A DNA stretch of 64,000 bases, taken from contig DAIQMY010000002.1 in the NCBI GenBank assembly GCA_036788695.1, positions 130,394 through 194,393 on the forward strand, written 5' to 3'. This stretch comes from Candidatus Levyibacteriota bacterium. GTDB lineage: Bacteria; Patescibacteriota; Microgenomatia; Levybacterales; GWA1-39-11. Under the pieces are notes generated by a model, which did no database searches, had not been told where the DNA came from, and saw nothing but the letters and a program-made list of their open reading frames with translations. Below are positions 1-64,000 of this stretch, piece by piece. A program made the translations under genes and the position numbers. Within the stretch, counting starts at the first letter, position 1, and each line of letters begins with the position of its first letter.

Positions 1-38
1 GATTCGATTTAGTAAGAGAGCTAGTCCGTGCTGGAAGA

Positions 39-575
39 ATGAGTGAGGGAAAAGAACAGCTTGAGATTATTCATAGCAATTTTAATTCAATAATAGATAA
101 ATGTCGTTCTAAAATCAGCTCAGGTCGTGAACTATCTATTATGTCAGGCATGAGTACCGCCTCACTCTTATGTAGTGAGCTTTCCAGAATACACCAGATG
201 TTTGGCGATAGAAATAAGGCACAAGAGCTTGTAGAGTTCCACCATGAATTTGTTCGGAGTTCGCGTGAGTTCATAAGTGAAAAAGAATATAATGGTGCAC
301 TGTGGGTTGTCTTGTCAAATACATTAAGAATACAAGATTATGATGGTGCAATGCGCCTTGCGTCTGAATTTCAGTCTGGTGTGGAAAGATCAAAGATTTA
401 CAATTATCTTGCAAGAAATTTAAGCGGTGAGGATGCATTGCGAGCGCTTAAAAGAGCGGAGGAGGAGGCAAACAGCATAGGGGACGAGCAACTATTGGAA
501 AAAAGCTCTGCCTATCTTTCTATTTCAAACTCTTATTATCAAATAGAAAAAATGCAGAGGATTTATAATGTTTAG
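39..575 (+). CDS. hypothetical protein (predicted alpha-helical, no recognisable motif)
   Basis: Intact 178-aa ORF at the window start. Codon usage is similar to neighbours. No motif recognised. Confidence 0.4.
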   Translation: MSEGKEQLEIIHSNFNSIIDKCRSKISSGRELSIMSGMSTASLLCSELSRIHQMFGDRNKAQELVEFHHEFVRSSREFISEKEYNGALWVVLSNTLRIQDYDGAMRLASEFQSGVERSKIYNYLARNLSGEDALRALKRAEEEANSIGDEQLLEKSSAYLSISNSYYQIEKMQRIYNV

Positions 576-647
576 TAGTTGAATAAGTCAAGCGTATGAG
601 CATCCGATGCTTGCGAGATTTTTCCCTAAGGTGTTATACTAGATAGT

Positions 648-1253
648 ATGCACCACTTACGAAATATCCTTCTAGTTCTTGTATTATTGACAGCGCTTAC
701 CGGTTGCGGTTTTGTTTTTTTCTCAACAAATCTTCGTGAGCAGAAAAAGTTAAATACAACCATTATTTCCCCACAGATTCCACAAGGCATTGCGGAGGCA
801 AAAGAAGAAGTACGTAGTGTTACTTCAAGTGATGGGTTAAAAAAGCTTACCTTAAGCGTTAAATCAGGGGAGGGACTATCTACGTATTCAGTATTGAGTG
901 ATTCTGAAACAACTCCTTTTTACACTGAAACGCTATCACAAAACACATCTTTGGGTCTTCCCGATAATGCTTTTTCTCCAGGCGAGAAGTATTTATTTTT
1001 AGAAAAAAATGGCGGAGGAGTTAAAAATGCACTCGTCTTTGCAACGGATAAGAGCCTTTTTGAAAATAATACGCAGTTTTTAGACGTATACAGCCTGTAT
1101 GCGAGTAAAAATCTACCAAATAAATTTGCGGGCGCAACAGGTTGGGCAGATAGGACACTACTCATTATTGAAACTACAAAAGAAGATGGCACAAAAGGTT
1201 CTAAGTATTGGTTTGATGTTCCTAGTCAGTCGTTTATTCAACTCGCAAGATAA
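648..1253 (+). CDS. putative lipoprotein
   Basis: N-terminal signal peptide with a lipobox-like LTALTGC followed by a Cys. The remainder is Ser/Thr-rich and soluble. Confidence 0.55.
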   Translation: MHHLRNILLVLVLLTALTGCGFVFFSTNLREQKKLNTTIISPQIPQGIAEAKEEVRSVTSSDGLKKLTLSVKSGEGLSTYSVLSDSETTPFYTETLSQNTSLGLPDNAFSPGEKYLFLEKNGGGVKNALVFATDKSLFENNTQFLDVYSLYASKNLPNKFAGATGWADRTLLIIETTKEDGTKGSKYWFDVPSQSFIQLAR

Positions 1254-1267
1254 GCCCCTATTTCAAG

Positions 1268-1603
1268 CTACTTAATATCTAATAGTTCTACTTCAAAAAT
1301 TAAAGTAGCAAAACCAGGAATAACAGGAGGTGCACCTACCTCTCCATAGCCTAAAGTATATGGTATGGTAAGTTTTCTTTTTCCGCCTTTTTTCATATGT
1401 AGTATCCCCATATCCCATCCTTGGATTACGCGTCCTACGCCTATTTTTGTTTCAAATGGTTCATTCCTGTCTACAGAAGAGTCAAATTTTGTTCCATCTT
1501 TGAGCCAGCCTGTATAATGCACTGAAACAGTATTTCCTACTGCTACCTCCTGTCCAGTTCCTACTTTTATATCCTCAATTTTAAATTCATCAGTATTTTC
1601 CAT
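1268..1603 (-). CDS. FKBP-type peptidyl-prolyl cis-trans isomerase
   Basis: FKBP core motifs are present: [38 protein letters not shown] and [14 protein letters not shown]. Confidence 0.85.
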
Positions 1604-1639
1604 TTTGTAATTATACCATTTTTCAGGTATCTTTGTGTT

Positions 1640-2134
1640 TTGCTAAGCTTTATCCGAGAGTATTTGTGTTATACTGGATCTATGGCTTTTTCAAATGATT
1701 CAAGTCTCATACTTCTTACCTATAAAGGAAAAATACTTCTCATGCTTTTTGAGAATGATCCTTTGATTTTTAACAGTCCTTACTTGATAAAAAATCATAC
1801 GTGGAAATTTATTGGAGGCACAAAAGGAGCGCATGATTCATTTAGAGATTCAATAGTAAAAAAGGTTAGGCGTATTACAGGGGTAAATCTTTCTGAAATT
1901 AACGTGCTTTCAACAATTGTTTCAGGTAAGGAGAAAACATATTTGTACCATGCTAAGCTTTCAGATGAACAGGTGAATAATATAGAGCGGGGAGAAGGAC
2001 ATCTTTTACAATTTTTCTCATTCAAGGAATTGGAGACTCTTCCTCTTTCAGATACCACGAAGCTCTTTATATCAAAAAATAGGGACTTTATGGAGAAAAT
2101 ATACAACAAACCAGCCCTGGATATCAGTAATTAG
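1640..2134 (+). CDS. hypothetical protein, possible degenerate Nudix-like fold
   Basis: The segment [28 protein letters not shown] resembles the Nudix box (GGxVExGE...REvxEEtG), but the catalytic Glu residues are replaced. Weak call. Confidence 0.4.
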
Positions 2135-2153
2135 CCCTTATCCCATAGTTTTA

Positions 2154-2182
2154 TTGACTTTTCTTCCATTGTCTGTTATACT
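2154..2182 (+). promoter_or_regulatory. sigma70-like promoter candidate upstream of the DEAD-box helicase gene
   Basis: TTGACT at 2154-2159, a 17-nt spacer, then TATACT at 2177-2182. Confidence 0.3.
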
Positions 2183-2319
2183 TATCCATGCTGTACTTTT
2201 GAGATAAAGTACTCTTGATTAGTTTTAGAGAAAGAAAGAACTTCTTATTATTATTTACTTCTTTACATTTTCTCACACTACGTTAAGATTTTAATTCGTT
2301 TCTTCGTACAGCTTTTTAC

Positions 2320-3552
2320 ATGACATACACAAGAGATAGCAGAGGGCGTAGTCCTTCTCGGTTTCAGAAATCATATAGTAGCCAGGGCAGATCCAGGCCG
2401 CAGGGTCAATTTGGCCGTTTCAATGCACAGAGGAGAAGATCGCCAACGTTTTTTAACCCGAGTTCAATAATTTCTCAAAGCACTGTTTCCGAGGCTGTTG
2501 TTGAAACATATACTTCAAAGAATACGTTTGCTGACTTTAAATTACATCCAGAACTAAATAAAAATATAGTGGAAAAGGGTTATATTACTCCAACCCCAAT
2601 TCAGGATCAGGCGATTCCCGTCATACTGGAAGGAAAAGATGTTATCGGAATAGCAAATACCGGAACAGGGAAGACAGCTGCATTTTTGATTCCACTCTTG
2701 CATAAAGTAATTCTTGATAGTTCGTTCAGGGTATTAATTGTTGCCCCTACGCGGGAGCTTGCGGTTCAAATTAGAGACGAACTACGAGAATTTGTTCGCT
2801 CCATGCCAATTTATTCAACCCTTTGTATTGGAGGGTCAAGCACTTACAGGCAAAAACAAGATTTAAGACGTAAGCCAAATTTTGTAATTGGAACGCCTGG
2901 GAGGCTTAAAGATTTTATTCAGGATAGGTCACTCAATTTATCATTATTTTCGTCTGTCGTGTTAGACGAAGCTGATCATATGGTAGACATAGGATTTATT
3001 CATGATATAAAATTTATTGTTTCATTTCTTCCGCCCATTCGCCAGTCATTATTCTTTTCTGCAACAGTGGACGGTAAGGTAAAAGAAGTGCTTCAGGGCT
3101 TTGTTAAAAACCCGATCACAATCTCAGTAAAAAAGCAGGATGCCACATCAAGTGTTAAGCAGGAAGTCGTTCGAATCGAAAAAGGTGCGAATAAAATAGA
3201 TAAGCTACATGACCTTTTAATTCAAAAAGAATTTGAGAAGGTGCTTATTTTTGGAAGAACAAAATGGGGAGTCCAAAAACTTTCAGATGAACTTATTCAA
3301 AGAGGGTTTAAGGTAGGCGCGATTCATGGGAATAAGAACCAAAACCAAAGATTAAGAACTTTATTTGACTTTAAAAATAACAACATACAGGTATTACTTG
3401 CGACTGACGTTGCGTCACGCGGGTTGGATATAGATAACGTGAGTCATGTTATAAATTATGATTTACCCACTTCCTATGAAGATTATATTCATAGAATTGG
3501 AAGAACTGGTAGAGCAGATAAAAAGGGAATAGCTTTGACTTTTCTTGACTAA
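2320..3552 (+). CDS. DEAD-box ATP-dependent RNA helicase
   Basis: Q-motif (TPTPIQ), motif I ANTGTGKTAAF, DEAD box VLDEADHM, SAT motif and HRIGRTGRA are present. The N-terminus is Arg/Ser-rich. Confidence 0.9.
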   Translation: MTYTRDSRGRSPSRFQKSYSSQGRSRPQGQFGRFNAQRRRSPTFFNPSSIISQSTVSEAVVETYTSKNTFADFKLHPELNKNIVEKGYITPTPIQDQAIPVILEGKDVIGIANTGTGKTAAFLIPLLHKVILDSSFRVLIVAPTRELAVQIRDELREFVRSMPIYSTLCIGGSSTYRQKQDLRRKPNFVIGTPGRLKDFIQDRSLNLSLFSSVVLDEADHMVDIGFIHDIKFIVSFLPPIRQSLFFSATVDGKVKEVLQGFVKNPITISVKKQDATSSVKQEVVRIEKGANKIDKLHDLLIQKEFEKVLIFGRTKWGVQKLSDELIQRGFKVGAIHGNKNQNQRLRTLFDFKNNNIQVLLATDVASRGLDIDNVSHVINYDLPTSYEDYIHRIGRTGRADKKGIALTFLD

Positions 3553-3601
3553 TCCCTCATCCCCACTTGACCGCATACAGTAATTTTTCTACTATGTATG
3601 T

Positions 3602-3991
3602 GTGCCTTTATTTAATACCTTTTCTTTGCAATTTAATTACCCTGTTGTAGTTGACAGTATTGGTTTATCTATAGATTTTATAGGGGTTATAACTCTTGCT
3701 TTCGGAGTAATTCTTTCACTGTCTATCTATTTGTCTTCTTTTATTACAAAAAGTAAAAAACCCATTCCTTCCTATAGCTACTTACGGTTTAATTTAGGTA
3801 GAACCATTCTTTTGGGCCTTGAATTTTTTGTTGCAGGAGATATTATCCGCTCAATAGCGACCCCTCCAACGTTTAATTCCGTTTTTATTTTGGCAATTAT
3901 TGTAGCTATTCGGGCATTTTTATCTTGGGAATTTGAAAAGAGAACAGAGGCATACAATGCACTAAATGGCAACAGCTCTCATAGAGAGTAA
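3602..3991 (+). CDS. small integral membrane protein (DUF1622-like?)
   Basis: Two or three predicted TM helices. The family assignment is from memory only. Confidence 0.45.
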   Translation: MPLFNTFSLQFNYPVVVDSIGLSIDFIGVITLAFGVILSLSIYLSSFITKSKKPIPSYSYLRFNLGRTILLGLEFFVAGDIIRSIATPPTFNSVFILAIIVAIRAFLSWEFEKRTEAYNALNGNSSHRE

Positions 3992-3993
3992 TT

Positions 3994-4341
3994 TTATAAT
4001 CCGATTTGTTTCAGGAAGAAAAGCCAAAATTTCCCAAAGAAACCAGCTCTTTTGTATTTCTGCCACCATATTTTCTCTCTTGCGTCTTTACTCCCTGGAA
4101 GCGGGGGCTCCATCCAACATGAGAGAATTATTACCTCATTTTTTGAGTTTCGTTTAAAAATAATAGATATTTCTCTGGATGGAAATTTTTTCCTTCTTTC
4201 TGTTGTATTATTCTTTTTTTGTTCTTGCGCGTCTGGGAATGAATATGTTTCCCATATATCTTTTTTTGTTATTCCTCGCTCAGATATTCTCTGAAGAGCA
4301 TGGTTTGTAAGAATTAGTCCCTGAAATTCATTCTTTTGCAT
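3994..4341 (-). CDS. DUF4258-like protein (toxin-like domain), solo
   Basis: The N-terminal motif HALQRISERGI matches the DUF4258 signature HAxxRMxERGI. No partner antitoxin-sized ORF is adjacent. Confidence 0.4.
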   Translation of the reverse strand: MQKNEFQGLILTNHALQRISERGITKKDIWETYSFPDAQEQKKNNTTERRKKFPSREISIIFKRNSKNEVIILSCWMEPPLPGSKDAREKIWWQKYKRAGFFGKFWLFFLKQIGL

Positions 4342-4360
4342 ATTATGCTATTATAACGTA

Positions 4361-4939
4361 ATGAGAAAAATTATTTTAGCTTCAAGTTCCCCCAGAAGAA
4401 AAGAACTTATGAAATTATTGCAGATACCATTTGAAGTTATTGCAAGCAATTATGATGAAGAATCTGAGAAATTTTCAAATGGAAAGGAAATGGTTGAAGG
4501 ATTATCCTTTAATAAAGCAAAAGTAGTCTCAGACAAATACAAAGACGCTGTGATAATTGCTGCAGATACAGCAGTTGTTTTGGGGGAAACAGTAATAGGA
4601 AAACCAAAAGATATAAAAAACGCCCGTGAAATATTACGTATGCTCAGCGGTACTTCCCACAAAGTTATAACTGGATATACCATTTTTGATAGTAAAACAA
4701 ACCAACATGTGACATCATCTGTAACATCTGGTGTAACTTTTAAGAATGTAACAGATGCAGAAATTAATTATTATCTTGCTCTTGGTGAATATAAAGACAA
4801 AGCAGGTGGGTACGCAGTTCAGGAGGTTGGGGGAGTTTTTGTAGAAGACATACAGGGGGACTTCTTTAATGTTGTGGGGCTTCCATTGAAAGATATACGA
4901 CGAGAGCTTGAAAATTTTGGCATAAAAACCCTCACTTGA
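4361..4939 (+). CDS. maf: Maf-like nucleoside triphosphate pyrophosphatase / septum formation protein
   Basis: Classic Maf N-terminus: MRKIILASSSPRRKELMKLL...FEVIAS, over a conserved length. Confidence 0.9.
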   Translation: MRKIILASSSPRRKELMKLLQIPFEVIASNYDEESEKFSNGKEMVEGLSFNKAKVVSDKYKDAVIIAADTAVVLGETVIGKPKDIKNAREILRMLSGTSHKVITGYTIFDSKTNQHVTSSVTSGVTFKNVTDAEINYYLALGEYKDKAGGYAVQEVGGVFVEDIQGDFFNVVGLPLKDIRRELENFGIKTLT

Positions 4940-4946
4940 GGCGTGC

Positions 4947-7817
4947 TTGAAGGAAGCGCACAATTCCCATATAATTGAGAATATGTTTAAATCGGTAAAC
5001 CCACATATAACCTTCTCAGAGCTTGAAGAGAAAATTTTATCTTATTGGAAAGAAAATAATATCTTTGAGAGGTCAATAAATGAACGGCCAGAAGATATGC
5101 GTTGGACTTTTTTGGATGGACCCCCTTTTGTTACTGGTATGCCGCATTATGGGTCTCTTCTTTCAAGTCTACCAAAAGACCTGTTTGGAAGATACTGGAC
5201 TATGAAAGGATACAGGGTAAGACGCGTTTGGGGATGGGATGGTCATGGGTTGCCTATTGAGAACAAAGTAGAAAATGAACTCAACATCACAAGCAAGAAA
5301 GACATTGAAAAAATAGGAGTGAAGAAGTTTATAGATGAATGTAAAAAATACCTCGATACAATGTCCGCGGAGTGGGAATGGTATGTTGATCATATAGGAC
5401 GGTGGGTGGATTTTAAGCACGCATATAAAACGTGGGATAAGAATTACATGGAGAGTGTAATGTGGGTATTTAAGCAAATGTATGAAAAAAATCTTATATA
5501 CAAAGGTCTTCGGGTATCACTTTATTGTCCCCACTGCGCAACGCCTATCTCAAATTTTGAAGTTGCTATGGATCAGGATAACTATAAAGAGGTTCCGGAT
5601 GCTGCGACAACGTATAAGTATGAACTTGAGGATGAAAGGGGTACATATATTCTTGCATGGTCTACGACTCCATGGAATAAAATTGTCACACCAGCATTGG
5701 CTGTAAATCCAAAATTAGACTACGTGAAGGTTTTACAAAATGGTGAATATTATATACTAGCCAAGTCTACCGTTAAAATTCTTGGGGACTCCGAACCCTT
5801 TAAAATCCTTGAAGAATTTAGTGGAGAGAAGTTGTTGGGTAAAAAATATATTCCTCACTATGATTACTTTAAACACAAGATATCCCCGTCTGAGCGTGCA
5901 TTTATTATTATCCCCGGAAGTTTTGTCACTTCTGATGAAGGTACTGGAGTTGTAACAATTGCAGCATATGGTGTTGAAGACTTGTCAGTGATGAACGACG
6001 AAAAAATTCACAAAGAGATACACGTGGATGAGGAGGGAACAATACTAAAGGAAGTTCCGTTGTTTGGTGGTATGTATTATCTCAAAGCAAATAAGGCGGT
6101 TAATGAAGATCTTTTTAAACGTAATTTAATCTATAAAGATGAAACAATAACACACAGTGTTCCTCTTTGTTGGAGGTGCCACACAAGACTTTATTATGCT
6201 CCAATCAATGCCTGGTATGTTGATGTTCAGAGATTAAAACCACTCATGAAAAAAACCAATGAAGATGTGAACTGGTTTCCTGCCCATTTTAAGCACGGGA
6301 GATTTTTAAAAAGTATGGAAAATGCTCCAGACTGGAACATCTCAAGGAATCGGTATTGGGGAAGCCCTGTTCCTGTATGGGAGTGTGAATCATGCGAAAA
6401 TAGATTTGTTCCTGGTTCTATTTTAGAATTAGAGGAGGCAAGTGGTCAGAAAATAAACGATCTTCATAAACCTGAAATAGATGAGGTTGTAGTTGTCTGT
6501 AGCAAATGTCACGCAGAAATGCACAGAGTATCCGAGGTATTGGACTCTTGGATAGAGGCTGGTAGTGCGTCATTTGCTGAGAGGCATTTCCCATTTAATA
6601 CGGAAGAAAAGTTAGAGAATTTTTTCCCACCTGACTACATAGCAGAATATACCGGGCAAATACGTGCGTGGTTTTATGTTTTGCATGTTATTGGAGCCGC
6701 TCTCTATGATTCTCCCGCATTTAAAAATGTATCTGTGTCTGGAGTTATTATGGGGAGTGACGGTCGGAAGATGAGTAAGAATTTTAAAAATTACCCAGAT
6801 CCTAAGGAAATGCTTGAAAAATATGGAGGAGACGCACTAAGACTATACCTTATGGGAAGTCCGGTCATGAATGGTGAGGATATTCTTATTTCAGAAGATC
6901 AATATAAGCTGCAAGTTCGGGGAATGATGTTAATTCTCTGGAATACGTATAATTTCTTTGTTTCATATGCACTTTCTGATAATTGGAAGGTAAAAAGTAT
7001 CCCGAAAGGCAGTGTGTTTAACCCGTCTCATATACTTGATTCGTGGATTTTATCTAAGCTAAATAATCTCAATTTGGAGATTACAAAATCACTGGATTCC
7101 TATGATACTGTTTCTGCTATTGCAAAAATGCAGGAGTTTATTGCGGATTTTTCTACCTGGTATATTAGAAGAAGTAGAGACAGGGTTGGTCCTGGCGCAG
7201 GATCAAGTGAGGATAAGCAGTCATTTTACCAAACAACATACATAGTACTTACAACAGTAACAAAGCTTTTAGCGCCCATTACCCCTTTTATATCAGAGGA
7301 GATATTTAGGAATTTAACGGATTTGCCCTCTGTTCATCTTGAATTGTGGCCGGAGGCTACGAGCCACTATATGAATCCATCATTGGAGCTTGAAATGAAG
7401 CTTGCTCGTCAGGTAGTAGAGGCTGGTCACGCGATAAGAAAATCAGAAAATATGAAAGTGAAAACTCCACTAAGGAATCTTGCAATTACTATTGCAGGAG
7501 ATTTTTCAAATATACAAGATGCGGTATGGGAAACAGTTTTGGAGGAATTAAATATAAAAAATATTTCAATCAATGATACTGTTTTTTATCCCAAGACAAG
7601 AGTTGAGATATCAGATGAGATGTTGGTAAAAGAAGGAGAAGCTCGGGATATAATACGTAAAATCCAACAGGAAAGGAAGAGTTTAGGCACAAGCCTTTCA
7701 GAGAAAGTAAATGTAGTATTAGATGCGTGGCCAACTGAATTTGAGAACGAAATAAAATCTAAGGCACTTGTTCAGAATTTATCAAAAGGGGCTTTTAAAG
7801 TTAGTAAAATTGAATAA
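4947..7817 (+). CDS. ileS: isoleucine--tRNA ligase, type 2 (eukaryote/archaeal-like)
   Basis: Contains PPFVTGMPHYGS (type-2 HYGH-region variant) and a KMSKN motif (GRKMSKNFKNYPDP). CWRCHTRLYY and ISRNRYWGSPVPVW match the IleRS editing/CP1 and catalytic signatures. The start codon is TTG at 4947, preceded by GAGG 6 nt upstream. An alternative ATG lies at 4983. Confidence 0.8.
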   Translation: MKEAHNSHIIENMFKSVNPHITFSELEEKILSYWKENNIFERSINERPEDMRWTFLDGPPFVTGMPHYGSLLSSLPKDLFGRYWTMKGYRVRRVWGWDGHGLPIENKVENELNITSKKDIEKIGVKKFIDECKKYLDTMSAEWEWYVDHIGRWVDFKHAYKTWDKNYMESVMWVFKQMYEKNLIYKGLRVSLYCPHCATPISNFEVAMDQDNYKEVPDAATTYKYELEDERGTYILAWSTTPWNKIVTPALAVNPKLDYVKVLQNGEYYILAKSTVKILGDSEPFKILEEFSGEKLLGKKYIPHYDYFKHKISPSERAFIIIPGSFVTSDEGTGVVTIAAYGVEDLSVMNDEKIHKEIHVDEEGTILKEVPLFGGMYYLKANKAVNEDLFKRNLIYKDETITHSVPLCWRCHTRLYYAPINAWYVDVQRLKPLMKKTNEDVNWFPAHFKHGRFLKSMENAPDWNISRNRYWGSPVPVWECESCENRFVPGSILELEEASGQKINDLHKPEIDEVVVVCSKCHAEMHRVSEVLDSWIEAGSASFAERHFPFNTEEKLENFFPPDYIAEYTGQIRAWFYVLHVIGAALYDSPAFKNVSVSGVIMGSDGRKMSKNFKNYPDPKEMLEKYGGDALRLYLMGSPVMNGEDILISEDQYKLQVRGMMLILWNTYNFFVSYALSDNWKVKSIPKGSVFNPSHILDSWILSKLNNLNLEITKSLDSYDTVSAIAKMQEFIADFSTWYIRRSRDRVGPGAGSSEDKQSFYQTTYIVLTTVTKLLAPITPFISEEIFRNLTDLPSVHLELWPEATSHYMNPSLELEMKLARQVVEAGHAIRKSENMKVKTPLRNLAITIAGDFSNIQDAVWETVLEELNIKNISINDTVFYPKTRVEISDEMLVKEGEARDIIRKIQQERKSLGTSLSEKVNVVLDAWPTEFENEIKSKALVQNLSKGAFKVSKIE

Positions 7818-7823
7818 AACGAA

Positions 7824-8918
7824 ATGAATACTGTTCTTCGTAGTTTTTCAATTCACAGAGTAGATGTCTTTCTCTTACTTCCGGCGTTAGCACTTGTCGC
7901 AATTAGCCTCGCAACACTCTATTCTTTGGATGTCTCACTTTTTAAACAGCAATTTATGGCTTTATTGCTAGGTCTTATTATTTATTTTGTATTTTTAAAC
8001 GTAAATATACGATACCTAGGTGCTTTCTCAAAGCAGTTGTATATTGGGATACTGATATCCTTAGGACTTTTGTTTATTATTGGTATTGAGGCAAAAGGGG
8101 CAGTTAGGTGGATAGATATTTTTGGAGTTAGGCTTCAATTCTCAGAGGTCTTCAAGCCGTTTTTTATAGTTATTTTATCTCATTTTTTAACGCGCGATGA
8201 ATCTCATTCTTTGGGGAAATTTATTACAGCGCTTATTTTGCTTTTTCCCATTTTTTTCCTTATTTTAAGACAACCTGACCTTGGAAATGCAATTATATAT
8301 TTTCTTGCGGCGTTATTGATGATGCTTGTCTATGGATTTCCTTTCCGGTATTTTTTGTCTCTAGGGTTAGTTATTTTAATTCCAATGCCTATCTTCATAA
8401 GTCTTCTTCATGACTATCAAAGAGCAAGAATATTTTCATTTTTAAATTCCACATCTGATCCCTTTGGCTCTTCATACAACGCAATACAATCGCTTATTTC
8501 AGTGGGCAGTGGAGGAGTGTTTGGTAAAGGTTTTGGGCAGGCGACCCAATCTATCTTACGGTTTTTACCTGAGCGGCACACTGATTTTATTTTTGCCACG
8601 ATATCTGAAAGTCTAGGCTTTATTGGTGGCATAGTGATACTTTCTTTATTTATACTTTTACTATCACATATCTATAGAATCGCCATATCCTCACGCGATC
8701 AGTTCTCCTATCTTATCTCACTTGGTTTTTTCTTTGTTTTACTAATTCATATTTTTTTTAATATAGGCATGAATTTGGGAATTTTGCCGATTGTCGGAAT
8801 AACGCTACCTCTTGTCTCCTATGGAGGGAGTTCTCTTTTGACTAATTTTTTGATTTTAAGCATGTTGTCTTCTCTGCGCTCAGAAGAAAAAAAAGACAAA
8901 CTTTTTGAGATTAAATAG
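7824..8918 (+). CDS. SEDS family peptidoglycan glycosyltransferase (FtsW/RodA)
   Basis: A 10-TM protein with SEDS motifs RWIDIFGVRLQ, PDLGNAI and ERHTDFIFATISESLGFIGG. Confidence 0.85.
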   Translation: MNTVLRSFSIHRVDVFLLLPALALVAISLATLYSLDVSLFKQQFMALLLGLIIYFVFLNVNIRYLGAFSKQLYIGILISLGLLFIIGIEAKGAVRWIDIFGVRLQFSEVFKPFFIVILSHFLTRDESHSLGKFITALILLFPIFFLILRQPDLGNAIIYFLAALLMMLVYGFPFRYFLSLGLVILIPMPIFISLLHDYQRARIFSFLNSTSDPFGSSYNAIQSLISVGSGGVFGKGFGQATQSILRFLPERHTDFIFATISESLGFIGGIVILSLFILLLSHIYRIAISSRDQFSYLISLGFFFVLLIHIFFNIGMNLGILPIVGITLPLVSYGGSSLLTNFLILSMLSSLRSEEKKDKLFEIK

Positions 8919-8924
8919 TGAAAA

Positions 8925-9611
8925 TTATTTTGGAAGTTTTTGGGGGGAGTCTACATGCTTTATAAGTTTTATCGAGTTGATCCCATGTTCTGTATCAATT
9001 CCCTTCTTGTGCATATCTTCTGACCAGTTATAGATGCTATACTTTGGAATGTTAATTTGAATAAATTCTCCGATGAATGTGCCGTCACTAGAGGATAGCA
9101 TGCTCCAGATCTTATTCATGGCGTATAAGAAGTAAAGGGGGTCTTGGGGTAGGTGAGCTACGCCTGCGTAGCCACGCTCAAGAATTAGATTAGCTTTTTT
9201 ATCTCCCAGTGTTTTTTTAATATTATCCCACGTGGACGGCTTTCCCAAATCTCCGACTAAATGGGTAACATGGAGTCTCCTATCTATTTCACGCATATTA
9301 TCTGGCCTTAAGTCTTCAAGTGCAACTGAAATTCCTTTCATATCCTTTTCTAAGGTATGTAAGAATAAACCGCGGATTGCAGAGGATGAAGATAATAAGT
9401 CTATTACCACGGGGTTTTCTATTTTGGCTACATTTTCAATTGAGCTTTTAAATTCAGAAAAATGTTTTTTGTAAGTGTTGTGATCACTGTCATAAATTGG
9501 CCACGTTTTAATACTTGCAGTTTTCTTCCGCGATTCTCTCATAGAGTGCACAACTCGTGTTAAATCCTTTTTTGTTATTGCAATTTGTTCTCTATTTGTC
9601 TCAATCCTCAT
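8925..9611 (-). CDS. hypothetical protein, possible 2H-phosphoesterase-like
   Basis: Two H-x-S/T-x motifs (KHFSEF and LHVTHL) are spaced about 65 aa apart, as in the LigT/2H family. Weak call. Confidence 0.4.
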   Translation of the reverse strand: MRIETNREQIAITKKDLTRVVHSMRESRKKTASIKTWPIYDSDHNTYKKHFSEFKSSIENVAKIENPVVIDLLSSSSAIRGLFLHTLEKDMKGISVALEDLRPDNMREIDRRLHVTHLVGDLGKPSTWDNIKKTLGDKKANLILERGYAGVAHLPQDPLYFLYAMNKIWSMLSSSDGTFIGEFIQINIPKYSIYNWSEDMHKKGIDTEHGINSIKLIKHVDSPQKLPK

Positions 9612-9693
9612 TTTGACGCATTATACAATGTTACTCTTTTGTTTTGCAAAAAGAGCTTGTATTTGGGCATGATTTTCTGTACAATATGTACTT

Positions 9694-10020
9694 ATGGAAT
9701 ACGCAATAGTTGAATCTGGGGGTAAACAATACAAAGTTATGCCTGGAATGAAATTGGAGTTAGACAATTTAGGTCTTACTGAGGGGGAATTTGAGTTCAA
9801 AAATGTTCTCTTTTCAGTTTCTGCAGAAGATGTACACATAGGGATGCCATATATTGCAGGCATGAGCGTTAAGGCAAAGATTTTAGGGTCTGCAAAGGGC
9901 GATAAGGTGCGAGTATCTAAATTTAAGGCTAAATCAAGATATAGAAAAACAATTGGATTTAGAGCGAGCCTAACTACTGTAGAGATTTTACCCTTTAGTG
10001 AAAAGCCTAAGAAAAAATAG
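9694..10020 (+). CDS. rplU: 50S ribosomal protein L21
   Basis: N-terminus MEYAIVESGGKQYKV is a typical L21 start. Confidence 0.9.
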   Translation: MEYAIVESGGKQYKVMPGMKLELDNLGLTEGEFEFKNVLFSVSAEDVHIGMPYIAGMSVKAKILGSAKGDKVRVSKFKAKSRYRKTIGFRASLTTVEILPFSEKPKKK

Positions 10021-10045
10021 TAATTGTTGATATATTTGCGCCCAC

Positions 10046-10074
10046 TTGACAAGTATAAATGCATGCGATACTAT
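10046..10074 (+). promoter_or_regulatory. sigma70-like promoter upstream of rpmA
   Basis: TTGACA at 10046-10051, a 17-nt spacer, then TACTAT at 10069-10074. An AGGAG SD lies upstream of the ATG at 10143. Confidence 0.4.
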
Positions 10075-10142
10075 CTAATCAACTTTTCACAAAAGTAGAA
10101 AAATACTAATAGGAGTTACAAGTAAACGGTTAATTTAAAATT

Positions 10143-10391
10143 ATGGCACACACAAAATCACAAGGTTCAGTAAAAACAAATAAAGATTCCATTTCAAAAA
10201 GACGTGGAGTTAAAGTTTTTGGTGGTCAAAACGTAATCCCAGGGAATATTATAGTGCGTCAGAAAGGTACTCGTTTTTTTCCAGGTGAAGGTACGGGTAT
10301 GGGAAATGACTTTACTATTTTTTCTATAGCAACAGGAGCTGTTACCTTTAAAAAAAAGCAAGGCAAAAAAATTGTTACAGTTTTAGCGTAA
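10143..10391 (+). CDS. rpmA: 50S ribosomal protein L27
   Basis: MAHTKSQGS...RRGVKVFGGQ...IIVRQKGT.F.PG is the L27 signature. Confidence 0.9.
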   Translation: MAHTKSQGSVKTNKDSISKRRGVKVFGGQNVIPGNIIVRQKGTRFFPGEGTGMGNDFTIFSIATGAVTFKKKQGKKIVTVLA

Positions 10392-10401
10392 GAACAAAAA
10401 T

Positions 10402-11211
10402 ATGGATGATGATAAAGTAATTGTTGAATTAGAAACAACACTTCTACAGCCTAATCCACTGCAACCAAGAGGACTTATTTCTCCGGAGTCGCTTACAGAT
10501 CTAGTAAATTCAGTTAGAGAACAAGGTATACTTGAGCCAATCGTGGTTGCAAATACTCCTGCAGGATATCAGATTATTGCTGGAGAAAGAAGATGGAGGA
10601 GTGCTAAAATATTAGGACTTCCAAATGTTCCAGTTGTTATAAAAAGTGTAACTCCGCAGGTGATGCTTGAAATGTCAATTGTTGAGAACGTTCAACGTGA
10701 AGATCTTAACCCAATTGAACGTGCTCAGGCATATAAAAGACTTATAGATGAATTTGGCCTGTCTGTAACTGAAGTCGCAAAGCGTGTGGGTAAAAGTCTT
10801 CCATATATCTCAAACACCATTCGTCTTCTCACGCTTCCAGACGCGATTAAAGACGCTTTGGCTGCGGGAGTTATAACAGAGGGTCATGTACGTCCGCTCG
10901 TATCTATTGGGGATCACAAGCTCATGCTTGCTGCATTTAAACGGATATTAGTTGAGGGAATATCAGTAAGAGGAGCAGAAGAGGTAGCGCGTCAAGTGAA
11001 ATCAGAAATTCAGGAAAAAGAGCCTCAGAGAAAAACGGCAAAACTTCACGTTCCTGAACTTGATGCGATTGCCGATTCTTATAAGGCAAAAAGAAGCCTT
11101 GATGAAGTTAAGGTTGATCAGACAAGTAAACAGGCAAGAATTGTAATTATTAAAAAGGGAGATCCAAATGAAACTACCCCATTTTTGAAAAGCCTTCTTG
11201 AGTCAATGTAG
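10402..11211 (+). CDS. parB: ParB/Spo0J chromosome partitioning protein
   Basis: ParB box region LQPNPLQPRG...EQGILEPIVV...YQIIAGERRWRSAKILGL, with an HTH region. Confidence 0.85.
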   Translation: MDDDKVIVELETTLLQPNPLQPRGLISPESLTDLVNSVREQGILEPIVVANTPAGYQIIAGERRWRSAKILGLPNVPVVIKSVTPQVMLEMSIVENVQREDLNPIERAQAYKRLIDEFGLSVTEVAKRVGKSLPYISNTIRLLTLPDAIKDALAAGVITEGHVRPLVSIGDHKLMLAAFKRILVEGISVRGAEEVARQVKSEIQEKEPQRKTAKLHVPELDAIADSYKAKRSLDEVKVDQTSKQARIVIIKKGDPNETTPFLKSLLESM

Positions 11212-11257
11212 TCTTTACTGTAGTCTTTCTTGCTTGTGAATTTTTCCAAAACTATTA

Positions 11258-11866
11258 TTATTTGGAGTATTTTGTATGCTCAACTAATCTCATTCTATTG
11301 ATTGGCCAGTAAACAAATGCTGACTTTCCAATGATCTTACTAAAAGGTACTAATCCCCAATCTCTTGAATCAGAAGAATATACTCTGTTATCTCCTAAGA
11401 CAAAATAACTATCTTTTGATACTTTAATATCCTCACCTTCGTGTGCAAAGCCTCTCGGTTGAGTGGTAATTGATGATGTAAGATAGGGTTTCTCATCTAA
11501 TACTTTTCCGTTCACGTATACCTTTCCATTCTGAATTCGTACAACATCTCCTGGTAACCCTATTATTCTTTTAATATAGTCCTTATCCTGATCAGGTGGA
11601 GCCTTAAATACTACAACATCCCCTCTATCCAGTGGACCGAAACGTTGAGACAAGAGATTAGTGAATACAAATTCGCCATTTATAAATGTAGGGAACATAG
11701 AATTCCCATTTACCTGAAAGGGGCGAAGAAGAAATGCATAGATGATAAAGAAAATTGCTCCAGCAATAGCTAATGTTTCTGCTATATCCAAAAGCCAATG
11801 CCAAGCGCGTCGTACAAATTCCATACGATATATTGTCCCGGATTCGAGCTCAGAAGTCAACGGCAA
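11258..11866 (-). CDS. lepB: signal peptidase I
   Basis: GNSMFPTF (Ser box), GDVVVFKAP, YIKRIIGLPGD and YFVLGDNRVYSSDSRDWG are the S26 motifs. Confidence 0.9.
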   Translation of the reverse strand: MPLTSELESGTIYRMEFVRRAWHWLLDIAETLAIAGAIFFIIYAFLLRPFQVNGNSMFPTFINGEFVFTNLLSQRFGPLDRGDVVVFKAPPDQDKDYIKRIIGLPGDVVRIQNGKVYVNGKVLDEKPYLTSSITTQPRGFAHEGEDIKVSKDSYFVLGDNRVYSSDSRDWGLVPFSKIIGKSAFVYWPINRMRLVEHTKYSK

Positions 11867-11899
11867 ATTTATTTTTTTGGTACAATTCAGGATGTTTAT

Positions 11900-11992
11900 G
11901 GAATCATAGCTCAGCCGCGATTAAATTGGGGTCAGCGGCAGAGCGCTGCATTCACATTTCAGATGTTATGGGTTCAAATCCCTTCGGATCCA
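11900..11992 (+). tRNA. aberrant tRNA-like element, possibly tRNA-Val(CAC), with a ~19-nt hairpin insertion in the D-loop
   Basis: Has a T-arm ATGGG-TTCAAAT-CCCTT, a 3' acceptor CGGATCC with A73, an anticodon arm CTGCA-TTCACAT-TTCAG, and U8-A9 with D-stem GCTC/GAGC. The D-loop is 28 nt and contains the stem GCCGC...GCGGC. The acceptor 5' strand GGAATCA pairs only 5/7. It could be a divergent tRNA, an intron-containing tRNA or a pseudo-tRNA. Confidence 0.35.
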
Positions 11993-11996
11993 CATA

Positions 11997-14900
11997 TTAT
12001 TGAAAATAATCAGCAATGCTTAGTCCGTAGTCATTTGCAAGTTTTTTCATAGCTTCCGTATTTCTAACCATTAACTGAAGACTTAATGGTACTTCAAGAT
12101 TTTTTGCGGCTACCTTTTCCATAATGGATCTGAGTAACCCTATTCTGTCAATGTTCCCAGAAGTTACTTGCTTTGCATACTCATTTTTTACGCTAAGCAT
12201 TGATGCTAAGACTCTTGTCCTCTCAATAATATTACAGTGGTTGTGCTCAAAAACTCGTCCCAGAAACGCTTTTGTAAAAGATTCATAATCACCGTCTCGA
12301 ATGAGATTAGAGATAACGTCTATATCTGCTTGACTTGCGGAAAGATACATATTGCGATCAATAACTCCTATTTTTTGAGTTTCCTCATCTACAACAAAAT
12401 TTCCTACATGTGGGTCAGACTGTAATAGGAACCTACTGTTGCTGTTTTGTAGGGCAGGATTTTGCATTTGATAAGCATAAAGTTTTAAAACAGAATCAAT
12501 TACTTCTCTCTTGTTATCTATTGGAACCGATGTGTCATTTAATAGTTGATTTAAAGTTCTTCCCGTAGCTCTTTCTTCGACTTTAAATTTATAACCATTT
12601 TTTATTGTTTCGGGAGCATAAAAAATATCAGTCCCTATTTGTTTGTTTACACCGGTAATGTTTGTTGCAAACGCAGCGTCGTCATCTAGAAATGTGGCAT
12701 CTCCTATGTCTGCTAGGCACCATTTCTGAGCGAGATCAACTACTAAAAGACCTGCTTGTACTTCTTTTTTGAATTTCCCTTTTTCTCCAACCTTTTCAAG
12801 TGTGTCATGAGCCAATTTATGGGATTCTCCAATTAGCGCTGCTGCATTTGGATTTAATAGCTTAATAACTACCTCTCTATTTCCCTCATCTGTAGTAAGT
12901 GTAGCTGCAATAGTTGTATTAAGGCTTCCTGCGCCTATAATCTCATGTACGGTTGCACCTTTCAAAACTTCTGCTACTTCTGGATTACTTTCTGCCATTT
13001 TCCAGACATTGTCCCACATCCAAAACTTATTGAGCCCCGGATTCTTGTCAAAACTGGAGGAAAGTCTTTCCCGAATCTCAGGTGACAGAGGATAAAGTTG
13101 TGTTAGTAGTTGTAGTGCTCGCACTCCTACGGCTCCGCTTGCTTCAACAGCTCCAACTATTGATTCAATAGCTGGGTCAACTTTTGCTTCTAGATTATCA
13201 ATTTCTGCCCCTTCCTCTTTTATATCTAGAATTTGTTTTATACGTTCAATAGTAAATCTATATTGTTGTTCACTTTCCTGAGCCAATTTAAACATGAGGG
13301 AATCTGGATGGTCTTGATACAACACCCCAAACTCTGAAACATCAGAAGTCTTTCCGTGAATTGCCTTATTGAGTCCTACTATCGCTTGTTCAGAGAGTTC
13401 ATCTTTAAATGTTGTATACGTTTTTGTTTCTGAATGGTATTGAAAATTTTCATTTACAACTTGAAGAAAGTCTACCCTATTTGAATCCAATCCTTTAAAT
13501 AAAAGCGGAGCCATCATTTTTGCGCCAGGAAAAGCCATGATCTTGGCATCTCCTTCGGTAATCGCTGTTCTGATAGATGACTCTAGAAAGCCATCCTTAA
13601 CACCTAAAGAAGAAATTAATATATCAGCTAGTATTTGTCTGTTTTCAGGTTTTGCAAATGCACCATATTCTTCAACAAGCGCTTTATGTGCGAGTGCAAG
13701 ACGTTCCGGCTCACTTCTTGTTTGAAGGGTTTTTACATATTCAGAAAAAGTTTTGAAGCGTTCACGTCCGCTTTCTGAAAATGCAAATCTTCCTGTTTGT
13801 ATGTCAAATTTTACCCCTATTTCTTTTTCATGATATTCTGAAGCAGGAATAAAAGTATGAGCCCAACCTTTTGCGTATTTTGTAGAAATTTCTGTAGCTT
13901 TATTTCCTCCTTGAGCCGTTGCAAAAAGCTCAGCAAATTTAAAGGAGGCCTTGGATGATATAAGGTCTGCACTAGCAGCTTTTACGAGTCCTGGTGAAGT
14001 TCCAGCAAGATATTTGTCAAAATTATCTTCAATCATAGACCTAAACTTTGAATAATCGTCAATACTATCCATTTGATTAGCTATTATAAAAAGCCCTTCA
14101 GGTCCGATTCTTTCAAAATTTTCAAGCGCATAGCGTGTTTTTTCATCAAGCGAAAGCTCTCTAGAATTTAAAGTTCTTTTATCAAGAACTCTTAAAAACA
14201 TTCCCTTCTCAGATCCATTTGGAAGTGTATCTTCTATAAATTCACCTAATGCAGAAAAATCTTTTTCCGAAATGTTTCCTGAGAGAATTTTTTCTATTGC
14301 AATTCTTGTTTGCCGTTCATACAAGACCCCTCCAATTGTGTCTGAGAACTCATTGTAGGATGCAGTAAGCCTATCTATCTCATATTGGGTTTTTTTATAC
14401 CGGGCGAGTTCATTGAGGTTTGATGCGGGAATTGGAGGCATGTTTATTGCGATTTCTTGTACCGGTTTCAGATGGGAGAATTGTGTAAAATTTGAAATAT
14501 TGACAGGATTTTTTATTTGTACTTGATATATATCTCCTAAATAGAAGCCAAACTCTGGAATCCTATTATCTCTTCGCAGGTTTATCACTGAGTTAAATAA
14601 TGTTTTGGTTTCCGTGGGTGACAGAGTAGATAAAAATTGTTGATGAGTAGAGATTGTACTATTTAGAAAAGTATAGAACTGCTCAGAGTCATTTGGGAAG
14701 AGAGTGGACGCTGTTGCAAGTTTTATTTGAAACTTTAGAAAATCTCCATTTTCATTCGATTCATCTACTGTTTGATTTGTTTTATGTTTCTCTCCGGAAA
14801 TTGTAGCTCTTATTGCAAATTCCGATCCTAAAGTAAGCGCGTCTATTTTCTCATTTATATAATTGGCTATCGTTAATCTTTCCTCATCCGTTGCATGATG

Positions 14901-16631
14901 AATGCTGAAATTTTCACTAAATAAATTTAACACATCAACAATATTCCCAATTTCGCGCGTGTCCATTTGCAAGGAGGTTTTTTCAATTTTTTTAAATGTC
15001 GAATCTATTAATTCAGTAGTTAGTTTATCTGGAGTTTGCTTTTCTTCAAAGAAGACATTGTTAAATATTTCCTTCAGTCTTATCTTTGGGTTTATGCTGT
15101 CATGCGTAGTATTCAAATTTTCCAAAGGAAAGTTTGACTTAGTAGGTATAATTCCCATGTCTTTTGCTTTCCTTAAAAAAGTTTCAACTTCCACTTCCTG
15201 AAGAGTTTTTTTTTCACTATTTGTACTGGTTATGTACTTTAACTCTGCAAACCTAAGTATAGAATTTCCTAAAAGCTTTCCGCATTGATTATTTTGCTCC
15301 TGTACTGTTTTTAAAACTTTTAAAAGAGCATCTTCGGTAATAGGAATGCTTGTTCCTTTAATTATTCCACTGTCTTGGTCATACATTTCACGAGTTAGCA
15401 CTTGAAGAAAGTCTATTGGTGCAGAACTGTCCCTAAAGTGTTCCTCCGGTGGGTTGTGAAACAGAATGTCTAACATTTTACTTCCCTGACCCTCTGCTTC
15501 ATATTTGGCTAAGCGCTCTGCTATTGAGACAAGTTCTTGAGGGTTATTAATTGTTGTGAAGGGAGCGTTTTCGTAAACGAATTGAGAGTGGAGAATAAAC
15601 AGAGAGATTTCAGCATCAATAGGTGTAAATCCGGAATGTGCGAGAGTTTGGGTAATATATTTTTCAACACATTTTACATTCTCTAGTTGGAACCTCATAT
15701 ATTTATTTTCTAAATCATAGCCTCTAGAGTTTCTAAGGACTGATATAGTTGTAGTAAGTAGGTCCTTGTGGTGCAGCTTAGGTAGTGCTTCCAATAGTTT
15801 TTTAGAGTTTTGGGTGTTCCAATAAGTTAACTCATTTATTATTTCCATGTTGGTTTTACGAGCGACTCCGTCTAGTAGTTTACTTTTTGGGGTAAGGTTA
15901 TTATTGCTAGTTTCATAGTCTCTAACTAAATGAATGCCTACATTTTCAGAGGCTCTGGCAAGACCTCCCTGGTGTAAAGTTCCTCCATGAACGCCTGAAA
16001 TTTTTTCTATTGCCGTTCCAAACGCAAGAGTGTTGTATCCTCCTTTTTCCAGTAGTTTTGGAGCGTCTTTATTATCTGCAGTCATCTCATGTAAACGGCC
16101 TACCGCCATTTGCGTTGTTCGGTTATCATGTGAGTGGGCATGTCTAGAAGTCTCATTTATGAGATGCCCAAGTTCATGAGCTAAAACAGAGGCAATTTCG
16201 TCTTCTGAGTCTAATGAGTTGAGTAAAGATTGGGAGACAAAGATTGTTCCTTCTTGAAAAACAAATGCATTTGGGTCTTTTCCTTTATTCATAACAACTA
16301 TTCGCGTTTTCAAATCAGAGTTATCCATAAGGCGGTTAACTATGTGGGTAAGATGCTCTGTCTTTGGTGTATTTATTTCAAGGTCATGAGTTCGCGAAAG
16401 ATACTCAAAATCTTCTTCAAGCCCACCATGTGCATGACCATCATGGTCTTGTTGTTCTATCTGCGGTTTAAGAATAGGAGTTTTTGAGGGATCAGATTCA
16501 TTGTCTATTTTATCTCTTTGAAAAATTTTTTGAACAATTTCCCTATGAGCGTTAATCGACTGTGTTTTCTGGTGGCTTCTTGAGTGTTTTTTATCAATTG
16601 CTTTTTGAGGTTCTTGAATTTGTGTTTCCAT
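11997..16631 (-). CDS. giant multidomain protein: N-terminal M48-like zinc metalloprotease module plus C-terminal UbiB/ABC1-like atypical kinase module
   Basis: A 1544-aa uninterrupted ORF. Residues ~150-215 read NAFVFQEG...VLAHELGHL...LHEMTADN (HExxH + ExxAD, M48 signature). The C-terminus reads EIIGAGSLNTTIAATL..DEGNREVVIKLLNP ... SDPHVGNFVVDEE..IGVIDRNMY, matching the ABC1/UbiB kinase lysine and catalytic-loop motifs. It has no N-terminal signal peptide and a His-rich N-terminus. Confidence 0.8.
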   Translation of the reverse strand: METQIQEPQKAIDKKHSRSHQKTQSINAHREIVQKIFQRDKIDNESDPSKTPILKPQIEQQDHDGHAHGGLEEDFEYLSRTHDLEINTPKTEHLTHIVNRLMDNSDLKTRIVVMNKGKDPNAFVFQEGTIFVSQSLLNSLDSEDEIASVLAHELGHLINETSRHAHSHDNRTTQMAVGRLHEMTADNKDAPKLLEKGGYNTLAFGTAIEKISGVHGGTLHQGGLARASENVGIHLVRDYETSNNNLTPKSKLLDGVARKTNMEIINELTYWNTQNSKKLLEALPKLHHKDLLTTTISVLRNSRGYDLENKYMRFQLENVKCVEKYITQTLAHSGFTPIDAEISLFILHSQFVYENAPFTTINNPQELVSIAERLAKYEAEGQGSKMLDILFHNPPEEHFRDSSAPIDFLQVLTREMYDQDSGIIKGTSIPITEDALLKVLKTVQEQNNQCGKLLGNSILRFAELKYITSTNSEKKTLQEVEVETFLRKAKDMGIIPTKSNFPLENLNTTHDSINPKIRLKEIFNNVFFEEKQTPDKLTTELIDSTFKKIEKTSLQMDTREIGNIVDVLNLFSENFSIHHATDEERLTIANYINEKIDALTLGSEFAIRATISGEKHKTNQTVDESNENGDFLKFQIKLATASTLFPNDSEQFYTFLNSTISTHQQFLSTLSPTETKTLFNSVINLRRDNRIPEFGFYLGDIYQVQIKNPVNISNFTQFSHLKPVQEIAINMPPIPASNLNELARYKKTQYEIDRLTASYNEFSDTIGGVLYERQTRIAIEKILSGNISEKDFSALGEFIEDTLPNGSEKGMFLRVLDKRTLNSRELSLDEKTRYALENFERIGPEGLFIIANQMDSIDDYSKFRSMIEDNFDKYLAGTSPGLVKAASADLISSKASFKFAELFATAQGGNKATEISTKYAKGWAHTFIPASEYHEKEIGVKFDIQTGRFAFSESGRERFKTFSEYVKTLQTRSEPERLALAHKALVEEYGAFAKPENRQILADILISSLGVKDGFLESSIRTAITEGDAKIMAFPGAKMMAPLLFKGLDSNRVDFLQVVNENFQYHSETKTYTTFKDELSEQAIVGLNKAIHGKTSDVSEFGVLYQDHPDSLMFKLAQESEQQYRFTIERIKQILDIKEEGAEIDNLEAKVDPAIESIVGAVEASGAVGVRALQLLTQLYPLSPEIRERLSSSFDKNPGLNKFWMWDNVWKMAESNPEVAEVLKGATVHEIIGAGSLNTTIAATLTTDEGNREVVIKLLNPNAAALIGESHKLAHDTLEKVGEKGKFKKEVQAGLLVVDLAQKWCLADIGDATFLDDDAAFATNITGVNKQIGTDIFYAPETIKNGYKFKVEERATGRTLNQLLNDTSVPIDNKREVIDSVLKLYAYQMQNPALQNSNSRFLLQSDPHVGNFVVDEETQKIGVIDRNMYLSASQADIDVISNLIRDGDYESFTKAFLGRVFEHNHCNIIERTRVLASMLSVKNEYAKQVTSGNIDRIGLLRSIMEKVAAKNLEVPLSLQLMVRNTEAMKKLANDYGLSIADYFQ

Positions 16632-16722
16632 TCATATTTATTATTGCAGAGTAAATTTATCAATTCAAGCTTTTTTGATCCGGGGCTTAGGATCAAGTAT
16701 AATACACACAGGCTGAATCTAT

Positions 16723-17793
16723 ATGAAAATTGTATTCATTACGAGCGCTTATTACCCGTCTATTGGAGGTGTTGAGACGCATGTGCGCTCCGTTGCGCGC
16801 GAATTAGTGAAGCGTGGTCACAAGCTTACTGTCATAACGGAAAATAAGCAGTCAAGGGGAAAGAGTGATAGTAAGGCTAGTAATTTAAAAAGTAACGTAT
16901 TATCAAGCCAATTTATAAGAAAAAAACTAGATCAAATTGATATATACTATTTCAAATTTGGTCAAGATACTTTTTTTAAAAAATTTAACATTTGGTATCA
17001 GCTTTTTAAAAACCGTGAGTTGTTTAGCTCAGCTGACATAATTCATGCGCACGATGTCTTCATTTGGTATCTTCCTTTACGGTTTTTTTATTGGAATAAA
17101 AAAATATATACTACATTCCATGGACATGAAACAGTTTTTCCTCCGACTGAAAAGGCCAAGTTTATAAGACGTATATCTGAGAAGCTGTCGTATGGGAATA
17201 TAATTATTGGTGAGTTTATAAAAAAATGGTACGGTACATATTCTAATCATGTGACGTATGGTGGAGTAAACAAGCGGTTACGAGACAAAGTTGCAATTAA
17301 AAAAAGAAATTCTGTAATAAAGTTATTGCTTATTGGAAGACTAGAGAAGGATATAGGGGTACACGTATACAAAGAAACATTGCGACAACTCACTGAGCGT
17401 GGAGTAAAATTTACATTTACTGTCTGCGGTCAGGGATCATTGGGTTCAGGATTGGAGCAGTATGGAGAGGTTTTAGGATTCGTAAAAGATGTTACACCGT
17501 ATATTAAAAAAGCAGATATTGTTTTTGCTTCCTCGTATCTTTCAATGCTACAAGTTTTACAGTTAGGAACTCCAGTTTTTGCAACGTACACAAACCCATT
17601 AAAACATGATTATTTGCGCGACTCACCATTTGAAAAATATATAACTATCTCTGACAGTGCAGAAGATTTGGCTCGTAAAGTAGCTATATTTAAGCCAAAT
17701 CTTAAGAAGCTCCAAGATGGAGCAAAATGGGCAAACGGAGAAACCTGGCAGAAGGTAGCGGATCTGTACGAAGATTTATGGACGACAAAGTAA
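16723..17793 (+). CDS. glycosyltransferase family 4
   Basis: N-terminus MKIVFITSAYYPSIGGVETHV (GT4 N-domain). The C-terminal GT-B domain is present. Confidence 0.85.
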   Translation: MKIVFITSAYYPSIGGVETHVRSVARELVKRGHKLTVITENKQSRGKSDSKASNLKSNVLSSQFIRKKLDQIDIYYFKFGQDTFFKKFNIWYQLFKNRELFSSADIIHAHDVFIWYLPLRFFYWNKKIYTTFHGHETVFPPTEKAKFIRRISEKLSYGNIIIGEFIKKWYGTYSNHVTYGGVNKRLRDKVAIKKRNSVIKLLLIGRLEKDIGVHVYKETLRQLTERGVKFTFTVCGQGSLGSGLEQYGEVLGFVKDVTPYIKKADIVFASSYLSMLQVLQLGTPVFATYTNPLKHDYLRDSPFEKYITISDSAEDLARKVAIFKPNLKKLQDGAKWANGETWQKVADLYEDLWTTK

Positions 17794-18701
17794 CAGTAAT
17801 TACTACAGTATTAAATGAGGAAGATTCAATTCTAACATTTCTTGATTCAATACATAATCAGACAAGAAGGCCCGATGAGGTTATTATTGTAGATGGAGGA
17901 AGCACTGATAATACTGTAAAGTTAATCCAAAGTTCTAAATTCACTCTAATTCAAAAAAAGGGGAACAGATCCACAGGAAGGAACACTGCCATTAGGGCGA
18001 GTTCAAACAATATAATTGCTGTTACAGATGCAGGATGTATTTTGGATACATATTGGTTAGAGCGAATAGTTGCGCCCTACATGAAAAAAGATATAGATGT
18101 GGTTTCTGGATTTTATAAGCCTCTTGCTACAACAATTTTTCAAAAATGTTTAGCTACTTATACGTGCACAATGCCAGACAGGCTTGATAAAAAGAATTTC
18201 TTACCATCCTCCCGATCTGTTGCTTTTAAGAAAGAAGCTTGGGAGAAGGTAAAAGGATATCCGGAGAATCTAGATACCTGTGAAGATTTAGTTTTTGATA
18301 AGAGATTGAAAAAAGCAGGTTTTGCATTTGTAATGGTGCCCAATGCTATTGTTTATTGGCCACAGCGCGAGAACATCTTTCAAGCGGCCAGACAGTTCTA
18401 TGGTTATGCGCGGGGTGATGGACGTGCTCGCTATTTTCGACTTTCCACTCCATTTCTTTTTGGCCGTTACCTTTTAGGAGTACTAATTGCTTCATATGCG
18501 CTTCTGACAAGCTTTTATCTGTTGCAAGCAGGTATTGTTGTTGCTTTCTTGGGATATCTCATCTGGGCTGTTTACAAGAACTCAAAATACATAAGAAGTT
18601 GGAGAAAATGTATATACCTGCCTCTTTTGCAGCTTGTTTCTGATGTTGCAGTTATTACAGGAACAACTTTAGGATTTATTACTTCTTTGAGAAAAGAGTA
18701 G
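17778..18701 (+). CDS. glycosyltransferase family 2 with C-terminal TM helices
   Basis: VTVITTVLNEEDSI...VIIVDGGSTDNT and DAGCILD motifs are present (the DxD region). The likely ATG is at 17778, 16 nt overlapping the upstream gene. Confidence 0.8.
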   Translation: MDDKVTVITTVLNEEDSILTFLDSIHNQTRRPDEVIIVDGGSTDNTVKLIQSSKFTLIQKKGNRSTGRNTAIRASSNNIIAVTDAGCILDTYWLERIVAPYMKKDIDVVSGFYKPLATTIFQKCLATYTCTMPDRLDKKNFLPSSRSVAFKKEAWEKVKGYPENLDTCEDLVFDKRLKKAGFAFVMVPNAIVYWPQRENIFQAARQFYGYARGDGRARYFRLSTPFLFGRYLLGVLIASYALLTSFYLLQAGIVVAFLGYLIWAVYKNSKYIRSWRKCIYLPLLQLVSDVAVITGTTLGFITSLRKE

Positions 18702-20157
18702 AATAGTGCCTCTTTCTGTATTGAGTTGTATAAAATTCCTTCACAACTAATTTTGCTCCCTCATAGCTACTATAATATGGGCTATCGTATGGTTTTTTGT
18801 AGTCTCCATTTTGAATGTGTGTGAGTACCTCAATTATGCCAGACTCAAGAGAATGTGTACTTGCGAAATGAAGAGTTTTTTTAATTTTTAAAAAAGATAT
18901 TTTGTAATTTGTTGCTGTATTTTTTCTTTCATATGAAATGTTAATTTTCTTTTTATCCTCTACAGTGAGTTTTACTAATTTTGCCAAATTTTTTAATTGG
19001 ATTCGTTGCGTATCATCTCCAACGTTGAAGATTTGCCGACTAACTTTTTCAAGTGGTGCCTCTAACGTTTTTATAAATGCATCTGCAATATCTGCAACAT
19101 GAATAAATGACCTCCATTGATTTCCATTTATGACACGTATATCTTTTTTGTAGTAGGCTTGTGCTGTGAATAGATTTGCAACAAGATCAAACTTAGGTTT
19201 TCGAGAATGACCAAACGCTGTTGAGATTCTAAGTATGGTTGGGTGAAATGAATCATGTGTGTCATGCAGTATTTCTCTTTCCGAATCTAATTTTGTTCTG
19301 GTGTATATTGAAGTGGGTTTTACTTTACTATTTTCATCAGCTACTCTCAGTCCAGATTCGTAAACTGCAGTTGTTGAAGCAAATATAAATCTGGAAATAC
19401 CAAGTGCCTTCACCGTTTCCTTTAGCATTTGAGTGGAGATTATATTAACATGTCTCGTCAAATTTTCATCTAGCGCTGCAGCAGGTTCTCCTACTATTCC
19501 TGCAAGATGAATTACTCCAGAAGCTCCTAAAAGCGCCCTTGTAAGAGTAAATGGGTCGGTGATATCTCCTTGTATTAACTCAAGCTGTTTTGCTGGTTTT
19601 ACATTTTTAAAAACATCTTTACCATATATAAACTTATCAATTACCCGTACAGCATAACCGCGTTGTAAAAGCTTTTCTACTAGAACGGTGCCAATAAACC
19701 CGCCTCCGCCAGTAACCAAAATTATTTTGTTTTTACTGTTCATATTTTTTTGTGAAATTGAGTATGCGCTTTTTTTAACGTTTAGAAAAATTCTCGGAAG
19801 TATTAAAAAGATATAGGTAAATATTGAAGAAAAAGAAACAAGTAAAAAATTTAGACGAAGAAGGTATAAAATAAATATAGCTAATAAGAAAGAACAAAAT
19901 AATACAAATATCTTTTGTTTAATTGGGCTGAGTCTATATTCTGAGTATAGACCAAAAAGAAGATTTCCTAGTGTAACAATAATCGGAAACAAAATGAGAA
20001 ATTGAATACTTATTTGTATACGTATAGAAAGTAACAATAATGAAACAAGGGAAGAAATGGCTACTGAAGCAGAAAAATCGTAAATAGCACGGCTTCTTAC
20101 TGGGTGATATATAATATTTTTGATTTTTTCAATTATGTTTTCCATATATGTTATCAA
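18679..20157 (-). CDS. membrane-anchored NAD-dependent epimerase/dehydratase (extended SDR; PglF/WbpM/CapD-like architecture)
   Basis: About 130 aa of N-terminal TM helices, then a Rossmann motif ILVTGGGGFIGTVLVEKL and YTRTK (the YxxxK catalytic motif). Confidence 0.75.
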   Translation of the reverse strand: MITYMENIIEKIKNIIYHPVRSRAIYDFSASVAISSLVSLLLLSIRIQISIQFLILFPIIVTLGNLLFGLYSEYRLSPIKQKIFVLFCSFLLAIFILYLLRLNFLLVSFSSIFTYIFLILPRIFLNVKKSAYSISQKNMNSKNKIILVTGGGGFIGTVLVEKLLQRGYAVRVIDKFIYGKDVFKNVKPAKQLELIQGDITDPFTLTRALLGASGVIHLAGIVGEPAAALDENLTRHVNIISTQMLKETVKALGISRFIFASTTAVYESGLRVADENSKVKPTSIYTRTKLDSEREILHDTHDSFHPTILRISTAFGHSRKPKFDLVANLFTAQAYYKKDIRVINGNQWRSFIHVADIADAFIKTLEAPLEKVSRQIFNVGDDTQRIQLKNLAKLVKLTVEDKKKINISYERKNTATNYKISFLKIKKTLHFASTHSLESGIIEVLTHIQNGDYKKPYDSPYYSSYEGAKLVVKEFYTTQYRKRHYSTLFSKK

Positions 20158-20878
20158 TACATATTCGCATAGGGTATTTTGAGTAACTTATAAAAGTTGC
20201 AAGTGAGTACTTAAATTTTGATTTGCCACTTTTCCTTACGGTAAGAGTTATTGGAATCTCTGCAAAATTTCCGCCATTTTTTTTAAGATAATATACCTCC
20301 TCAAGAATATGTGCAAAACCTGGCTCTTTGTATCTTACGTTTTTTAATTTTGCGAGTTTAACAATTCTAAATCCATTTGTATAGTCATGTATTCCTAAAC
20401 GAAAAAATATGCGTGCAAAAATGTTTCCCGCAAGTGAAGGTAAACGCCTTTTTATTGGAACTGTTTTAGCACTTCCTCCACGAATATATCTTGATCCTTT
20501 GACGCAGTCATACCCATTTTGTATTTTTTTTAAAAACAAAGGAATATATTTTGGATTATTAGTCAAATCTGAATCCATGATTAACGCATATGTGTAGTTA
20601 TCTTTTATAGCTGCCCGAATGCCAGCTGCTATAGCAAGCCCATATCCCTTATTGCGCGTATAGGAAACTACGTGAAGCGTCTGTCTGTACATCTTTTTTG
20701 CTTTAGTTAAAACATCAAGGGTAGTATCTGTGCTACCATCATTTACTATAATAAGGGTAGATTTAATACGTATTGTCCTCAACTCTGCCATGACTGCACG
20801 AATACACTTAAGTATTCCTTTATTTTCATTATAGGCAGGGATAATAACCGCAAGAGATGCGTTTTTTTCTCTTATCAT
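20129..20878 (-). CDS. GT2 glycosyltransferase, polyprenol-phosphate sugar transferase (Dpm1-like)
   Basis: LAVIIPAYNE...IIVNDGSTDTT...MDSDLTNNP...VKGSRY matches the Dpm1/GtrB pattern. Confidence 0.85.
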   Translation of the reverse strand: MIREKNASLAVIIPAYNENKGILKCIRAVMAELRTIRIKSTLIIVNDGSTDTTLDVLTKAKKMYRQTLHVVSYTRNKGYGLAIAAGIRAAIKDNYTYALIMDSDLTNNPKYIPLFLKKIQNGYDCVKGSRYIRGGSAKTVPIKRRLPSLAGNIFARIFFRLGIHDYTNGFRIVKLAKLKNVRYKEPGFAHILEEVYYLKKNGGNFAEIPITLTVRKSGKSKFKYSLATFISYSKYPMRICIDNIYGKHN

Positions 20879-21222
20879 TCTCGGGTGGGTACTTTTGAGA
20901 TATCTCCTTTGTTTGAGTATTTAATTATTCTTCTGACTTCTCCCATAACCTTTGGATAAACATTATAAGGATCATGCTCAAGTTGTGGAGCCGGCAATAC
21001 GTCAAATGAAATATTGTTTCGTAAATTTTTTACAGCAGTTCGCTTTACTCTTGGTACATGGTAGTCACTTGTTATTATTGTAATATGGGATGCATCTTTA
21101 AGACTTGGGTCAGAATTTATAGAATTAAACTGTGTTTTAGTATTTGCCACTCCTGATGCCTCGGCATTATATATTTGCCTAAATTCTTCAACGAGCGGAG
21201 ATAATTCTTTATTATTATTCAT
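20875..21222 (-). CDS. DUF218 (SanA/YdcF-like) C-terminal fragment
   Basis: ITIITSDYHVPRVKRT matches the DUF218 TSxYHxxR motif. The ORF is only 115 aa and abuts wecB with no room for the N-terminal half. It is likely truncated. Confidence 0.4.
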   Translation of the reverse strand: MNNNKELSPLVEEFRQIYNAEASGVANTKTQFNSINSDPSLKDASHITIITSDYHVPRVKRTAVKNLRNNISFDVLPAPQLEHDPYNVYPKVMGEVRRIIKYSNKGDISKVPTRE

Positions 21223-21224
21223 AT

Positions 21225-22415
21225 TTATACTTTAATTTTATCATCCATAAATGAACGTTTTATAGGTAGATGATTATCTTTTGGTAAGTGTCCTCTGAGT
21301 TTTCCTTGAAGAACTCTTTTTACAATATCATTTGCAATAAGCTTTGATGACTTGCCATTACCAAATGGTTGTTTCCAGGTGGTTCCAATTATTTTGTCCA
21401 GTTTTTTTAAGACAAGTTTAGTCGGGTACATTCTAGGAAGGGAAGGGTCAAACTTTACAGTACCCTTTACATCATAAATCTCTGGTCTTTCTGTTGCTTT
21501 CCTAATATTTATACTGGGAATATTGAGAACACAAGTTTCTTCGCTTAGCATTCCAGAATCAGTTATAACTGCCTTGGCATGAGTTGCTAGTATTAATATT
21601 TCTTCGTAGCCAATAGGGTCTACCATTAAGAGATTTTTTGGTAATTTTATATTCCGTTCTTTTATTACTTTTTGAGTCCTATAGCTTGCTGGAAAATATA
21701 CAGGTAATTTGGCTTCTCTTACTAACTTTAATATGTTATCAAATGAGGTGTCTATGTGTACATTTTCCCGTCTGTGACATGTCATAAGGTAGTAATTTCC
21801 GCTTTCGATCATTCTTTTTTTAAAAAAGAGTGGCGTAGCTTTTTTTTCAATACTATTTTTTCTTTTGTAATAAAATTCATTTAATATGTCTACAATGGGG
21901 TTACCGGTGACAATTATATTTTTAGGATTGAGGCCTTCAGCAATTCCCCTGTTCTTATACTCATGGGCGTAGGTATAAATAATATCAGATAGGTGATCGA
22001 TCATAGTTCTATATTTTTCTTCCGGCATTCTCCAATCATAAGAATGCCAACACCCCTCAATGTGGATAATCGGTATGTTTAATTGAGCAGCCGCAATGCA
22101 TCCTGCGGTTGTATTTGTGTCTCCAAAAAAAGCAATAGCATCAGGCTTAATTTTTACCAGTGTTTTTGAAAGTTTAGCAATGAGTTGGGAGGCAATTTCA
22201 GCATCTGTATCACCTTTACAGAAAAGATCTATATCCGGTTTTCCTACCTTCAGTTCTCTAAAAAAGACATCTTTTAAATTATCTTGGTAGTGCTGTCCTG
22301 ACCATACAAATATAAAGTTTATTTTTTGCTGCTTTCTCAAGTACCTTAGAATAAGCGCAGGTTTTATAATATCCGGTCTAATGCCCGCAACAAAAACAAG
22401 TGTTTTTTTCTTCAT
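21225..22415 (-). CDS. wecB: UDP-N-acetylglucosamine 2-epimerase (non-hydrolysing)
   Basis: VFVAGIRPDIIK, SGQHY and FGDTNTTAGCIAAAQLNIPIIHIEGC are present; the fold is conserved. Confidence 0.85.
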   Translation of the reverse strand: MKKKTLVFVAGIRPDIIKPALILRYLRKQQKINFIFVWSGQHYQDNLKDVFFRELKVGKPDIDLFCKGDTDAEIASQLIAKLSKTLVKIKPDAIAFFGDTNTTAGCIAAAQLNIPIIHIEGCWHSYDWRMPEEKYRTMIDHLSDIIYTYAHEYKNRGIAEGLNPKNIIVTGNPIVDILNEFYYKRKNSIEKKATPLFFKKRMIESGNYYLMTCHRRENVHIDTSFDNILKLVREAKLPVYFPASYRTQKVIKERNIKLPKNLLMVDPIGYEEILILATHAKAVITDSGMLSEETCVLNIPSINIRKATERPEIYDVKGTVKFDPSLPRMYPTKLVLKKLDKIIGTTWKQPFGNGKSSKLIANDIVKRVLQGKLRGHLPKDNHLPIKRSFMDDKIKV

Positions 22416-23689
22416 TTTGGTAGAATCTTAACAGAAGGCAGAGGAACTATAAATTGTCCACCTCTTTTTATATATTCGCTGTTTCGCAGCAGCACTTCAT
22501 TTACAAATGGCCAAGCAAAAAGCACAGCATAGGTAGACTTAGGGTTTTCTAAAAGTTTTTTAGATGAATATATTTTTTGATGTGTTCCTGGCATATAGGA
22601 ATTTTGTTTCATAGGTGAGTCGTCAACTACTAATTTAACACTGTCTGCCGTTAGATTGCAGTAGTTCATAATTACAGTTCCTCTTCCCGATGCTCCATAT
22701 CCAATAATGTTTTTATTATCTTTTCTTAATGTGTCAATTGTTTTTAAAAGTGATTTTTTTGTTTTCTCAATACGTTTAGCAAATGAAGTATATGTTTTCA
22801 TTTTAGTAAGCCCCTGTTTTTTCTCAGCTGTCTCAAGTAGTTTTACAGATTTATTTATTTTACGCTTACCTGATTTTTTATTTTGGACGTAGTACATAAT
22901 TGATCCTCCGCGAAGAGGTGTCTGGGAAACATCAAATATTTCCATGTCATAAATTCCAAAAAATTTTTTTAATGAAAGTAAGGAATAATAAAATTGATGC
23001 TCATGGTATATCATGTCATACTGCATTTCTTGTATTAATTTTCCTAAATAGTGTACTTCAAACGCAAGATATCCATTTTTTTTCAGAACTTTTTTAATAC
23101 CCCTCATCACACTGTGCATGTCCTCAATGTGTGCCATAGAGTGAAATGAATATATGGCGTCAGCCCTTCCATAGTCTTTTGCAATTTTGCTGCCTACGTT
23201 TTCTGTAAAAAATGTGTTTAAAATTGGCTTACCTTTTTTTATGAGAGGAATAGTTATGTTTTCAGCCGGGTCAACTCCTAAAACTGTATATCCTTCATTT
23301 GCCAGAGCATCTAGAAATGTCCCGTCATTACATCCGATTTCTATAATAAATGCTTTTTTTTGATCAAGATATTTTTTTACTCCCTTTGCTGTTCTATTAA
23401 AGTGTTCAACAAGCGTTTTTATAGTAGATGAGTAGTAGAAATAATCTTTGAATAGCGTCTCAGGAGGAATAGAAACATTACATTGAAGTAAATAACAACT
23501 TTCGCAAAAGTTTAGCTGTAAGGGGTAAAGTTTTTCATTTTCTAACACTTTTTGTGGCGTATTTTCTTTAAAAAAGCCACCAGCTAGTGGTACGTAACCT
23601 AAATTTAAAACTTGCCTAACCTTATGACTGTTACAGAATCTACAAGTTAAAAAATATGTATGAATTCCTACGTTTATATATTTATGCAT
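22412..23689 (-). CDS. SAM-dependent C-methyltransferase with N-terminal Zn-ribbon (NDP-hexose C-methyltransferase, TylCIII-like architecture)
   Basis: N-terminal C-x-x-C pair region (CRFCNSH...CESC) and a SAM motif IIEIGCNDGTFLDAL. The C-terminal domain matches the three-part architecture of sugar C-methyltransferases. Confidence 0.65.
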   Translation of the reverse strand: MHKYINVGIHTYFLTCRFCNSHKVRQVLNLGYVPLAGGFFKENTPQKVLENEKLYPLQLNFCESCYLLQCNVSIPPETLFKDYFYYSSTIKTLVEHFNRTAKGVKKYLDQKKAFIIEIGCNDGTFLDALANEGYTVLGVDPAENITIPLIKKGKPILNTFFTENVGSKIAKDYGRADAIYSFHSMAHIEDMHSVMRGIKKVLKKNGYLAFEVHYLGKLIQEMQYDMIYHEHQFYYSLLSLKKFFGIYDMEIFDVSQTPLRGGSIMYYVQNKKSGKRKINKSVKLLETAEKKQGLTKMKTYTSFAKRIEKTKKSLLKTIDTLRKDNKNIIGYGASGRGTVIMNYCNLTADSVKLVVDDSPMKQNSYMPGTHQKIYSSKKLLENPKSTYAVLFAWPFVNEVLLRNSEYIKRGGQFIVPLPSVKILPK

Positions 23690-24134
23690 TTTTTAGCCAA
23701 ATTTCATTTCCCCAGTAATCTTCGGGGAATCTATAGTCATCTTCTTGGGACTGCGCAAGTGTTTTATCAGAGTAAAATATTAATTGCGTATTTTTAGTTA
23801 ATGCCTTAAAGCCGTTAGCGTATCCTGGTGGAATATACAGCACTTTTGGATCATCTTCTGTTAGCAACACTGATGTAATGCGTGCATTTTTTGAAGGCGT
23901 AGTACTATTATCAATTGGAATAATGCACACAAGAGCTTTTCCCTGGGCAAGATAGACATACTTTGCTTCTTTCATGTGACCGTGAAATGCTCGTATATCA
24001 CCTTTATTTTTCGGCATGACTACATAAAAACGTTTAACATGTTCAAAATTAAAGTCGTTTACAAATCTTAATGTTCCCGTACTGTCTATATGAGTTCCAC
24101 CTTGAAGAAGTTTTGGAGATTTTAGAGTAGTCAT
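23682..24134 (-). CDS. WxcM/FdtA-like sugar 3,4-ketoisomerase (cupin)
   Basis: A ~150-aa cupin with HVKRFYVV...RAFHGH (conserved His pair), as in FdtA/WxcM C-domains. Confidence 0.6.
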   Translation of the reverse strand: MTTLKSPKLLQGGTHIDSTGTLRFVNDFNFEHVKRFYVVMPKNKGDIRAFHGHMKEAKYVYLAQGKALVCIIPIDNSTTPSKNARITSVLLTEDDPKVLYIPPGYANGFKALTKNTQLIFYSDKTLAQSQEDDYRFPEDYWGNEIWLKNA

Positions 24135-24167
24135 ATATTTAAATTCTTGGTTATAATATAATCGATA

Positions 24168-24443
24168 ATGACCATTAAATCAAGAAGATTTGAATTTTCC
24201 CAAATGAAAAGAAAATATATTGTATTTTTGCTATCCACATATGTTTCCATCTCACTTGTTTTTTTTGCAGAGTTTAGAAAAATAAGGAATTTGTTTCCCC
24301 CAGCAGGAATAGGCACTGATAATATTGTAGGATTTGTTCAGTTTTATGGGTACCCGCCATTATTTGACTTAGTATTTTTCTGTTTTCTGCTTTCAGCTCC
24401 TATAGGTATTTTGTTTGCAATCATTCTTATTTTAAAAAAATGA
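24168..24443 (+). CDS. small membrane protein
   Basis: Two TM helices. ATGA overlap with the downstream gene start (translational coupling). Confidence 0.4.
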   Translation: MTIKSRRFEFSQMKRKYIVFLLSTYVSISLVFFAEFRKIRNLFPPAGIGTDNIVGFVQFYGYPPLFDLVFFCFLLSAPIGILFAIILILKK

Positions 24444-26356
24444 AAAAAATAGCACAGATATTTTGGAAGTATAAGGACTACGTTTTGATTTCTATTTTCT
24501 TGTTTATCTATTATTTCCCTAAAATTATCTACACTTGTAATCAGTACAAGGAACTTATTTTTGACTCACAGAATTTTATTGTGTGGGATTACGCGAAAAG
24601 TATTGGGGTTATTCCGTTTAAAGATATATTTTTTCCTTACGGACTTTTCTACTACTACAAAGATCAAAACGTATTTCTTACGTTTCTATATTTCTTTTTG
24701 ATATTATTTCTTTTTGTTGTTATTTACAGAGCAATAAAATATTTTTGGAAAAATAGCTTTTTAAGTTTTTTATTATTTGTTTTACTATTTTTATTTATAG
24801 AGCATATAACGGGAATTGATACCTTTGCAAGGTATGCAATAGCAGTAGTCGGGGTGTTACTGTTTTCATTAAATGTAGTAAGGCAAAAGGTTATTTTAGG
24901 ACGCGAGCTGTTTTATAGCGGGGTTTGTGTTTCTCTGTGTCTTAGTTTTATCCCAGATCAAGGAGTGTATCTTTTATGTGTGATACCGCTTATTACAGCA
25001 GTACATACAATACTTATTAACCACAAGACAAAAAATAAATACGTACTCTTATCATATTTATCACTTTTTTATGGTCTAGGGCTTATTTTGGGGCTAATCC
25101 CAGGGATAGTATACCTAGTACACACAGATACGTTTGTGTCCCATATTAGTCATTTGAATTTGCTTTTCAATATTGCAGATTACGCAAAGGCACCCTACAT
25201 CTCTACCTTAAAATCAAAAGACGAAATACTCATTCTCAGTGCTCTCATATGCTCTTTCACGTATTCGATTTATTCTTTTATCTTTTCAAAAAAACCTGAA
25301 AGAGCGTTTGTTATTTTTGCAATTAGTCTCCTATTAATTATGGTTGAGCAAAAAAGTGTTATGCGCTCTATAAGCACATCTCTTACCTTCATCGCGTTTT
25401 TACAAGTTATATTTCTATCATCAGCTTTAGTGAATAAAAAAAAGCTTATGAGTATAGCAGAAGTTGGTAAAGTAACTGTTTTATTTGTACTGTTGTATGC
25501 CTTTGTGTTTTATGTAGGACTTACACCTGTCTATAGACTAAAAACAAATGAAGATAAATGTGTTCGTGTTCAGAATTTTTTGTCATTAAGGAATCAAAAA
25601 AAATATATGAGTGTTGTGTCTGAAATAAAAAAAGACACAAATAGTACTCCTAGAATTTATAGTTTTCCGAATGATCCAATATTTTATATGTTGTTTCACC
25701 AGAAACCTCCGTACTTTTTGAATATCTATGACGCTTCGTCTGAGTCTTCTCAAGAAAGACAAATAGAATATATAAAAAAGATGCGTGCAGATTATGTTAT
25801 TTACAACACATCCACATACGCAACGCAAGATGGGGTACCTGATATTATAAGAGGGAATTATCTAATAAACCATCTTCTTACCCATTTTACTTACTATAAA
25901 ACTGTAGAAAATTTTTTAATTTTTAAAAAAGCTAGATTAATCTCAGATTTTACACGAAACCAAGAAGTTTATAAGTATTTTTTCTCTATAGATTTGGGTC
26001 ATGTGCCATATGTTGAAGGAAAGTACAAAAAAGAAAGTTTTGGTATTTTAAACTTTTCGGCAATTGATAATTTTAATACCAAAATTCTAAAAGACCCGCT
26101 TGATACAAGAAACACGACTCTATTAATTTCTGCAAAAAATCATAATATAGCAGATACTAAATTGTCATTGTGGTCACACGATCAGGTTTCGCATATTACA
26201 TTTAAAGAATGTGTCTATCCGGATGTGTGCATAATTAATCTTAAACGAATACCCTTGTTCTTTCACGAAAAAAAGCTTACGCGTGTTACAATAGAAGGCG
26301 GTTATGATGTTCTTGTTTCCGCAAGAAAAATAAAAGACAAAAGTATATTTTGGTAA
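24440..26356 (+). CDS. large polytopic membrane protein with C-terminal soluble domain (GT-C-like?)
   Basis: At least 10 TM helices in the first ~400 aa, then a ~230-aa hydrophilic domain. Glycan-locus context. No motif identified. Confidence 0.55.
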   Translation: MKKIAQIFWKYKDYVLISIFLFIYYFPKIIYTCNQYKELIFDSQNFIVWDYAKSIGVIPFKDIFFPYGLFYYYKDQNVFLTFLYFFLILFLFVVIYRAIKYFWKNSFLSFLLFVLLFLFIEHITGIDTFARYAIAVVGVLLFSLNVVRQKVILGRELFYSGVCVSLCLSFIPDQGVYLLCVIPLITAVHTILINHKTKNKYVLLSYLSLFYGLGLILGLIPGIVYLVHTDTFVSHISHLNLLFNIADYAKAPYISTLKSKDEILILSALICSFTYSIYSFIFSKKPERAFVIFAISLLLIMVEQKSVMRSISTSLTFIAFLQVIFLSSALVNKKKLMSIAEVGKVTVLFVLLYAFVFYVGLTPVYRLKTNEDKCVRVQNFLSLRNQKKYMSVVSEIKKDTNSTPRIYSFPNDPIFYMLFHQKPPYFLNIYDASSESSQERQIEYIKKMRADYVIYNTSTYATQDGVPDIIRGNYLINHLLTHFTYYKTVENFLIFKKARLISDFTRNQEVYKYFFSIDLGHVPYVEGKYKKESFGILNFSAIDNFNTKILKDPLDTRNTTLLISAKNHNIADTKLSLWSHDQVSHITFKECVYPDVCIINLKRIPLFFHEKKLTRVTIEGGYDVLVSARKIKDKSIFW

Positions 26357-27591
26357 ACAATATGGGATATTTAAAGCATTCAATAAGAGGTGTAAGTTGG
26401 GTTGCCCTTCTGAGAGCGTTCACGAGAGCTTTGTCTTTTGGCAAGATCGTAATTATTGCACGGCTTTTGTCGCCTTTACAATTCGGCTTATTTGGTATTG
26501 CGTCAATTGTACTTGCGTTTATTGAAATAGTAACTGAAACAGGAATAAATATTTTCTTAATTCAAGAAAATGAGAAAGAAGTAAAAAAATATATAAGCAC
26601 TGCCTGGATCATTTCTATTGTGAGAGGATTTATCGTTTTTTTGATAATCATTATTTTCTCACCTTTTATTGTATCCTTTTTTAAGGCTGAAGGGTCATTT
26701 AAGTTAATCTTGCTTATAAGCTTTGTACCACTGATAAGGGGATTTATTAATCCATCAATAGCTCTTCTTCAGAAAGAGTTACAATTTCAAAAAGAATTTT
26801 ATTTAAAATCATTTATTTTTACAGTGGATACGATAACTGCTGTTTTGTTAGTGTATATTTTAAAATCCCCTTCGGGAATTATTTACGGTTTATTAGTTGG
26901 TGGTGTAACGGAGGTTATCTTATCTTTTATTGTTGTGTCCCCAAAGCCCTCGTTTACGTTTAATACTCAATATATACAAAAAATTTTACATAGAGGAAAA
27001 TGGGTAACAATGTCAGGGGTATTTAACTATCTCTATCATAATATTGATGATGTTTTGGTAGGTAAAATAATAAATGTAGGTTCACTTGGACTTTACAGCA
27101 TGGTCTATAAAATATCCACATTGCCTATTTCTGAAGTGGCTGATGTAGTCTCGCGCGTATCTTTTCCCGTATATGTAAAAATAGCAGGTGATAGGGCAAG
27201 GCTAAAAAGTGCTTTCTTTAAAACTGGTGTACTGGTAAGTGTTTTGTCCGTTCCCTTGGGCGTTTTCTGCATATTATTTCCAAAAGAAATAATTCTTATA
27301 GTTTTAGGTGAAAAGTGGGTAAGTGCTTCCCAAACCTTACAAGTCTTAGGCTTTTTTGGAATTATCCGCTCAATTTCAGGTACAACGTCTGCTTTGTTTT
27401 TATCAGTGCACAAGCAGGAATATGTCGCTCTTGTAACATTTGTCAGCTTCGTTGGCTTGATAATTACTATAATTCCCCTCATAAATATGTACGGCATAAT
27501 GGGAGCTGCAATAGCGTCTGTGATAGGATCTATTGTAGCATTGCCTGTAATGGCATATTTTACAGTTAAAATACTTTATGAGAAGAGTTGA
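26350..27591 (+). CDS. polysaccharide flippase (Wzx/MOP superfamily)
   Basis: A 12-TM protein with a polysaccharide biosynthesis protein family pattern (GLFGIASIVLAF...). Context supports the call. Confidence 0.7.
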   Translation: MVNNMGYLKHSIRGVSWVALLRAFTRALSFGKIVIIARLLSPLQFGLFGIASIVLAFIEIVTETGINIFLIQENEKEVKKYISTAWIISIVRGFIVFLIIIIFSPFIVSFFKAEGSFKLILLISFVPLIRGFINPSIALLQKELQFQKEFYLKSFIFTVDTITAVLLVYILKSPSGIIYGLLVGGVTEVILSFIVVSPKPSFTFNTQYIQKILHRGKWVTMSGVFNYLYHNIDDVLVGKIINVGSLGLYSMVYKISTLPISEVADVVSRVSFPVYVKIAGDRARLKSAFFKTGVLVSVLSVPLGVFCILFPKEIILIVLGEKWVSASQTLQVLGFFGIIRSISGTTSALFLSVHKQEYVALVTFVSFVGLIITIIPLINMYGIMGAAIASVIGSIVALPVMAYFTVKILYEKS

Positions 27592-28417
27592 TCCAAAGGT
27601 ATACACAGAGGAATATTATCTAACGGATTGTACTGGGTATAACGAGTACAAAAAGACATTTGGAGAAGAGTTAGAGATAAGATTTCTTGAAATAAAGGAT
27701 TACCTGAAGGTTACAAGACAAGACAAAGTTCTTGATATAGGGTGTGGTAGGGGAGAGTTAGTATATTACACAGCACGCCAAGGAGCTGATTCTTACGGTA
27801 TTGATTATTCCGATAGCGCAATAAAACTTGCCCTGAAGCTGCGAAACAAAAAACCTCAAAATGTACGCTTAAGGATGAATTTTAAGAAAATGGATGCTAA
27901 AAACTTGGCATTTCCCACTTCATTTTTTTCTTTAGTTGTACTAACTGATGTTGTAGAGCATTTATATGATGAAGAACTAGATCAAGTCTTCTCTGAGATA
28001 AAACGGGTACTCGCGCCGAATGGCAAATTAATAATCCATACAGCGCCTAATAGATGGTTTAATGATTATGGCTATAAGTATTACTCTTATCCGTTAAGTA
28101 CAATAGTTGTTCTTGCCTGGAATATTTTTAGGCGCTCCAAATATCCTAACATTTTGCACCCAAGTAAGCTTCGGACAGACTCACATTCAATAATGCACAT
28201 AAATGAGCCAACATATTTTTCACTAAAAAAATTATATAGAAAATACAAATTTAAAGGTAAATTGTATAGTACAAACATAACTGTTAAAAAACCGGTTATT
28301 AGTAAAAAGGATACTCTGATGAACATTTTTATATTCCTTCATCCTGCCTCAAAGTATTTCCCCCTGAATGTGTTATTTGGAAGCGATTTTGTAAGTGTTC
28401 TTAAAAATATTAAATGA
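27578..28417 (+). CDS. class I SAM-dependent methyltransferase
   Basis: Motif I VLDIGCGRGEL; motif post-I/II DVVEHLYDEELDQVFSEIKRVLAPNGKLII. Confidence 0.8.
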   Translation: MRRVDPKVYTEEYYLTDCTGYNEYKKTFGEELEIRFLEIKDYLKVTRQDKVLDIGCGRGELVYYTARQGADSYGIDYSDSAIKLALKLRNKKPQNVRLRMNFKKMDAKNLAFPTSFFSLVVLTDVVEHLYDEELDQVFSEIKRVLAPNGKLIIHTAPNRWFNDYGYKYYSYPLSTIVVLAWNIFRRSKYPNILHPSKLRTDSHSIMHINEPTYFSLKKLYRKYKFKGKLYSTNITVKKPVISKKDTLMNIFIFLHPASKYFPLNVLFGSDFVSVLKNIK

Positions 28418-29511
28418 AAATTGCAGTTTATCACAATCTTCCTCCTGGCGGAGCAAAGCGGGTTCTTTTTGAGGAAATAAAATATTTAAGCAAGCACCAT
28501 CAAATTTTTCTTTTTGAGTTAGCGTCAACAGATGAGGAATTTTTAGATATCAGAGGGTTTTGCAAAGAAGTTAGAAGATATAAAATTGAAAGACGCAGGA
28601 CACAAAAACTTAAGAAGATCTATCGTGATTTTTGGATCATAACTACATTACGGGAAGTTCATAAAAAAATAGCAAAAGACATTGATAGTTCTTCATTTGA
28701 TGTGGTATTAGTACATCCCGACCTATACACGCAGGCACCATTTGTTTTGAAGTATGTGAAGACACCAAGTGTGTATTATTGTCATGAATGGTTACGTATT
28801 GCCTACGAAAAAGAATTTAGATTTGTTGAAAAGGTATCAGTCGTGAAAAAGGTGTATGAGTCATTTTCTAGATTTATGAAAAAGAGAATTGATTCTGAAA
28901 ATACGAGAAAGGCTAGAATGGTTATTGTAAATTCTGAATTTACTAAAAGAAACGTCAAGATGGCATATCACATAAATGCTGAAATAGCGTACCCGGGAGT
29001 TGATACAGAGGTATTTAAAAAGGAAGCGGATAAAAAAAAGAAACAAATATTATTTATGGGAGCAAAAGATGAAGTTAACGGTTATTCATTTATAGAAAAA
29101 GCTATGCAGTATCTGCCCAAATATTATTTTCTCAAAGTGGCAGACATATCTGAAATAAAATCCGTTAGCGATATGCAACTTGCATCTTTGTATCGGGAAA
29201 GTTTTGTTTTTGTGTCAATGTCTCTGAATGAACCTTTTGGGTTGGCTGCTCTTGAATCAATGGCATGTGGCACACCAGTCATAGCAATTAACCAGGGGGG
29301 GTATAAGGAGACAGTAGAGGATGGGATTACAGGGTATTTGGTAAATAAAAATCCAGAGAAAATAGCAGAAAAGGTTATAGAGCTTGAAAACAAAGATACC
29401 TACAGAGGAATTTCTGAAAATGGGGTTATACGAACAAGGGAAAAATGGACTTGGAAAAAACACTCAAACACACTTGAGGAGCTATTTACAAAACTCATAA
29501 AAAAACAATGA
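28414..29511 (+). CDS. glycosyltransferase family 4
   Basis: EPFGLAALESMACGTPVIAINQGGYKETVEDGITGYLV is the GT4 EX7E-region signature. Confidence 0.85.
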   Translation: MKIAVYHNLPPGGAKRVLFEEIKYLSKHHQIFLFELASTDEEFLDIRGFCKEVRRYKIERRRTQKLKKIYRDFWIITTLREVHKKIAKDIDSSSFDVVLVHPDLYTQAPFVLKYVKTPSVYYCHEWLRIAYEKEFRFVEKVSVVKKVYESFSRFMKKRIDSENTRKARMVIVNSEFTKRNVKMAYHINAEIAYPGVDTEVFKKEADKKKKQILFMGAKDEVNGYSFIEKAMQYLPKYYFLKVADISEIKSVSDMQLASLYRESFVFVSMSLNEPFGLAALESMACGTPVIAINQGGYKETVEDGITGYLVNKNPEKIAEKVIELENKDTYRGISENGVIRTREKWTWKKHSNTLEELFTKLIKKQ

Positions 29512-31736
29512 AAAACGTTAAACTTTCTATAGTAATTGTTAACTACAAAGTTAAGGATAGGGTAGAAAACTGTGTAAAATCTATTCAAAAGTATTTTCGT
29601 AAAATTCCCTACGAAATAATTATTGTTGAGAATGATCCTGGTAGTAATTACTTTTCGGATTTTTCTAAATATGAAAAAGTGAAATACTACAAATCATATA
29701 CGAATATAGGTTTTGGTGCAGGAAACAATTTAGGTGCAAAGTATGCAAAAGGCGAGTTTCTATTCTTTCTTAATCCAGATACAAAAATTCAAAGTGGAAG
29801 TATCACTCAAATATTAGAAGTATTTAACAAAGCATCAACTGGAATTGTCGCACCTCTTTTAGTTACCCCGAAAGGAACACCTTATAAGAAGCAGGGTACT
29901 CGCAAACTGACTCTTATGAATGCGATTTTTTCACTTTCATTTATATATAAATATTTTCCAAACAATAAAATTGCTAGAAATTTTTGGCTCTCAGCATGGA
30001 ATAAAAAGGATAGATGTGAGGTAGACGTAGTACCGGGCACTGCTTTTATTATAAAAAGAAGTACATTTAAATCAATTCGAGGCTTTGATCCAAAGTTTTT
30101 TCTATTCTTTGAGGAAAATGATATTTGTAATAGAGTGAAAATGAAGGGTTTTAAAATATTTATGGACCCCTCCCTTGTTGTTATGCACGAATGGGGAAAA
30201 AGCACTGAGCAAAGAGAAGACACAAAAAAGATATTTGAGACGAGTAGGAGATACTATTTTACAAAATATTATGGATTGGGAGGAGTGCTTATTGACTTAC
30301 TAATTTTAAGAAAATTTGGCTTTTTAAATATTCGATCTATTTTTATACTAGGAGGCAGTATATTTTTATTTTTTACCGCTCTGTTTTTAAGAGTATACAG
30401 ATTAGACGATTTAATGCAGTTTATTCCTGATCAGGGTTGGTTTTATATTTCCGCAAGAGATATGATAGTGACTGGAGTTGTCCCTCTTGTAGGTCCTCCC
30501 ACGTCTCACCCTTGGATACACCATGGTCCATTGTGGACATACGCATTAGCTGCAATCTTATACGTTTTTAACTTTGAGCCAACACGTCCTGGATACGTTG
30601 TCGCATTTTTTGGTGCAGCTACTGTTTTATTGTTTTATTTTGTCGTATCGAAGATGTATACAAAAAAAATAGGTTTTCTTGCTGCTTTTATTTTTGCAAC
30701 ATCTCCCTTAATTGTAATGAATTCACGCATACCGTACCACACGAGTCCAATTCCTTTTTTCGTAATTTTACTTTTTTACCTTGTATACCTTTTTATAAAA
30801 GGGAAACCGTATGTTCTCCCATTTATAGCATGTATTTTATCAATACTTTACAATCTTGAAATAACTACCTTTATATTTCAGATAACAGTTTTAGTAGTGA
30901 TTATTTTTGGAATTGTTAAAAAAAAGGAATGGATGAAAAAGGTGACATTTAAGAACATACTTATATCATTTGTAATGTATATAATTCCTATGATTCCATT
31001 TATTCTCTATGATACGGGGCATGGATATAAGCAGACTGTTGGATTTATTGTTTGGGTTTTGTATAGGGTTATAAAATCCCCTTTAAGTATTTTTCATTCA
31101 CAGTTTTCCTCCCGCACCCCTGTTTCCTCAACGCTGCCAGAATTTTTACTGTATTATCAGCAATTAATTTTTGTATGGAATGGTTTTGTTTCTTTGTTGT
31201 TTCTTGTTCTATCAGTGTTTGGTTTTTGTTTTTTGAAAGTAAAGAAAAAGGATACATCTGTCGTGCTTCTTGCTTTATTTCTTGCTATAGCCTTTATGGG
31301 ATTGTTTATCCATAGAGTTCCAATTGAGGCTGATACTTTGCTAATCTCTCCATTTCTTGTTATATCTTTTGTCCTTTTTGTTAGCTTAATTGCAGAGAAA
31401 TTTAGGCTGTCTCTGATTTTTGTTTTCCTTATTGTATCAATGTGTGTGCTGAATATATTCTTTTTGATGTCAACAAATTTTTATACTACAGGAAAGTATG
31501 GATATAGAATGACGTATAAACAGAGAATGAATGCAGTTGACAAAATAATAAAATTATCGGGAGATCAAAAATATGCTATAGTAGGGAAAGGAGAGTTGAG
31601 TGACTTTCCTGTTTTTCTAGATCCATATAGGTACCTTTTATGGTATAAAGGCAAGCCAACGTCAAATGACAAAAGAGCAAGAGCAATTCAAGTATGGGAA
31701 CAGGAACGATTCATAGACGTATCAATTATAAAATAA
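29508..31736 (+). CDS. bifunctional GT2 glycosyltransferase fused to a polytopic GT-C-like membrane domain
   Basis: N-terminus LSIVIVNYKV...TNIGFGAGNNLG...LFFLNPDT (GT2). From residue ~260 there are at least 12 TM helices resembling the ArnT/PMT family. Confidence 0.75.
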   Translation: MKNVKLSIVIVNYKVKDRVENCVKSIQKYFRKIPYEIIIVENDPGSNYFSDFSKYEKVKYYKSYTNIGFGAGNNLGAKYAKGEFLFFLNPDTKIQSGSITQILEVFNKASTGIVAPLLVTPKGTPYKKQGTRKLTLMNAIFSLSFIYKYFPNNKIARNFWLSAWNKKDRCEVDVVPGTAFIIKRSTFKSIRGFDPKFFLFFEENDICNRVKMKGFKIFMDPSLVVMHEWGKSTEQREDTKKIFETSRRYYFTKYYGLGGVLIDLLILRKFGFLNIRSIFILGGSIFLFFTALFLRVYRLDDLMQFIPDQGWFYISARDMIVTGVVPLVGPPTSHPWIHHGPLWTYALAAILYVFNFEPTRPGYVVAFFGAATVLLFYFVVSKMYTKKIGFLAAFIFATSPLIVMNSRIPYHTSPIPFFVILLFYLVYLFIKGKPYVLPFIACILSILYNLEITTFIFQITVLVVIIFGIVKKKEWMKKVTFKNILISFVMYIIPMIPFILYDTGHGYKQTVGFIVWVLYRVIKSPLSIFHSQFSSRTPVSSTLPEFLLYYQQLIFVWNGFVSLLFLVLSVFGFCFLKVKKKDTSVVLLALFLAIAFMGLFIHRVPIEADTLLISPFLVISFVLFVSLIAEKFRLSLIFVFLIVSMCVLNIFFLMSTNFYTTGKYGYRMTYKQRMNAVDKIIKLSGDQKYAIVGKGELSDFPVFLDPYRYLLWYKGKPTSNDKRARAIQVWEQERFIDVSIIK

Positions 31737-31737
31737 A

Positions 31738-32481
31738 ATGATTACAGCAATTATTCTATGTAAAAATGAAGAAAAAAATTTAACTGAGTGCATTGATTCT
31801 GTTTCATTTTGTAATGAAACAATAGTAATTGATGATGAGTCGAATGATAGGTCAGTGAAGATAGCCAAGGGAAAAGGGGTGAGAATTATATCAAGGCTAC
31901 TTAAAGATGACTTTTCAGATCAGAGAAATCATGCACTAACTCTTGCAAAAAACGAATGGGTTTTATTTGTTGATGCTGATGAAAGAGTAAGTCAGGAGTT
32001 AAAAAAAGAGATATTAGAAACAGTTCCGTCAACCACAAAGGGCGGTTTTTATATAAAAAGGCAAGACACTATGTTTGGAAAAATCCTACGTCATGGAGAG
32101 TTGAGTAACAAGAAATTTCTACGGTTAGCAAAAAAAGATAGCGGAAAATGGGTTGGTAAAGTACATGAAGAGTGGATGGTTTTGGCGGACTTGGGAACTT
32201 TAAGCGCGCCGTTGTATCACTATCCTCATCAAAGCATCACAGAATTCATTTCTGAAGTAAATATGTATACTACAATAAGGTCAAACGAATTATTTAAATC
32301 AGGGAAGAAAACTAACTGGATGCTTATTATTTTATATACAAAAGGTAAATTCATTTACACATATTTTCTTAAGCTCGGTTTTTTAGATGGGGTACCAGGT
32401 TTACTTGTTTCCCTCATGATGTCTTTTCACACGTTTCTTGTGAGGGGAAAGCTTTATCTACTTCAAAAAAATAAAAAATGA
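31738..32481 (+). CDS. glycosyltransferase family 2
   Basis: ITAIILCKNEEKNLTECIDSV...VIDDESNDRS...VDADERV matches the GT2 DxD region. Confidence 0.8.
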   Translation: MITAIILCKNEEKNLTECIDSVSFCNETIVIDDESNDRSVKIAKGKGVRIISRLLKDDFSDQRNHALTLAKNEWVLFVDADERVSQELKKEILETVPSTTKGGFYIKRQDTMFGKILRHGELSNKKFLRLAKKDSGKWVGKVHEEWMVLADLGTLSAPLYHYPHQSITEFISEVNMYTTIRSNELFKSGKKTNWMLIILYTKGKFIYTYFLKLGFLDGVPGLLVSLMMSFHTFLVRGKLYLLQKNKK

Positions 32482-33692
32482 AAAGTTTCCCTTTTTATCT
32501 GCTTATAGCACTATTACCCTTAGGTGTTGTTGCAAGATTTATTGTTTTCCCACAACTTACTGTATCCGTTCTAGATATAGTAATTACATGCATATTGGTC
32601 TTAAACTTTCGCACACTATATAAATTCTTTCATAAAAAACACACATATATAGTTACTTTCTTTCTCATCTTTCTGTTAGGGGTTTTAGGCACTGCAACTC
32701 ATGTTTCGTCTGTTTTTGAATTTTTAGTTAGTTTTTCTTATTCCCTGCGTTTTTTCTCCTACATTCTTCTGTTAATTCCTATACTTTCGCTTTCTCATAA
32801 AAGTATTGAGGTTATGAAAAAAGAGTTATTAGTTTCAGGTTTTATTTTTATTTTTTTAGGCTATGTACAATATCTCTATTATCCCTCCTTACGTAATCTT
32901 TACTATTTAGGTTGGGATGAACATCTATACCGTTTATTCTCAACACTATTGGATCCTAATTTTGCAGGGGTTTATATAGTATTAATATTTTATCTGTTTT
33001 TATCATTTGTTCTTGAATTTAAAAAAAGAACTGTACTAAAAAACTTTTTATTTCTTCTTATCGGATCTATCTACATCCTTCCTGCATTCTTTTTGACATA
33101 CTCAAGAAGTTCCTATATTGCATTTATAGTATCTTGCTTGTTGTTTGCTTACATAATTGGTAAAAAGAAACTTTTGCTAATACTTTTTTGTATATTTATA
33201 GTAGGAATATTCCTGCTTCCTAAAAATAGTGGAGGAGAAGGAATAAATTTGCTTAGAACTTCATCAATTTTTGCACGAGTAGATGCGGTACATAATGGGC
33301 TAGATATATTTATGACGAGTCCTGTAATAGGTGTGGGGTTTAATACATTACGATTTACTTATATAAAATTAGGGTTGATCTCACCCATGGACTCAATAAC
33401 CTCACATTCTGCAAACGGAATACCGAATAGTTATGTTTTTATTCTTGCAACAACGGGAGTTTTCGGCTTTCTACTATATTCCCTTTTGGGAATCCGTTTT
33501 ATACGGGATACTATTCACAAGACGCGACAAGGGGAAAGGTACACGTATATGGGTGGCGCAATTGTCGCATCTTTATGTGCAATTTTAATTCAAAGTTTTT
33601 TTGAAAATTCACTTTTCTACACACCCTTTCTACTTTGGATGGTTTTGGCTTGCGGAATATTTTTTAATAAAAGCAATAATACAAAGAAGTAA
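32478..33692 (+). CDS. O-antigen ligase/polymerase-like membrane protein (Wzy_C)
   Basis: About 11 TM helices with a periplasmic loop containing YSRSSY..., as in the Wzy_C/O-antigen ligase family. Glycan-locus context. Confidence 0.6.
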   Translation: MKSFPFYLLIALLPLGVVARFIVFPQLTVSVLDIVITCILVLNFRTLYKFFHKKHTYIVTFFLIFLLGVLGTATHVSSVFEFLVSFSYSLRFFSYILLLIPILSLSHKSIEVMKKELLVSGFIFIFLGYVQYLYYPSLRNLYYLGWDEHLYRLFSTLLDPNFAGVYIVLIFYLFLSFVLEFKKRTVLKNFLFLLIGSIYILPAFFLTYSRSSYIAFIVSCLLFAYIIGKKKLLLILFCIFIVGIFLLPKNSGGEGINLLRTSSIFARVDAVHNGLDIFMTSPVIGVGFNTLRFTYIKLGLISPMDSITSHSANGIPNSYVFILATTGVFGFLLYSLLGIRFIRDTIHKTRQGERYTYMGGAIVASLCAILIQSFFENSLFYTPFLLWMVLACGIFFNKSNNTKK

Positions 33693-33696
33693 GATT

Positions 33697-34416
33697 TTAT
33701 GGTTTATAGGTTACTTTAATTTTCTTTTCCGTTTCTTGACCTGATTTCCCTTGGGTTTTAATACTTAATTCGTTTTCGCCTTCGGCTAAATTGAGGTAGT
33801 AAGAAAAGTTACCATTCTCGTCAACAACTGCCCGAAACCCATTCACTGTAATATTTGAATCTGGGTCTGTTACACCCTGAACAGTTATTGTTTGATCTCC
33901 CCTTCCAAATTGTTGTCCTTCAGTAGGACTTGTAACATCTAGTTTTGGAGCACCTTTGCTTTGAGAAACGTAGTAACTTCTTGTATATGAACTATACTCA
34001 TTCCCCCTTTTTATCCGAGCACGAATAATATTTTGACCCTCAGTTAGTTTTACGTTTTCAAATAAAAATTTTTGGTCGTCAGCCAGAATTGCCGTATCGG
34101 AAAGCTCATCATTTACATAAAGTTCTACCTGTGCATCAGAGTATGTTGAAGATCCTGAGATGGTAATATGTGCGCTTACGGTAGCGCTCGGAAGTGAGTC
34201 AATAAAAGGAGCTTCCAGCGTACTGTCTTCACTCGCGGTTACTTCTGTTGTATTTTTTCTGAATACAGAGGTAAGAGAAGAGACAGAATCAAGTAAAAGT
34301 GGACCAAATTGAAATGCTACGAAAAGGAGTAAAAAAATTGCAATAATGAAGAAAAAAATTTGTTTTTTAGTCTTTTCTTGAGTTGTTCTGGAAAAGCGAG
34401 ATTGTTTTGCTTGCAT
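33697..34416 (-). CDS. membrane-anchored protein with Ig-like/beta-rich extracellular domain
   Basis: N-terminal TM anchor; Ser/Thr-rich beta-strand repeats (TVQGVTDPDSNITVNGF). Confidence 0.45.
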   Translation of the reverse strand: MQAKQSRFSRTTQEKTKKQIFFFIIAIFLLLFVAFQFGPLLLDSVSSLTSVFRKNTTEVTASEDSTLEAPFIDSLPSATVSAHITISGSSTYSDAQVELYVNDELSDTAILADDQKFLFENVKLTEGQNIIRARIKRGNEYSSYTRSYYVSQSKGAPKLDVTSPTEGQQFGRGDQTITVQGVTDPDSNITVNGFRAVVDENGNFSYYLNLAEGENELSIKTQGKSGQETEKKIKVTYKP

Positions 34417-34419
34417 ATC

Positions 34420-34851
34420 TTATTGATTTGGCCTATGTGGTCTTCTTATTTTTTGTGCAACTTTTAATTCTAATATTGATTTTCTCAGTTCTTTATCTTC
34501 CATTATAAAATCCTGTGCTTCTTGTTTATTGTGCTTTGCTTCTTCTGCTCTTTTTTTTGCTTCTTCTGCTTTTGCGATCTGAATTGAGTCCGCCTGAATA
34601 GCATAGTCTGAGATGATGCTTACTTTATCGTCTGAGACATCTACTATTCCTCCTAAAACTGCCATAAGAGTTTCTTTGCCATCCTTTATAATGGTTGCCT
34701 CGCCGTCTCCTAGTTTTGCATAAAGTGGTACGTGATGAGGCAGAATAGCGATTTCTCCTGTGGGAGTAGGTAATCTTACCTCATCTACGCTATCCTGGTA
34801 GATTATTCCATCTGGGGTTACTATTTCAAAATGAAACTTTGAGTTTGCCAT
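34420..34851 (-). CDS. atpC: F1 ATP synthase epsilon subunit
   Basis: FHFEIVTPDGIIYQDSVDEVRLPTPTGEIAILPHHVPL is the epsilon signature. It is last in the operon. Confidence 0.9.
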   Translation of the reverse strand: MANSKFHFEIVTPDGIIYQDSVDEVRLPTPTGEIAILPHHVPLYAKLGDGEATIIKDGKETLMAVLGGIVDVSDDKVSIISDYAIQADSIQIAKAEEAKKRAEEAKHNKQEAQDFIMEDKELRKSILELKVAQKIRRPHRPNQ

Positions 34852-34865
34852 GGGGAACGTATATA

Positions 34866-37111
<2,246 letters not shown>

Positions 37112-37147
37112 TTTAGTAAGTATCAGAAAAAATTCTGTAACCTTTCT

Positions 37148-38689
37148 CTAGATTAGTGTTTTTTTAAATTCAGTAATAGATTTTTTTAATTCCTCTTGAA
37201 GTTTCTCATCAAGTTTTTCTCCTTTTTGAAGCGCATCGACAGATTTTTTTGCTCTCGTTTTAACAAAAGACGAAACCTTCTCTTCAAACATGCGAAGTTT
37301 TTCAACAGGGAAATCATCAAGCACGCCACTAGTTGCTGAATATATACTTATTATTTCTGACACCTCATCAAGTGGTTCATATTGTGGTTGATTTAACATT
37401 GCACTTACTCTTTTACCCCGTTCTATCTGTTTCTGTGTGGCTTCGTCTAGGTCTGATCCGAATTGTGCAAATGCAGCAAGAGATCTAAATTGAGCTAATT
37501 CAAGACGAAGCGGTCCCGCAATTTGCTTCATTCCTTTTGTTTGAGCTGCCCCCCCAACGCGCGAGACAGAAAGTCCTACATCCACGGCAGGTCGTGTTCC
37601 TGAGTTGAATAAATCAGTTTTAAGATAAATCTGTCCATCAGTTATGGAAATGACGTTTGTTGGAATATAGGCAGAGATATCATCAGCTTGAGTCTCAATT
37701 ATAGGTAGAGATGTAATTGATCCTCCTCCGTTTTCTTTCGACATTCTAACCGAACGTTCTAGTAATCGTGAGTGAAGGTAAAAAATATCTCCTGGATATG
37801 CCTCACGTCCTGCTGGCCGGCGAAGAATTAGTGAGATTTGGCGGTAGGCATTTGCATGTTTTGAAAGATCATCATACACAAGAAGTACATCCTTTCCTTG
37901 CTCCATGAAATACTCTCCAATTGCTGTAGCGGTAAAAGGCGCAAGAAATTGAAGGGAGGCTGGATCAGAAGCGGATGCAGTAACTACAATTGTGTAGTCC
38001 ATTGCACCATCTTTTTCAAGAATAGCAATTGTTTTAGCAACATTACCTCTTTTTTGACCAATAGGACAATAGATGCAAATAACCTGTCTGAGTCCTAAAT
38101 CTTTTTTCTTTTGGTTGAGAATTGTATCTATTGCAATTGCTGTTTTACCAGTATTTCTATCCCCAATGATTAGCTGTCTTTGACCACGTCCAATAGGAGT
38201 CATTGCATCAATTGACTTAATCCCAGTTTTAAGAGGGGTATCAACCGGTTCACGCTCAACTATTCCTGCAGCAATTCTTTCAAGAAAGTATTCTTTTCCG
38301 TGTACAATCTTTAGTGCCTTGCCGTCTAGCGCGTTTCCTAATGGGTCAATTACACGTCCTATAAGTTCATCAGACACATTTATGCTCAGAATTTTTCCAG
38401 TTGTTTTTACTTTTTGCCCCTCCTGAACTTTGTTATCTGCAGTGAAAAGAATAATAGAGACTTCATCCTCATCAAGATTTAAAACCAGACCTCTTGTTTT
38501 GTCTTCAAATTCGACTTCTTCGCCAAATCCTGCTTTTGTAAGCCCCGTTGCTCTGACGATTCCATCACCCACAAATGTGACAGTTCCAATATTCTCAACT
38601 CCTGCACCTACCTGGAGACCTGAAAGCTTTTTTTCTATTTCAGAAATAAAATCTTCTGTTGTAAATGTTTTTTTGTCGTTTTTAGCCAT
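37148..38689 (-). CDS. atpA: F1 ATP synthase alpha subunit
   Basis: P-loop GDRNTGKTAIA. Confidence 0.95.
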   Translation of the reverse strand: MAKNDKKTFTTEDFISEIEKKLSGLQVGAGVENIGTVTFVGDGIVRATGLTKAGFGEEVEFEDKTRGLVLNLDEDEVSIILFTADNKVQEGQKVKTTGKILSINVSDELIGRVIDPLGNALDGKALKIVHGKEYFLERIAAGIVEREPVDTPLKTGIKSIDAMTPIGRGQRQLIIGDRNTGKTAIAIDTILNQKKKDLGLRQVICIYCPIGQKRGNVAKTIAILEKDGAMDYTIVVTASASDPASLQFLAPFTATAIGEYFMEQGKDVLLVYDDLSKHANAYRQISLILRRPAGREAYPGDIFYLHSRLLERSVRMSKENGGGSITSLPIIETQADDISAYIPTNVISITDGQIYLKTDLFNSGTRPAVDVGLSVSRVGGAAQTKGMKQIAGPLRLELAQFRSLAAFAQFGSDLDEATQKQIERGKRVSAMLNQPQYEPLDEVSEIISIYSATSGVLDDFPVEKLRMFEEKVSSFVKTRAKKSVDALQKGEKLDEKLQEELKKSITEFKKTLI

Positions 38690-38733
38690 ATATTATTTAG
38701 ATTAGGTTACGTTTAGAAACTGAGCTTGCTTGT

Positions 38734-39090
38734 TTATAGTTCCTCTTCTATCTCCTCAGCAAGCTTTTCTATTTTAGATTTTACAGACAGGTCATATATC
38801 ATATCATATGCTTGTACTTTTAGTCCTGCCCCAATTTTATTATTTATCACAGTTTCAATTTTTTTTCCAGAGAAGAGGGTGGCAAGCTCAGATTTATTGC
38901 TTTTTGACAATTCGTCTGCGCTTGTGACTCTCATAGTTACTTTTTCATCCTCAAGAACCATTATTTCCATAAGTTCCCTCAATTCCTTAGGTGTTAAAAC
39001 TTTAGTAAGACGCTCTGATTGAGCTTTTGATATCCCTCCATTTTGAGCGATTGTTCTTGCTAAATTTTTAAGTAGATATGTATTTTTCAT
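38734..39090 (-). CDS. atpH: ATP synthase delta (OSCP) subunit, N-terminally abbreviated
   Basis: The C-terminal 70 aa align to the OSCP C-domain (VTSADELSKSNKSELATLFSGKKIETVINNKIGAGLKVQAYDMIYDLSV). It is only 118 aa and overlaps atpF by 4 nt. Confidence 0.55.
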   Translation of the reverse strand: MKNTYLLKNLARTIAQNGGISKAQSERLTKVLTPKELRELMEIMVLEDEKVTMRVTSADELSKSNKSELATLFSGKKIETVINNKIGAGLKVQAYDMIYDLSVKSKIEKLAEEIEEEL

Positions 39091-39590
39091 TCGGTTTCCT
39101 TGAGAACTTTTATACTTCTTGTGAGTATCTTGTCGCGTTCATCTTTTGTAAACATTTTTTCCATAACTTTTTCAAGAAGTGCCAAAGAATTATCTAAGGA
39201 AGCCTTTTTGGCTCGTTTTTCCATGTCTTCCATCTGTAGATCAGCCTGTTTTTTAGCCTCTAAGATAATTTTATCTGATTCATTTTTTGCCTCCGTTAAG
39301 ATTTTTTCGCGCAACGAGTCTGCTGCCTTCTTTGTTTCTTCAAGGATATGCTCAGCTTCGCGTCCTGCCTTTGTAATAATTGCTTCTTTTTGTGCTTCCG
39401 CGTTTTCGCGATCCTTTGCTGCCATTTCAGCGTCTCTCAAGCCTTTTTCAATCGTGTGCTTTCGATCTGACAAGACCTTTAAGATAGGTTTATAGAGAAA
39501 CTTTTTAAAGATAAAGGCAAGTATTAAAAAGTTTACAATTTGTGCAATAAACAAAACCGGTTCAAATCCGAATTGATTTAATATTTCCAT
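39087..39590 (-). CDS. atpF: Fo ATP synthase subunit b
   Basis: A single N-terminal TM helix, then a long charged coiled-coil. Confidence 0.75.
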   Translation of the reverse strand: MEILNQFGFEPVLFIAQIVNFLILAFIFKKFLYKPILKVLSDRKHTIEKGLRDAEMAAKDRENAEAQKEAIITKAGREAEHILEETKKAADSLREKILTEAKNESDKIILEAKKQADLQMEDMEKRAKKASLDNSLALLEKVMEKMFTKDERDKILTRSIKVLKETE

Positions 39591-39736
39591 TTAAATAGTT
39601 CCTTTCATCACTACTATACAAACAAAAACAGTGTTATACATATGATTCACTGTCATTGCAAGACGCCCAAGCAAATCTACATTTCTTAAGAGCCTTATAA
39701 TGACAGCGAAATTCAAAAATGAATTTCACCTGTCAT

Positions 39737-40695
<959 letters not shown>

Positions 40696-40930
40696 TTTTT
40701 TAAATTATTTCTATAGAGTAACGTTCTATATTACGGATGAACAGCAAAAATCTCAATTGATCCTGAGCGAGACTTGCAAGCTAAAGGAAAATCTTGAGAT
40801 CGAATACATTATAAAAAATGGGTAAAAGCAAGTCAACTGGGGAAAAATTTGGTGGCGCATGTGGCGCACAAGATGATTACTGAAATTTGATAGTGGTTGG
40901 TTTAGGAATATAGTCTGAGATGATGCTTCG

Positions 40931-43900
40931 TCAGTTTGTGAGACGCCTTACTGTATCAACAATAATAACTGGTCGTTCATCTTTAAATTGAAGTTTTCCC
41001 TCGACTATCACAATTGCGTCCCTGATAAGTACTTGCTTTATTTCTTCGTATGTTTTGGGAAAGACAACACATTCTATATTTACACCTGCACTGTCCTCAA
41101 TTGTTACAAATGCCATTTCCTGGTTTGATTTTTTTGTTATTATTTTTTTAACTGATGATACGAGTCCGCCTATTTTGAGAGGACTTCCTTCCCTTTCTTC
41201 CTCAAGTTCAGTTAGTTGATGGGTTATGTAGCGTGCGATGTTTTCAAGCTCCTGACTGAGCGGGTGATTTGTAAGAAAAAAACCTAAAAGTTCTTTCTCA
41301 AACATTAATTTTTCCTTTTCAGAAAACTCCTCGACATCATAGAGCCCCAACATGGCAACTTCATCTGCAGCTGTATCCGTTTCCCCAAAAAGATTTCCCT
41401 GGTTTCGGGCAACATCTTTTTGTTGTCTTGATATTTTTTCAACAAGCTCTGGGTATGAGGATAGAAGTGATGACCGTTTCCCAAACTCATCCAGTGCTCC
41501 TGCCTTGATCATGCTTTCCATGGTTTTCTTGTTTACCTTTGATAGATCAACCCTTGAAAGAAAGTTTGATAGAGAGGTAAAATTATCAGCTTTTCTTGCC
41601 TCTTGTATGCTCTGTATAGCGGCGCTTCCGACATTTTTAATAGCAGATAGCCCAAATCTAACCTTATTTTCCTGAATAGAAAATTCAGCGTCAGAAAAAT
41701 TGACTGAGGGCGCAAGTATGCTAACGTTTAGCCTCTTACATTCGGCTACAGCTTGAGCTATTTTCTCGTTTTTAACCGGTCCTGTTGTGCCGCGGGATTC
41801 AGCAGTCAAGAGAGCAGTCATAAATTCGACAGGAAAATGCGCCTTAAGATATGCTGTCCTAAAAGCTATAGTTGCATAGCATGCCGCATGAGCTTTGTTA
41901 AATCCGTAACCCGCAAAGGGGGCAATGAGTTCGTAGATTTCCTCGGCCTTTTTTTGAGTCAAGCCATTTTTAACGGCACCGGAAAGAAAGATATCTCTTT
42001 GTTTTTTCATTTCAGCAGGAATTTTTTTACCCATAGCCTTCCGGAATTTATCAGCATCGAGCCAACTATAGCCTGCAAGTGCAATTGTAGTCAGAAGTAC
42101 GTCGTCTTGAAACGTAAGTATACCGTAGGAATTTTTTAGTATATCGGCAAGTCGTGGATCTGGATAGCTTATTTTTGTAGGGTTATGTTTTCTTGCGATA
42201 AATTCAGGAATGTTTTGCATAGGTCCTGGTCTATAGAGGGCAACCATAGCCATAAGGTCAAATATGCTATTAGGTTTTAGTTCTTTAATGTATCTTCTCA
42301 TACCCGCTGATTCCAGTTGAAATATTCCGGTAGTTTCAGCTGAGGAAAGTAGATCATATGTTTTTTTATCATCCAACGGAAGTTGGGAAACATCTATTAC
42401 CACATTTTTATTTTGTTTTATAAATTTGAGCGATTCCTCAATAATAGTTAAATTTCGTAGACCTAGAAAGTCCATTTTTAAGAGTCCGACACCGTCTTCT
42501 CCCACCGTATACATGTCATATTGAGTGACGATTTTTTCGCCGTTTGTTTCCCTTTGCAGCGGGGTGTAGTCAGTCAGTGGCTTATCTGCAATAACTACAC
42601 CTGCTGCATGAACTGAAGCATGGCGTGCCACCCCCTCCAGTTTTGTTGCAACGTCTAATAGTCTTTTTGTCTCCTGTTCTGTAAGATACGCACGTTTGAG
42701 ATCGGGAGACTGTTCAAGAGCTTTTGACAAGGTCATGGCATGTCCCTGCCATCCGGGTGGGATCATCTTGGCAATCCTATCTGGCGCGGCATAGGGCATT
42801 CCCAGTGCGCGTCCTGCGTCTCGTACGGCACCACGTGCTTCCATAGTTCCGAAAGTAATGATTTGAGCTACTTTGTCTTCCCCATATTTCTGGGTAACAT
42901 AGGAAATGACTTCATCACGTCTTGTATCTGCAAAATCCAGGTCAATGTCAGGGGCAGACGGTCTATCCGGATTTAAAAATCTCTCAAATGGTAAGTTAAA
43001 ATAGAAGGGATCAATGTCTGTAATGTTAAGTGCGTAAGATACTACAGATCCAGCAGCTGATCCACGACCAGGACCTACGCTTATTCCATGACTTTTTGCC
43101 CAACTTACAAAGTCAGCCACAGTAAGAAAATAAGTCTCATATCCTTTCTTCAAAATAACAGCCAATTCATAATCCACTCGCTCGCGTACTTTCTGTTCAA
43201 TCTTTCCGTATCTTGCCATAAGACCTGTATCAACCAGTTCTTTTAGGTGTTCGCCTGTTGTCTTTCCCTTTGGTACTTTAAATTTAGGTAAAATCCATTT
43301 TCCAAGAGGAATTTCAACGTTACATCGTTCGGCTATTTTTACTGTATTTGAAATTGCTTCAGGATATTGAGCAAATAAGCTTTCCATTTCTTCTGGTGAC
43401 TTGATGTAAAAATCAGGAGAGTTTATCATCGATAATTTTCGATTGTCATCAAGTAGAGTAGTTTGTGTTTGAATAGCGAGCAAAATTTCTTGCGCCTCCG
43501 CGTCATTTTTATGTGTATAGTGATTATCGTTTGTCGCGACAATAGGTACACCCATTTTTTTTGAAAGCGCAATAAGCGCTTTATTTAGTGGTTCTTGGGG
43601 TGGGACATTAAGATGTTTCTGTAATTCCAGGTAAACATTATCATCTCCATATATTGTAAGAAGTCTTTTAAGTCTTTCTTCAGCTTCATCATTTTTGCCT
43701 TGGAGTAGTGGGTCCCCTATATATCCATTTACGCATGCAGTAAGACAAATAAGTCCTTCGGAGTATTTTTCTAGCAGTGGAATATCAACTCTTGGCTTAT
43801 AATAATACCCCTCGAGATTTGCAACAGATACTATTTTCATTAAATTTTTATATCCAGAATTATCTTTTGCAAGAAGTATTAAGTGATTATATTCATTATC

Positions 43901-44146
43901 AATACCTGCCTCTTTATCCAACATGGAACGTTTCGCAACATATATCTCGCAGCCGATAATAGGTTTTACACCCTGCAGGCGTGCTTCTTTAAAAAATTTT
44001 ATCGTACCATACATATTTCCGTGGTCAGTTACGGAAATAGCATCCATCCCTAACTCTTTGGTGTGTGCGAGCATTTCAGGAAATTTTGATAATCCATCAA
44101 GAAGTGAATACTCAGAGTGATTATGAAGATGTACAAACTTTCCCAT
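40931..44146 (-). CDS. dnaE: DNA polymerase III alpha subunit
   Basis: PHP domain FVHLHNHSEYSLLDG and a 1071-aa Pol IIIalpha architecture with an OB-fold C-terminus. Confidence 0.95.
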   Translation of the reverse strand: MGKFVHLHNHSEYSLLDGLSKFPEMLAHTKELGMDAISVTDHGNMYGTIKFFKEARLQGVKPIIGCEIYVAKRSMLDKEAGIDNEYNHLILLAKDNSGYKNLMKIVSVANLEGYYYKPRVDIPLLEKYSEGLICLTACVNGYIGDPLLQGKNDEAEERLKRLLTIYGDDNVYLELQKHLNVPPQEPLNKALIALSKKMGVPIVATNDNHYTHKNDAEAQEILLAIQTQTTLLDDNRKLSMINSPDFYIKSPEEMESLFAQYPEAISNTVKIAERCNVEIPLGKWILPKFKVPKGKTTGEHLKELVDTGLMARYGKIEQKVRERVDYELAVILKKGYETYFLTVADFVSWAKSHGISVGPGRGSAAGSVVSYALNITDIDPFYFNLPFERFLNPDRPSAPDIDLDFADTRRDEVISYVTQKYGEDKVAQIITFGTMEARGAVRDAGRALGMPYAAPDRIAKMIPPGWQGHAMTLSKALEQSPDLKRAYLTEQETKRLLDVATKLEGVARHASVHAAGVVIADKPLTDYTPLQRETNGEKIVTQYDMYTVGEDGVGLLKMDFLGLRNLTIIEESLKFIKQNKNVVIDVSQLPLDDKKTYDLLSSAETTGIFQLESAGMRRYIKELKPNSIFDLMAMVALYRPGPMQNIPEFIARKHNPTKISYPDPRLADILKNSYGILTFQDDVLLTTIALAGYSWLDADKFRKAMGKKIPAEMKKQRDIFLSGAVKNGLTQKKAEEIYELIAPFAGYGFNKAHAACYATIAFRTAYLKAHFPVEFMTALLTAESRGTTGPVKNEKIAQAVAECKRLNVSILAPSVNFSDAEFSIQENKVRFGLSAIKNVGSAAIQSIQEARKADNFTSLSNFLSRVDLSKVNKKTMESMIKAGALDEFGKRSSLLSSYPELVEKISRQQKDVARNQGNLFGETDTAADEVAMLGLYDVEEFSEKEKLMFEKELLGFFLTNHPLSQELENIARYITHQLTELEEEREGSPLKIGGLVSSVKKIITKKSNQEMAFVTIEDSAGVNIECVVFPKTYEEIKQVLIRDAIVIVEGKLQFKDERPVIIVDTVRRLTN

Positions 44147-44149
44147 AAT

Positions 44150-44872
44150 TTAAGCAGCTATGTCGTGTTTACTGTTAGTTTTATACGATTTAAATGTAAG
44201 AATATTATTCTCATCTACAGATGCTTCTGTAAAATTGTTTTTCCCGTTATTCTTAAGTCCTTTTGATTCGTACATTGCTTTATCCGCTTTTTTAAGCGAT
44301 TCAAGAGGTTCGTCAAGATCAATAAGTGATCCTCCGGCAGATATTGCGATTTGATGCTCTTGAAATAAATCGTTTTGTCTATCCCACCATTTTTTAACAC
44401 CTTTCATTCCTGATTTTCTTAGTATAACAATAAATTCATCCCCACCCGTTCTTCCCGCAAGGTCTCCAGCTCTTAGATTTTGACTGATAAGTCTTCCTGT
44501 TGTAGAAATATATGTGTCTCCAGCTTTGTGCCCTAGTGTGTCATTTATAGCTTTAAGACCGTCAGCATCTAAAACTATCGCAACAAGATTATCCGAATCT
44601 CGTTTTGCTACCTTCACTAGTTCAAGAAAGCGCTTATCAAAGGCTTTTCTGTTGTGGAGTCCTGTGAGGGTGTCAATTCCTCCTTCAAGTTCCTTCCTCG
44701 TCATTTCTTTAGCATTATCAGATACTAATCCTCTGTTATCTATAGGGTTTACTCCTCGCTCTTCAAACATTTTTTTTACTTTCTCCAGGTTAGGGTAGTG
44801 GACCTCGCGAATGGTAGATTTAGTAATTGTAGTAGTTGGTAATTTTTCCGTTTGTGAAGATCCGTCTGTCAT
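44150..44872 (-). CDS. GGDEF-domain diguanylate cyclase with intact active site and I-site
   Basis: GLHNRKAFD...LDADGLKAINDTLGHKAGD...RAGDLAGRTGGDEFIVIL: it has GGDEF and an RxxD I-site 5 aa upstream. The ~70-aa N-terminal region is uncharacterised. Confidence 0.85.
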   Translation of the reverse strand: MTDGSSQTEKLPTTTITKSTIREVHYPNLEKVKKMFEERGVNPIDNRGLVSDNAKEMTRKELEGGIDTLTGLHNRKAFDKRFLELVKVAKRDSDNLVAIVLDADGLKAINDTLGHKAGDTYISTTGRLISQNLRAGDLAGRTGGDEFIVILRKSGMKGVKKWWDRQNDLFQEHQIAISAGGSLIDLDEPLESLKKADKAMYESKGLKNNGKNNFTEASVDENNILTFKSYKTNSKHDIAA

Positions 44873-46248
44873 TTGAGCGCTTCCAGTATACCATTCTTTA
44901 CAGCCGTTGCGTCAAGTTTTTTTCCTGCCTTGCGTAAGACCTGTCCCAGGAGAAACATTATTGCGTTTTCTTTACCACTTTTATAGTCTTCAACTGCTTG
45001 TGGATTTTCAGATAGTACATTTGTGATGAGAGACGCTAACACGTCTGGGCTTACGTTGTCTTTTTTCTTTCCCTCCAAAACCATTTTTACTACTTCAGAC
45101 GGTTCAAATTTAGTAATATCAAGCTTTTTGTTTATGATAGCGTTTGCAATTTCCTTAGGTAGTATTTTTCCTTCTCCGTCTTTAACTGCTCTATCAAAAA
45201 AATCAGCAGTTATTTTATCTCGTGTTAATATTTCAGCGTCCGCTTGGGGAAGTTCGTATACTTTTTCAAACCTTGCTTGTTTTTCATCCGGCAGTTCTCC
45301 AATAGAGTGAAGTAGTTCTGCGATTCTCTCAATAGTTGTCGTGATTGGAGGGATATCAGGTTCCGGAAAATATCGGTAATCATGTGCTTCTTCTTTAGAC
45401 CTTTGGGAAATGGTAGCGTTTTTTGTCTCATTCCATCCGCGTGTTTCTTGAGCAGGACGTTCACCTTTTTCCAGTAATTCTTTTTGACGTTTTGCTTCAT
45501 ATTTAATAGCTCTATCAACGAATCTAAATGAATTAATGTTTTTAACCTCAACTTTATAGTTCGGTAACCCGTTCTCGCCTTTCATCCGAAGGGAAATGTT
45601 CGGTTCAAGCCGCATTTCCCCTTTCTCCATATCTGCGTTTGATACATTGAGATATCTCACAATTTTCTGGAGTTTTTGAAGATATGCTATCACTTGATGT
45701 TCATTTTCAAAGTCAGGTTCAGTAACTATCTCAACCAGTGGAACGCCTGACCTGTTAAAATCAACTAGCGATACTTTTTCACCATTTACAACTGCGTGAG
45801 AGAGTTTTCCCGTATCTTCTTCCATGTGAACGCGCGTTATTTTAATTTTTTTTGTTTCACTTGATCCTTCTTCTTTTGTTACCTCAATAAATCCATCATA
45901 TCCAAAAGGTAAATCATATTGGGAAATTTGATACCCTTTTGAAAGGTCAGGATAAAAATAATTTTTTCTATCGAATTTTGAAAATTGGTTTATAAGGCAA
46001 TTGAGGGCAAGTGCAATTTTTATACACCAGTCTATAGCTGTTTTGTTTGGGTATGGAAGTGCACCTGGTAAACCTAAACAGACAGGGCATGTGTGGGTGT
46101 TGGGTTTCTCGCCAAAATAATTAGCAGCGCATCCGCAAAACATTTTCGTTTTTGTTTTTAGTTCTACATGGACTTCTAGTCCAATGACAAGGGTATAGTT
46201 ATTTATAGTTGATGGTTCATTGTTCATAGCTTTGGAGCCTCTTTCCAA
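44869..46248 (-). CDS. gatB: Asp/Glu-tRNA amidotransferase subunit B
   Basis: GLEVHVELKTKTKMFCGC and the GatB/YqeY C-terminal domain. Confidence 0.9.
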   Translation of the reverse strand: MERGSKAMNNEPSTINNYTLVIGLEVHVELKTKTKMFCGCAANYFGEKPNTHTCPVCLGLPGALPYPNKTAIDWCIKIALALNCLINQFSKFDRKNYFYPDLSKGYQISQYDLPFGYDGFIEVTKEEGSSETKKIKITRVHMEEDTGKLSHAVVNGEKVSLVDFNRSGVPLVEIVTEPDFENEHQVIAYLQKLQKIVRYLNVSNADMEKGEMRLEPNISLRMKGENGLPNYKVEVKNINSFRFVDRAIKYEAKRQKELLEKGERPAQETRGWNETKNATISQRSKEEAHDYRYFPEPDIPPITTTIERIAELLHSIGELPDEKQARFEKVYELPQADAEILTRDKITADFFDRAVKDGEGKILPKEIANAIINKKLDITKFEPSEVVKMVLEGKKKDNVSPDVLASLITNVLSENPQAVEDYKSGKENAIMFLLGQVLRKAGKKLDATAVKNGILEALK

Positions 46249-47672
46249 TAATTTGTTTCTTGTTCAAAGGCATATCCAATTTGGAAAAGCTTGTCTTCTG
46301 AAAAATGTGGACCAATTATTTGAAGTCCTACAGGAAGTTTGCCTGCTTCCCCTGAGCTTGTCGAATGACTAAATCCTGCAGGGACTGAAATCGCGGGAAC
46401 CCCAGCCATATTTATGGTTACAGTTAGAGCGTCTTCCAGATACATTGAAAGTGGGTCACTTACTTTTTCGCCTAATTTCCATGGGAGACTTGGAGCAACA
46501 GGCGCAATAAGCGCATCAACTTGACCGAATACTTTTTCAAAGTCCTTCTTTACAAGCGTTCTTACCTGCATAGCTTTTTTATAATAGGCATCGTAGTATC
46601 CAGCAGACAAAACATACGTTCCAAGCATTATTCTTCTTTTTGCCTCTTCCCCAAAAGCTGTTCTGTCATTTCCATATCTAACACCGTCATACCTAGCTAG
46701 ATTCGAGCTTACTTCTGCGGTTTGGATTATATAATAAATTGCAATTCCATACTCAGTGTGAGGAAGGGAAACTTCTATAATTTCTGCCCCCAACTTTTCA
46801 AATTCTTTTACCGACTTTTCAAAAACCTGTTTTACTTCAGGCTGTAAACCCTTCTCTACAAATTCTTTGGGAATTCCAAGCTTCATTCCTTTAATCCCTT
46901 GTCTTAAATTCTCTAAATAATTTGGCACGTCTTTTGGTGTAAGGGTTGCGTCAAGTAAATCTTGACCCGCAGTAACTTGTAGAACTTGTGCGCTGTCTGA
47001 AACAGTTTTTGTAAAATGCCCGATGCTATCAAGGCTTGATGCCATGGCAATTATCCCGTTTCTGCTGACTCTTCCATATGTTGGTTTGAGTCCAACAGTG
47101 TTTGTAAATGATGCAGGTTGTCTAATTGATCCACCCGTGTCAGTTCCAGAGGCAACAGGGGCTAGCCCTGCGGCAACAGAAACGCCAGATCCGCTACTTG
47201 ATCCACCTGGAACAAAGTCTTTGTTCCAAGGATTTTTGGTTGCTCCAAAGTCTGAATTTTCTCCACTTGATCCATGTGCCCACGCATCATGGTTTAGCTT
47301 GCCTAGAATTATTGCACCAGCATCTTTATATTTTTTTACAACTGAAGCGTCATATTGTGGAATATAGTCTTTTAAAACATTTGATGCAGCGGTCGTTCTT
47401 ATGCCTTTGGTTATATACATGTCTTTCAGGGCAATGGGAATACCAAAAAGAGGCATGGTTGAAATCTCAGAAGTTTTACTATCCATTTCTTTTGCTTTCC
47501 GCAAAGCTTCAGCTTTTGTAACCGTAATAAAAGAATTTAAATCTGGATCTATTTTCTCAATTCTATCAAGGTAGGCTAAGACCACATCAGACACTGAGAA
47601 TTTTTTGGATTTATATCCTTCAAGTATTGTAGTTATTGTCTGATCTTGTATCTGCATTTTTCCTACTTTCAA
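46224..47672 (-). CDS. gatA: Asp/Glu-tRNA amidotransferase subunit A (amidase)
   Basis: Amidase signature GGSSSGSGVSVAAGL and the Ser-cisSer-Lys region. Confidence 0.9.
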   Translation of the reverse strand: MKVGKMQIQDQTITTILEGYKSKKFSVSDVVLAYLDRIEKIDPDLNSFITVTKAEALRKAKEMDSKTSEISTMPLFGIPIALKDMYITKGIRTTAASNVLKDYIPQYDASVVKKYKDAGAIILGKLNHDAWAHGSSGENSDFGATKNPWNKDFVPGGSSSGSGVSVAAGLAPVASGTDTGGSIRQPASFTNTVGLKPTYGRVSRNGIIAMASSLDSIGHFTKTVSDSAQVLQVTAGQDLLDATLTPKDVPNYLENLRQGIKGMKLGIPKEFVEKGLQPEVKQVFEKSVKEFEKLGAEIIEVSLPHTEYGIAIYYIIQTAEVSSNLARYDGVRYGNDRTAFGEEAKRRIMLGTYVLSAGYYDAYYKKAMQVRTLVKKDFEKVFGQVDALIAPVAPSLPWKLGEKVSDPLSMYLEDALTVTINMAGVPAISVPAGFSHSTSSGEAGKLPVGLQIIGPHFSEDKLFQIGYAFEQETNYWKEAPKL

Positions 47673-47716
47673 GCTTGCAAGAAAGAAAGCTCTGTTTATT
47701 CTCTATTCACTCATTT

Positions 47717-48040
47717 CTATTCACCATCAATGAGTTGTTTTACTTTAAAAAGTCCATTGTGTTTGGAGTATGTACCAGAAGTTGCTTCATCTTGAGTTAA
47801 GGATGGGGTGGGAACATTGTCATATCTGGTGATGTTCTCAAGCCCGGTTACTTGAGAGGTGGGGGTAACATTTGTGACGTCTATCTCTTCAATTTTTTTA
47901 ACATATTCTAAAATTCCGTTCAATTGCCTATCAAACTTCTCTTCCTCCTCTTGATTGAGATTTAGATTAGCGAGTTTCGCAATATGTTTTATATCTATCT
48001 TCATTGCCCTATTATACGAATTGCTACTCCATGAATTCAA
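47717..48040 (-). CDS. gatC: Asp/Glu-tRNA amidotransferase subunit C
   Basis: MKIDIKHIAKLANLNLNQEEEEKF is the GatC pattern. The probable true start is the internal Met at 48004. Confidence 0.8.
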   Translation of the reverse strand: MNSWSSNSYNRAMKIDIKHIAKLANLNLNQEEEEKFDRQLNGILEYVKKIEEIDVTNVTPTSQVTGLENITRYDNVPTPSLTQDEATSGTYSKHNGLFKVKQLIDGE

Positions 48041-48090
48041 GATGAGGTTATCGGCTTGGATATTAAATAGAAAACATAACGCAGGAGTGT

Positions 48091-48828
48091 TTATGCGCGG
48101 TTGATAATAATTTCTTGAGCGGCTTTCTCAATGGAGTCATCTAATGGTGTAAGAGTAATTTTTTCATTATACTTTCTTTCAAGTGCTGTCTCTATGAGCC
48201 AGTCGGCAATTTCTGGATTTTTGGGGAGAATAGGTCCATGCAGATAAGTACCTATAGAGTTTTTATAGATAATTCCTTCTGTTTTGTCTTTTCCATTATT
48301 TCCGTATCCCTTTAGCACTTTCGCAAATGCCATTTGGGGATTTTCAAGGTAGGTTCTCCCACCATGGTTTTCAAATCCAACATATTTTTGTCTGTTTCTT
48401 TCAATAACAATGTTTCCAATAAGTCTTGGGTGTTTTTCTCCAGGGTTTTCTGTTTTGAGTGGGAAGATTCCAAGACCGGGCAGATTCTTTCCCTCTGCAG
48501 TTTTGTAGTATTTTCCTAAAAATTGATATGCACCGCAAATAAATAGTCCAGGGATATTGTCTTCTATCAATTCTTTAAGAACTTCCCCCTTTTTATTAAA
48601 AAGGTCGTTATTTACTATTTCTTGTTGTGTATCTTGTGCGCCACCCATAAACAAAAGGTCACAATTCGCAAGTTTTGATTCACTTGTTGAAATAGAAATC
48701 TTCTCAATTTTTATATCAATTTCTCTCCATGCGCATCTTTTTTGCAGGACAATAATATTCCCTCTGTCACCATACGTTGACATAAGTTCAGGGTACAGCC
48801 AAGAAATAGTTAAATGCTTATTGGTCAT
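48091..48828 (-). CDS. gatD: lipid II isoglutaminyl synthase glutaminase subunit (CobQ-type GATase)
   Basis: CobB/CobQ-like type-1 glutamine amidotransferase of ~245 aa, immediately downstream of and overlapping murT. Confidence 0.7.
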   Translation of the reverse strand: MTNKHLTISWLYPELMSTYGDRGNIIVLQKRCAWREIDIKIEKISISTSESKLANCDLLFMGGAQDTQQEIVNNDLFNKKGEVLKELIEDNIPGLFICGAYQFLGKYYKTAEGKNLPGLGIFPLKTENPGEKHPRLIGNIVIERNRQKYVGFENHGGRTYLENPQMAFAKVLKGYGNNGKDKTEGIIYKNSIGTYLHGPILPKNPEIADWLIETALERKYNEKITLTPLDDSIEKAAQEIIINRA

Positions 48829-50123
48829 AATATTGCATGTCCTTTCATTATTTTCCTTATTTCAAGCATTGCTGAATATGTTGTCAAAATGTACAGGGTT
48901 TCGTTTTCCTTAGTTAGTTTCAAAGATGTGGTAAGTGCCTGGGATATATCAGATAAAGTTGTAAAACCATTCATATCTGCATATTTAATACGAATAGCCA
49001 TATCAAACGCCCTGTCACCGGAAATTATTATGTTTTTTGAGTCCTTTAAGGATTCAAATTCCACATCCCAAATCCATGAAACGTCGCGTCCGTCTGGTAT
49101 TCTATCATTTAAGAGGAGTAGTACGTTGGGGTTTTTGTCCTGTCCTAATAGTGCCTGAATGGATTGGTTAAATCCCGTGGGGTTTTTGGACAAAAGAAGA
49201 AATATTTTTTTTTCTTTATAATTTATTACCTCTTGTCTGCCGAATGCTGGAGCAAAAGTTTTTAGTGTTTCGTGAATATTTGTTTCAGAAATCCCAAATG
49301 TTTTGAGCAGGAGTAGGGCTGCTGCGTTTATATTATACTTATTGTAAATTCCAAACATGGGATTTGGTAAGTGTTCGAAAGTAGCTGTTTTCTTGTGTTC
49401 AAATTTACACTTAGGGCATGTATAAATTCCCATATGCGAATAGGAACGTTTTGAGTAGTGGAGTTCAGTTCCACAGTGCGGACAGAATAAAAAGTCTACA
49501 TCATGAGGAGCATCCATTTTTTTCATATACTTTTCAGATAACCCAAAGTAAAAAGCGTGAAGATTTGAGTTTTCGCCAATAAATCGCAGCATTGGATCAT
49601 CACCATTTGTTACCAATATTGTTTCCTTGGGCATTTTTTGAAGAGCATTAAGCCATTTTTTGGCAATAGTATTTACTTCACCGTAACGATCCAGCTGATC
49701 ACGAAAAAGATTTAAAAGAATGATTGCAGTTTTAGTCCCTTGCAGTTCAGAAATAATAAGAGGCAGTGAGTTTTCGTCTATTTCAAAAACGGCTACATCA
49801 TAGTTAAGTTTCCCACTTAACGTGGCGTGTTTTATACATGCAGACGTAATTCCGTTGATTAAATTTGCACCGGATGAATTCCTAAAAACCCTTTTTCCTT
49901 GAGAGACTAGTACATCTTGAATAAGTTTAGTTGTGGTAGTTTTGCCGTTTGTTCCTGCAACAAGAACAATTGAAAGTTGTGGGTTTAGCTTGAGTATGTT
50001 TCTTGCTAAATTGTTGTCTATTTTTAAGGCAATATGTCCTGGCCATGTGGATCCCTCACCTTGTTTTGCAATTTTTGAAAGCTTCATAATAAGCTTGCCT
50101 GTCAGAATTGAAATTTGCTTCAT
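48825..50123 (-). CDS. murT: lipid II isoglutaminyl synthase ligase subunit MurT
   Basis: Mur ligase central domain LVAGTNGKTTTTKLI, a four-Cys ribbon CPHCGTEL...CPKCKF characteristic of MurT, and a DUF1727-like C-terminus. Confidence 0.75.
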   Translation of the reverse strand: MKQISILTGKLIMKLSKIAKQGEGSTWPGHIALKIDNNLARNILKLNPQLSIVLVAGTNGKTTTTKLIQDVLVSQGKRVFRNSSGANLINGITSACIKHATLSGKLNYDVAVFEIDENSLPLIISELQGTKTAIILLNLFRDQLDRYGEVNTIAKKWLNALQKMPKETILVTNGDDPMLRFIGENSNLHAFYFGLSEKYMKKMDAPHDVDFLFCPHCGTELHYSKRSYSHMGIYTCPKCKFEHKKTATFEHLPNPMFGIYNKYNINAAALLLLKTFGISETNIHETLKTFAPAFGRQEVINYKEKKIFLLLSKNPTGFNQSIQALLGQDKNPNVLLLLNDRIPDGRDVSWIWDVEFESLKDSKNIIISGDRAFDMAIRIKYADMNGFTTLSDISQALTTSLKLTKENETLYILTTYSAMLEIRKIMKGHAIL

Positions 50124-50184
50124 GCTATTATTATACTCGGTAAATTACCAAAATTTATCATGCTTATTGTGTATAAGGATACTC

Positions 50185-51096
50185 TCACATTTCTCTGAGT
50201 ATTCTTATTCTTTCGGCAACGGGAGGATGAGTGGAGAATAGGCCTACAAACCAGGAAGTTTTATGTTTTGTATCACTTTTGAATGGACTCTCAAAGTAGA
50301 GGTGTGCAGTCGCAGGCGATGCATGTTTAAGCATATGTTTATCACTTGCAATTTTTTCAAGTGCTGCGGCCAACCCTTCAGGATAGCGAGTGATGAGAGC
50401 CCCATCAGCATCAGCAAGAAATTCACGCTTTCTTGAGACCGCAAGCTGTATCAGAGTGGCTATAATAGGAGCCAGAATTGCCATGATAATTGCAAGAATC
50501 ATAAATATACCATTTGCGCGGCTATCTCCCCTGTCACTATCCCTGTTTCTAAAAGAGCTAAAAAACATGCTTCTAAAGAATATGTCTGAGAGAATAGCAA
50601 GAGAACCTACTAATATTGCAACTATTGCCATAAGTCTTGTGTCATAGTTTTTAACATGAGATAGTTCGTGGGCAAGTACTCCCTCTAATTCTGATTTTTT
50701 AAGAATTGCAAGCAGCCCTGTTGTTGCCGCAATCGCAGCGTGTTTAGGACTTCTTCCTGTTGCAAACGCGTTTGGTGCAGGGTCGTCTATGACATATATT
50801 TTAGGCATAGGTAGTCCTGTTGCTATACTTAAATTCTCAATTGAAAGATACAAATCTTTGTGTTCCTCTTTAGTTGCGGGTTTTGCGCCAGACATAGATA
50901 ATACAATCTTGTCTGAGTAGTAATAGGAGGAAAAAGAAATGAGTCCTGAAATAATTAACATCACTCCCGCAAATGAAAGACCGTATCCTAATGCTCGCCC
51001 AAGTATGTAGGAAACTAAAAAGAAAAACAGGATAAAACAAATCATGATAAGAATTGTTTTTCTCTTATTAGAACCAATGTTTCCGCGAATTGACAT
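50185..51096 (-). CDS. htpX: M48 zinc metalloprotease HtpX
   Basis: Two N-terminal TM helices, LAHELSHVKNYDTRLM (HExxH) and a downstream Glu. Confidence 0.85.
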   Translation of the reverse strand: MSIRGNIGSNKRKTILIMICFILFFFLVSYILGRALGYGLSFAGVMLIISGLISFSSYYYSDKIVLSMSGAKPATKEEHKDLYLSIENLSIATGLPMPKIYVIDDPAPNAFATGRSPKHAAIAATTGLLAILKKSELEGVLAHELSHVKNYDTRLMAIVAILVGSLAILSDIFFRSMFFSSFRNRDSDRGDSRANGIFMILAIIMAILAPIIATLIQLAVSRKREFLADADGALITRYPEGLAAALEKIASDKHMLKHASPATAHLYFESPFKSDTKHKTSWFVGLFSTHPPVAERIRILREM

Positions 51097-51128
51097 ATAT
51101 CTGTATTAAAAAACGAAATGGAGAGGAT

Positions 51129-51701
51129 TTAAAATGAAACGTTTACGTCTTTTTTATCGGCATCTTCTGCCTCAAAAAATTCTTTTTCAGTAAATTTGAA
51201 GCGTGTAGCTATTAGATTTGCGGGAAATGTTTGAATTTTTGCATTATAATCTAAAACGTTTGAGTTATAAAATTGTCTAGAGTAGGAGATTTTGTTTTCA
51301 GTATCCGTTAATTCTTCTTGGAGTTGTTTGAAATTGTCTGATGCCTTTAGGTCAGGGTAGGCTTCAGCAACGGCAAAAAGAGATTTGAGAGCGCCTGTTA
51401 GCATGTCTTCAGCAACAGCTTTTTCTTTTAAAGTACCTGCGCCCATCATAGCACTTCTTGCTTTTGTTACGCTTTCAAAAACTGTTTTTTCGTGTTTTGC
51501 ATATCCCTTTACAGTTTCTACGAGATTTGGAATAAGGTCAGCACGGCGTTTGAGTTGAACATCAATAGATGAGAGTGCCTCTTTTATTCTTTCGCGAAGT
51601 ACAATAAGTGAGTTATATGTAAGCCATAAGTAAAGAGCGATGGCGACTATAATAAAAAGAAATACTGCAATATACACACCCATAGGTTCATTGTGCCACA
51701 A
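51129..51701 (-). CDS. lemA: LemA family protein
   Basis: N-terminal TM helix; [39 protein letters not shown] is a typical LemA sequence. It is adjacent to htpX, a conserved pair. Confidence 0.8.
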
Positions 51702-51733
51702 CAGTTATGAGTTGTCAAGGAAACTGTAAGGTT

Positions 51734-53506
51734 TTAGGATTTTAGCCATTGAGCACATTTTTCATAATTCCATGTGTTTATTACGTCTTCTTTTGTGCAC
51801 CATCCTCTCCTGGCTACAGAGACACCATAAAACATGTTGTCCATGTGAGAAATTGCGTGACTGTCTGTATTAATTACAAACTTTACTCCCTGGTCTTTTG
51901 CTTCTTTCACTAAAACGTCTGTCAGGTCAAGTCTTTCTGGCCATGCATTTATCTCAAGGGCTTTATTGTTTTGTGCTGCGTATGAGAAAAGTTCCTGCCA
52001 ATTCAGCTCATACCCTGATCGTATGTTAAGTAGTCTTCCCGTAGGATGTGCAAGAATTTTTGCTTTTGGATGAGATAGACCTTTTAAAACTCGTTTTGTC
52101 ATTCCTTCTATAGGGGAATTAAAAGAACTGTGAATTGACACAATCGCTCCATCAATATACTCAAAAGCCTTGTCATCAATAGCAAGATCTCCTGAAGCTA
52201 GAATATCAACTTCAAGTAAATTAATTATACGAATACTATTTTTGAACGTTAACTTTAGTTTATCAATACTTTCTTTTCTTTTCTTTAAAATTTCATATAT
52301 GTCTTTTTTTGTATGATTCATAACGCTTGGATTATGTTCTGAGAAAGCAAAGTATGCATACTTTAGCTCAATTGCGCGTTTTAGCATGTTCTCCATAGAT
52401 GCGTTTCCGTAGTCATGGCTTGAATCGATTGGATAATTTGAATGTATATGTAAGTCACCCTTCATATCAGAAAGCTTTACAAGATTTGGCAAATCATGGT
52501 TAATTGCTTTTTCAATTTCCCCCTGATTTTCTCGTATTTCTGGTGGAATCCAATCTAAACCTAAATATGCGTAAAACTTTTCTTCTGTTTTAAATTCAAT
52601 AAGCTTATTTCCTTCATTTTGCAACTTTATTCCTCTTTCAGAAAGTGAAAACCCTTTTTTAAGTGCGTATTCACGGAGGGCGACATTGTGATTTTTGCTA
52701 CCTGTAAAATGCTGCAAGAGAGAGCCGTATTGGTTTGGTGGTAAGACAAGAAGATCTACGTGTTTACCTCCTCCTATAAGAAGAGAGGCTGTAGTAGGTC
52801 CCTTCTCAATCACTCTTTCTTTTCCGGGAAATGATACAAAATGATTTATTATGCCCTCAGAATCGTTTGTGGTTACCGCAAGGTCAATATCTCCGACTGT
52901 TGAAACCATTCTTCTGAGGCTACCCAAAGGCTGAATATCTATCACTTTTTTGTTTTCCTTCATGAATGCAATCACCTCTTGGGCATGTCCAAAAGCAAGT
53001 GGCAACACCATTCTTCCCGTTTTTGTTGTTCCTTTGCCGTATTCATCAATTGCCCGTAGGATGTCTGCTTGGGATTTTTCCCCAAAACCATCCAGTTCAG
53101 AAATTCTATTATCCTGTGCGAGTTTATATATTTCCTTTACGACATTTTTAGGATCATGAAGTTTAAAATGAGAAACTAATTTATACGCTTTCTTGGGCCC
53201 AAAGGATGGAATATCTAAGAGTGGGAATACAGCCGGGGAAATACCCGCGAGCAGTGCATCATAGTGTTTTACATGACCTGTTTCAAACAATTCTTCTAGG
53301 CGTTCACTGATGGTTGTTCCAATCCCATCTATTTTTTGCAGTTTTCCCTGCTTTTTATAAAGCGTATAAAGTTCTGTACTTAGGCGTTCAACAGCGTCTG
53401 CAGCTTTTTGATACGCAATGATTTGAAATCTATATTTTTTTTCATCCTGTATGGTATATGCAGCAGCTACGTTTTTGAAAAGATGGACAATTTCCTTATT
53501 CGACAT
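51734..53506 (-). CDS. PolX family DNA polymerase with C-terminal PHP phosphoesterase domain
   Basis: N-terminal pol-beta-like HhH (KIDGIGTTISERLEEL) and a C-terminal PHP motif DLHIHSNYP...HNP. 590 aa. Confidence 0.8.
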   Translation of the reverse strand: MSNKEIVHLFKNVAAAYTIQDEKKYRFQIIAYQKAADAVERLSTELYTLYKKQGKLQKIDGIGTTISERLEELFETGHVKHYDALLAGISPAVFPLLDIPSFGPKKAYKLVSHFKLHDPKNVVKEIYKLAQDNRISELDGFGEKSQADILRAIDEYGKGTTKTGRMVLPLAFGHAQEVIAFMKENKKVIDIQPLGSLRRMVSTVGDIDLAVTTNDSEGIINHFVSFPGKERVIEKGPTTASLLIGGGKHVDLLVLPPNQYGSLLQHFTGSKNHNVALREYALKKGFSLSERGIKLQNEGNKLIEFKTEEKFYAYLGLDWIPPEIRENQGEIEKAINHDLPNLVKLSDMKGDLHIHSNYPIDSSHDYGNASMENMLKRAIELKYAYFAFSEHNPSVMNHTKKDIYEILKKRKESIDKLKLTFKNSIRIINLLEVDILASGDLAIDDKAFEYIDGAIVSIHSSFNSPIEGMTKRVLKGLSHPKAKILAHPTGRLLNIRSGYELNWQELFSYAAQNNKALEINAWPERLDLTDVLVKEAKDQGVKFVINTDSHAISHMDNMFYGVSVARRGWCTKEDVINTWNYEKCAQWLKS

Positions 53507-53620
53507 ATGGCTTAGGTAGGTTTATATTAGCAAAGCGTTGACCTTCACGCAAGAATTTAATACAATACATATATCCAATTTTAATTTTCAAGCATAATTT
53601 AAGTATTGAAGATTTATATT

Positions 53621-53694
53621 GGGGGCGTAGCTCAGTTGGTTAGAGCGCCTCCCTGTCACGGAGGAGGTCGCGGGTTCGAGTCCCGTCGCTCCCG
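53621..53694 (+). tRNA. tRNA-Asp(GTC)
   Basis: Cloverleaf folded by eye: acceptor GGGGGCG/CGCTCCC, anticodon loop CTGTCAC, T-loop TTCGAGT, discriminator G. Confidence 0.9.
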
Positions 53695-53781
53695 CATTTA
53701 AAATTCTATATTGATTTTTTTAAAAAACAGAGTATAGTACAAAGACTTACGTTTCTGCCTGCGTTTCTGCCCCATTTTTAT

Positions 53782-54462
53782 ATGCCAAAAAAAACTAAAA
53801 AGGGTAAAGCAATATCTTCAGGTAGAGAAGTGTTAAATACTTCTGATTCGTATAAAAGTCTTTTATATGGAATTGTTACCGTTATCATATTGTTTATTAT
53901 AGGATTTGGTACGGTTAAGTTATTAATAAATAGACCAACCCCCGCAATAGATGATCATGCAGTAAGCATTAGTAACGTTACGCCAATACCCACAGAAGAA
54001 CAAGCAGGGGAATTATATCTTCCAGATGCTCCTAAAGCTACCGGCACGAAAACTCATGTTGTTTTAGAAAATGAGTCTTTGTGGCAAATTGCTGAAAAAG
54101 TATACAATGATGGAGATAAATGGGTTGAAATTGCGCAAGCAAATAATATTTCAGACCCAAGCATTATTTTTAAAGGAGACAAGCTGAAGCTGCCTCAATT
54201 AACTACCGTAAAGACTGAATTAAGCTCAGACGTGAAGCCTGATGTAGAGGTTGAATTGAAGACTGAAAATAAGGATGCACAAACTTCTCAAAACGCAGAC
54301 ATTAAAACTGAAACCTATACAATAAAGACTGGGGATGATTTATGGGATATAGCTGTGCGCGTATACAATGATGGGTATAGATGGGTAGACATAGCGCAAG
54401 CAAATAATATTTCAGACCCTAACCTCATTCACGCAGACAATGTACTCAAACTGCCTAGATGA
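53782..54462 (+). CDS. LysM-domain protein (two LysM repeats) with N-terminal TM anchor
   Basis: Two near-identical LysM motifs (HVVLENESLWQIAEKVYNDGDKWVEIAQANNISDP... and YTIKTGDDLWDIAVRVYNDGYRWVDIAQANNISDP...). Confidence 0.8.
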   Translation: MPKKTKKGKAISSGREVLNTSDSYKSLLYGIVTVIILFIIGFGTVKLLINRPTPAIDDHAVSISNVTPIPTEEQAGELYLPDAPKATGTKTHVVLENESLWQIAEKVYNDGDKWVEIAQANNISDPSIIFKGDKLKLPQLTTVKTELSSDVKPDVEVELKTENKDAQTSQNADIKTETYTIKTGDDLWDIAVRVYNDGYRWVDIAQANNISDPNLIHADNVLKLPR

Positions 54463-54484
54463 TCTGATATAATCAAGAAAATCT

Positions 54485-54556
54485 GCGGCGGTAATTCACC
54501 GGTAGAATGTCTCCTTCCCAAGGAGAATGTAGAGGGTTCGACTCCCTTTCGCCGCT
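54485..54556 (+). tRNA. tRNA-Gly(CCC)
   Basis: Acceptor GCGGCGG/TCGCCGC, anticodon loop TTCCCAA, T-loop TTCGACT. Confidence 0.9.
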
Positions 54557-54658
54557 CACGCTTTACAGATTGTTACTTGCGCTATTAGTTTCACCATTTG
54601 CGTTTTCTCCACAGAAACAGATAATTGACTTCGCCTTTTCTTTTTGGTAGCATAAATC

Positions 54659-56338
54659 GTGCCGCAGAAGAATACATCTACAAGTAAAACTAAATACATT
54701 TTTGTCTCCGGGGGAGTAATTTCAGGCATCGGAAAAGGCTTAACAGCTTCTTCTATCTCATATCTTCTTAAATCCGCAGGTTATACTGTTGCGCCTATAA
54801 AGTTTGAGAACTATCTGAATATAGACGCAGGCACAATAAACCCTATAGAGCATGGTGATCCATTTTTGTGTGAGGACGGGACAGAAGGAGATATGGATAT
54901 AGGATCCTATGAAAAATTTCTCAGTGAGGATATGGGGAAGGAGAATTTTGTAACTATTGGAAGAATTTACCAAACTGTAATAGATCGTGAGAGGCGTTTT
55001 GAATATAATGGCGAAGACGTAGAGGCTATCCCGCATATTACTGACGAAATTATAGGAAGGATGAAGTCTTTAGCCCAGAAAAAAGATGCAGATATTGTTG
55101 TGGTAGAACTAGGGGGAACGGCGGGGGAATATCAGAACATTTTGTATTATGAGGCTTCACGTATAATGACACTTAAAAATCCGGGAGACGTGATACATAT
55201 TCACGTGAGCTACATGCCTACACCTGGACATCTTGGGGAGCCAAAAACAAAACCTACACAGTTGTCAGTAAGAACCCTAAACGGTATGGGAATACAGCCG
55301 GATTTGATAGTTGCCAGATCTGAGAAGTACTTGGATCAGAGGCGTCGTGATAGATTTGCGCTTTTTTGCAATATGCACCCTGAGGATATCATTAGCAATC
55401 CAGACGTAGACTTTGTGTATGAAATTCCCCTGGTTCTTCATAAGCAGGGTATTGAGAAGAGAATATTTGAAAAATTAGGGCTTGAATACAAAGCGCCAAA
55501 TTTAGTTGATTGGGAAAAGCTTATTAAGAAAATAAAGGCTCACAAAAGTAAAAAAGCAGAGATTGTGATAGTTGGAAAATATTTTGGCACAGGAGATTAC
55601 CAATTACGCGATTCTTATGCAGCTCTTTTTGACGCAATAGATCACGCATCATGGGAGAGTGGGGTAGAGGTGGCTACTCGCTGGGTGGACGCTGAAAAAT
55701 TGGAAAAGGAAGACATTAGTAAGATGCTTGGAAATCCTGATGGGATTATAGTTCCTATAGGGTGGGGTGAGCGCGGCTCTGAAGGAATGATAAAGGCTGC
55801 AGAATATGCTCTTGATAAAAAAATACCATACTTAGGTCTTTGTTATGGTATGCAACTTGCAGTGGTAGCATACGCTCGTCATATTTTGGGTTGGAAAGAT
55901 GCCAATACAACAGAAAATAATCCACAAACAAAACATCCCGTAATAGCCATGATAGAGTCTCAAAAAGAACTTATGGAGAAAAGATCATACGGAGGCACAA
56001 TGAGGTTAGGAGGATGGGATGCTATGGTTAAGAAAGGAACACGTGCGTATGAGATGTATAAGAAAGACGGTTTTAAAAAGGGAAAAGATGGTTTGACATC
56101 TGAAAGGCATAGGCACAGGTATGAGTTCAATAATAAATTTGCAAATGATTTGGAAAATGCCGGCTTAGTAATCTCTGCGCGTTCCGTTGCGGAGGATCTG
56201 GTTGAAATTGTGGAGTTACCCAAGGCGAAGCACCCATTTTTCATGGGGACTCAGGGACATCCGGAGTATAAGAGTAGACCACTTAAACCGCACCCAATCT
56301 TTACCCTATTCCTAGAATCTGCCGCGAAAAGTAAGTAA
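54659..56338 (+). CDS. pyrG: CTP synthase
   Basis: KYIFVSGGVISGIGKG (synthetase domain) and GLCYGMQLAVV (GATase Cys). Confidence 0.95.
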   Translation: MPQKNTSTSKTKYIFVSGGVISGIGKGLTASSISYLLKSAGYTVAPIKFENYLNIDAGTINPIEHGDPFLCEDGTEGDMDIGSYEKFLSEDMGKENFVTIGRIYQTVIDRERRFEYNGEDVEAIPHITDEIIGRMKSLAQKKDADIVVVELGGTAGEYQNILYYEASRIMTLKNPGDVIHIHVSYMPTPGHLGEPKTKPTQLSVRTLNGMGIQPDLIVARSEKYLDQRRRDRFALFCNMHPEDIISNPDVDFVYEIPLVLHKQGIEKRIFEKLGLEYKAPNLVDWEKLIKKIKAHKSKKAEIVIVGKYFGTGDYQLRDSYAALFDAIDHASWESGVEVATRWVDAEKLEKEDISKMLGNPDGIIVPIGWGERGSEGMIKAAEYALDKKIPYLGLCYGMQLAVVAYARHILGWKDANTTENNPQTKHPVIAMIESQKELMEKRSYGGTMRLGGWDAMVKKGTRAYEMYKKDGFKKGKDGLTSERHRHRYEFNNKFANDLENAGLVISARSVAEDLVEIVELPKAKHPFFMGTQGHPEYKSRPLKPHPIFTLFLESAAKSK

Positions 56339-56508
56339 TTCCCAGCTCCTCTTGCACTTTTTCGTTTCTACCTCACGTATTAAGACTTTGCATCCATCCT
56401 ATTATTAAAAAATTTTTGAATGCCGCCTTAGAATATAAATGCATTTTAGGATTACTTCTGAACAATTTTATGTACCAACCACAAAGCCTTATGGAGAACT
56501 TTTGCGTT

Positions 56509-56538
56509 TTGACTTTTGCCTTCATTTTTATGTATAAT
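56509..56538 (+). promoter_or_regulatory. near-consensus sigma70 promoter abutting the rplS start codon (possible leaderless transcript)
   Basis: TTGACT at 56509-56514, an 18-nt spacer, then TATAAT at 56533-56538. The rplS ATG is at 56547, only 8 nt after the -10. Confidence 0.45.
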
Positions 56539-56546
56539 ACTCTCTT

Positions 56547-56825
56547 ATGGAAGCAATTGAAGGTCTTCGAGAAGGACAATTTATAAGAGTTTATCAAAAA
56601 ATAACAGATGCAAAGAAAGAGCGCATTGTTCCTTTTCAGGGCAAAATTACTAAAGTTAAAGGTGCAGGGCTTAATAAAATGATTACGGTTCAAAACGCGC
56701 TAGAAGGCGTTATAGTTGATCGTATTTTTCCTATTTCTTCTCCTACTCTTACAAAAATTGAATTAATGGTTGTTAAAGAATCAAAAAAAGCTATACGAAA
56801 GAGAAACGCAAAAAAGCGTAAATAA
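56547..56825 (+). CDS. rplS: 50S ribosomal protein L19
   Basis: MEAIEGLREGQ...FQGKITKV...ITVQNALEGVIVDRIFPISSPTL aligns to L19. Confidence 0.8.
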   Translation: MEAIEGLREGQFIRVYQKITDAKKERIVPFQGKITKVKGAGLNKMITVQNALEGVIVDRIFPISSPTLTKIELMVVKESKKAIRKRNAKKRK

Positions 56826-56884
56826 CTGCAACTACCCTACATTTCCACAGTTACTTTCTATATAATATTTCTAACGCTACACAT

Positions 56885-57238
56885 ATGAGTAATTCCTTTG
56901 GGAGAATAGGTGAGCAATTAGCGGAAAAGTATTTGCTGCAAAAGGAATATTATGTTCTTGCTAAAAATTATCACAGTAAATTTGGTGAGATAGATATAAT
57001 TGCCTCAGATGGTTCTTCAATAGTATTTGTAGAAGTAAAGACGCGTACTCAACTTCAATTTGGAACTCCTTTAGAGGCAATAACTAAGCATAAGCTCTCA
57101 AAAATGATAAAAACTTCACAGTTTTACCTCTCCCAAAGAAACTTACACAGCAAGCCGTATAGGTATGACGCTATTGAAATAATTTTTGACAATTCGGAAA
57201 AGCCTATTATAAATCATATTGTAAATATTACCTTTTGA
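56885..57238 (+). CDS. yraN: YraN family endonuclease (UPF0102)
   Basis: GEQLAEKYLLQKEYYVLAKNYHSKFGEIDIIASDGSSIVFVEVKTR is a canonical YraN sequence. Confidence 0.8.
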   Translation: MSNSFGRIGEQLAEKYLLQKEYYVLAKNYHSKFGEIDIIASDGSSIVFVEVKTRTQLQFGTPLEAITKHKLSKMIKTSQFYLSQRNLHSKPYRYDAIEIIFDNSEKPIINHIVNITF

Positions 57239-57308
57239 ACTGATATTTTTTAGTGAAAGCTTAAAAATAATACTTGATACTTGCAGTACAATCTATAATA
57301 CTTAACTC

Positions 57309-57887
57309 ATGACTGGACGCACACATGATCTTGCTGCATTTTCAGCGCTTTCATTTATAGTTGCAACGCAAAATATTCCCCAGATGAGTTTAGCAACGGT
57401 TATTGTTGCTGTGTCGGCAAATCTTATAGGAGGGTTAACTCCTGATATTGATCAGCCAACAGCTGAATTGTGGCACAAAATTCCTGCAGGAACTGTTGTG
57501 GGGAAGATTTTTTACCCATTGCTAGGTGGGCATAGATTTATCTCGCATTCTGTAGTAGGAATAGTTTTATTTGGCTTTGGCTCACATTTTTTATTGGATA
57601 TTATTCACACCGTTCTTTTGGTGGATATGGGAGTTGTTTGGTGGTCATTTATGATTGGGTATGTGTCTCATCTAGTACTTGATACCTTTACAAGAGATGG
57701 CGTTCCCTGGCTGTTTCCCATACCTTTGAAAATAGGAATTCCTCCTATAAAAAAACTTCGTATAAAAACCGGGGGACCTATTGAGAAATCAATTGTTTTT
57801 CCACTTCTTATGGTTTTTACAGCCTACGTTTATTACGCGAATTACGCACGTTTTCTAGATATTTTTAAATACTACATACATAAATGA
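57309..57887 (+). CDS. membrane-bound metal-dependent hydrolase (YdjM/DUF457-like)
   Basis: Start MTGRTHDLAAFSAL; four TM helices with conserved His/Asp. Confidence 0.55.
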   Translation: MTGRTHDLAAFSALSFIVATQNIPQMSLATVIVAVSANLIGGLTPDIDQPTAELWHKIPAGTVVGKIFYPLLGGHRFISHSVVGIVLFGFGSHFLLDIIHTVLLVDMGVVWWSFMIGYVSHLVLDTFTRDGVPWLFPIPLKIGIPPIKKLRIKTGGPIEKSIVFPLLMVFTAYVYYANYARFLDIFKYYIHK

Positions 57888-58714
57888 ATAAAAAGGCAGG
57901 ACATTTTCTTTTCTTGTTTTTGGGAGTTGTAATTTTTACAAGTCTTCTTCTTCAGTATTTTTTATTTCCTGCGAAGCCGGAAACTGTAAGACAGGAAAGT
58001 AGTTCTAAAGTTGCCGGTGTGAGCATAGCAAAAGATAATAGTATTTCTTCTTCTCCATCCCCTATAAAACTAACTAAGGATGAGTATGTTATAGCGCTTT
58101 TTGGAGACTCTATGATAGATACTATGGGTGAGAAAATGGAGTTTTTGGATCGCGCGCTTCAAAAAAAATATCCTTCCACCGCGTTCAGGCTCTATAATTA
58201 TGGGATAGGTGCTCAAAATGTTGAGCAAGGATTATCCCGTTGGGATTCATCTTTTAAAAATAGAGAGAGAAGCTTTCCGCCTATTTCTCGTCTTTTCCCT
58301 GATGTAATTATCTTAGGATCATACGCCTATAATCCATTTCATCCTCATGACTTGCAAAAATATAGGAACACACTCTTGGACCTTGTGCAAAAAGCAAAAG
58401 AAACAAAGGCAAAAGTGTATCTACTGGCTGAAATTGCCCCGCTTTATGATGGCTTTGGAGAAGGCTCCAGAGGTCCAAATATGTCAACTGAGTCTGCGCA
58501 TATGCAGGCAAATAATATACGTGAGCAATTGGAGCAGGTAGCAACCGTTGCAAAAAAACAAAAGGTTATGCTTATTGATATGTTTTCAATCACACAATTT
58601 AACGGAAAATATGGAAATAGGTATTATACAAATCCTGATGATGGTATTCACCCTTCAGACTTTGGTCAAGAGGAAACAGCAAAACAGATAGTAGAAATCA
58701 TAAAATTTGATTAG
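57884..58714 (+). CDS. SGNH/GDSL hydrolase family protein with N-terminal TM anchor
   Basis: Block I VIALFGDSMIDTMG (the GDS motif); DDGIHPS near the C-terminus (catalytic His block). Confidence 0.65.
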   Translation: MNKKAGHFLFLFLGVVIFTSLLLQYFLFPAKPETVRQESSSKVAGVSIAKDNSISSSPSPIKLTKDEYVIALFGDSMIDTMGEKMEFLDRALQKKYPSTAFRLYNYGIGAQNVEQGLSRWDSSFKNRERSFPPISRLFPDVIILGSYAYNPFHPHDLQKYRNTLLDLVQKAKETKAKVYLLAEIAPLYDGFGEGSRGPNMSTESAHMQANNIREQLEQVATVAKKQKVMLIDMFSITQFNGKYGNRYYTNPDDGIHPSDFGQEETAKQIVEIIKFD

Positions 58715-59284
58715 TTATCTGTGAATTCTAGAGTTCCGTTTTGTTGCTTCTACTAATATTTTACTGTATTTTTCCCATTCAGTTGATTTTTGCTGATAGA
58801 AATCTGTATCAGAGCTATTCATATGAGTGTTTTTTGCCATACTCGAGTATGTTTCAACTTTGCTATTTGCGTGTCTGCACACATCATAAATTGTAATGTC
58901 TCTTATTAAGTCTGCAGCTTGATTTGATGCGTCAGAATCAAGCGTATGATAATCTTCTTGCCTGAGCCTTTTCCATTTATGAAAATAATTCAGCACAAGT
59001 GTCCCCTCTTTTTGTATTGGAAGATCATTTGGGGTTCTAAAACATTCTTCTATAAAATTTTCTATGTAAATTTCTGGTGTGAGAATATTATCAATATCAT
59101 TAAGCCTAATCCAATCTCTGTCGTCTCCATATTTTTTTTCCTGATCCGACTTTTTATAGTGCGCCCTTATATATGAATCGGCATGATCAGACGTGGATTC
59201 ATATGTTGGCGCGCTAAACTTTTCTGATAAAGCACGTCTGTCATCATCTGTAAAACGGTCAGGTTGATTAAATTCAGAGCTCAT
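58715..59284 (-). CDS. hypothetical protein
   Basis: A 189-aa acidic ORF with no recognised motif. Confidence 0.45.
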   Translation of the reverse strand: MSSEFNQPDRFTDDDRRALSEKFSAPTYESTSDHADSYIRAHYKKSDQEKKYGDDRDWIRLNDIDNILTPEIYIENFIEECFRTPNDLPIQKEGTLVLNYFHKWKRLRQEDYHTLDSDASNQAADLIRDITIYDVCRHANSKVETYSSMAKNTHMNSSDTDFYQQKSTEWEKYSKILVEATKRNSRIHR

Positions 59285-59650
59285 AGTCGAAGATTGTAAT
59301 AGTAGACGACTAAAAAATCAAGAGTGAGTGTCTGTAGGTGTAGTCAGTTCTTGAGGCAAAATTTGGAATGAGCTCTATTTCACTTGTAAGCATTATAAGT
59401 CTAATTGAACATACCCAATGGGTTTGATCGCTATACCAAGCCATAACAGTTTATGGTGAAGCACATAAAGCGGAAAACTACACTGGTCCTAACGGGCGAC
59501 ACCGTGCGTATACCCTTGGTTTAGCAATAACAAATTTAGCTTCCAACGTAAATCTAAATGATAAGGTATCTAAAATGGATAAAACGGTTCTTGAAGCTTG
59601 GAAAAACAGATGGCAAGAAAGAATCGCCGAACAACCCTATTCTTAATAAG

Positions 59651-59722
59651 TGATCCGGCAGGGGCTCGAACCCTGAACCAAAAGCTTAAAAGGCTTTTGC
59701 TCTACCATTGAGCTACCGGACC
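59651..59722 (-). tRNA. tRNA-Lys(TTT)
   Basis: The reverse complement folds as GGTCCGG-TA-GCTC-AATGGTA-GAGC-A-AAAGC-CTTTTAA-GCTTT-TGGTT-CAGGG-TTCGAGC-CCCTG-CCGGATC-A. Confidence 0.9.
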
Positions 59723-59918
59723 TATATTCAATAATATACTTGAATGTATGAAATTTTACCAGATTGCATGTGCTTAAATCAATCGTGTGCAAATTTAGAG
59801 GATTATCTGTATGCTTGTGCGTTTACGTATGGGAATTTGAAAAACTTCGTGATATTGGCAAGAATCCTCAGAATTGAGTTTTGGTCTTAAAATTCGTATA
59901 ATTACATGGTCACTTTAT

Positions 59919-59992
59919 GGCGCCATCGTCTAGTGGCCTAGGACCCGACGTTTTCAGCGTCGTGATCAGGGGTTCGAATCCCCTTGGCGTCA
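59919..59992 (+). tRNA. tRNA-Glu(TTC)
   Basis: Acceptor GGCGCCA/TGGCGTC, anticodon arm CGACG-TTTTCAG-CGTCG, T-loop TTCGAAT. A putative TATAAT lies at 59897-59902. Confidence 0.9.
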
Positions 59993-60046
59993 CTATTTTT
60001 CGCTAAAGCTACGGATCGCAGGCTATCTAAAATTTTAATTACAGAT

Positions 60047-60415
60047 ATGAAAGAAGCTAAAAAATACACTCATCCAATTGATCCAGAATCTGTGTTTCCT
60101 GCGCTTATTGCATCCCCTGGCTCTTTTGAGGAACAAATCTTTCCAGCTGCATTTGGGAAAAATGGAAATGTCTATCTCCAATTTAAAAACACAAATTCTT
60201 CCGATGTTGAGATGGCCAAGCGTGAAGTAAGAAGTATACGTGTGAGTGAAGGTTTGGGAGAAAAAGATATAGTTTTGGGTGTTTTAGTGTCCATAACTCA
60301 CGAAAGAAAACCTCAGATTATATATGAGGAAACAGGCATAGGCGTATGGGCACGGTTAGACAGACATGCCTATATACTTCCTCTTGACCAGTCTCGAAGA
60401 TCTGCAAAAAGATAG
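60047..60415 (+). CDS. hypothetical protein
   Basis: The listed ORF starts at 59984 but overlaps the tRNA-Glu 3' end. ATG 60047 (MKEAKKYTHP) is the likely start. Confidence 0.45.
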   Translation: MKEAKKYTHPIDPESVFPALIASPGSFEEQIFPAAFGKNGNVYLQFKNTNSSDVEMAKREVRSIRVSEGLGEKDIVLGVLVSITHERKPQIIYEETGIGVWARLDRHAYILPLDQSRRSAKR

Positions 60416-60598
60416 AGAGTGTTGAATCTAAGACAAATACTTATTTTTGGTATAGTGAAGTCCAAAAATATTTTCTTATTTCATATTCCAATTTCATTAC
60501 AACTTTATCCAACGAATTTACTATTTAACCTCCATAACTTCAATTCTTTTCATTATGATGAATTTTTGATTTATCTTATAATTTGTTAAAATAAACAC

Positions 60599-60979
60599 AT
60601 GACAAACTACTTAGTTAAAAGCGTTGACGAATACATTTCAGCAGCACCTAAAGAAGCACGCGCACACCTAGAAGAAATAAGAAAGGCTGTAGTATCAGCC
60701 GCACCTAAAGCTGAAGAGCAAATAGGATATGGCAAACCATACTATAAATATCACACGTGGGTAGTAGGATTTGATGCATTAAAAAGACACATTAGTTTTG
60801 AAATTTGGAATGGACTTTCTGATGAAGACAGAATTGTGCTAAAAGAAAAGGGATATAAAACAGGAAGCGTTACTTTTCAAATCAGATATGATCAAAAAGT
60901 ACCTACGGCAGTTATAAAAAAATTAGTCCAGAGACAAATGAAGTTAAATGAGTTAAAATCCAAAAACAAAAAAAAGTAA
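60599..60979 (+). CDS. DUF1801 (YdhG-like) domain protein
   Basis: VDEYISAAPKEARAHLEEIRKAV...AEEQIGYGKPYY pattern is typical of DUF1801. Confidence 0.55.
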   Translation: MTNYLVKSVDEYISAAPKEARAHLEEIRKAVVSAAPKAEEQIGYGKPYYKYHTWVVGFDALKRHISFEIWNGLSDEDRIVLKEKGYKTGSVTFQIRYDQKVPTAVIKKLVQRQMKLNELKSKNKKK

Positions 60980-60983
60980 AGTT

Positions 60984-61295
60984 ATGGCTAATAATATTTC
61001 AAATGGAGTTGCGCATCTAGTTCCAGCCGATCTAAGAGAGGCTTTAGCTTCTGATTCCAAAGTACTTACCGCATGGGAAAGTCTTACTCCGCTTGCGAGA
61101 AATGAGTGGATCTGTTGGGTTGAATATGTAAAAAGACCTGAGACCAGAAAAGAACATATAAAAAGAGCTCAGGTAGAGCTTAAAGAAGGAAAGCGTCGTC
61201 CTTGTTGTTGGCTTGGCTGTATTCACCGCACTGATAAAAAAATTAGCCCATCTGTGCAACACATACTCAGTAAACAACATAAGATTAAAAGTTAG
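60984..61295 (+). CDS. YdeI/OmpD-associated family-like protein
   Basis: VPADLREALA...AWESLTPLARNEWICWVEYVKRPETRKEHIKRA matches the YdeI-family pattern (from memory). Confidence 0.5.
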   Translation: MANNISNGVAHLVPADLREALASDSKVLTAWESLTPLARNEWICWVEYVKRPETRKEHIKRAQVELKEGKRRPCCWLGCIHRTDKKISPSVQHILSKQHKIKS

Positions 61296-61331
61296 ATTAG
61301 AGTTGTTAAACTATTTGACTTTTACGATCTG

Positions 61332-61970
61332 GTGGAGTACACTCGCCGCATGGTTGAAAAAATTGGAAAGGTTTCTGGAAGTTTAGCAGACACTGCAAAT
61401 GAAACACTTATGCCTGATTTGCTTTTTGTTGATGAAGATTTGAGTGTTCTAGATAAACAAGCTAGATTTCTTGAGGGTTCCGGTATCTCTCATGCTTTAG
61501 GACTTGCAGCGGAAGTGATCCCTGGAGCAAGTTTTTACTATACAGATTTTGCAGGTATGCATCCTGGTGGTCCAAGACCCGGATTTGTTTTGCTAGGAAG
61601 AGAATTTGAGAGAAGATCTTCTAAAGTTATGCGTAAACCTGGAAGGGACAAATTTGGTTGGGAATATTCAAATGTTCGAATGGAGGGGACGGAAACAGCT
61701 TATGTTGGAATTGTAGTCACGCCTGACACAAAGTCTGGCTCACTAGAGCTTAGCTCCTTTGAAAGCACGACTAATTTTGTACTTGATGGTGAAGATAATA
61801 GAGAGAATAGTTGGCGAGGGACTAAATACTCAGAGTCTACTTATTTAGCTCCTAAAGATCCAGAAGAAATGATAAAAACTCTCTTTACGGTTATTGAAGA
61901 AGCGAATTTAGTTCCTTCTGATGATAGGCAAAAAGTAATACAAGCACTTTCCGAAAGGTCACCTGTTTAG
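61332..61970 (+). CDS. hypothetical protein
   Basis: A 212-aa ORF. No motif recognised. Confidence 0.45.
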   Translation: MEYTRRMVEKIGKVSGSLADTANETLMPDLLFVDEDLSVLDKQARFLEGSGISHALGLAAEVIPGASFYYTDFAGMHPGGPRPGFVLLGREFERRSSKVMRKPGRDKFGWEYSNVRMEGTETAYVGIVVTPDTKSGSLELSSFESTTNFVLDGEDNRENSWRGTKYSESTYLAPKDPEEMIKTLFTVIEEANLVPSDDRQKVIQALSERSPV

Positions 61971-62080
61971 TAGAGAACCCGAGGAAACATTTTAGATGTT
62001 TGAGCGCTTGGAAAACGATTTTTTGAATCAAAAAACTTGTTTGCTTCAACCATTGCGAGAATTATACACTAATTGCTTTT

Positions 62081-62806
62081 TTACTTTTTATAATTCTTTT
62101 TCTCGTTAAAAATGTCAGATTCCAATTCTTGAACAAACTCTCCTAGCCGCCCATTCTTATTTGTATGCCTGATAAACATAAGTCCTAGTACGGATCCAAA
62201 GATTCCTCCCAAAAAGTCATCAATAAGGTCCGTCATAGTGTCTGCATTTGCTGATTGTTGCGCATTGCCTTGAAAATGATGCCAGTTTTTAACAAATGGG
62301 TATATAAATGTGTCTGATGAGTATTCAAATATTTCCCATAATGCGCCCACGCCAAGGGACAGTAAAGATACAATAATTACTATTGAAAGTCCTGACGCTT
62401 TTAATCTGTTAGTTGCGTACATTGTGTAGGCAATAAGAAATCCGATTGTTCCTACAAAAAGCGGCAGCATGAAATGAACAAGTTTGTCATAGTAGGGAAT
62501 TTTATTATATAAATCATGTACTCCGCCTAGAACATACTGCAGTAAAACCATTAAGAAAAGAAAAATCTCTATTTCTATAGGAATTTGTTTTATCTTATTT
62601 CTGGTAAAAAATTTAGGAAATACGATCAAGCCAAAACACACAAGTATAAGTAGTCCGTTTGTGGTGTCACCAAGAAATGTTTGATATACGCCTGAAACTC
62701 CAATAAATATTTCAAGTGCTATTGAAATTTTCTTTTCCCAATTTGGGACTTTTTTCTCAAGTATCCTCACATCTATTAGTTTTTCAAAAATAGCAGTTGC
62801 TGTCAA
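62081..62806 (-). CDS. polytopic membrane protein (DUF2238/YjdF-like?)
   Basis: Six or seven TM helices, with a YYDKLVHF motif reminiscent of DUF2238. Confidence 0.5.
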   Translation of the reverse strand: MTATAIFEKLIDVRILEKKVPNWEKKISIALEIFIGVSGVYQTFLGDTTNGLLILVCFGLIVFPKFFTRNKIKQIPIEIEIFLFLMVLLQYVLGGVHDLYNKIPYYDKLVHFMLPLFVGTIGFLIAYTMYATNRLKASGLSIVIIVSLLSLGVGALWEIFEYSSDTFIYPFVKNWHHFQGNAQQSANADTMTDLIDDFLGGIFGSVLGLMFIRHTNKNGRLGEFVQELESDIFNEKKNYKK

Positions 62807-62886
62807 GGATATGCTAATGGTGAAGTTAAATTACCTCTTGTGCGTGGTACATATTTTTCATACCATACACTCGTAAACAGGTACAT

Positions 62887-64000
62887 ATGAAAAATTTTGT
62901 ATTAATACTTTTTCTATTTTTGACAAGAATTATATTTATCGCTCCTTACGCGTTGTTTTTTGATGGTCCTGAATATGAACGGTTAATAATGCATGATAAT
63001 TTGCTATTAGCACTGACACTAGGACATGAGCCCATACATCCAGGATTTATTCTTCCCTCATGGGTCGTATTTAAGGGCGTAGGGTTGTTTTTTACTCTGT
63101 CCCCCGTAGTTGCGGGAGAAATAGTTGCGGTAGCAGCGTCAGTTATTTCTCTTTTTGTATTTTATAAAATAGTAGGACTTTATTTTAGTGAAAAAATTGC
63201 TTTGCGAGCCGTGGTAATTGCTTCTTTGCTTCCCGTTCTTTTTCTTTCTAGCGTAAATTTACTTAATGATACAACCTATATTTGCTTTTACCTTTTGTCA
63301 TTTTACTTTATATCACGTTTTATTTTTAACAATAAAAAATATAACTATTTTTGGGGTATTGTTTGCCTTTCTTACTCAGTTTTTTCGCACACTCAGGTTC
63401 TTTTATGGTTACCACTTTTTCTTTCGCCAACTCTTTTTGTTCAAAGGTCAAAAAGGGTAGGAGTTTTTAAAAAAATTATATTGTTTTTATTTTGTGGAGT
63501 TGGAATAGGTGTAGCCGTACTTGTTTCATTGCTAACTTTTACAGGAAGTAACTTTTTATACAGTACTCAGCTACTGTTTATGCACGGAGGGGACATTATG
63601 GTGTCTTCAGATATGATGCAGACAGGCGGAAGGTTTGCCCGCAACCTGGTAATAATTCTTCTGCGGAACAACTCATCAATGGTAGTTTTATACGCTGTTA
63701 TAGGATCAATGTATTTATTTAAGCATGACAAAAAAAAGTTTGCGTTTTGTTTGATCTGGATTCTTCCGGTGCTTATTGCTTCACAGTATTGGCATATAGG
63801 ATTGTTTGGAAGAGTTGGTCTCATCGCAAGTTTTCCGCTCGCAATACTTTCAGCACAGATAAAAAGTAGGACAGCATTTATTTTCCTAGTACTTAGTCTT
63901 TTGGTTTTTACAGTCCCATTAGCTGCTGAGAACCGTGAATCTCCCCTGCATAAAAGCGCAAGGAGACTATACGCTGAAATTCCCTATAACTCTGTTCTGA
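62887..64000 (+). CDS. GT-C-type membrane glycosyltransferase-like protein (GT39/ArnT-like), 3' partial
   Basis: ATG at 62887 opens a frame that runs uninterrupted to the window end. The product is a multi-TM protein with the early periplasmic-loop organisation of the PMT/ArnT family. Confidence 0.5.
   Translation, partial: MKNFVLILFLFLTRIIFIAPYALFFDGPEYERLIMHDNLLLALTLGHEPIHPGFILPSWVVFKGVGLFFTLSPVVAGEIVAVAASVISLFVFYKIVGLYFSEKIALRAVVIASLLPVLFLSSVNLLNDTTYICFYLLSFYFISRFIFNNKKYNYFWGIVCLSYSVFSHTQVLLWLPLFLSPTLFVQRSKRVGVFKKIILFLFCGVGIGVAVLVSLLTFTGSNFLYSTQLLFMHGGDIMVSSDMMQTGGRFARNLVIILLRNNSSMVVLYAVIGSMYLFKHDKKKFAFCLIWILPVLIASQYWHIGLFGRVGLIASFPLAILSAQIKSRTAFIFLVLSLLVFTVPLAAENRESPLHKSARRLYAEIPYNSVL

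Follow-up and report, generated by a model that had tools for sequence, protein, structure and literature searches.

A Levybacteria operon probably directing synthesis of a methyl-branched N-acetyl-hexosamine for cell-surface decoration

Gene content of the locus

We analysed a 64-kb stretch of DNA (the window) from an uncultivated Levybacteria (CPR) genome. Six tightly packed, co-directional ORFs on its minus strand form an operon (Table 1), with overlaps of 29, 4, 4 and 8 nt and a single 2-nt gap at the junctions. All six ORFs of the original prediction were found; its labels held for four of them (methyltransferase, 2-epimerase, DUF218 and GT2) and were amended for two (cupin and SDR). In a public gene call the SDR starts at 20145, which gives a protein of 488 aa.

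The convergent GT4/GT2 pair at 16723..18701 also flanks the same gene cassette in the related locus L002 and is part of the glycan locus of the operon. On the other side, the surface-glycan region 26350..33692 is syntenic in L001, L002 and L004. Based on Pfam scans of most of the larger ORFs outside the cluster, only housekeeping genes were found there.

Table 1. Features of the operon and the surrounding glycan locus
Feature	Position	Strand	Basis or remark
GT4	16723-17793	+	Pfam; convergent with operon
GT2	17727-18701	+	Pfam; convergent with operon
SDR, 492 aa	18679-20157	-	PF01370; four N-terminal TM helices, cytoplasmic GalE/PelX/Cj1427-like extended-SDR domain
DPM1-like GT2, 249 aa, predicted polyprenyl-phosphate sugar synthase	20129-20878	-	PF00535 (3e-26)
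DUF218-like remnant, 115 aa	20875-21222	-	in-frame 342-nt internal deletion
UDP-HexNAc 2-epimerase homologue, non-hydrolysing, WecB/CapG/WbpI family, 396 aa	21225-22415	-	PF02350
Sugar C-methyltransferase, 425 aa	22412-23689	-	Zn-ribbon, class I SAM domain, Methyltransf_14 C-terminal domain
Cupin, RmlC/FdtA superfamily, 150 aa	23682-24134	-	PF00908, PDB profile, AF2 and Foldseek
Two-TM protein, 91 aa	24168-24443	+	divergent from operon; overlaps start of next gene
Membrane protein, 638 aa	24440-26356	+	about 10 TM helices and C-terminal soluble domain of about 270 aa; cassette neighbour
Wzx-type flippase	26350-27591	+	Pfam
SAM methyltransferase	27578-28417	+	Pfam
GT4	28414-29511	+	Pfam
GT2 with weak PMT_2 match	29508-31736	+	Pfam
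GT2	31738-32481	+	Pfam
Wzy_C/O-antigen-ligase-like protein	32478-33692	+	Pfam

Proteins encoded by the operon and its divergent neighbours

Judged by its sequence, the methyltransferase is, as first proposed, a sugar C-methyltransferase; it is of the TylC3/TcaB9/MtmC type. A Pfam scan matched Methyltransf_13/23/14, and the PDB search placed it with structurally characterised sugar 3-C-methyltransferases: MtmC (2e-71, the best solved homologue), TcaB9 (1e-65) and the 'Sugar 3-C-methyl transferase' entry 5t64 (2.5e-63). Aligned to TcaB9, it has kept the Cys4 zinc site and the catalytic His/Tyr/Glu/His positions.

The label UDP-GlcNAc 2-epimerase (wecB) stands at the level of the WecB family: Epimerase_2 (PF02350) was matched at 5.7e-70, whereas the TIGR00236 score of 199.3 fell under the cutoff of 210.15, and the motif HIEGCWHS takes the place of HxEAGLR. 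In PDB, the protein matched 4neq (3.9e-59), CapG (1.3e-48) and UDP-2,3-diacetamido-2,3-dideoxy-glucuronic acid 2-epimerases (8sxy, 2e-47); the remaining UDP-GlcNAc 2-epimerase entries scored about 1e-22 to 1e-30. The adjoining ORF is indeed a DUF218 fragment. Relative to its 229-aa orthologue in L008, 342 nt between GGAG micro-repeats are missing in frame, and the DUF218 score is 18.6 bits versus 26 bits. The gene is optional in the cassette, with only 3 other loci of our survey carrying one.

The assignment of the GT2 as a Dpm1-like polyprenol-phosphate enzyme was corroborated. Its best PDB match was PfDPMS (7.6e-22 over residues 8-234), and the next polyprenyl-phosphate enzymes were ArnC and the sll0501 glycosyltransferase 5ekp, which we take to be GtrB; a chondroitin synthase ranked between these, over the N-terminal part only. 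The top NCBIfam matches were PgfS, ArnC, PpgS, dolichyl-P hexose transferase and AglJ. The sequence carries a DSD motif, and no TM segments were predicted in the 249 aa. Because the enzyme is of the polyprenyl-phosphate type, loading of a sugar onto a lipid carrier, as originally suggested, is plausible.

The SDR is membrane-anchored, with four predicted N-terminal helices (TM segments at about 25-113) before an extended-SDR domain. The PglF/WbpM-like dehydratase identity given to it did not stand. In a Pfam scan, the catalytic domain scored 140 bits for PF01370 and 28 bits for Polysacc_synt_2, only the eighth-best family. The motif ASTTAVYE...YTRTK forms a GalE-type S/T-Y-K site, with neither Thr-Asp-Lys nor Asp/Glu at the dehydratase acid/base positions. 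Among the outcomes that would refute it, the original prediction had itself listed an SDR that models as a simple 4-epimerase, and the nearest solved relatives are the UDP-GlcNAc 4-epimerase PelX (1.6e-31, 37% identity) and Cj1427 (6vo6; 2.6e-29, 31%), which we count as equally close. Together, the PF01370 score, the absent acid/base residues and the PelX/Cj1427 kinship argue against a PglF/WbpM-type 4,6-dehydratase. Cj1427 is a non-dehydrating C4-dehydrogenase whose partner enzymes are a cupin-type epimerase and a C4-reductase (PMC10680097). We propose that the SDR acts as a C4 oxidoreductase supplying a 4-keto intermediate.

The cupin had been taken for an FdtA/WxcM-like 3,4-ketoisomerase. 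It is a cupin, but its FdtA score (20.9 bits) was under the 23-bit Pfam cutoff, versus 44.7 bits for the RmlC family (PF00908). A family profile matched RmlC in PDB at full length (7e-8) and QdtA only in the N-terminal half (9e-6), to which the FdtA/QdtA alignments were confined; the best single-sequence match was EvaD, a dTDP-sugar 5-epimerase. With the AF2 model (pLDDT 94.4), Foldseek retrieved RmlC (1.3e-9), EvaD (9e-9) and QdtA (3e-8), the scores for QdtA and FdtA being near that for RmlC. H51, H53 and K58 are invariant, the H-x-H resembling His49/His51 of FdtA, and F120 occupies the position of the catalytic Tyr of RmlC. The cupin holds a middle position and may be either a 4-keto-sugar epimerase of the RmlC/EvaD kind, which we favour, or a 3,4-ketoisomerase of the FdtA/QdtA kind. 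The latter is less likely because syntenic relatives swap cupin and SDR for an inverting 4,6-dehydratase ahead of orthologous downstream enzymes, and because no aminotransferase travels with the cassette. Ketoisomerases are usually partnered by an aminotransferase.

The 91-aa protein has no Pfam or NCBIfam match. It carries a conserved motif, VGF.QFYGYP..FD, and in 14 of 83 loci a homologue of 81-140 aa is found upstream of the large membrane protein. The family of that membrane protein has members of ~900 aa whose N-terminus is weakly matched by the 91-aa protein (E 3e-4, small search), a hint of a fusion. The 638-aa protein adjoins the cassette in 19/83 loci and belongs to a family of 613 representative clusters, in which D42 of the first loop is nearly invariant. 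Searches with 37 diverse members gave no Pfam or PDB sequence match, and profiles did not link the family to DUF2079, PMT or YfhO. The best Foldseek matches of its AF2 model (pLDDT 65.6), all weak with TM-scores of about 0.3, were the GT-C enzymes AftA (2.9e-3, TM 0.30) and ArnT. We regard it as a conserved cassette partner and a candidate GT-C-like transferase. In the cassettes of other phyla, a DUF2079 membrane protein, of a family presumably filed by Pfam in the GT-C clan, directly follows the 2-epimerase.

The cassette in related loci and the missing 4-ketoreductase

From the 80 closest relatives of the methyltransferase we compiled 83 non-redundant loci, 52 of them well-flanked (6 kb or more of DNA to the left and to the right of the methyltransferase). 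The hosts include CPR, Omnitrophota, Nitrospirota, Elusimicrobia, Acidobacteria, Planctomycetes, Chloroflexota and Proteobacteria, and gene order often differs. An RmlD-like reductase (46/52 well-flanked loci) and a 2-epimerase (48/52) nearly always follow the C-methyltransferase. Of the 28 well-flanked loci with a close 2-epimerase orthologue, 23 also had the DPM1-like GT2. No aminotransferase accompanied the cassette in the surveyed loci, and rmlA/rmlB were seen neither there nor in the window. With dozens of loci across many phyla carrying this cassette, a chance assembly of the gene set is very unlikely.

In CPR loci that are syntenic in other respects, the position behind the GT2 is filled by one of two front ends. 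Among the 52 loci, 18 had a Cj1427-like SDR, 27 an FnlA/PseB-like dehydratase and none both (Fisher p ~1e-8, kinship ignored); all 16 well-flanked loci with a cupin had the SDR. The soluble SDR of other cassettes matched Cj1427 at 1.3e-42. The scores of the FnlA-like protein (TIGR04130, 395 bits; PseB, 329 bits) point to UDP-GlcNAc as substrate.

Employing the reductase of the relatives in tblastn, we found no match in the 64 kb; together with the Pfam scans, which covered most of the larger ORFs, this bears out the earlier statement that the window has no aminotransferase or reductase. The reductase is also absent from L008, but of the 28 well-flanked loci with a close 2-epimerase orthologue 26 have it; in one of the other two, the methyltransferase ORF is 721 aa long and may contain the reductase. 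MtmC, a bifunctional 3-C-methyltransferase/4-ketoreductase (PMC10269268), provides a precedent for such a gap. Loss of the reductase and of half of the DUF218 gene, the latter by in-frame deletion, could mark the operon as a decaying, non-functional remnant. We consider this very improbable, because no other ORF is damaged and the overlaps are coupled, DUF218 is an optional gene, and between the window and L008 dN/dS is 0.05-0.12 at dS 0.6-1.4 for the cupin, methyltransferase, epimerase, GT2 and SDR. These five enzymes are under purifying selection and, as neither locus has a reductase, selection has acted since its loss.

Proposed pathway and comparison with known systems

The operon is the Levybacteria form of a multi-phylum cassette that probably produces a methyl-branched N-acetyl-hexosamine and passes it to a lipid carrier, for use in decorating the cell surface. 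With a probability of about one half, we read it as one pathway from UDP-GlcNAc to a C-methyl-branched HexNAc, the predicted product, exported on polyprenyl phosphate. The anchored SDR would oxidise C4 of the UDP-sugar without C6 dehydration, so that the 6-OH would be kept; the cupin would epimerise a carbon beside the ketone, C5 being the most likely site; and the C-methyltransferase would methylate a carbon alpha to the ketone from SAM, probably C3. For re-reduction of C4, relatives would use their dedicated RmlD-like enzyme, and the window lineage would have to rely on the NADH-loaded SDR, on a second, MtmC-like function of its methyltransferase or on an enzyme encoded elsewhere. The WecB/CapG-like enzyme would invert C2, the order of the steps being tentative. 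The GT2 would then load the sugar on polyprenyl phosphate, and the 91-aa and 638-aa proteins may decorate the polymer of the Wzx/Wzy-type locus with it. The product so predicted is undescribed; all enzyme types in the operon are already familiar.

Against this reading stand the equal nearness of the SDR to a plain 4-epimerase, the cupin with an FdtA-like H-x-H and no RmlC Tyr, and the lack of a 4-ketoreductase in the window. If the front ends truly alternate, the downstream enzymes must take both 6-hydroxy and 6-deoxy substrates, which also counts against it.

It is rather unlikely that two unrelated modules share the operon by chance: cupin and C-methyltransferase acting on a dTDP-/GDP-4-keto-6-deoxyhexose (RmlA/RmlB or Gmd encoded elsewhere) to give a mycarose- or evalose-like 6-deoxy-C-methyl sugar, and WecB, GT2 and SDR, the last as UDP-GlcNAc/GalNAc 4-epimerase, making an ordinary polyprenyl-P-HexNAc as do PgfS/PgfE and PpgS. 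Such a division would suit PelX as best solved match of an SDR with a GalE-type site and no dehydratase residues, PgfS and PpgS among the best GT2 matches, EvaD as best single-sequence PDB match of the cupin, and the use of dTDP-sugars by all characterised methyltransferase homologues. However, all six functions co-travel across many phyla, often reordered, rmlA/rmlB were not seen, and the SDR family goes strictly with the cupin and strictly excludes the FnlA-like UDP-GlcNAc dehydratase, a pattern not expected of a mere GalNAc supplier.

The original prediction also derived a branched sugar from UDP-HexNAc, which fits the operon, but by a PglF/WbpM-like dehydratase, an FdtA-like ketone shift to C3 and 3-keto methylation before transfer to polyprenyl phosphate. 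We consider this route improbable: the evidence on SDR and cupin given above opposes its dehydratase and ketoisomerase steps, in cassettes that lack the cupin, a 4-keto sugar is processed by orthologous downstream enzymes, and the aminotransferase is absent. No C-methyltransferase of the TylC3/TcaB9/MtmC family is known to act on a 3-keto sugar. In favour of the route are the four-helix architecture of the SDR, the FdtA-like size and H-x-H of the cupin, its close Foldseek scores for QdtA/FdtA, and the true UDP-GlcNAc 4,6-dehydratase that fills the SDR slot in relatives.

The preferred single pathway resembles several known systems in part. The SDR shares a four-TM anchor and cytoplasmic SDR domain with the membrane-bound UDP-GlcNAc 4,6-dehydratases PglF/WbpM/CapD but has a GalE-like catalytic domain (PF01370) without their acid/base residues. 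As in Campylobacter jejuni capsular heptose modification (Cj1427, Cj1430-type cupin C3/C5-epimerase, Cj1428-type C4-reductase), a Cj1427-related extended SDR and an RmlC-fold cupin, with a separate C4-reductase in relatives, would make a 4-keto sugar that retains its 6-OH. Here, by contrast, the presumed substrate is UDP-HexNAc rather than GDP-heptose, the SDR sits on a membrane anchor and is just as similar to PelX, and a C-methyltransferase and 2-epimerase are added while the window has no reductase.

In the syntenic relatives, as in the UDP-L-FucNAc/UDP-L-QuiNAc pathways (FnlA-FnlB-FnlC, CapE-CapF-CapG, WbvB-WbvR-WbvD), an inverting dehydratase of the FnlA/PseB kind is accompanied by a reductase and a non-hydrolysing 2-epimerase. 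The 2-epimerase of the window matches CapG, and UDP-GlcNAc is the implied starting material. Unlike in those pathways, a C-methyltransferase is inserted, SDR and cupin replace the FnlA-like enzyme, no protein reaches equivalog cutoffs, and the 2-epimerase motif is altered (EGCWH). Three-component extracytoplasmic glycosylation systems (GtrA/B/C, ArnC/ArnT, PpgS/Rv3779, GacI/GacL, CsbB/YfhO, PgfS/PgfE/PgfM) contain the transferases best matching the GT2, and similarly combine a large multi-TM partner bearing a soluble C-terminal domain with a small membrane protein. In the window, however, no Pfam family covers the partner, the small protein does not resemble GtrA, and the GT2 lacks TM helices, as does PpgS. 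Antibiotic branched-deoxysugar modules (TylC3/TylK/TylC2, EvaC/EvaD/EvaE, TcaB9, MtmC/MtmTIII) share the C-methyltransferase family with its Zn site and catalytic residues, and the trio of methyltransferase, RmlC-fold cupin and 4-ketoreductase, the last in relatives only. Whereas those modules serve actinomycete secondary metabolites through dTDP-2,6-dideoxy or amino sugars, the cassette is embedded in a surface-glycan locus and comes with a 2-epimerase of the UDP-HexNAc type and a GT2 of the lipid-carrier type.

Setting of the operon in a surface-glycan locus

All six minus-strand ORFs of the original prediction were recovered with unchanged coordinates (see the table). Four of the junctions between them are overlaps of 4-29 nt, and the fifth is a 2-nt gap. 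The operon lies inside a surface-glycan locus whose Pfam-annotated genes encode GT4 and GT2 glycosyltransferases, a Wzx-type flippase, a SAM methyltransferase, a GT2 that weakly matches PMT_2, and a Wzy_C protein. Housekeeping genes (ATP synthase, DnaE, GatAB, IleRS, FtsW, MurT/GatD and CTP synthase) surround this locus, and the G+C content of the window is 30-40%. The sequences of the operon's methyltransferase and cupin are identical to proteins that NCBI attributes to a Candidatus Levybacteria MAG (CPR/Patescibacteria). The window had been described as having no aminotransferase or reductase, and none was found in its 64 kb; a 4-ketoreductase, a 4,6-dehydratase and rmlA/rmlB, also sought elsewhere in the window, were likewise not found.

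The start codons of the cupin gene and the divergent gene for a 91-aa protein are only 33 bp apart; therefore, both promoters must overlap each other or coding sequence. Scans for promoter and terminator consensus sequences gave counts not above those of shuffled controls, and nothing above chance in this spacer.

Other proteins of the region were characterized by domain content. The N-terminal part of the 742-aa protein is a GT2 domain, and its membrane region gave a weak PMT_2-like match (21 bits, below the cutoff); L002 and L004, two of the loci collected around homologues of the operon's methyltransferase, encode proteins of 758 and 734 aa with GT2 and PMT_2 matches. The 1544-aa protein carries an M48 peptidase motif close to its N-terminus and, towards its C-terminus, a region weakly resembling ABC1 kinases. 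It is conserved beside the glycan locus, with a length of 1557 aa in L002. The MurT/GatD-like pair consists of a Mur ligase with a MurT_C domain and a CobB/CobQ-type amidotransferase.

Coordinates of the features discussed, in the window or in the related locus named
Feature	Sequence	Coordinates	Strand	Length (aa)
1544-aa protein	window	11997-16631	-	1544
Surface-glycan locus	window	~16.7-33.7 kb
SDR	window	18679-20157	-
GT2	window	20129-20878	-
DUF218 remnant	window	20875-21222	-	115
2-epimerase	window	21225-22415	-
C-methyltransferase	window	22412-23689	-
Cupin	window	23682-24134	-
Spacer between divergent start codons	window	24135-24167
91-aa protein	window	24168-24443	+	91
638-aa protein	window	24440-26356	+	638
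742-aa protein	window	29508-31736	+	742
MurT/GatD-like pair	window	48091-50123	-
Second C-methyltransferase	L004	14937-16151
Second C-methyltransferase	L006	2396-3655
DUF2079 protein	L038	13369-15138

Family assignments of the operon's enzymes

The methyltransferase contains a Zn-ribbon (PF08421 Methyltransf_13, 3.7e-15), a class I SAM domain (PF13489, 2.3e-21) and a C-terminal domain (PF08484 Methyltransf_14, 1.3e-46). In the PDB, it matched MtmC (2e-71), TcaB9 (1e-65) and 'Sugar 3-C-methyl transferase' 5t64 (2.5e-63) end to end. The Zn cysteines C16, C19, C62 and C65 were invariant across 25 homologues. We take Tyr76, His181, Tyr222, Glu224 and His225 to be the active-site residues mutated in TcaB9; H187, Y228, E230 and H231, aligned with the last four (+2 chain offset), were invariant, and the counterpart of Tyr76 was ambiguous (F84, between the invariant Y83 and Y85). 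The original prediction had called this protein a sugar C-methyltransferase and had named grouping with O- or N-methyltransferases as the contrary outcome. O-methyltransferases in the PDB matched it at ~1e-5 only; therefore, the C-methyltransferase call stands at family level, with the Methyltransf_13/14 architecture, the MtmC and TcaB9 matches and the conserved Zn and catalytic residues in its favour. Judged by sequence, the protein belongs to the TylC3/TcaB9/MtmC family of sugar C-methyltransferases. Its predicted role is C-methylation alpha to the 4-keto group of an NDP-sugar, presumably at C3, as in all of its solved homologues.

A second C-methyltransferase paralogue, ~32% identical to that of the window, occurs in many CPR loci. 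In L004 and L006 its gene lies beside that of the Wzx flippase, and it is found at similar positions in L016, L020, L021, L024, L028 and L072; the window has no such paralogue.

The SDR had been likened to PglF and WbpM. The resemblance extends to the membrane anchor, with four hydrophobic N-terminal segments (residues 25-113), but not to dehydratase identity: the catalytic domain scored 140.3 bits on PF01370 and 28.2 bits on Polysacc_synt_2 (PF02719), which ranked eighth. The dehydratase acid/base residues are Thr-Asp-Lys in PglF, Asp-Glu in RmlB and Glu in GMD. At this position the window SDR reads ASTTAVYE and its relatives SSCSVYG or STCSVYG, and the site (T/S ... Y-TRT-K) is of the Ser/Thr-Tyr-Lys type without the dehydratase residues. 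We therefore rejected membership in the PglF/WbpM/CapD dehydratase family.

The top NCBIfam match of the SDR was TIGR01179 GalE (113 bits, cutoff 262 bits). In the PDB, it matched 6wjb best (1.6e-31), which we take to be the UDP-GlcNAc 4-epimerase PelX (37% identity), and then, across the full domain, 6VO6 (2.6e-29; 31% identity), which we take from its sequence to be Cj1427. The motifs LAxxVG..xC and FRxxTxFG...R.R.DLxxN are common to the SDR and Cj1427. By these matches, the domain is equidistant from PelX and Cj1427. Other phyla have a soluble 315-aa SDR in the same role, which by its match to Cj1427 (1.3e-42; next match 6e-17) is unambiguously Cj1427-like. Cj1427 oxidises C4 of GDP-heptose without dehydration, feeding a cupin epimerase and a C4-reductase; it releases the 4-keto product, and its bound NADH is recycled by alpha-ketoglutarate (PMC10680097).

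The cupin, previously labelled FdtA/WxcM-like, scored 44.7 bits on PF00908 (RmlC; cutoff 27) and 20.9 bits on PF05523 (FdtA; cutoff 23). Its family profile matched RmlC over the full length (7e-8) and QdtA/FdtA over residues 7-72 only (~1e-5). The AF2 model (pLDDT 94.4) fitted RmlC, EvaD and ChmJ about as well as it fitted QdtA and FdtA; Foldseek returned RmlC (1.3e-9, TMq 0.73) and EvaD (9e-9). H51 and H53, invariant in 20 and in 51 homologues, form a His-x-His pair matching His49/His51 of FdtA, the mutated catalytic residues according to PDB titles. Compared with His63, Lys73 and Tyr133 of RmlC, H51 and K58 match the His and the Lys, and the Tyr position is occupied by F120, where 90% or more of the family have Phe. 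No DegT-type gene that could encode the 3-aminotransferase partner of an FdtA-type enzyme (3-aminotransferase/N-acyltransferase) was found in the window, and no cassette enzyme is an aminotransferase; in L006, a related CPR locus, there is a DegT-type gene ~7 kb downstream of the cassette. The His-x-His pair speaks for the FdtA/WxcM label; the subthreshold FdtA score and the missing aminotransferase partner speak against it. The cupin fails one defining feature each of the RmlC and FdtA functional classes. Pfam, the single-sequence PDB search, the family profile, the AF2 model and Foldseek place it between the two types, and assignment as plainly RmlC-type or plainly FdtA-type was rejected.

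The 2-epimerase is covered over its full length by PF02350 Epimerase_2 (residues 26-362). Of its wecB label, the Epimerase_2 family held; the WecB equivalog did not, as the TIGR00236 score was just below the cutoff (199.3 versus 210.15). The nearest solved enzymes were 4neq (presumably from Methanocaldococcus), CapG of the UDP-L-FucNAc pathway and UDP-2,3-diacetamido-2,3-dideoxy-glucuronic acid 2-epimerases (8sxy); other UDP-GlcNAc 2-epimerase entries scored far lower. Aligned to 4neq, the protein keeps GDTNT, HIE, MPEE and CHRREN. Throughout its orthologue group (the window and L002-L073) the EAGLR of canonical enzymes is replaced by EGCWH or EGCMR, giving H(I/F)EGC(W/M)(H/R)S in place of HxEAGLR, whereas the 360-aa epimerases of FnlA-type proteobacterial cassettes retain HMEAGLRAWD. 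The altered motif may reflect a changed substrate.

The GT2 was identified correctly as a Dpm1-like polyprenol-phosphate enzyme. Its best PDB match was the catalytic domain of the Pyrococcus dolichol-phosphate mannose synthase PfDPMS (7.6e-22, residues 8-234), and the next polyprenyl-phosphate enzymes were ArnC and the sll0501 glycosyltransferase 5ekp, which we take to be GtrB. PgfS, ArnC, PpgS, dolichyl-P hexose transferase and AglJ led the NCBIfam matches, all below equivalog cutoffs. The protein has a GT-A domain with the DXD motif MDSDL and no predicted TM helix. The operon includes members of the C-methyltransferase, Epimerase_2 and DPM1-like GT2 families. The DUF218 fragment also proved to be what its name suggested: relative to the intact orthologue (229 aa) in the related locus L008, it carries an in-frame 342-nt deletion between GGAG micro-repeats that takes out the N-terminal half of the domain. 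Longer DUF218-like versions (243-245 aa) are present in L011 and L013.

Gene content of related cassettes

We collected 80 loci around close methyltransferase homologues in species-representative genomes and seven from assemblies; removal of duplicates left 83, and counts were made on the 52 in which the methyltransferase is flanked by 6 kb or more on each side. The 2-epimerase was present in 48 of these and an RmlD-like reductase (~285 aa), usually directly after the methyltransferase, in 46. A Cj1427-like SDR was found in 18 and an FnlA/PseB-like Polysacc_synt_2 enzyme (FnlA 395 bits and PseB 329 bits, each short of its cutoff) in 27, but both together in none (Fisher p ~1e-8, phylogeny ignored). 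The cupin always accompanied the Cj1427-like SDR (16/16 loci); two of the 18 SDR loci were without it.

In syntenic CPR loci, an FnlA-like gene occupies the exact slot of the window's membrane SDR, and the cupin is then missing; the 638-aa and small proteins are encoded divergently, and the cassette genes follow in the order methyltransferase, reductase, 2-epimerase, GT2. Omnitrophota, Nitrospirota, Elusimicrobia, Acidobacteria, Pirellulales, Chloroflexota and Gemmatimonadota have the soluble Cj1427-like SDR, cupin, GT2, methyltransferase, reductase and 2-epimerase, often followed by a DUF2079 membrane protein. Proteobacteria and others have the reductase, an FnlA-like enzyme, the methyltransferase and a canonical EAGLR 2-epimerase, which by gene content looks like an FnlABC/WbvBRD-type pathway with a methyltransferase inserted. 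This compact cassette occurs in L029, L048 and L062-L086 (Proteobacteria, Legionella, Bradyrhizobium and others), where it predicts a C-methyl-6-deoxy-L-HexNAc in Gram-negative surface glycans.

The cassette context favours an epimerase role for the cupin, because the downstream enzymes of cupin-less cassettes are orthologous and act on a 4-keto sugar, and because none of the cassette enzymes is an aminotransferase.

Neither the window, where no homologue was found in 64 kb, nor its relative L008 (85% identity) has the reductase; a 4-nt overlap joins the methyltransferase gene to that of the 2-epimerase. Of the 28 well-flanked loci that carry a close 2-epimerase orthologue, one further locus is without the reductase; its methyltransferase ORF, 721 aa in length, may include it. 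Decay of the operon was ruled out by dN/dS between the window and L008 (cupin 0.10, methyltransferase 0.10, 2-epimerase 0.05, GT2 0.12 and SDR 0.06, at dS 0.6-1.4).

Homologues of the divergently encoded 638-aa protein accompany the cassette in 19 loci, and its family comprises 613 representative clusters. The protein has ~10 TM helices and a soluble alpha/beta C-terminal domain, and the 91-aa protein has two TM helices. No Pfam, NCBIfam or PDB sequence match was obtained for the 638-aa protein, no Pfam match for 37 diverse family members (the protein and 36 relatives), and no PDB match with the family profile. In the AF2 model (pLDDT 65.6), the best Foldseek matches were the GT-C enzymes AftA (2.9e-3) and ArnT (0.28), at TM-scores of ~0.3, and the acidic residue D42 in the first loop is nearly invariant; a GT-C-like role is thus a sensible guess, though one with weak support. 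The 91-aa protein gave no Pfam or NCBIfam match that would identify it as a GtrA-type flippase, and its fusion to long family members showed a marginal match only. Outside the Microgenomates-type loci, a DUF2079 membrane protein is present in 12 cassettes (L026, L027, L032, L034, L038, L040, L042, L044, L056, L057, L058 and L073), in L038 directly after the 2-epimerase. Using hhalign, we found no profile similarity between the 638-aa protein and these DUF2079 proteins (probability 0.35).

Predicted pathway and comparison with known systems

Based on the observed family assignments and gene associations, we infer a substrate, an order of steps, a regiochemistry and a product. The most economical interpretation is one pathway whose front end comes in two exchangeable forms, both of which would supply an L-series UDP-4-keto-HexNAc. 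An inverting 4,6-dehydratase alone would give a 6-deoxy product, and a C4-dehydrogenase with a cupin epimerase would keep the 6-OH. The methyltransferase would then alkylate the position adjacent to the ketone (C3, if it acts as all solved homologues do), the reductase would restore the C4 hydroxyl, and the 2-epimerase would invert C2, as CapG, FnlC and WbvD do on 6-deoxy-L-HexNAc sugars. The GT2 would finally form a polyprenyl-phosphate sugar.

For the window, the missing C4 reduction could be supplied by the NADH form of the SDR, by a second activity of the methyltransferase or by a gene elsewhere in the genome. For a second activity of the methyltransferase, MtmC offers a precedent: this enzyme, its best solved homologue, is both a 3-C-methyltransferase and a 4-ketoreductase (PMC10269268). 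The most far-reaching joint reading takes the SDR: it would let the 4-keto intermediate go to be epimerised and methylated and then retake it for reduction, in a redox-neutral, reductase-less route to a 3-C-methyl (or 5-C-methyl) N-acetyl-hexosamine with its 6-OH, a sugar so far unseen in nature, which a new GT-C-like family (at least 613 clusters, no Pfam model) would transfer from polyprenyl phosphate. As a whole, we consider this joint reading rather unlikely, with a probability of about 15%.

Searches of the open-access literature for 3-C-methyl sugars and for UDP-GlcNAc enzymes paired with a C-methyltransferase yielded no description of the cassette, nor any of a C-methyl HexNAc, which is weak evidence of novelty. 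Outside actinomycete antibiotics and a few lipopolysaccharides, hardly any C-methyl-branched sugars are known. If true, an N-acetyl-hexosamine of this branched kind derived from UDP-GlcNAc would be a new cell-envelope building block. Conserved in CPR bacteria and in eight or more other phyla, the cassette therefore marks a widespread, uncharacterised surface modification in mostly unculturable organisms. It also poses three questions for enzymology, which concern a membrane-anchored enzyme related to the unusual dehydrogenase Cj1427, a cupin that stands between epimerases and ketoisomerases, and a large family of so far unclassified membrane proteins, which may transfer lipid-linked sugars. 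All of the enzyme chemistry has precedents; the novelty would lie in the sugar that is predicted, in how the enzymes are combined, in the variant without a reductase and in the membrane partner of no known class. The cassette extends known chemistry and overturns none of it.

Compared with known systems, the operon resembles a hybrid of four: the Campylobacter Cj1427/Cj1430/Cj1428 heptose pathway, the FnlABC/WbvBRD pathways for 6-deoxy-L-HexNAc, branched-sugar modules of the TylC3/EvaCDE type, and lipid-carrier systems of the GtrB/ArnC/PpgS type.
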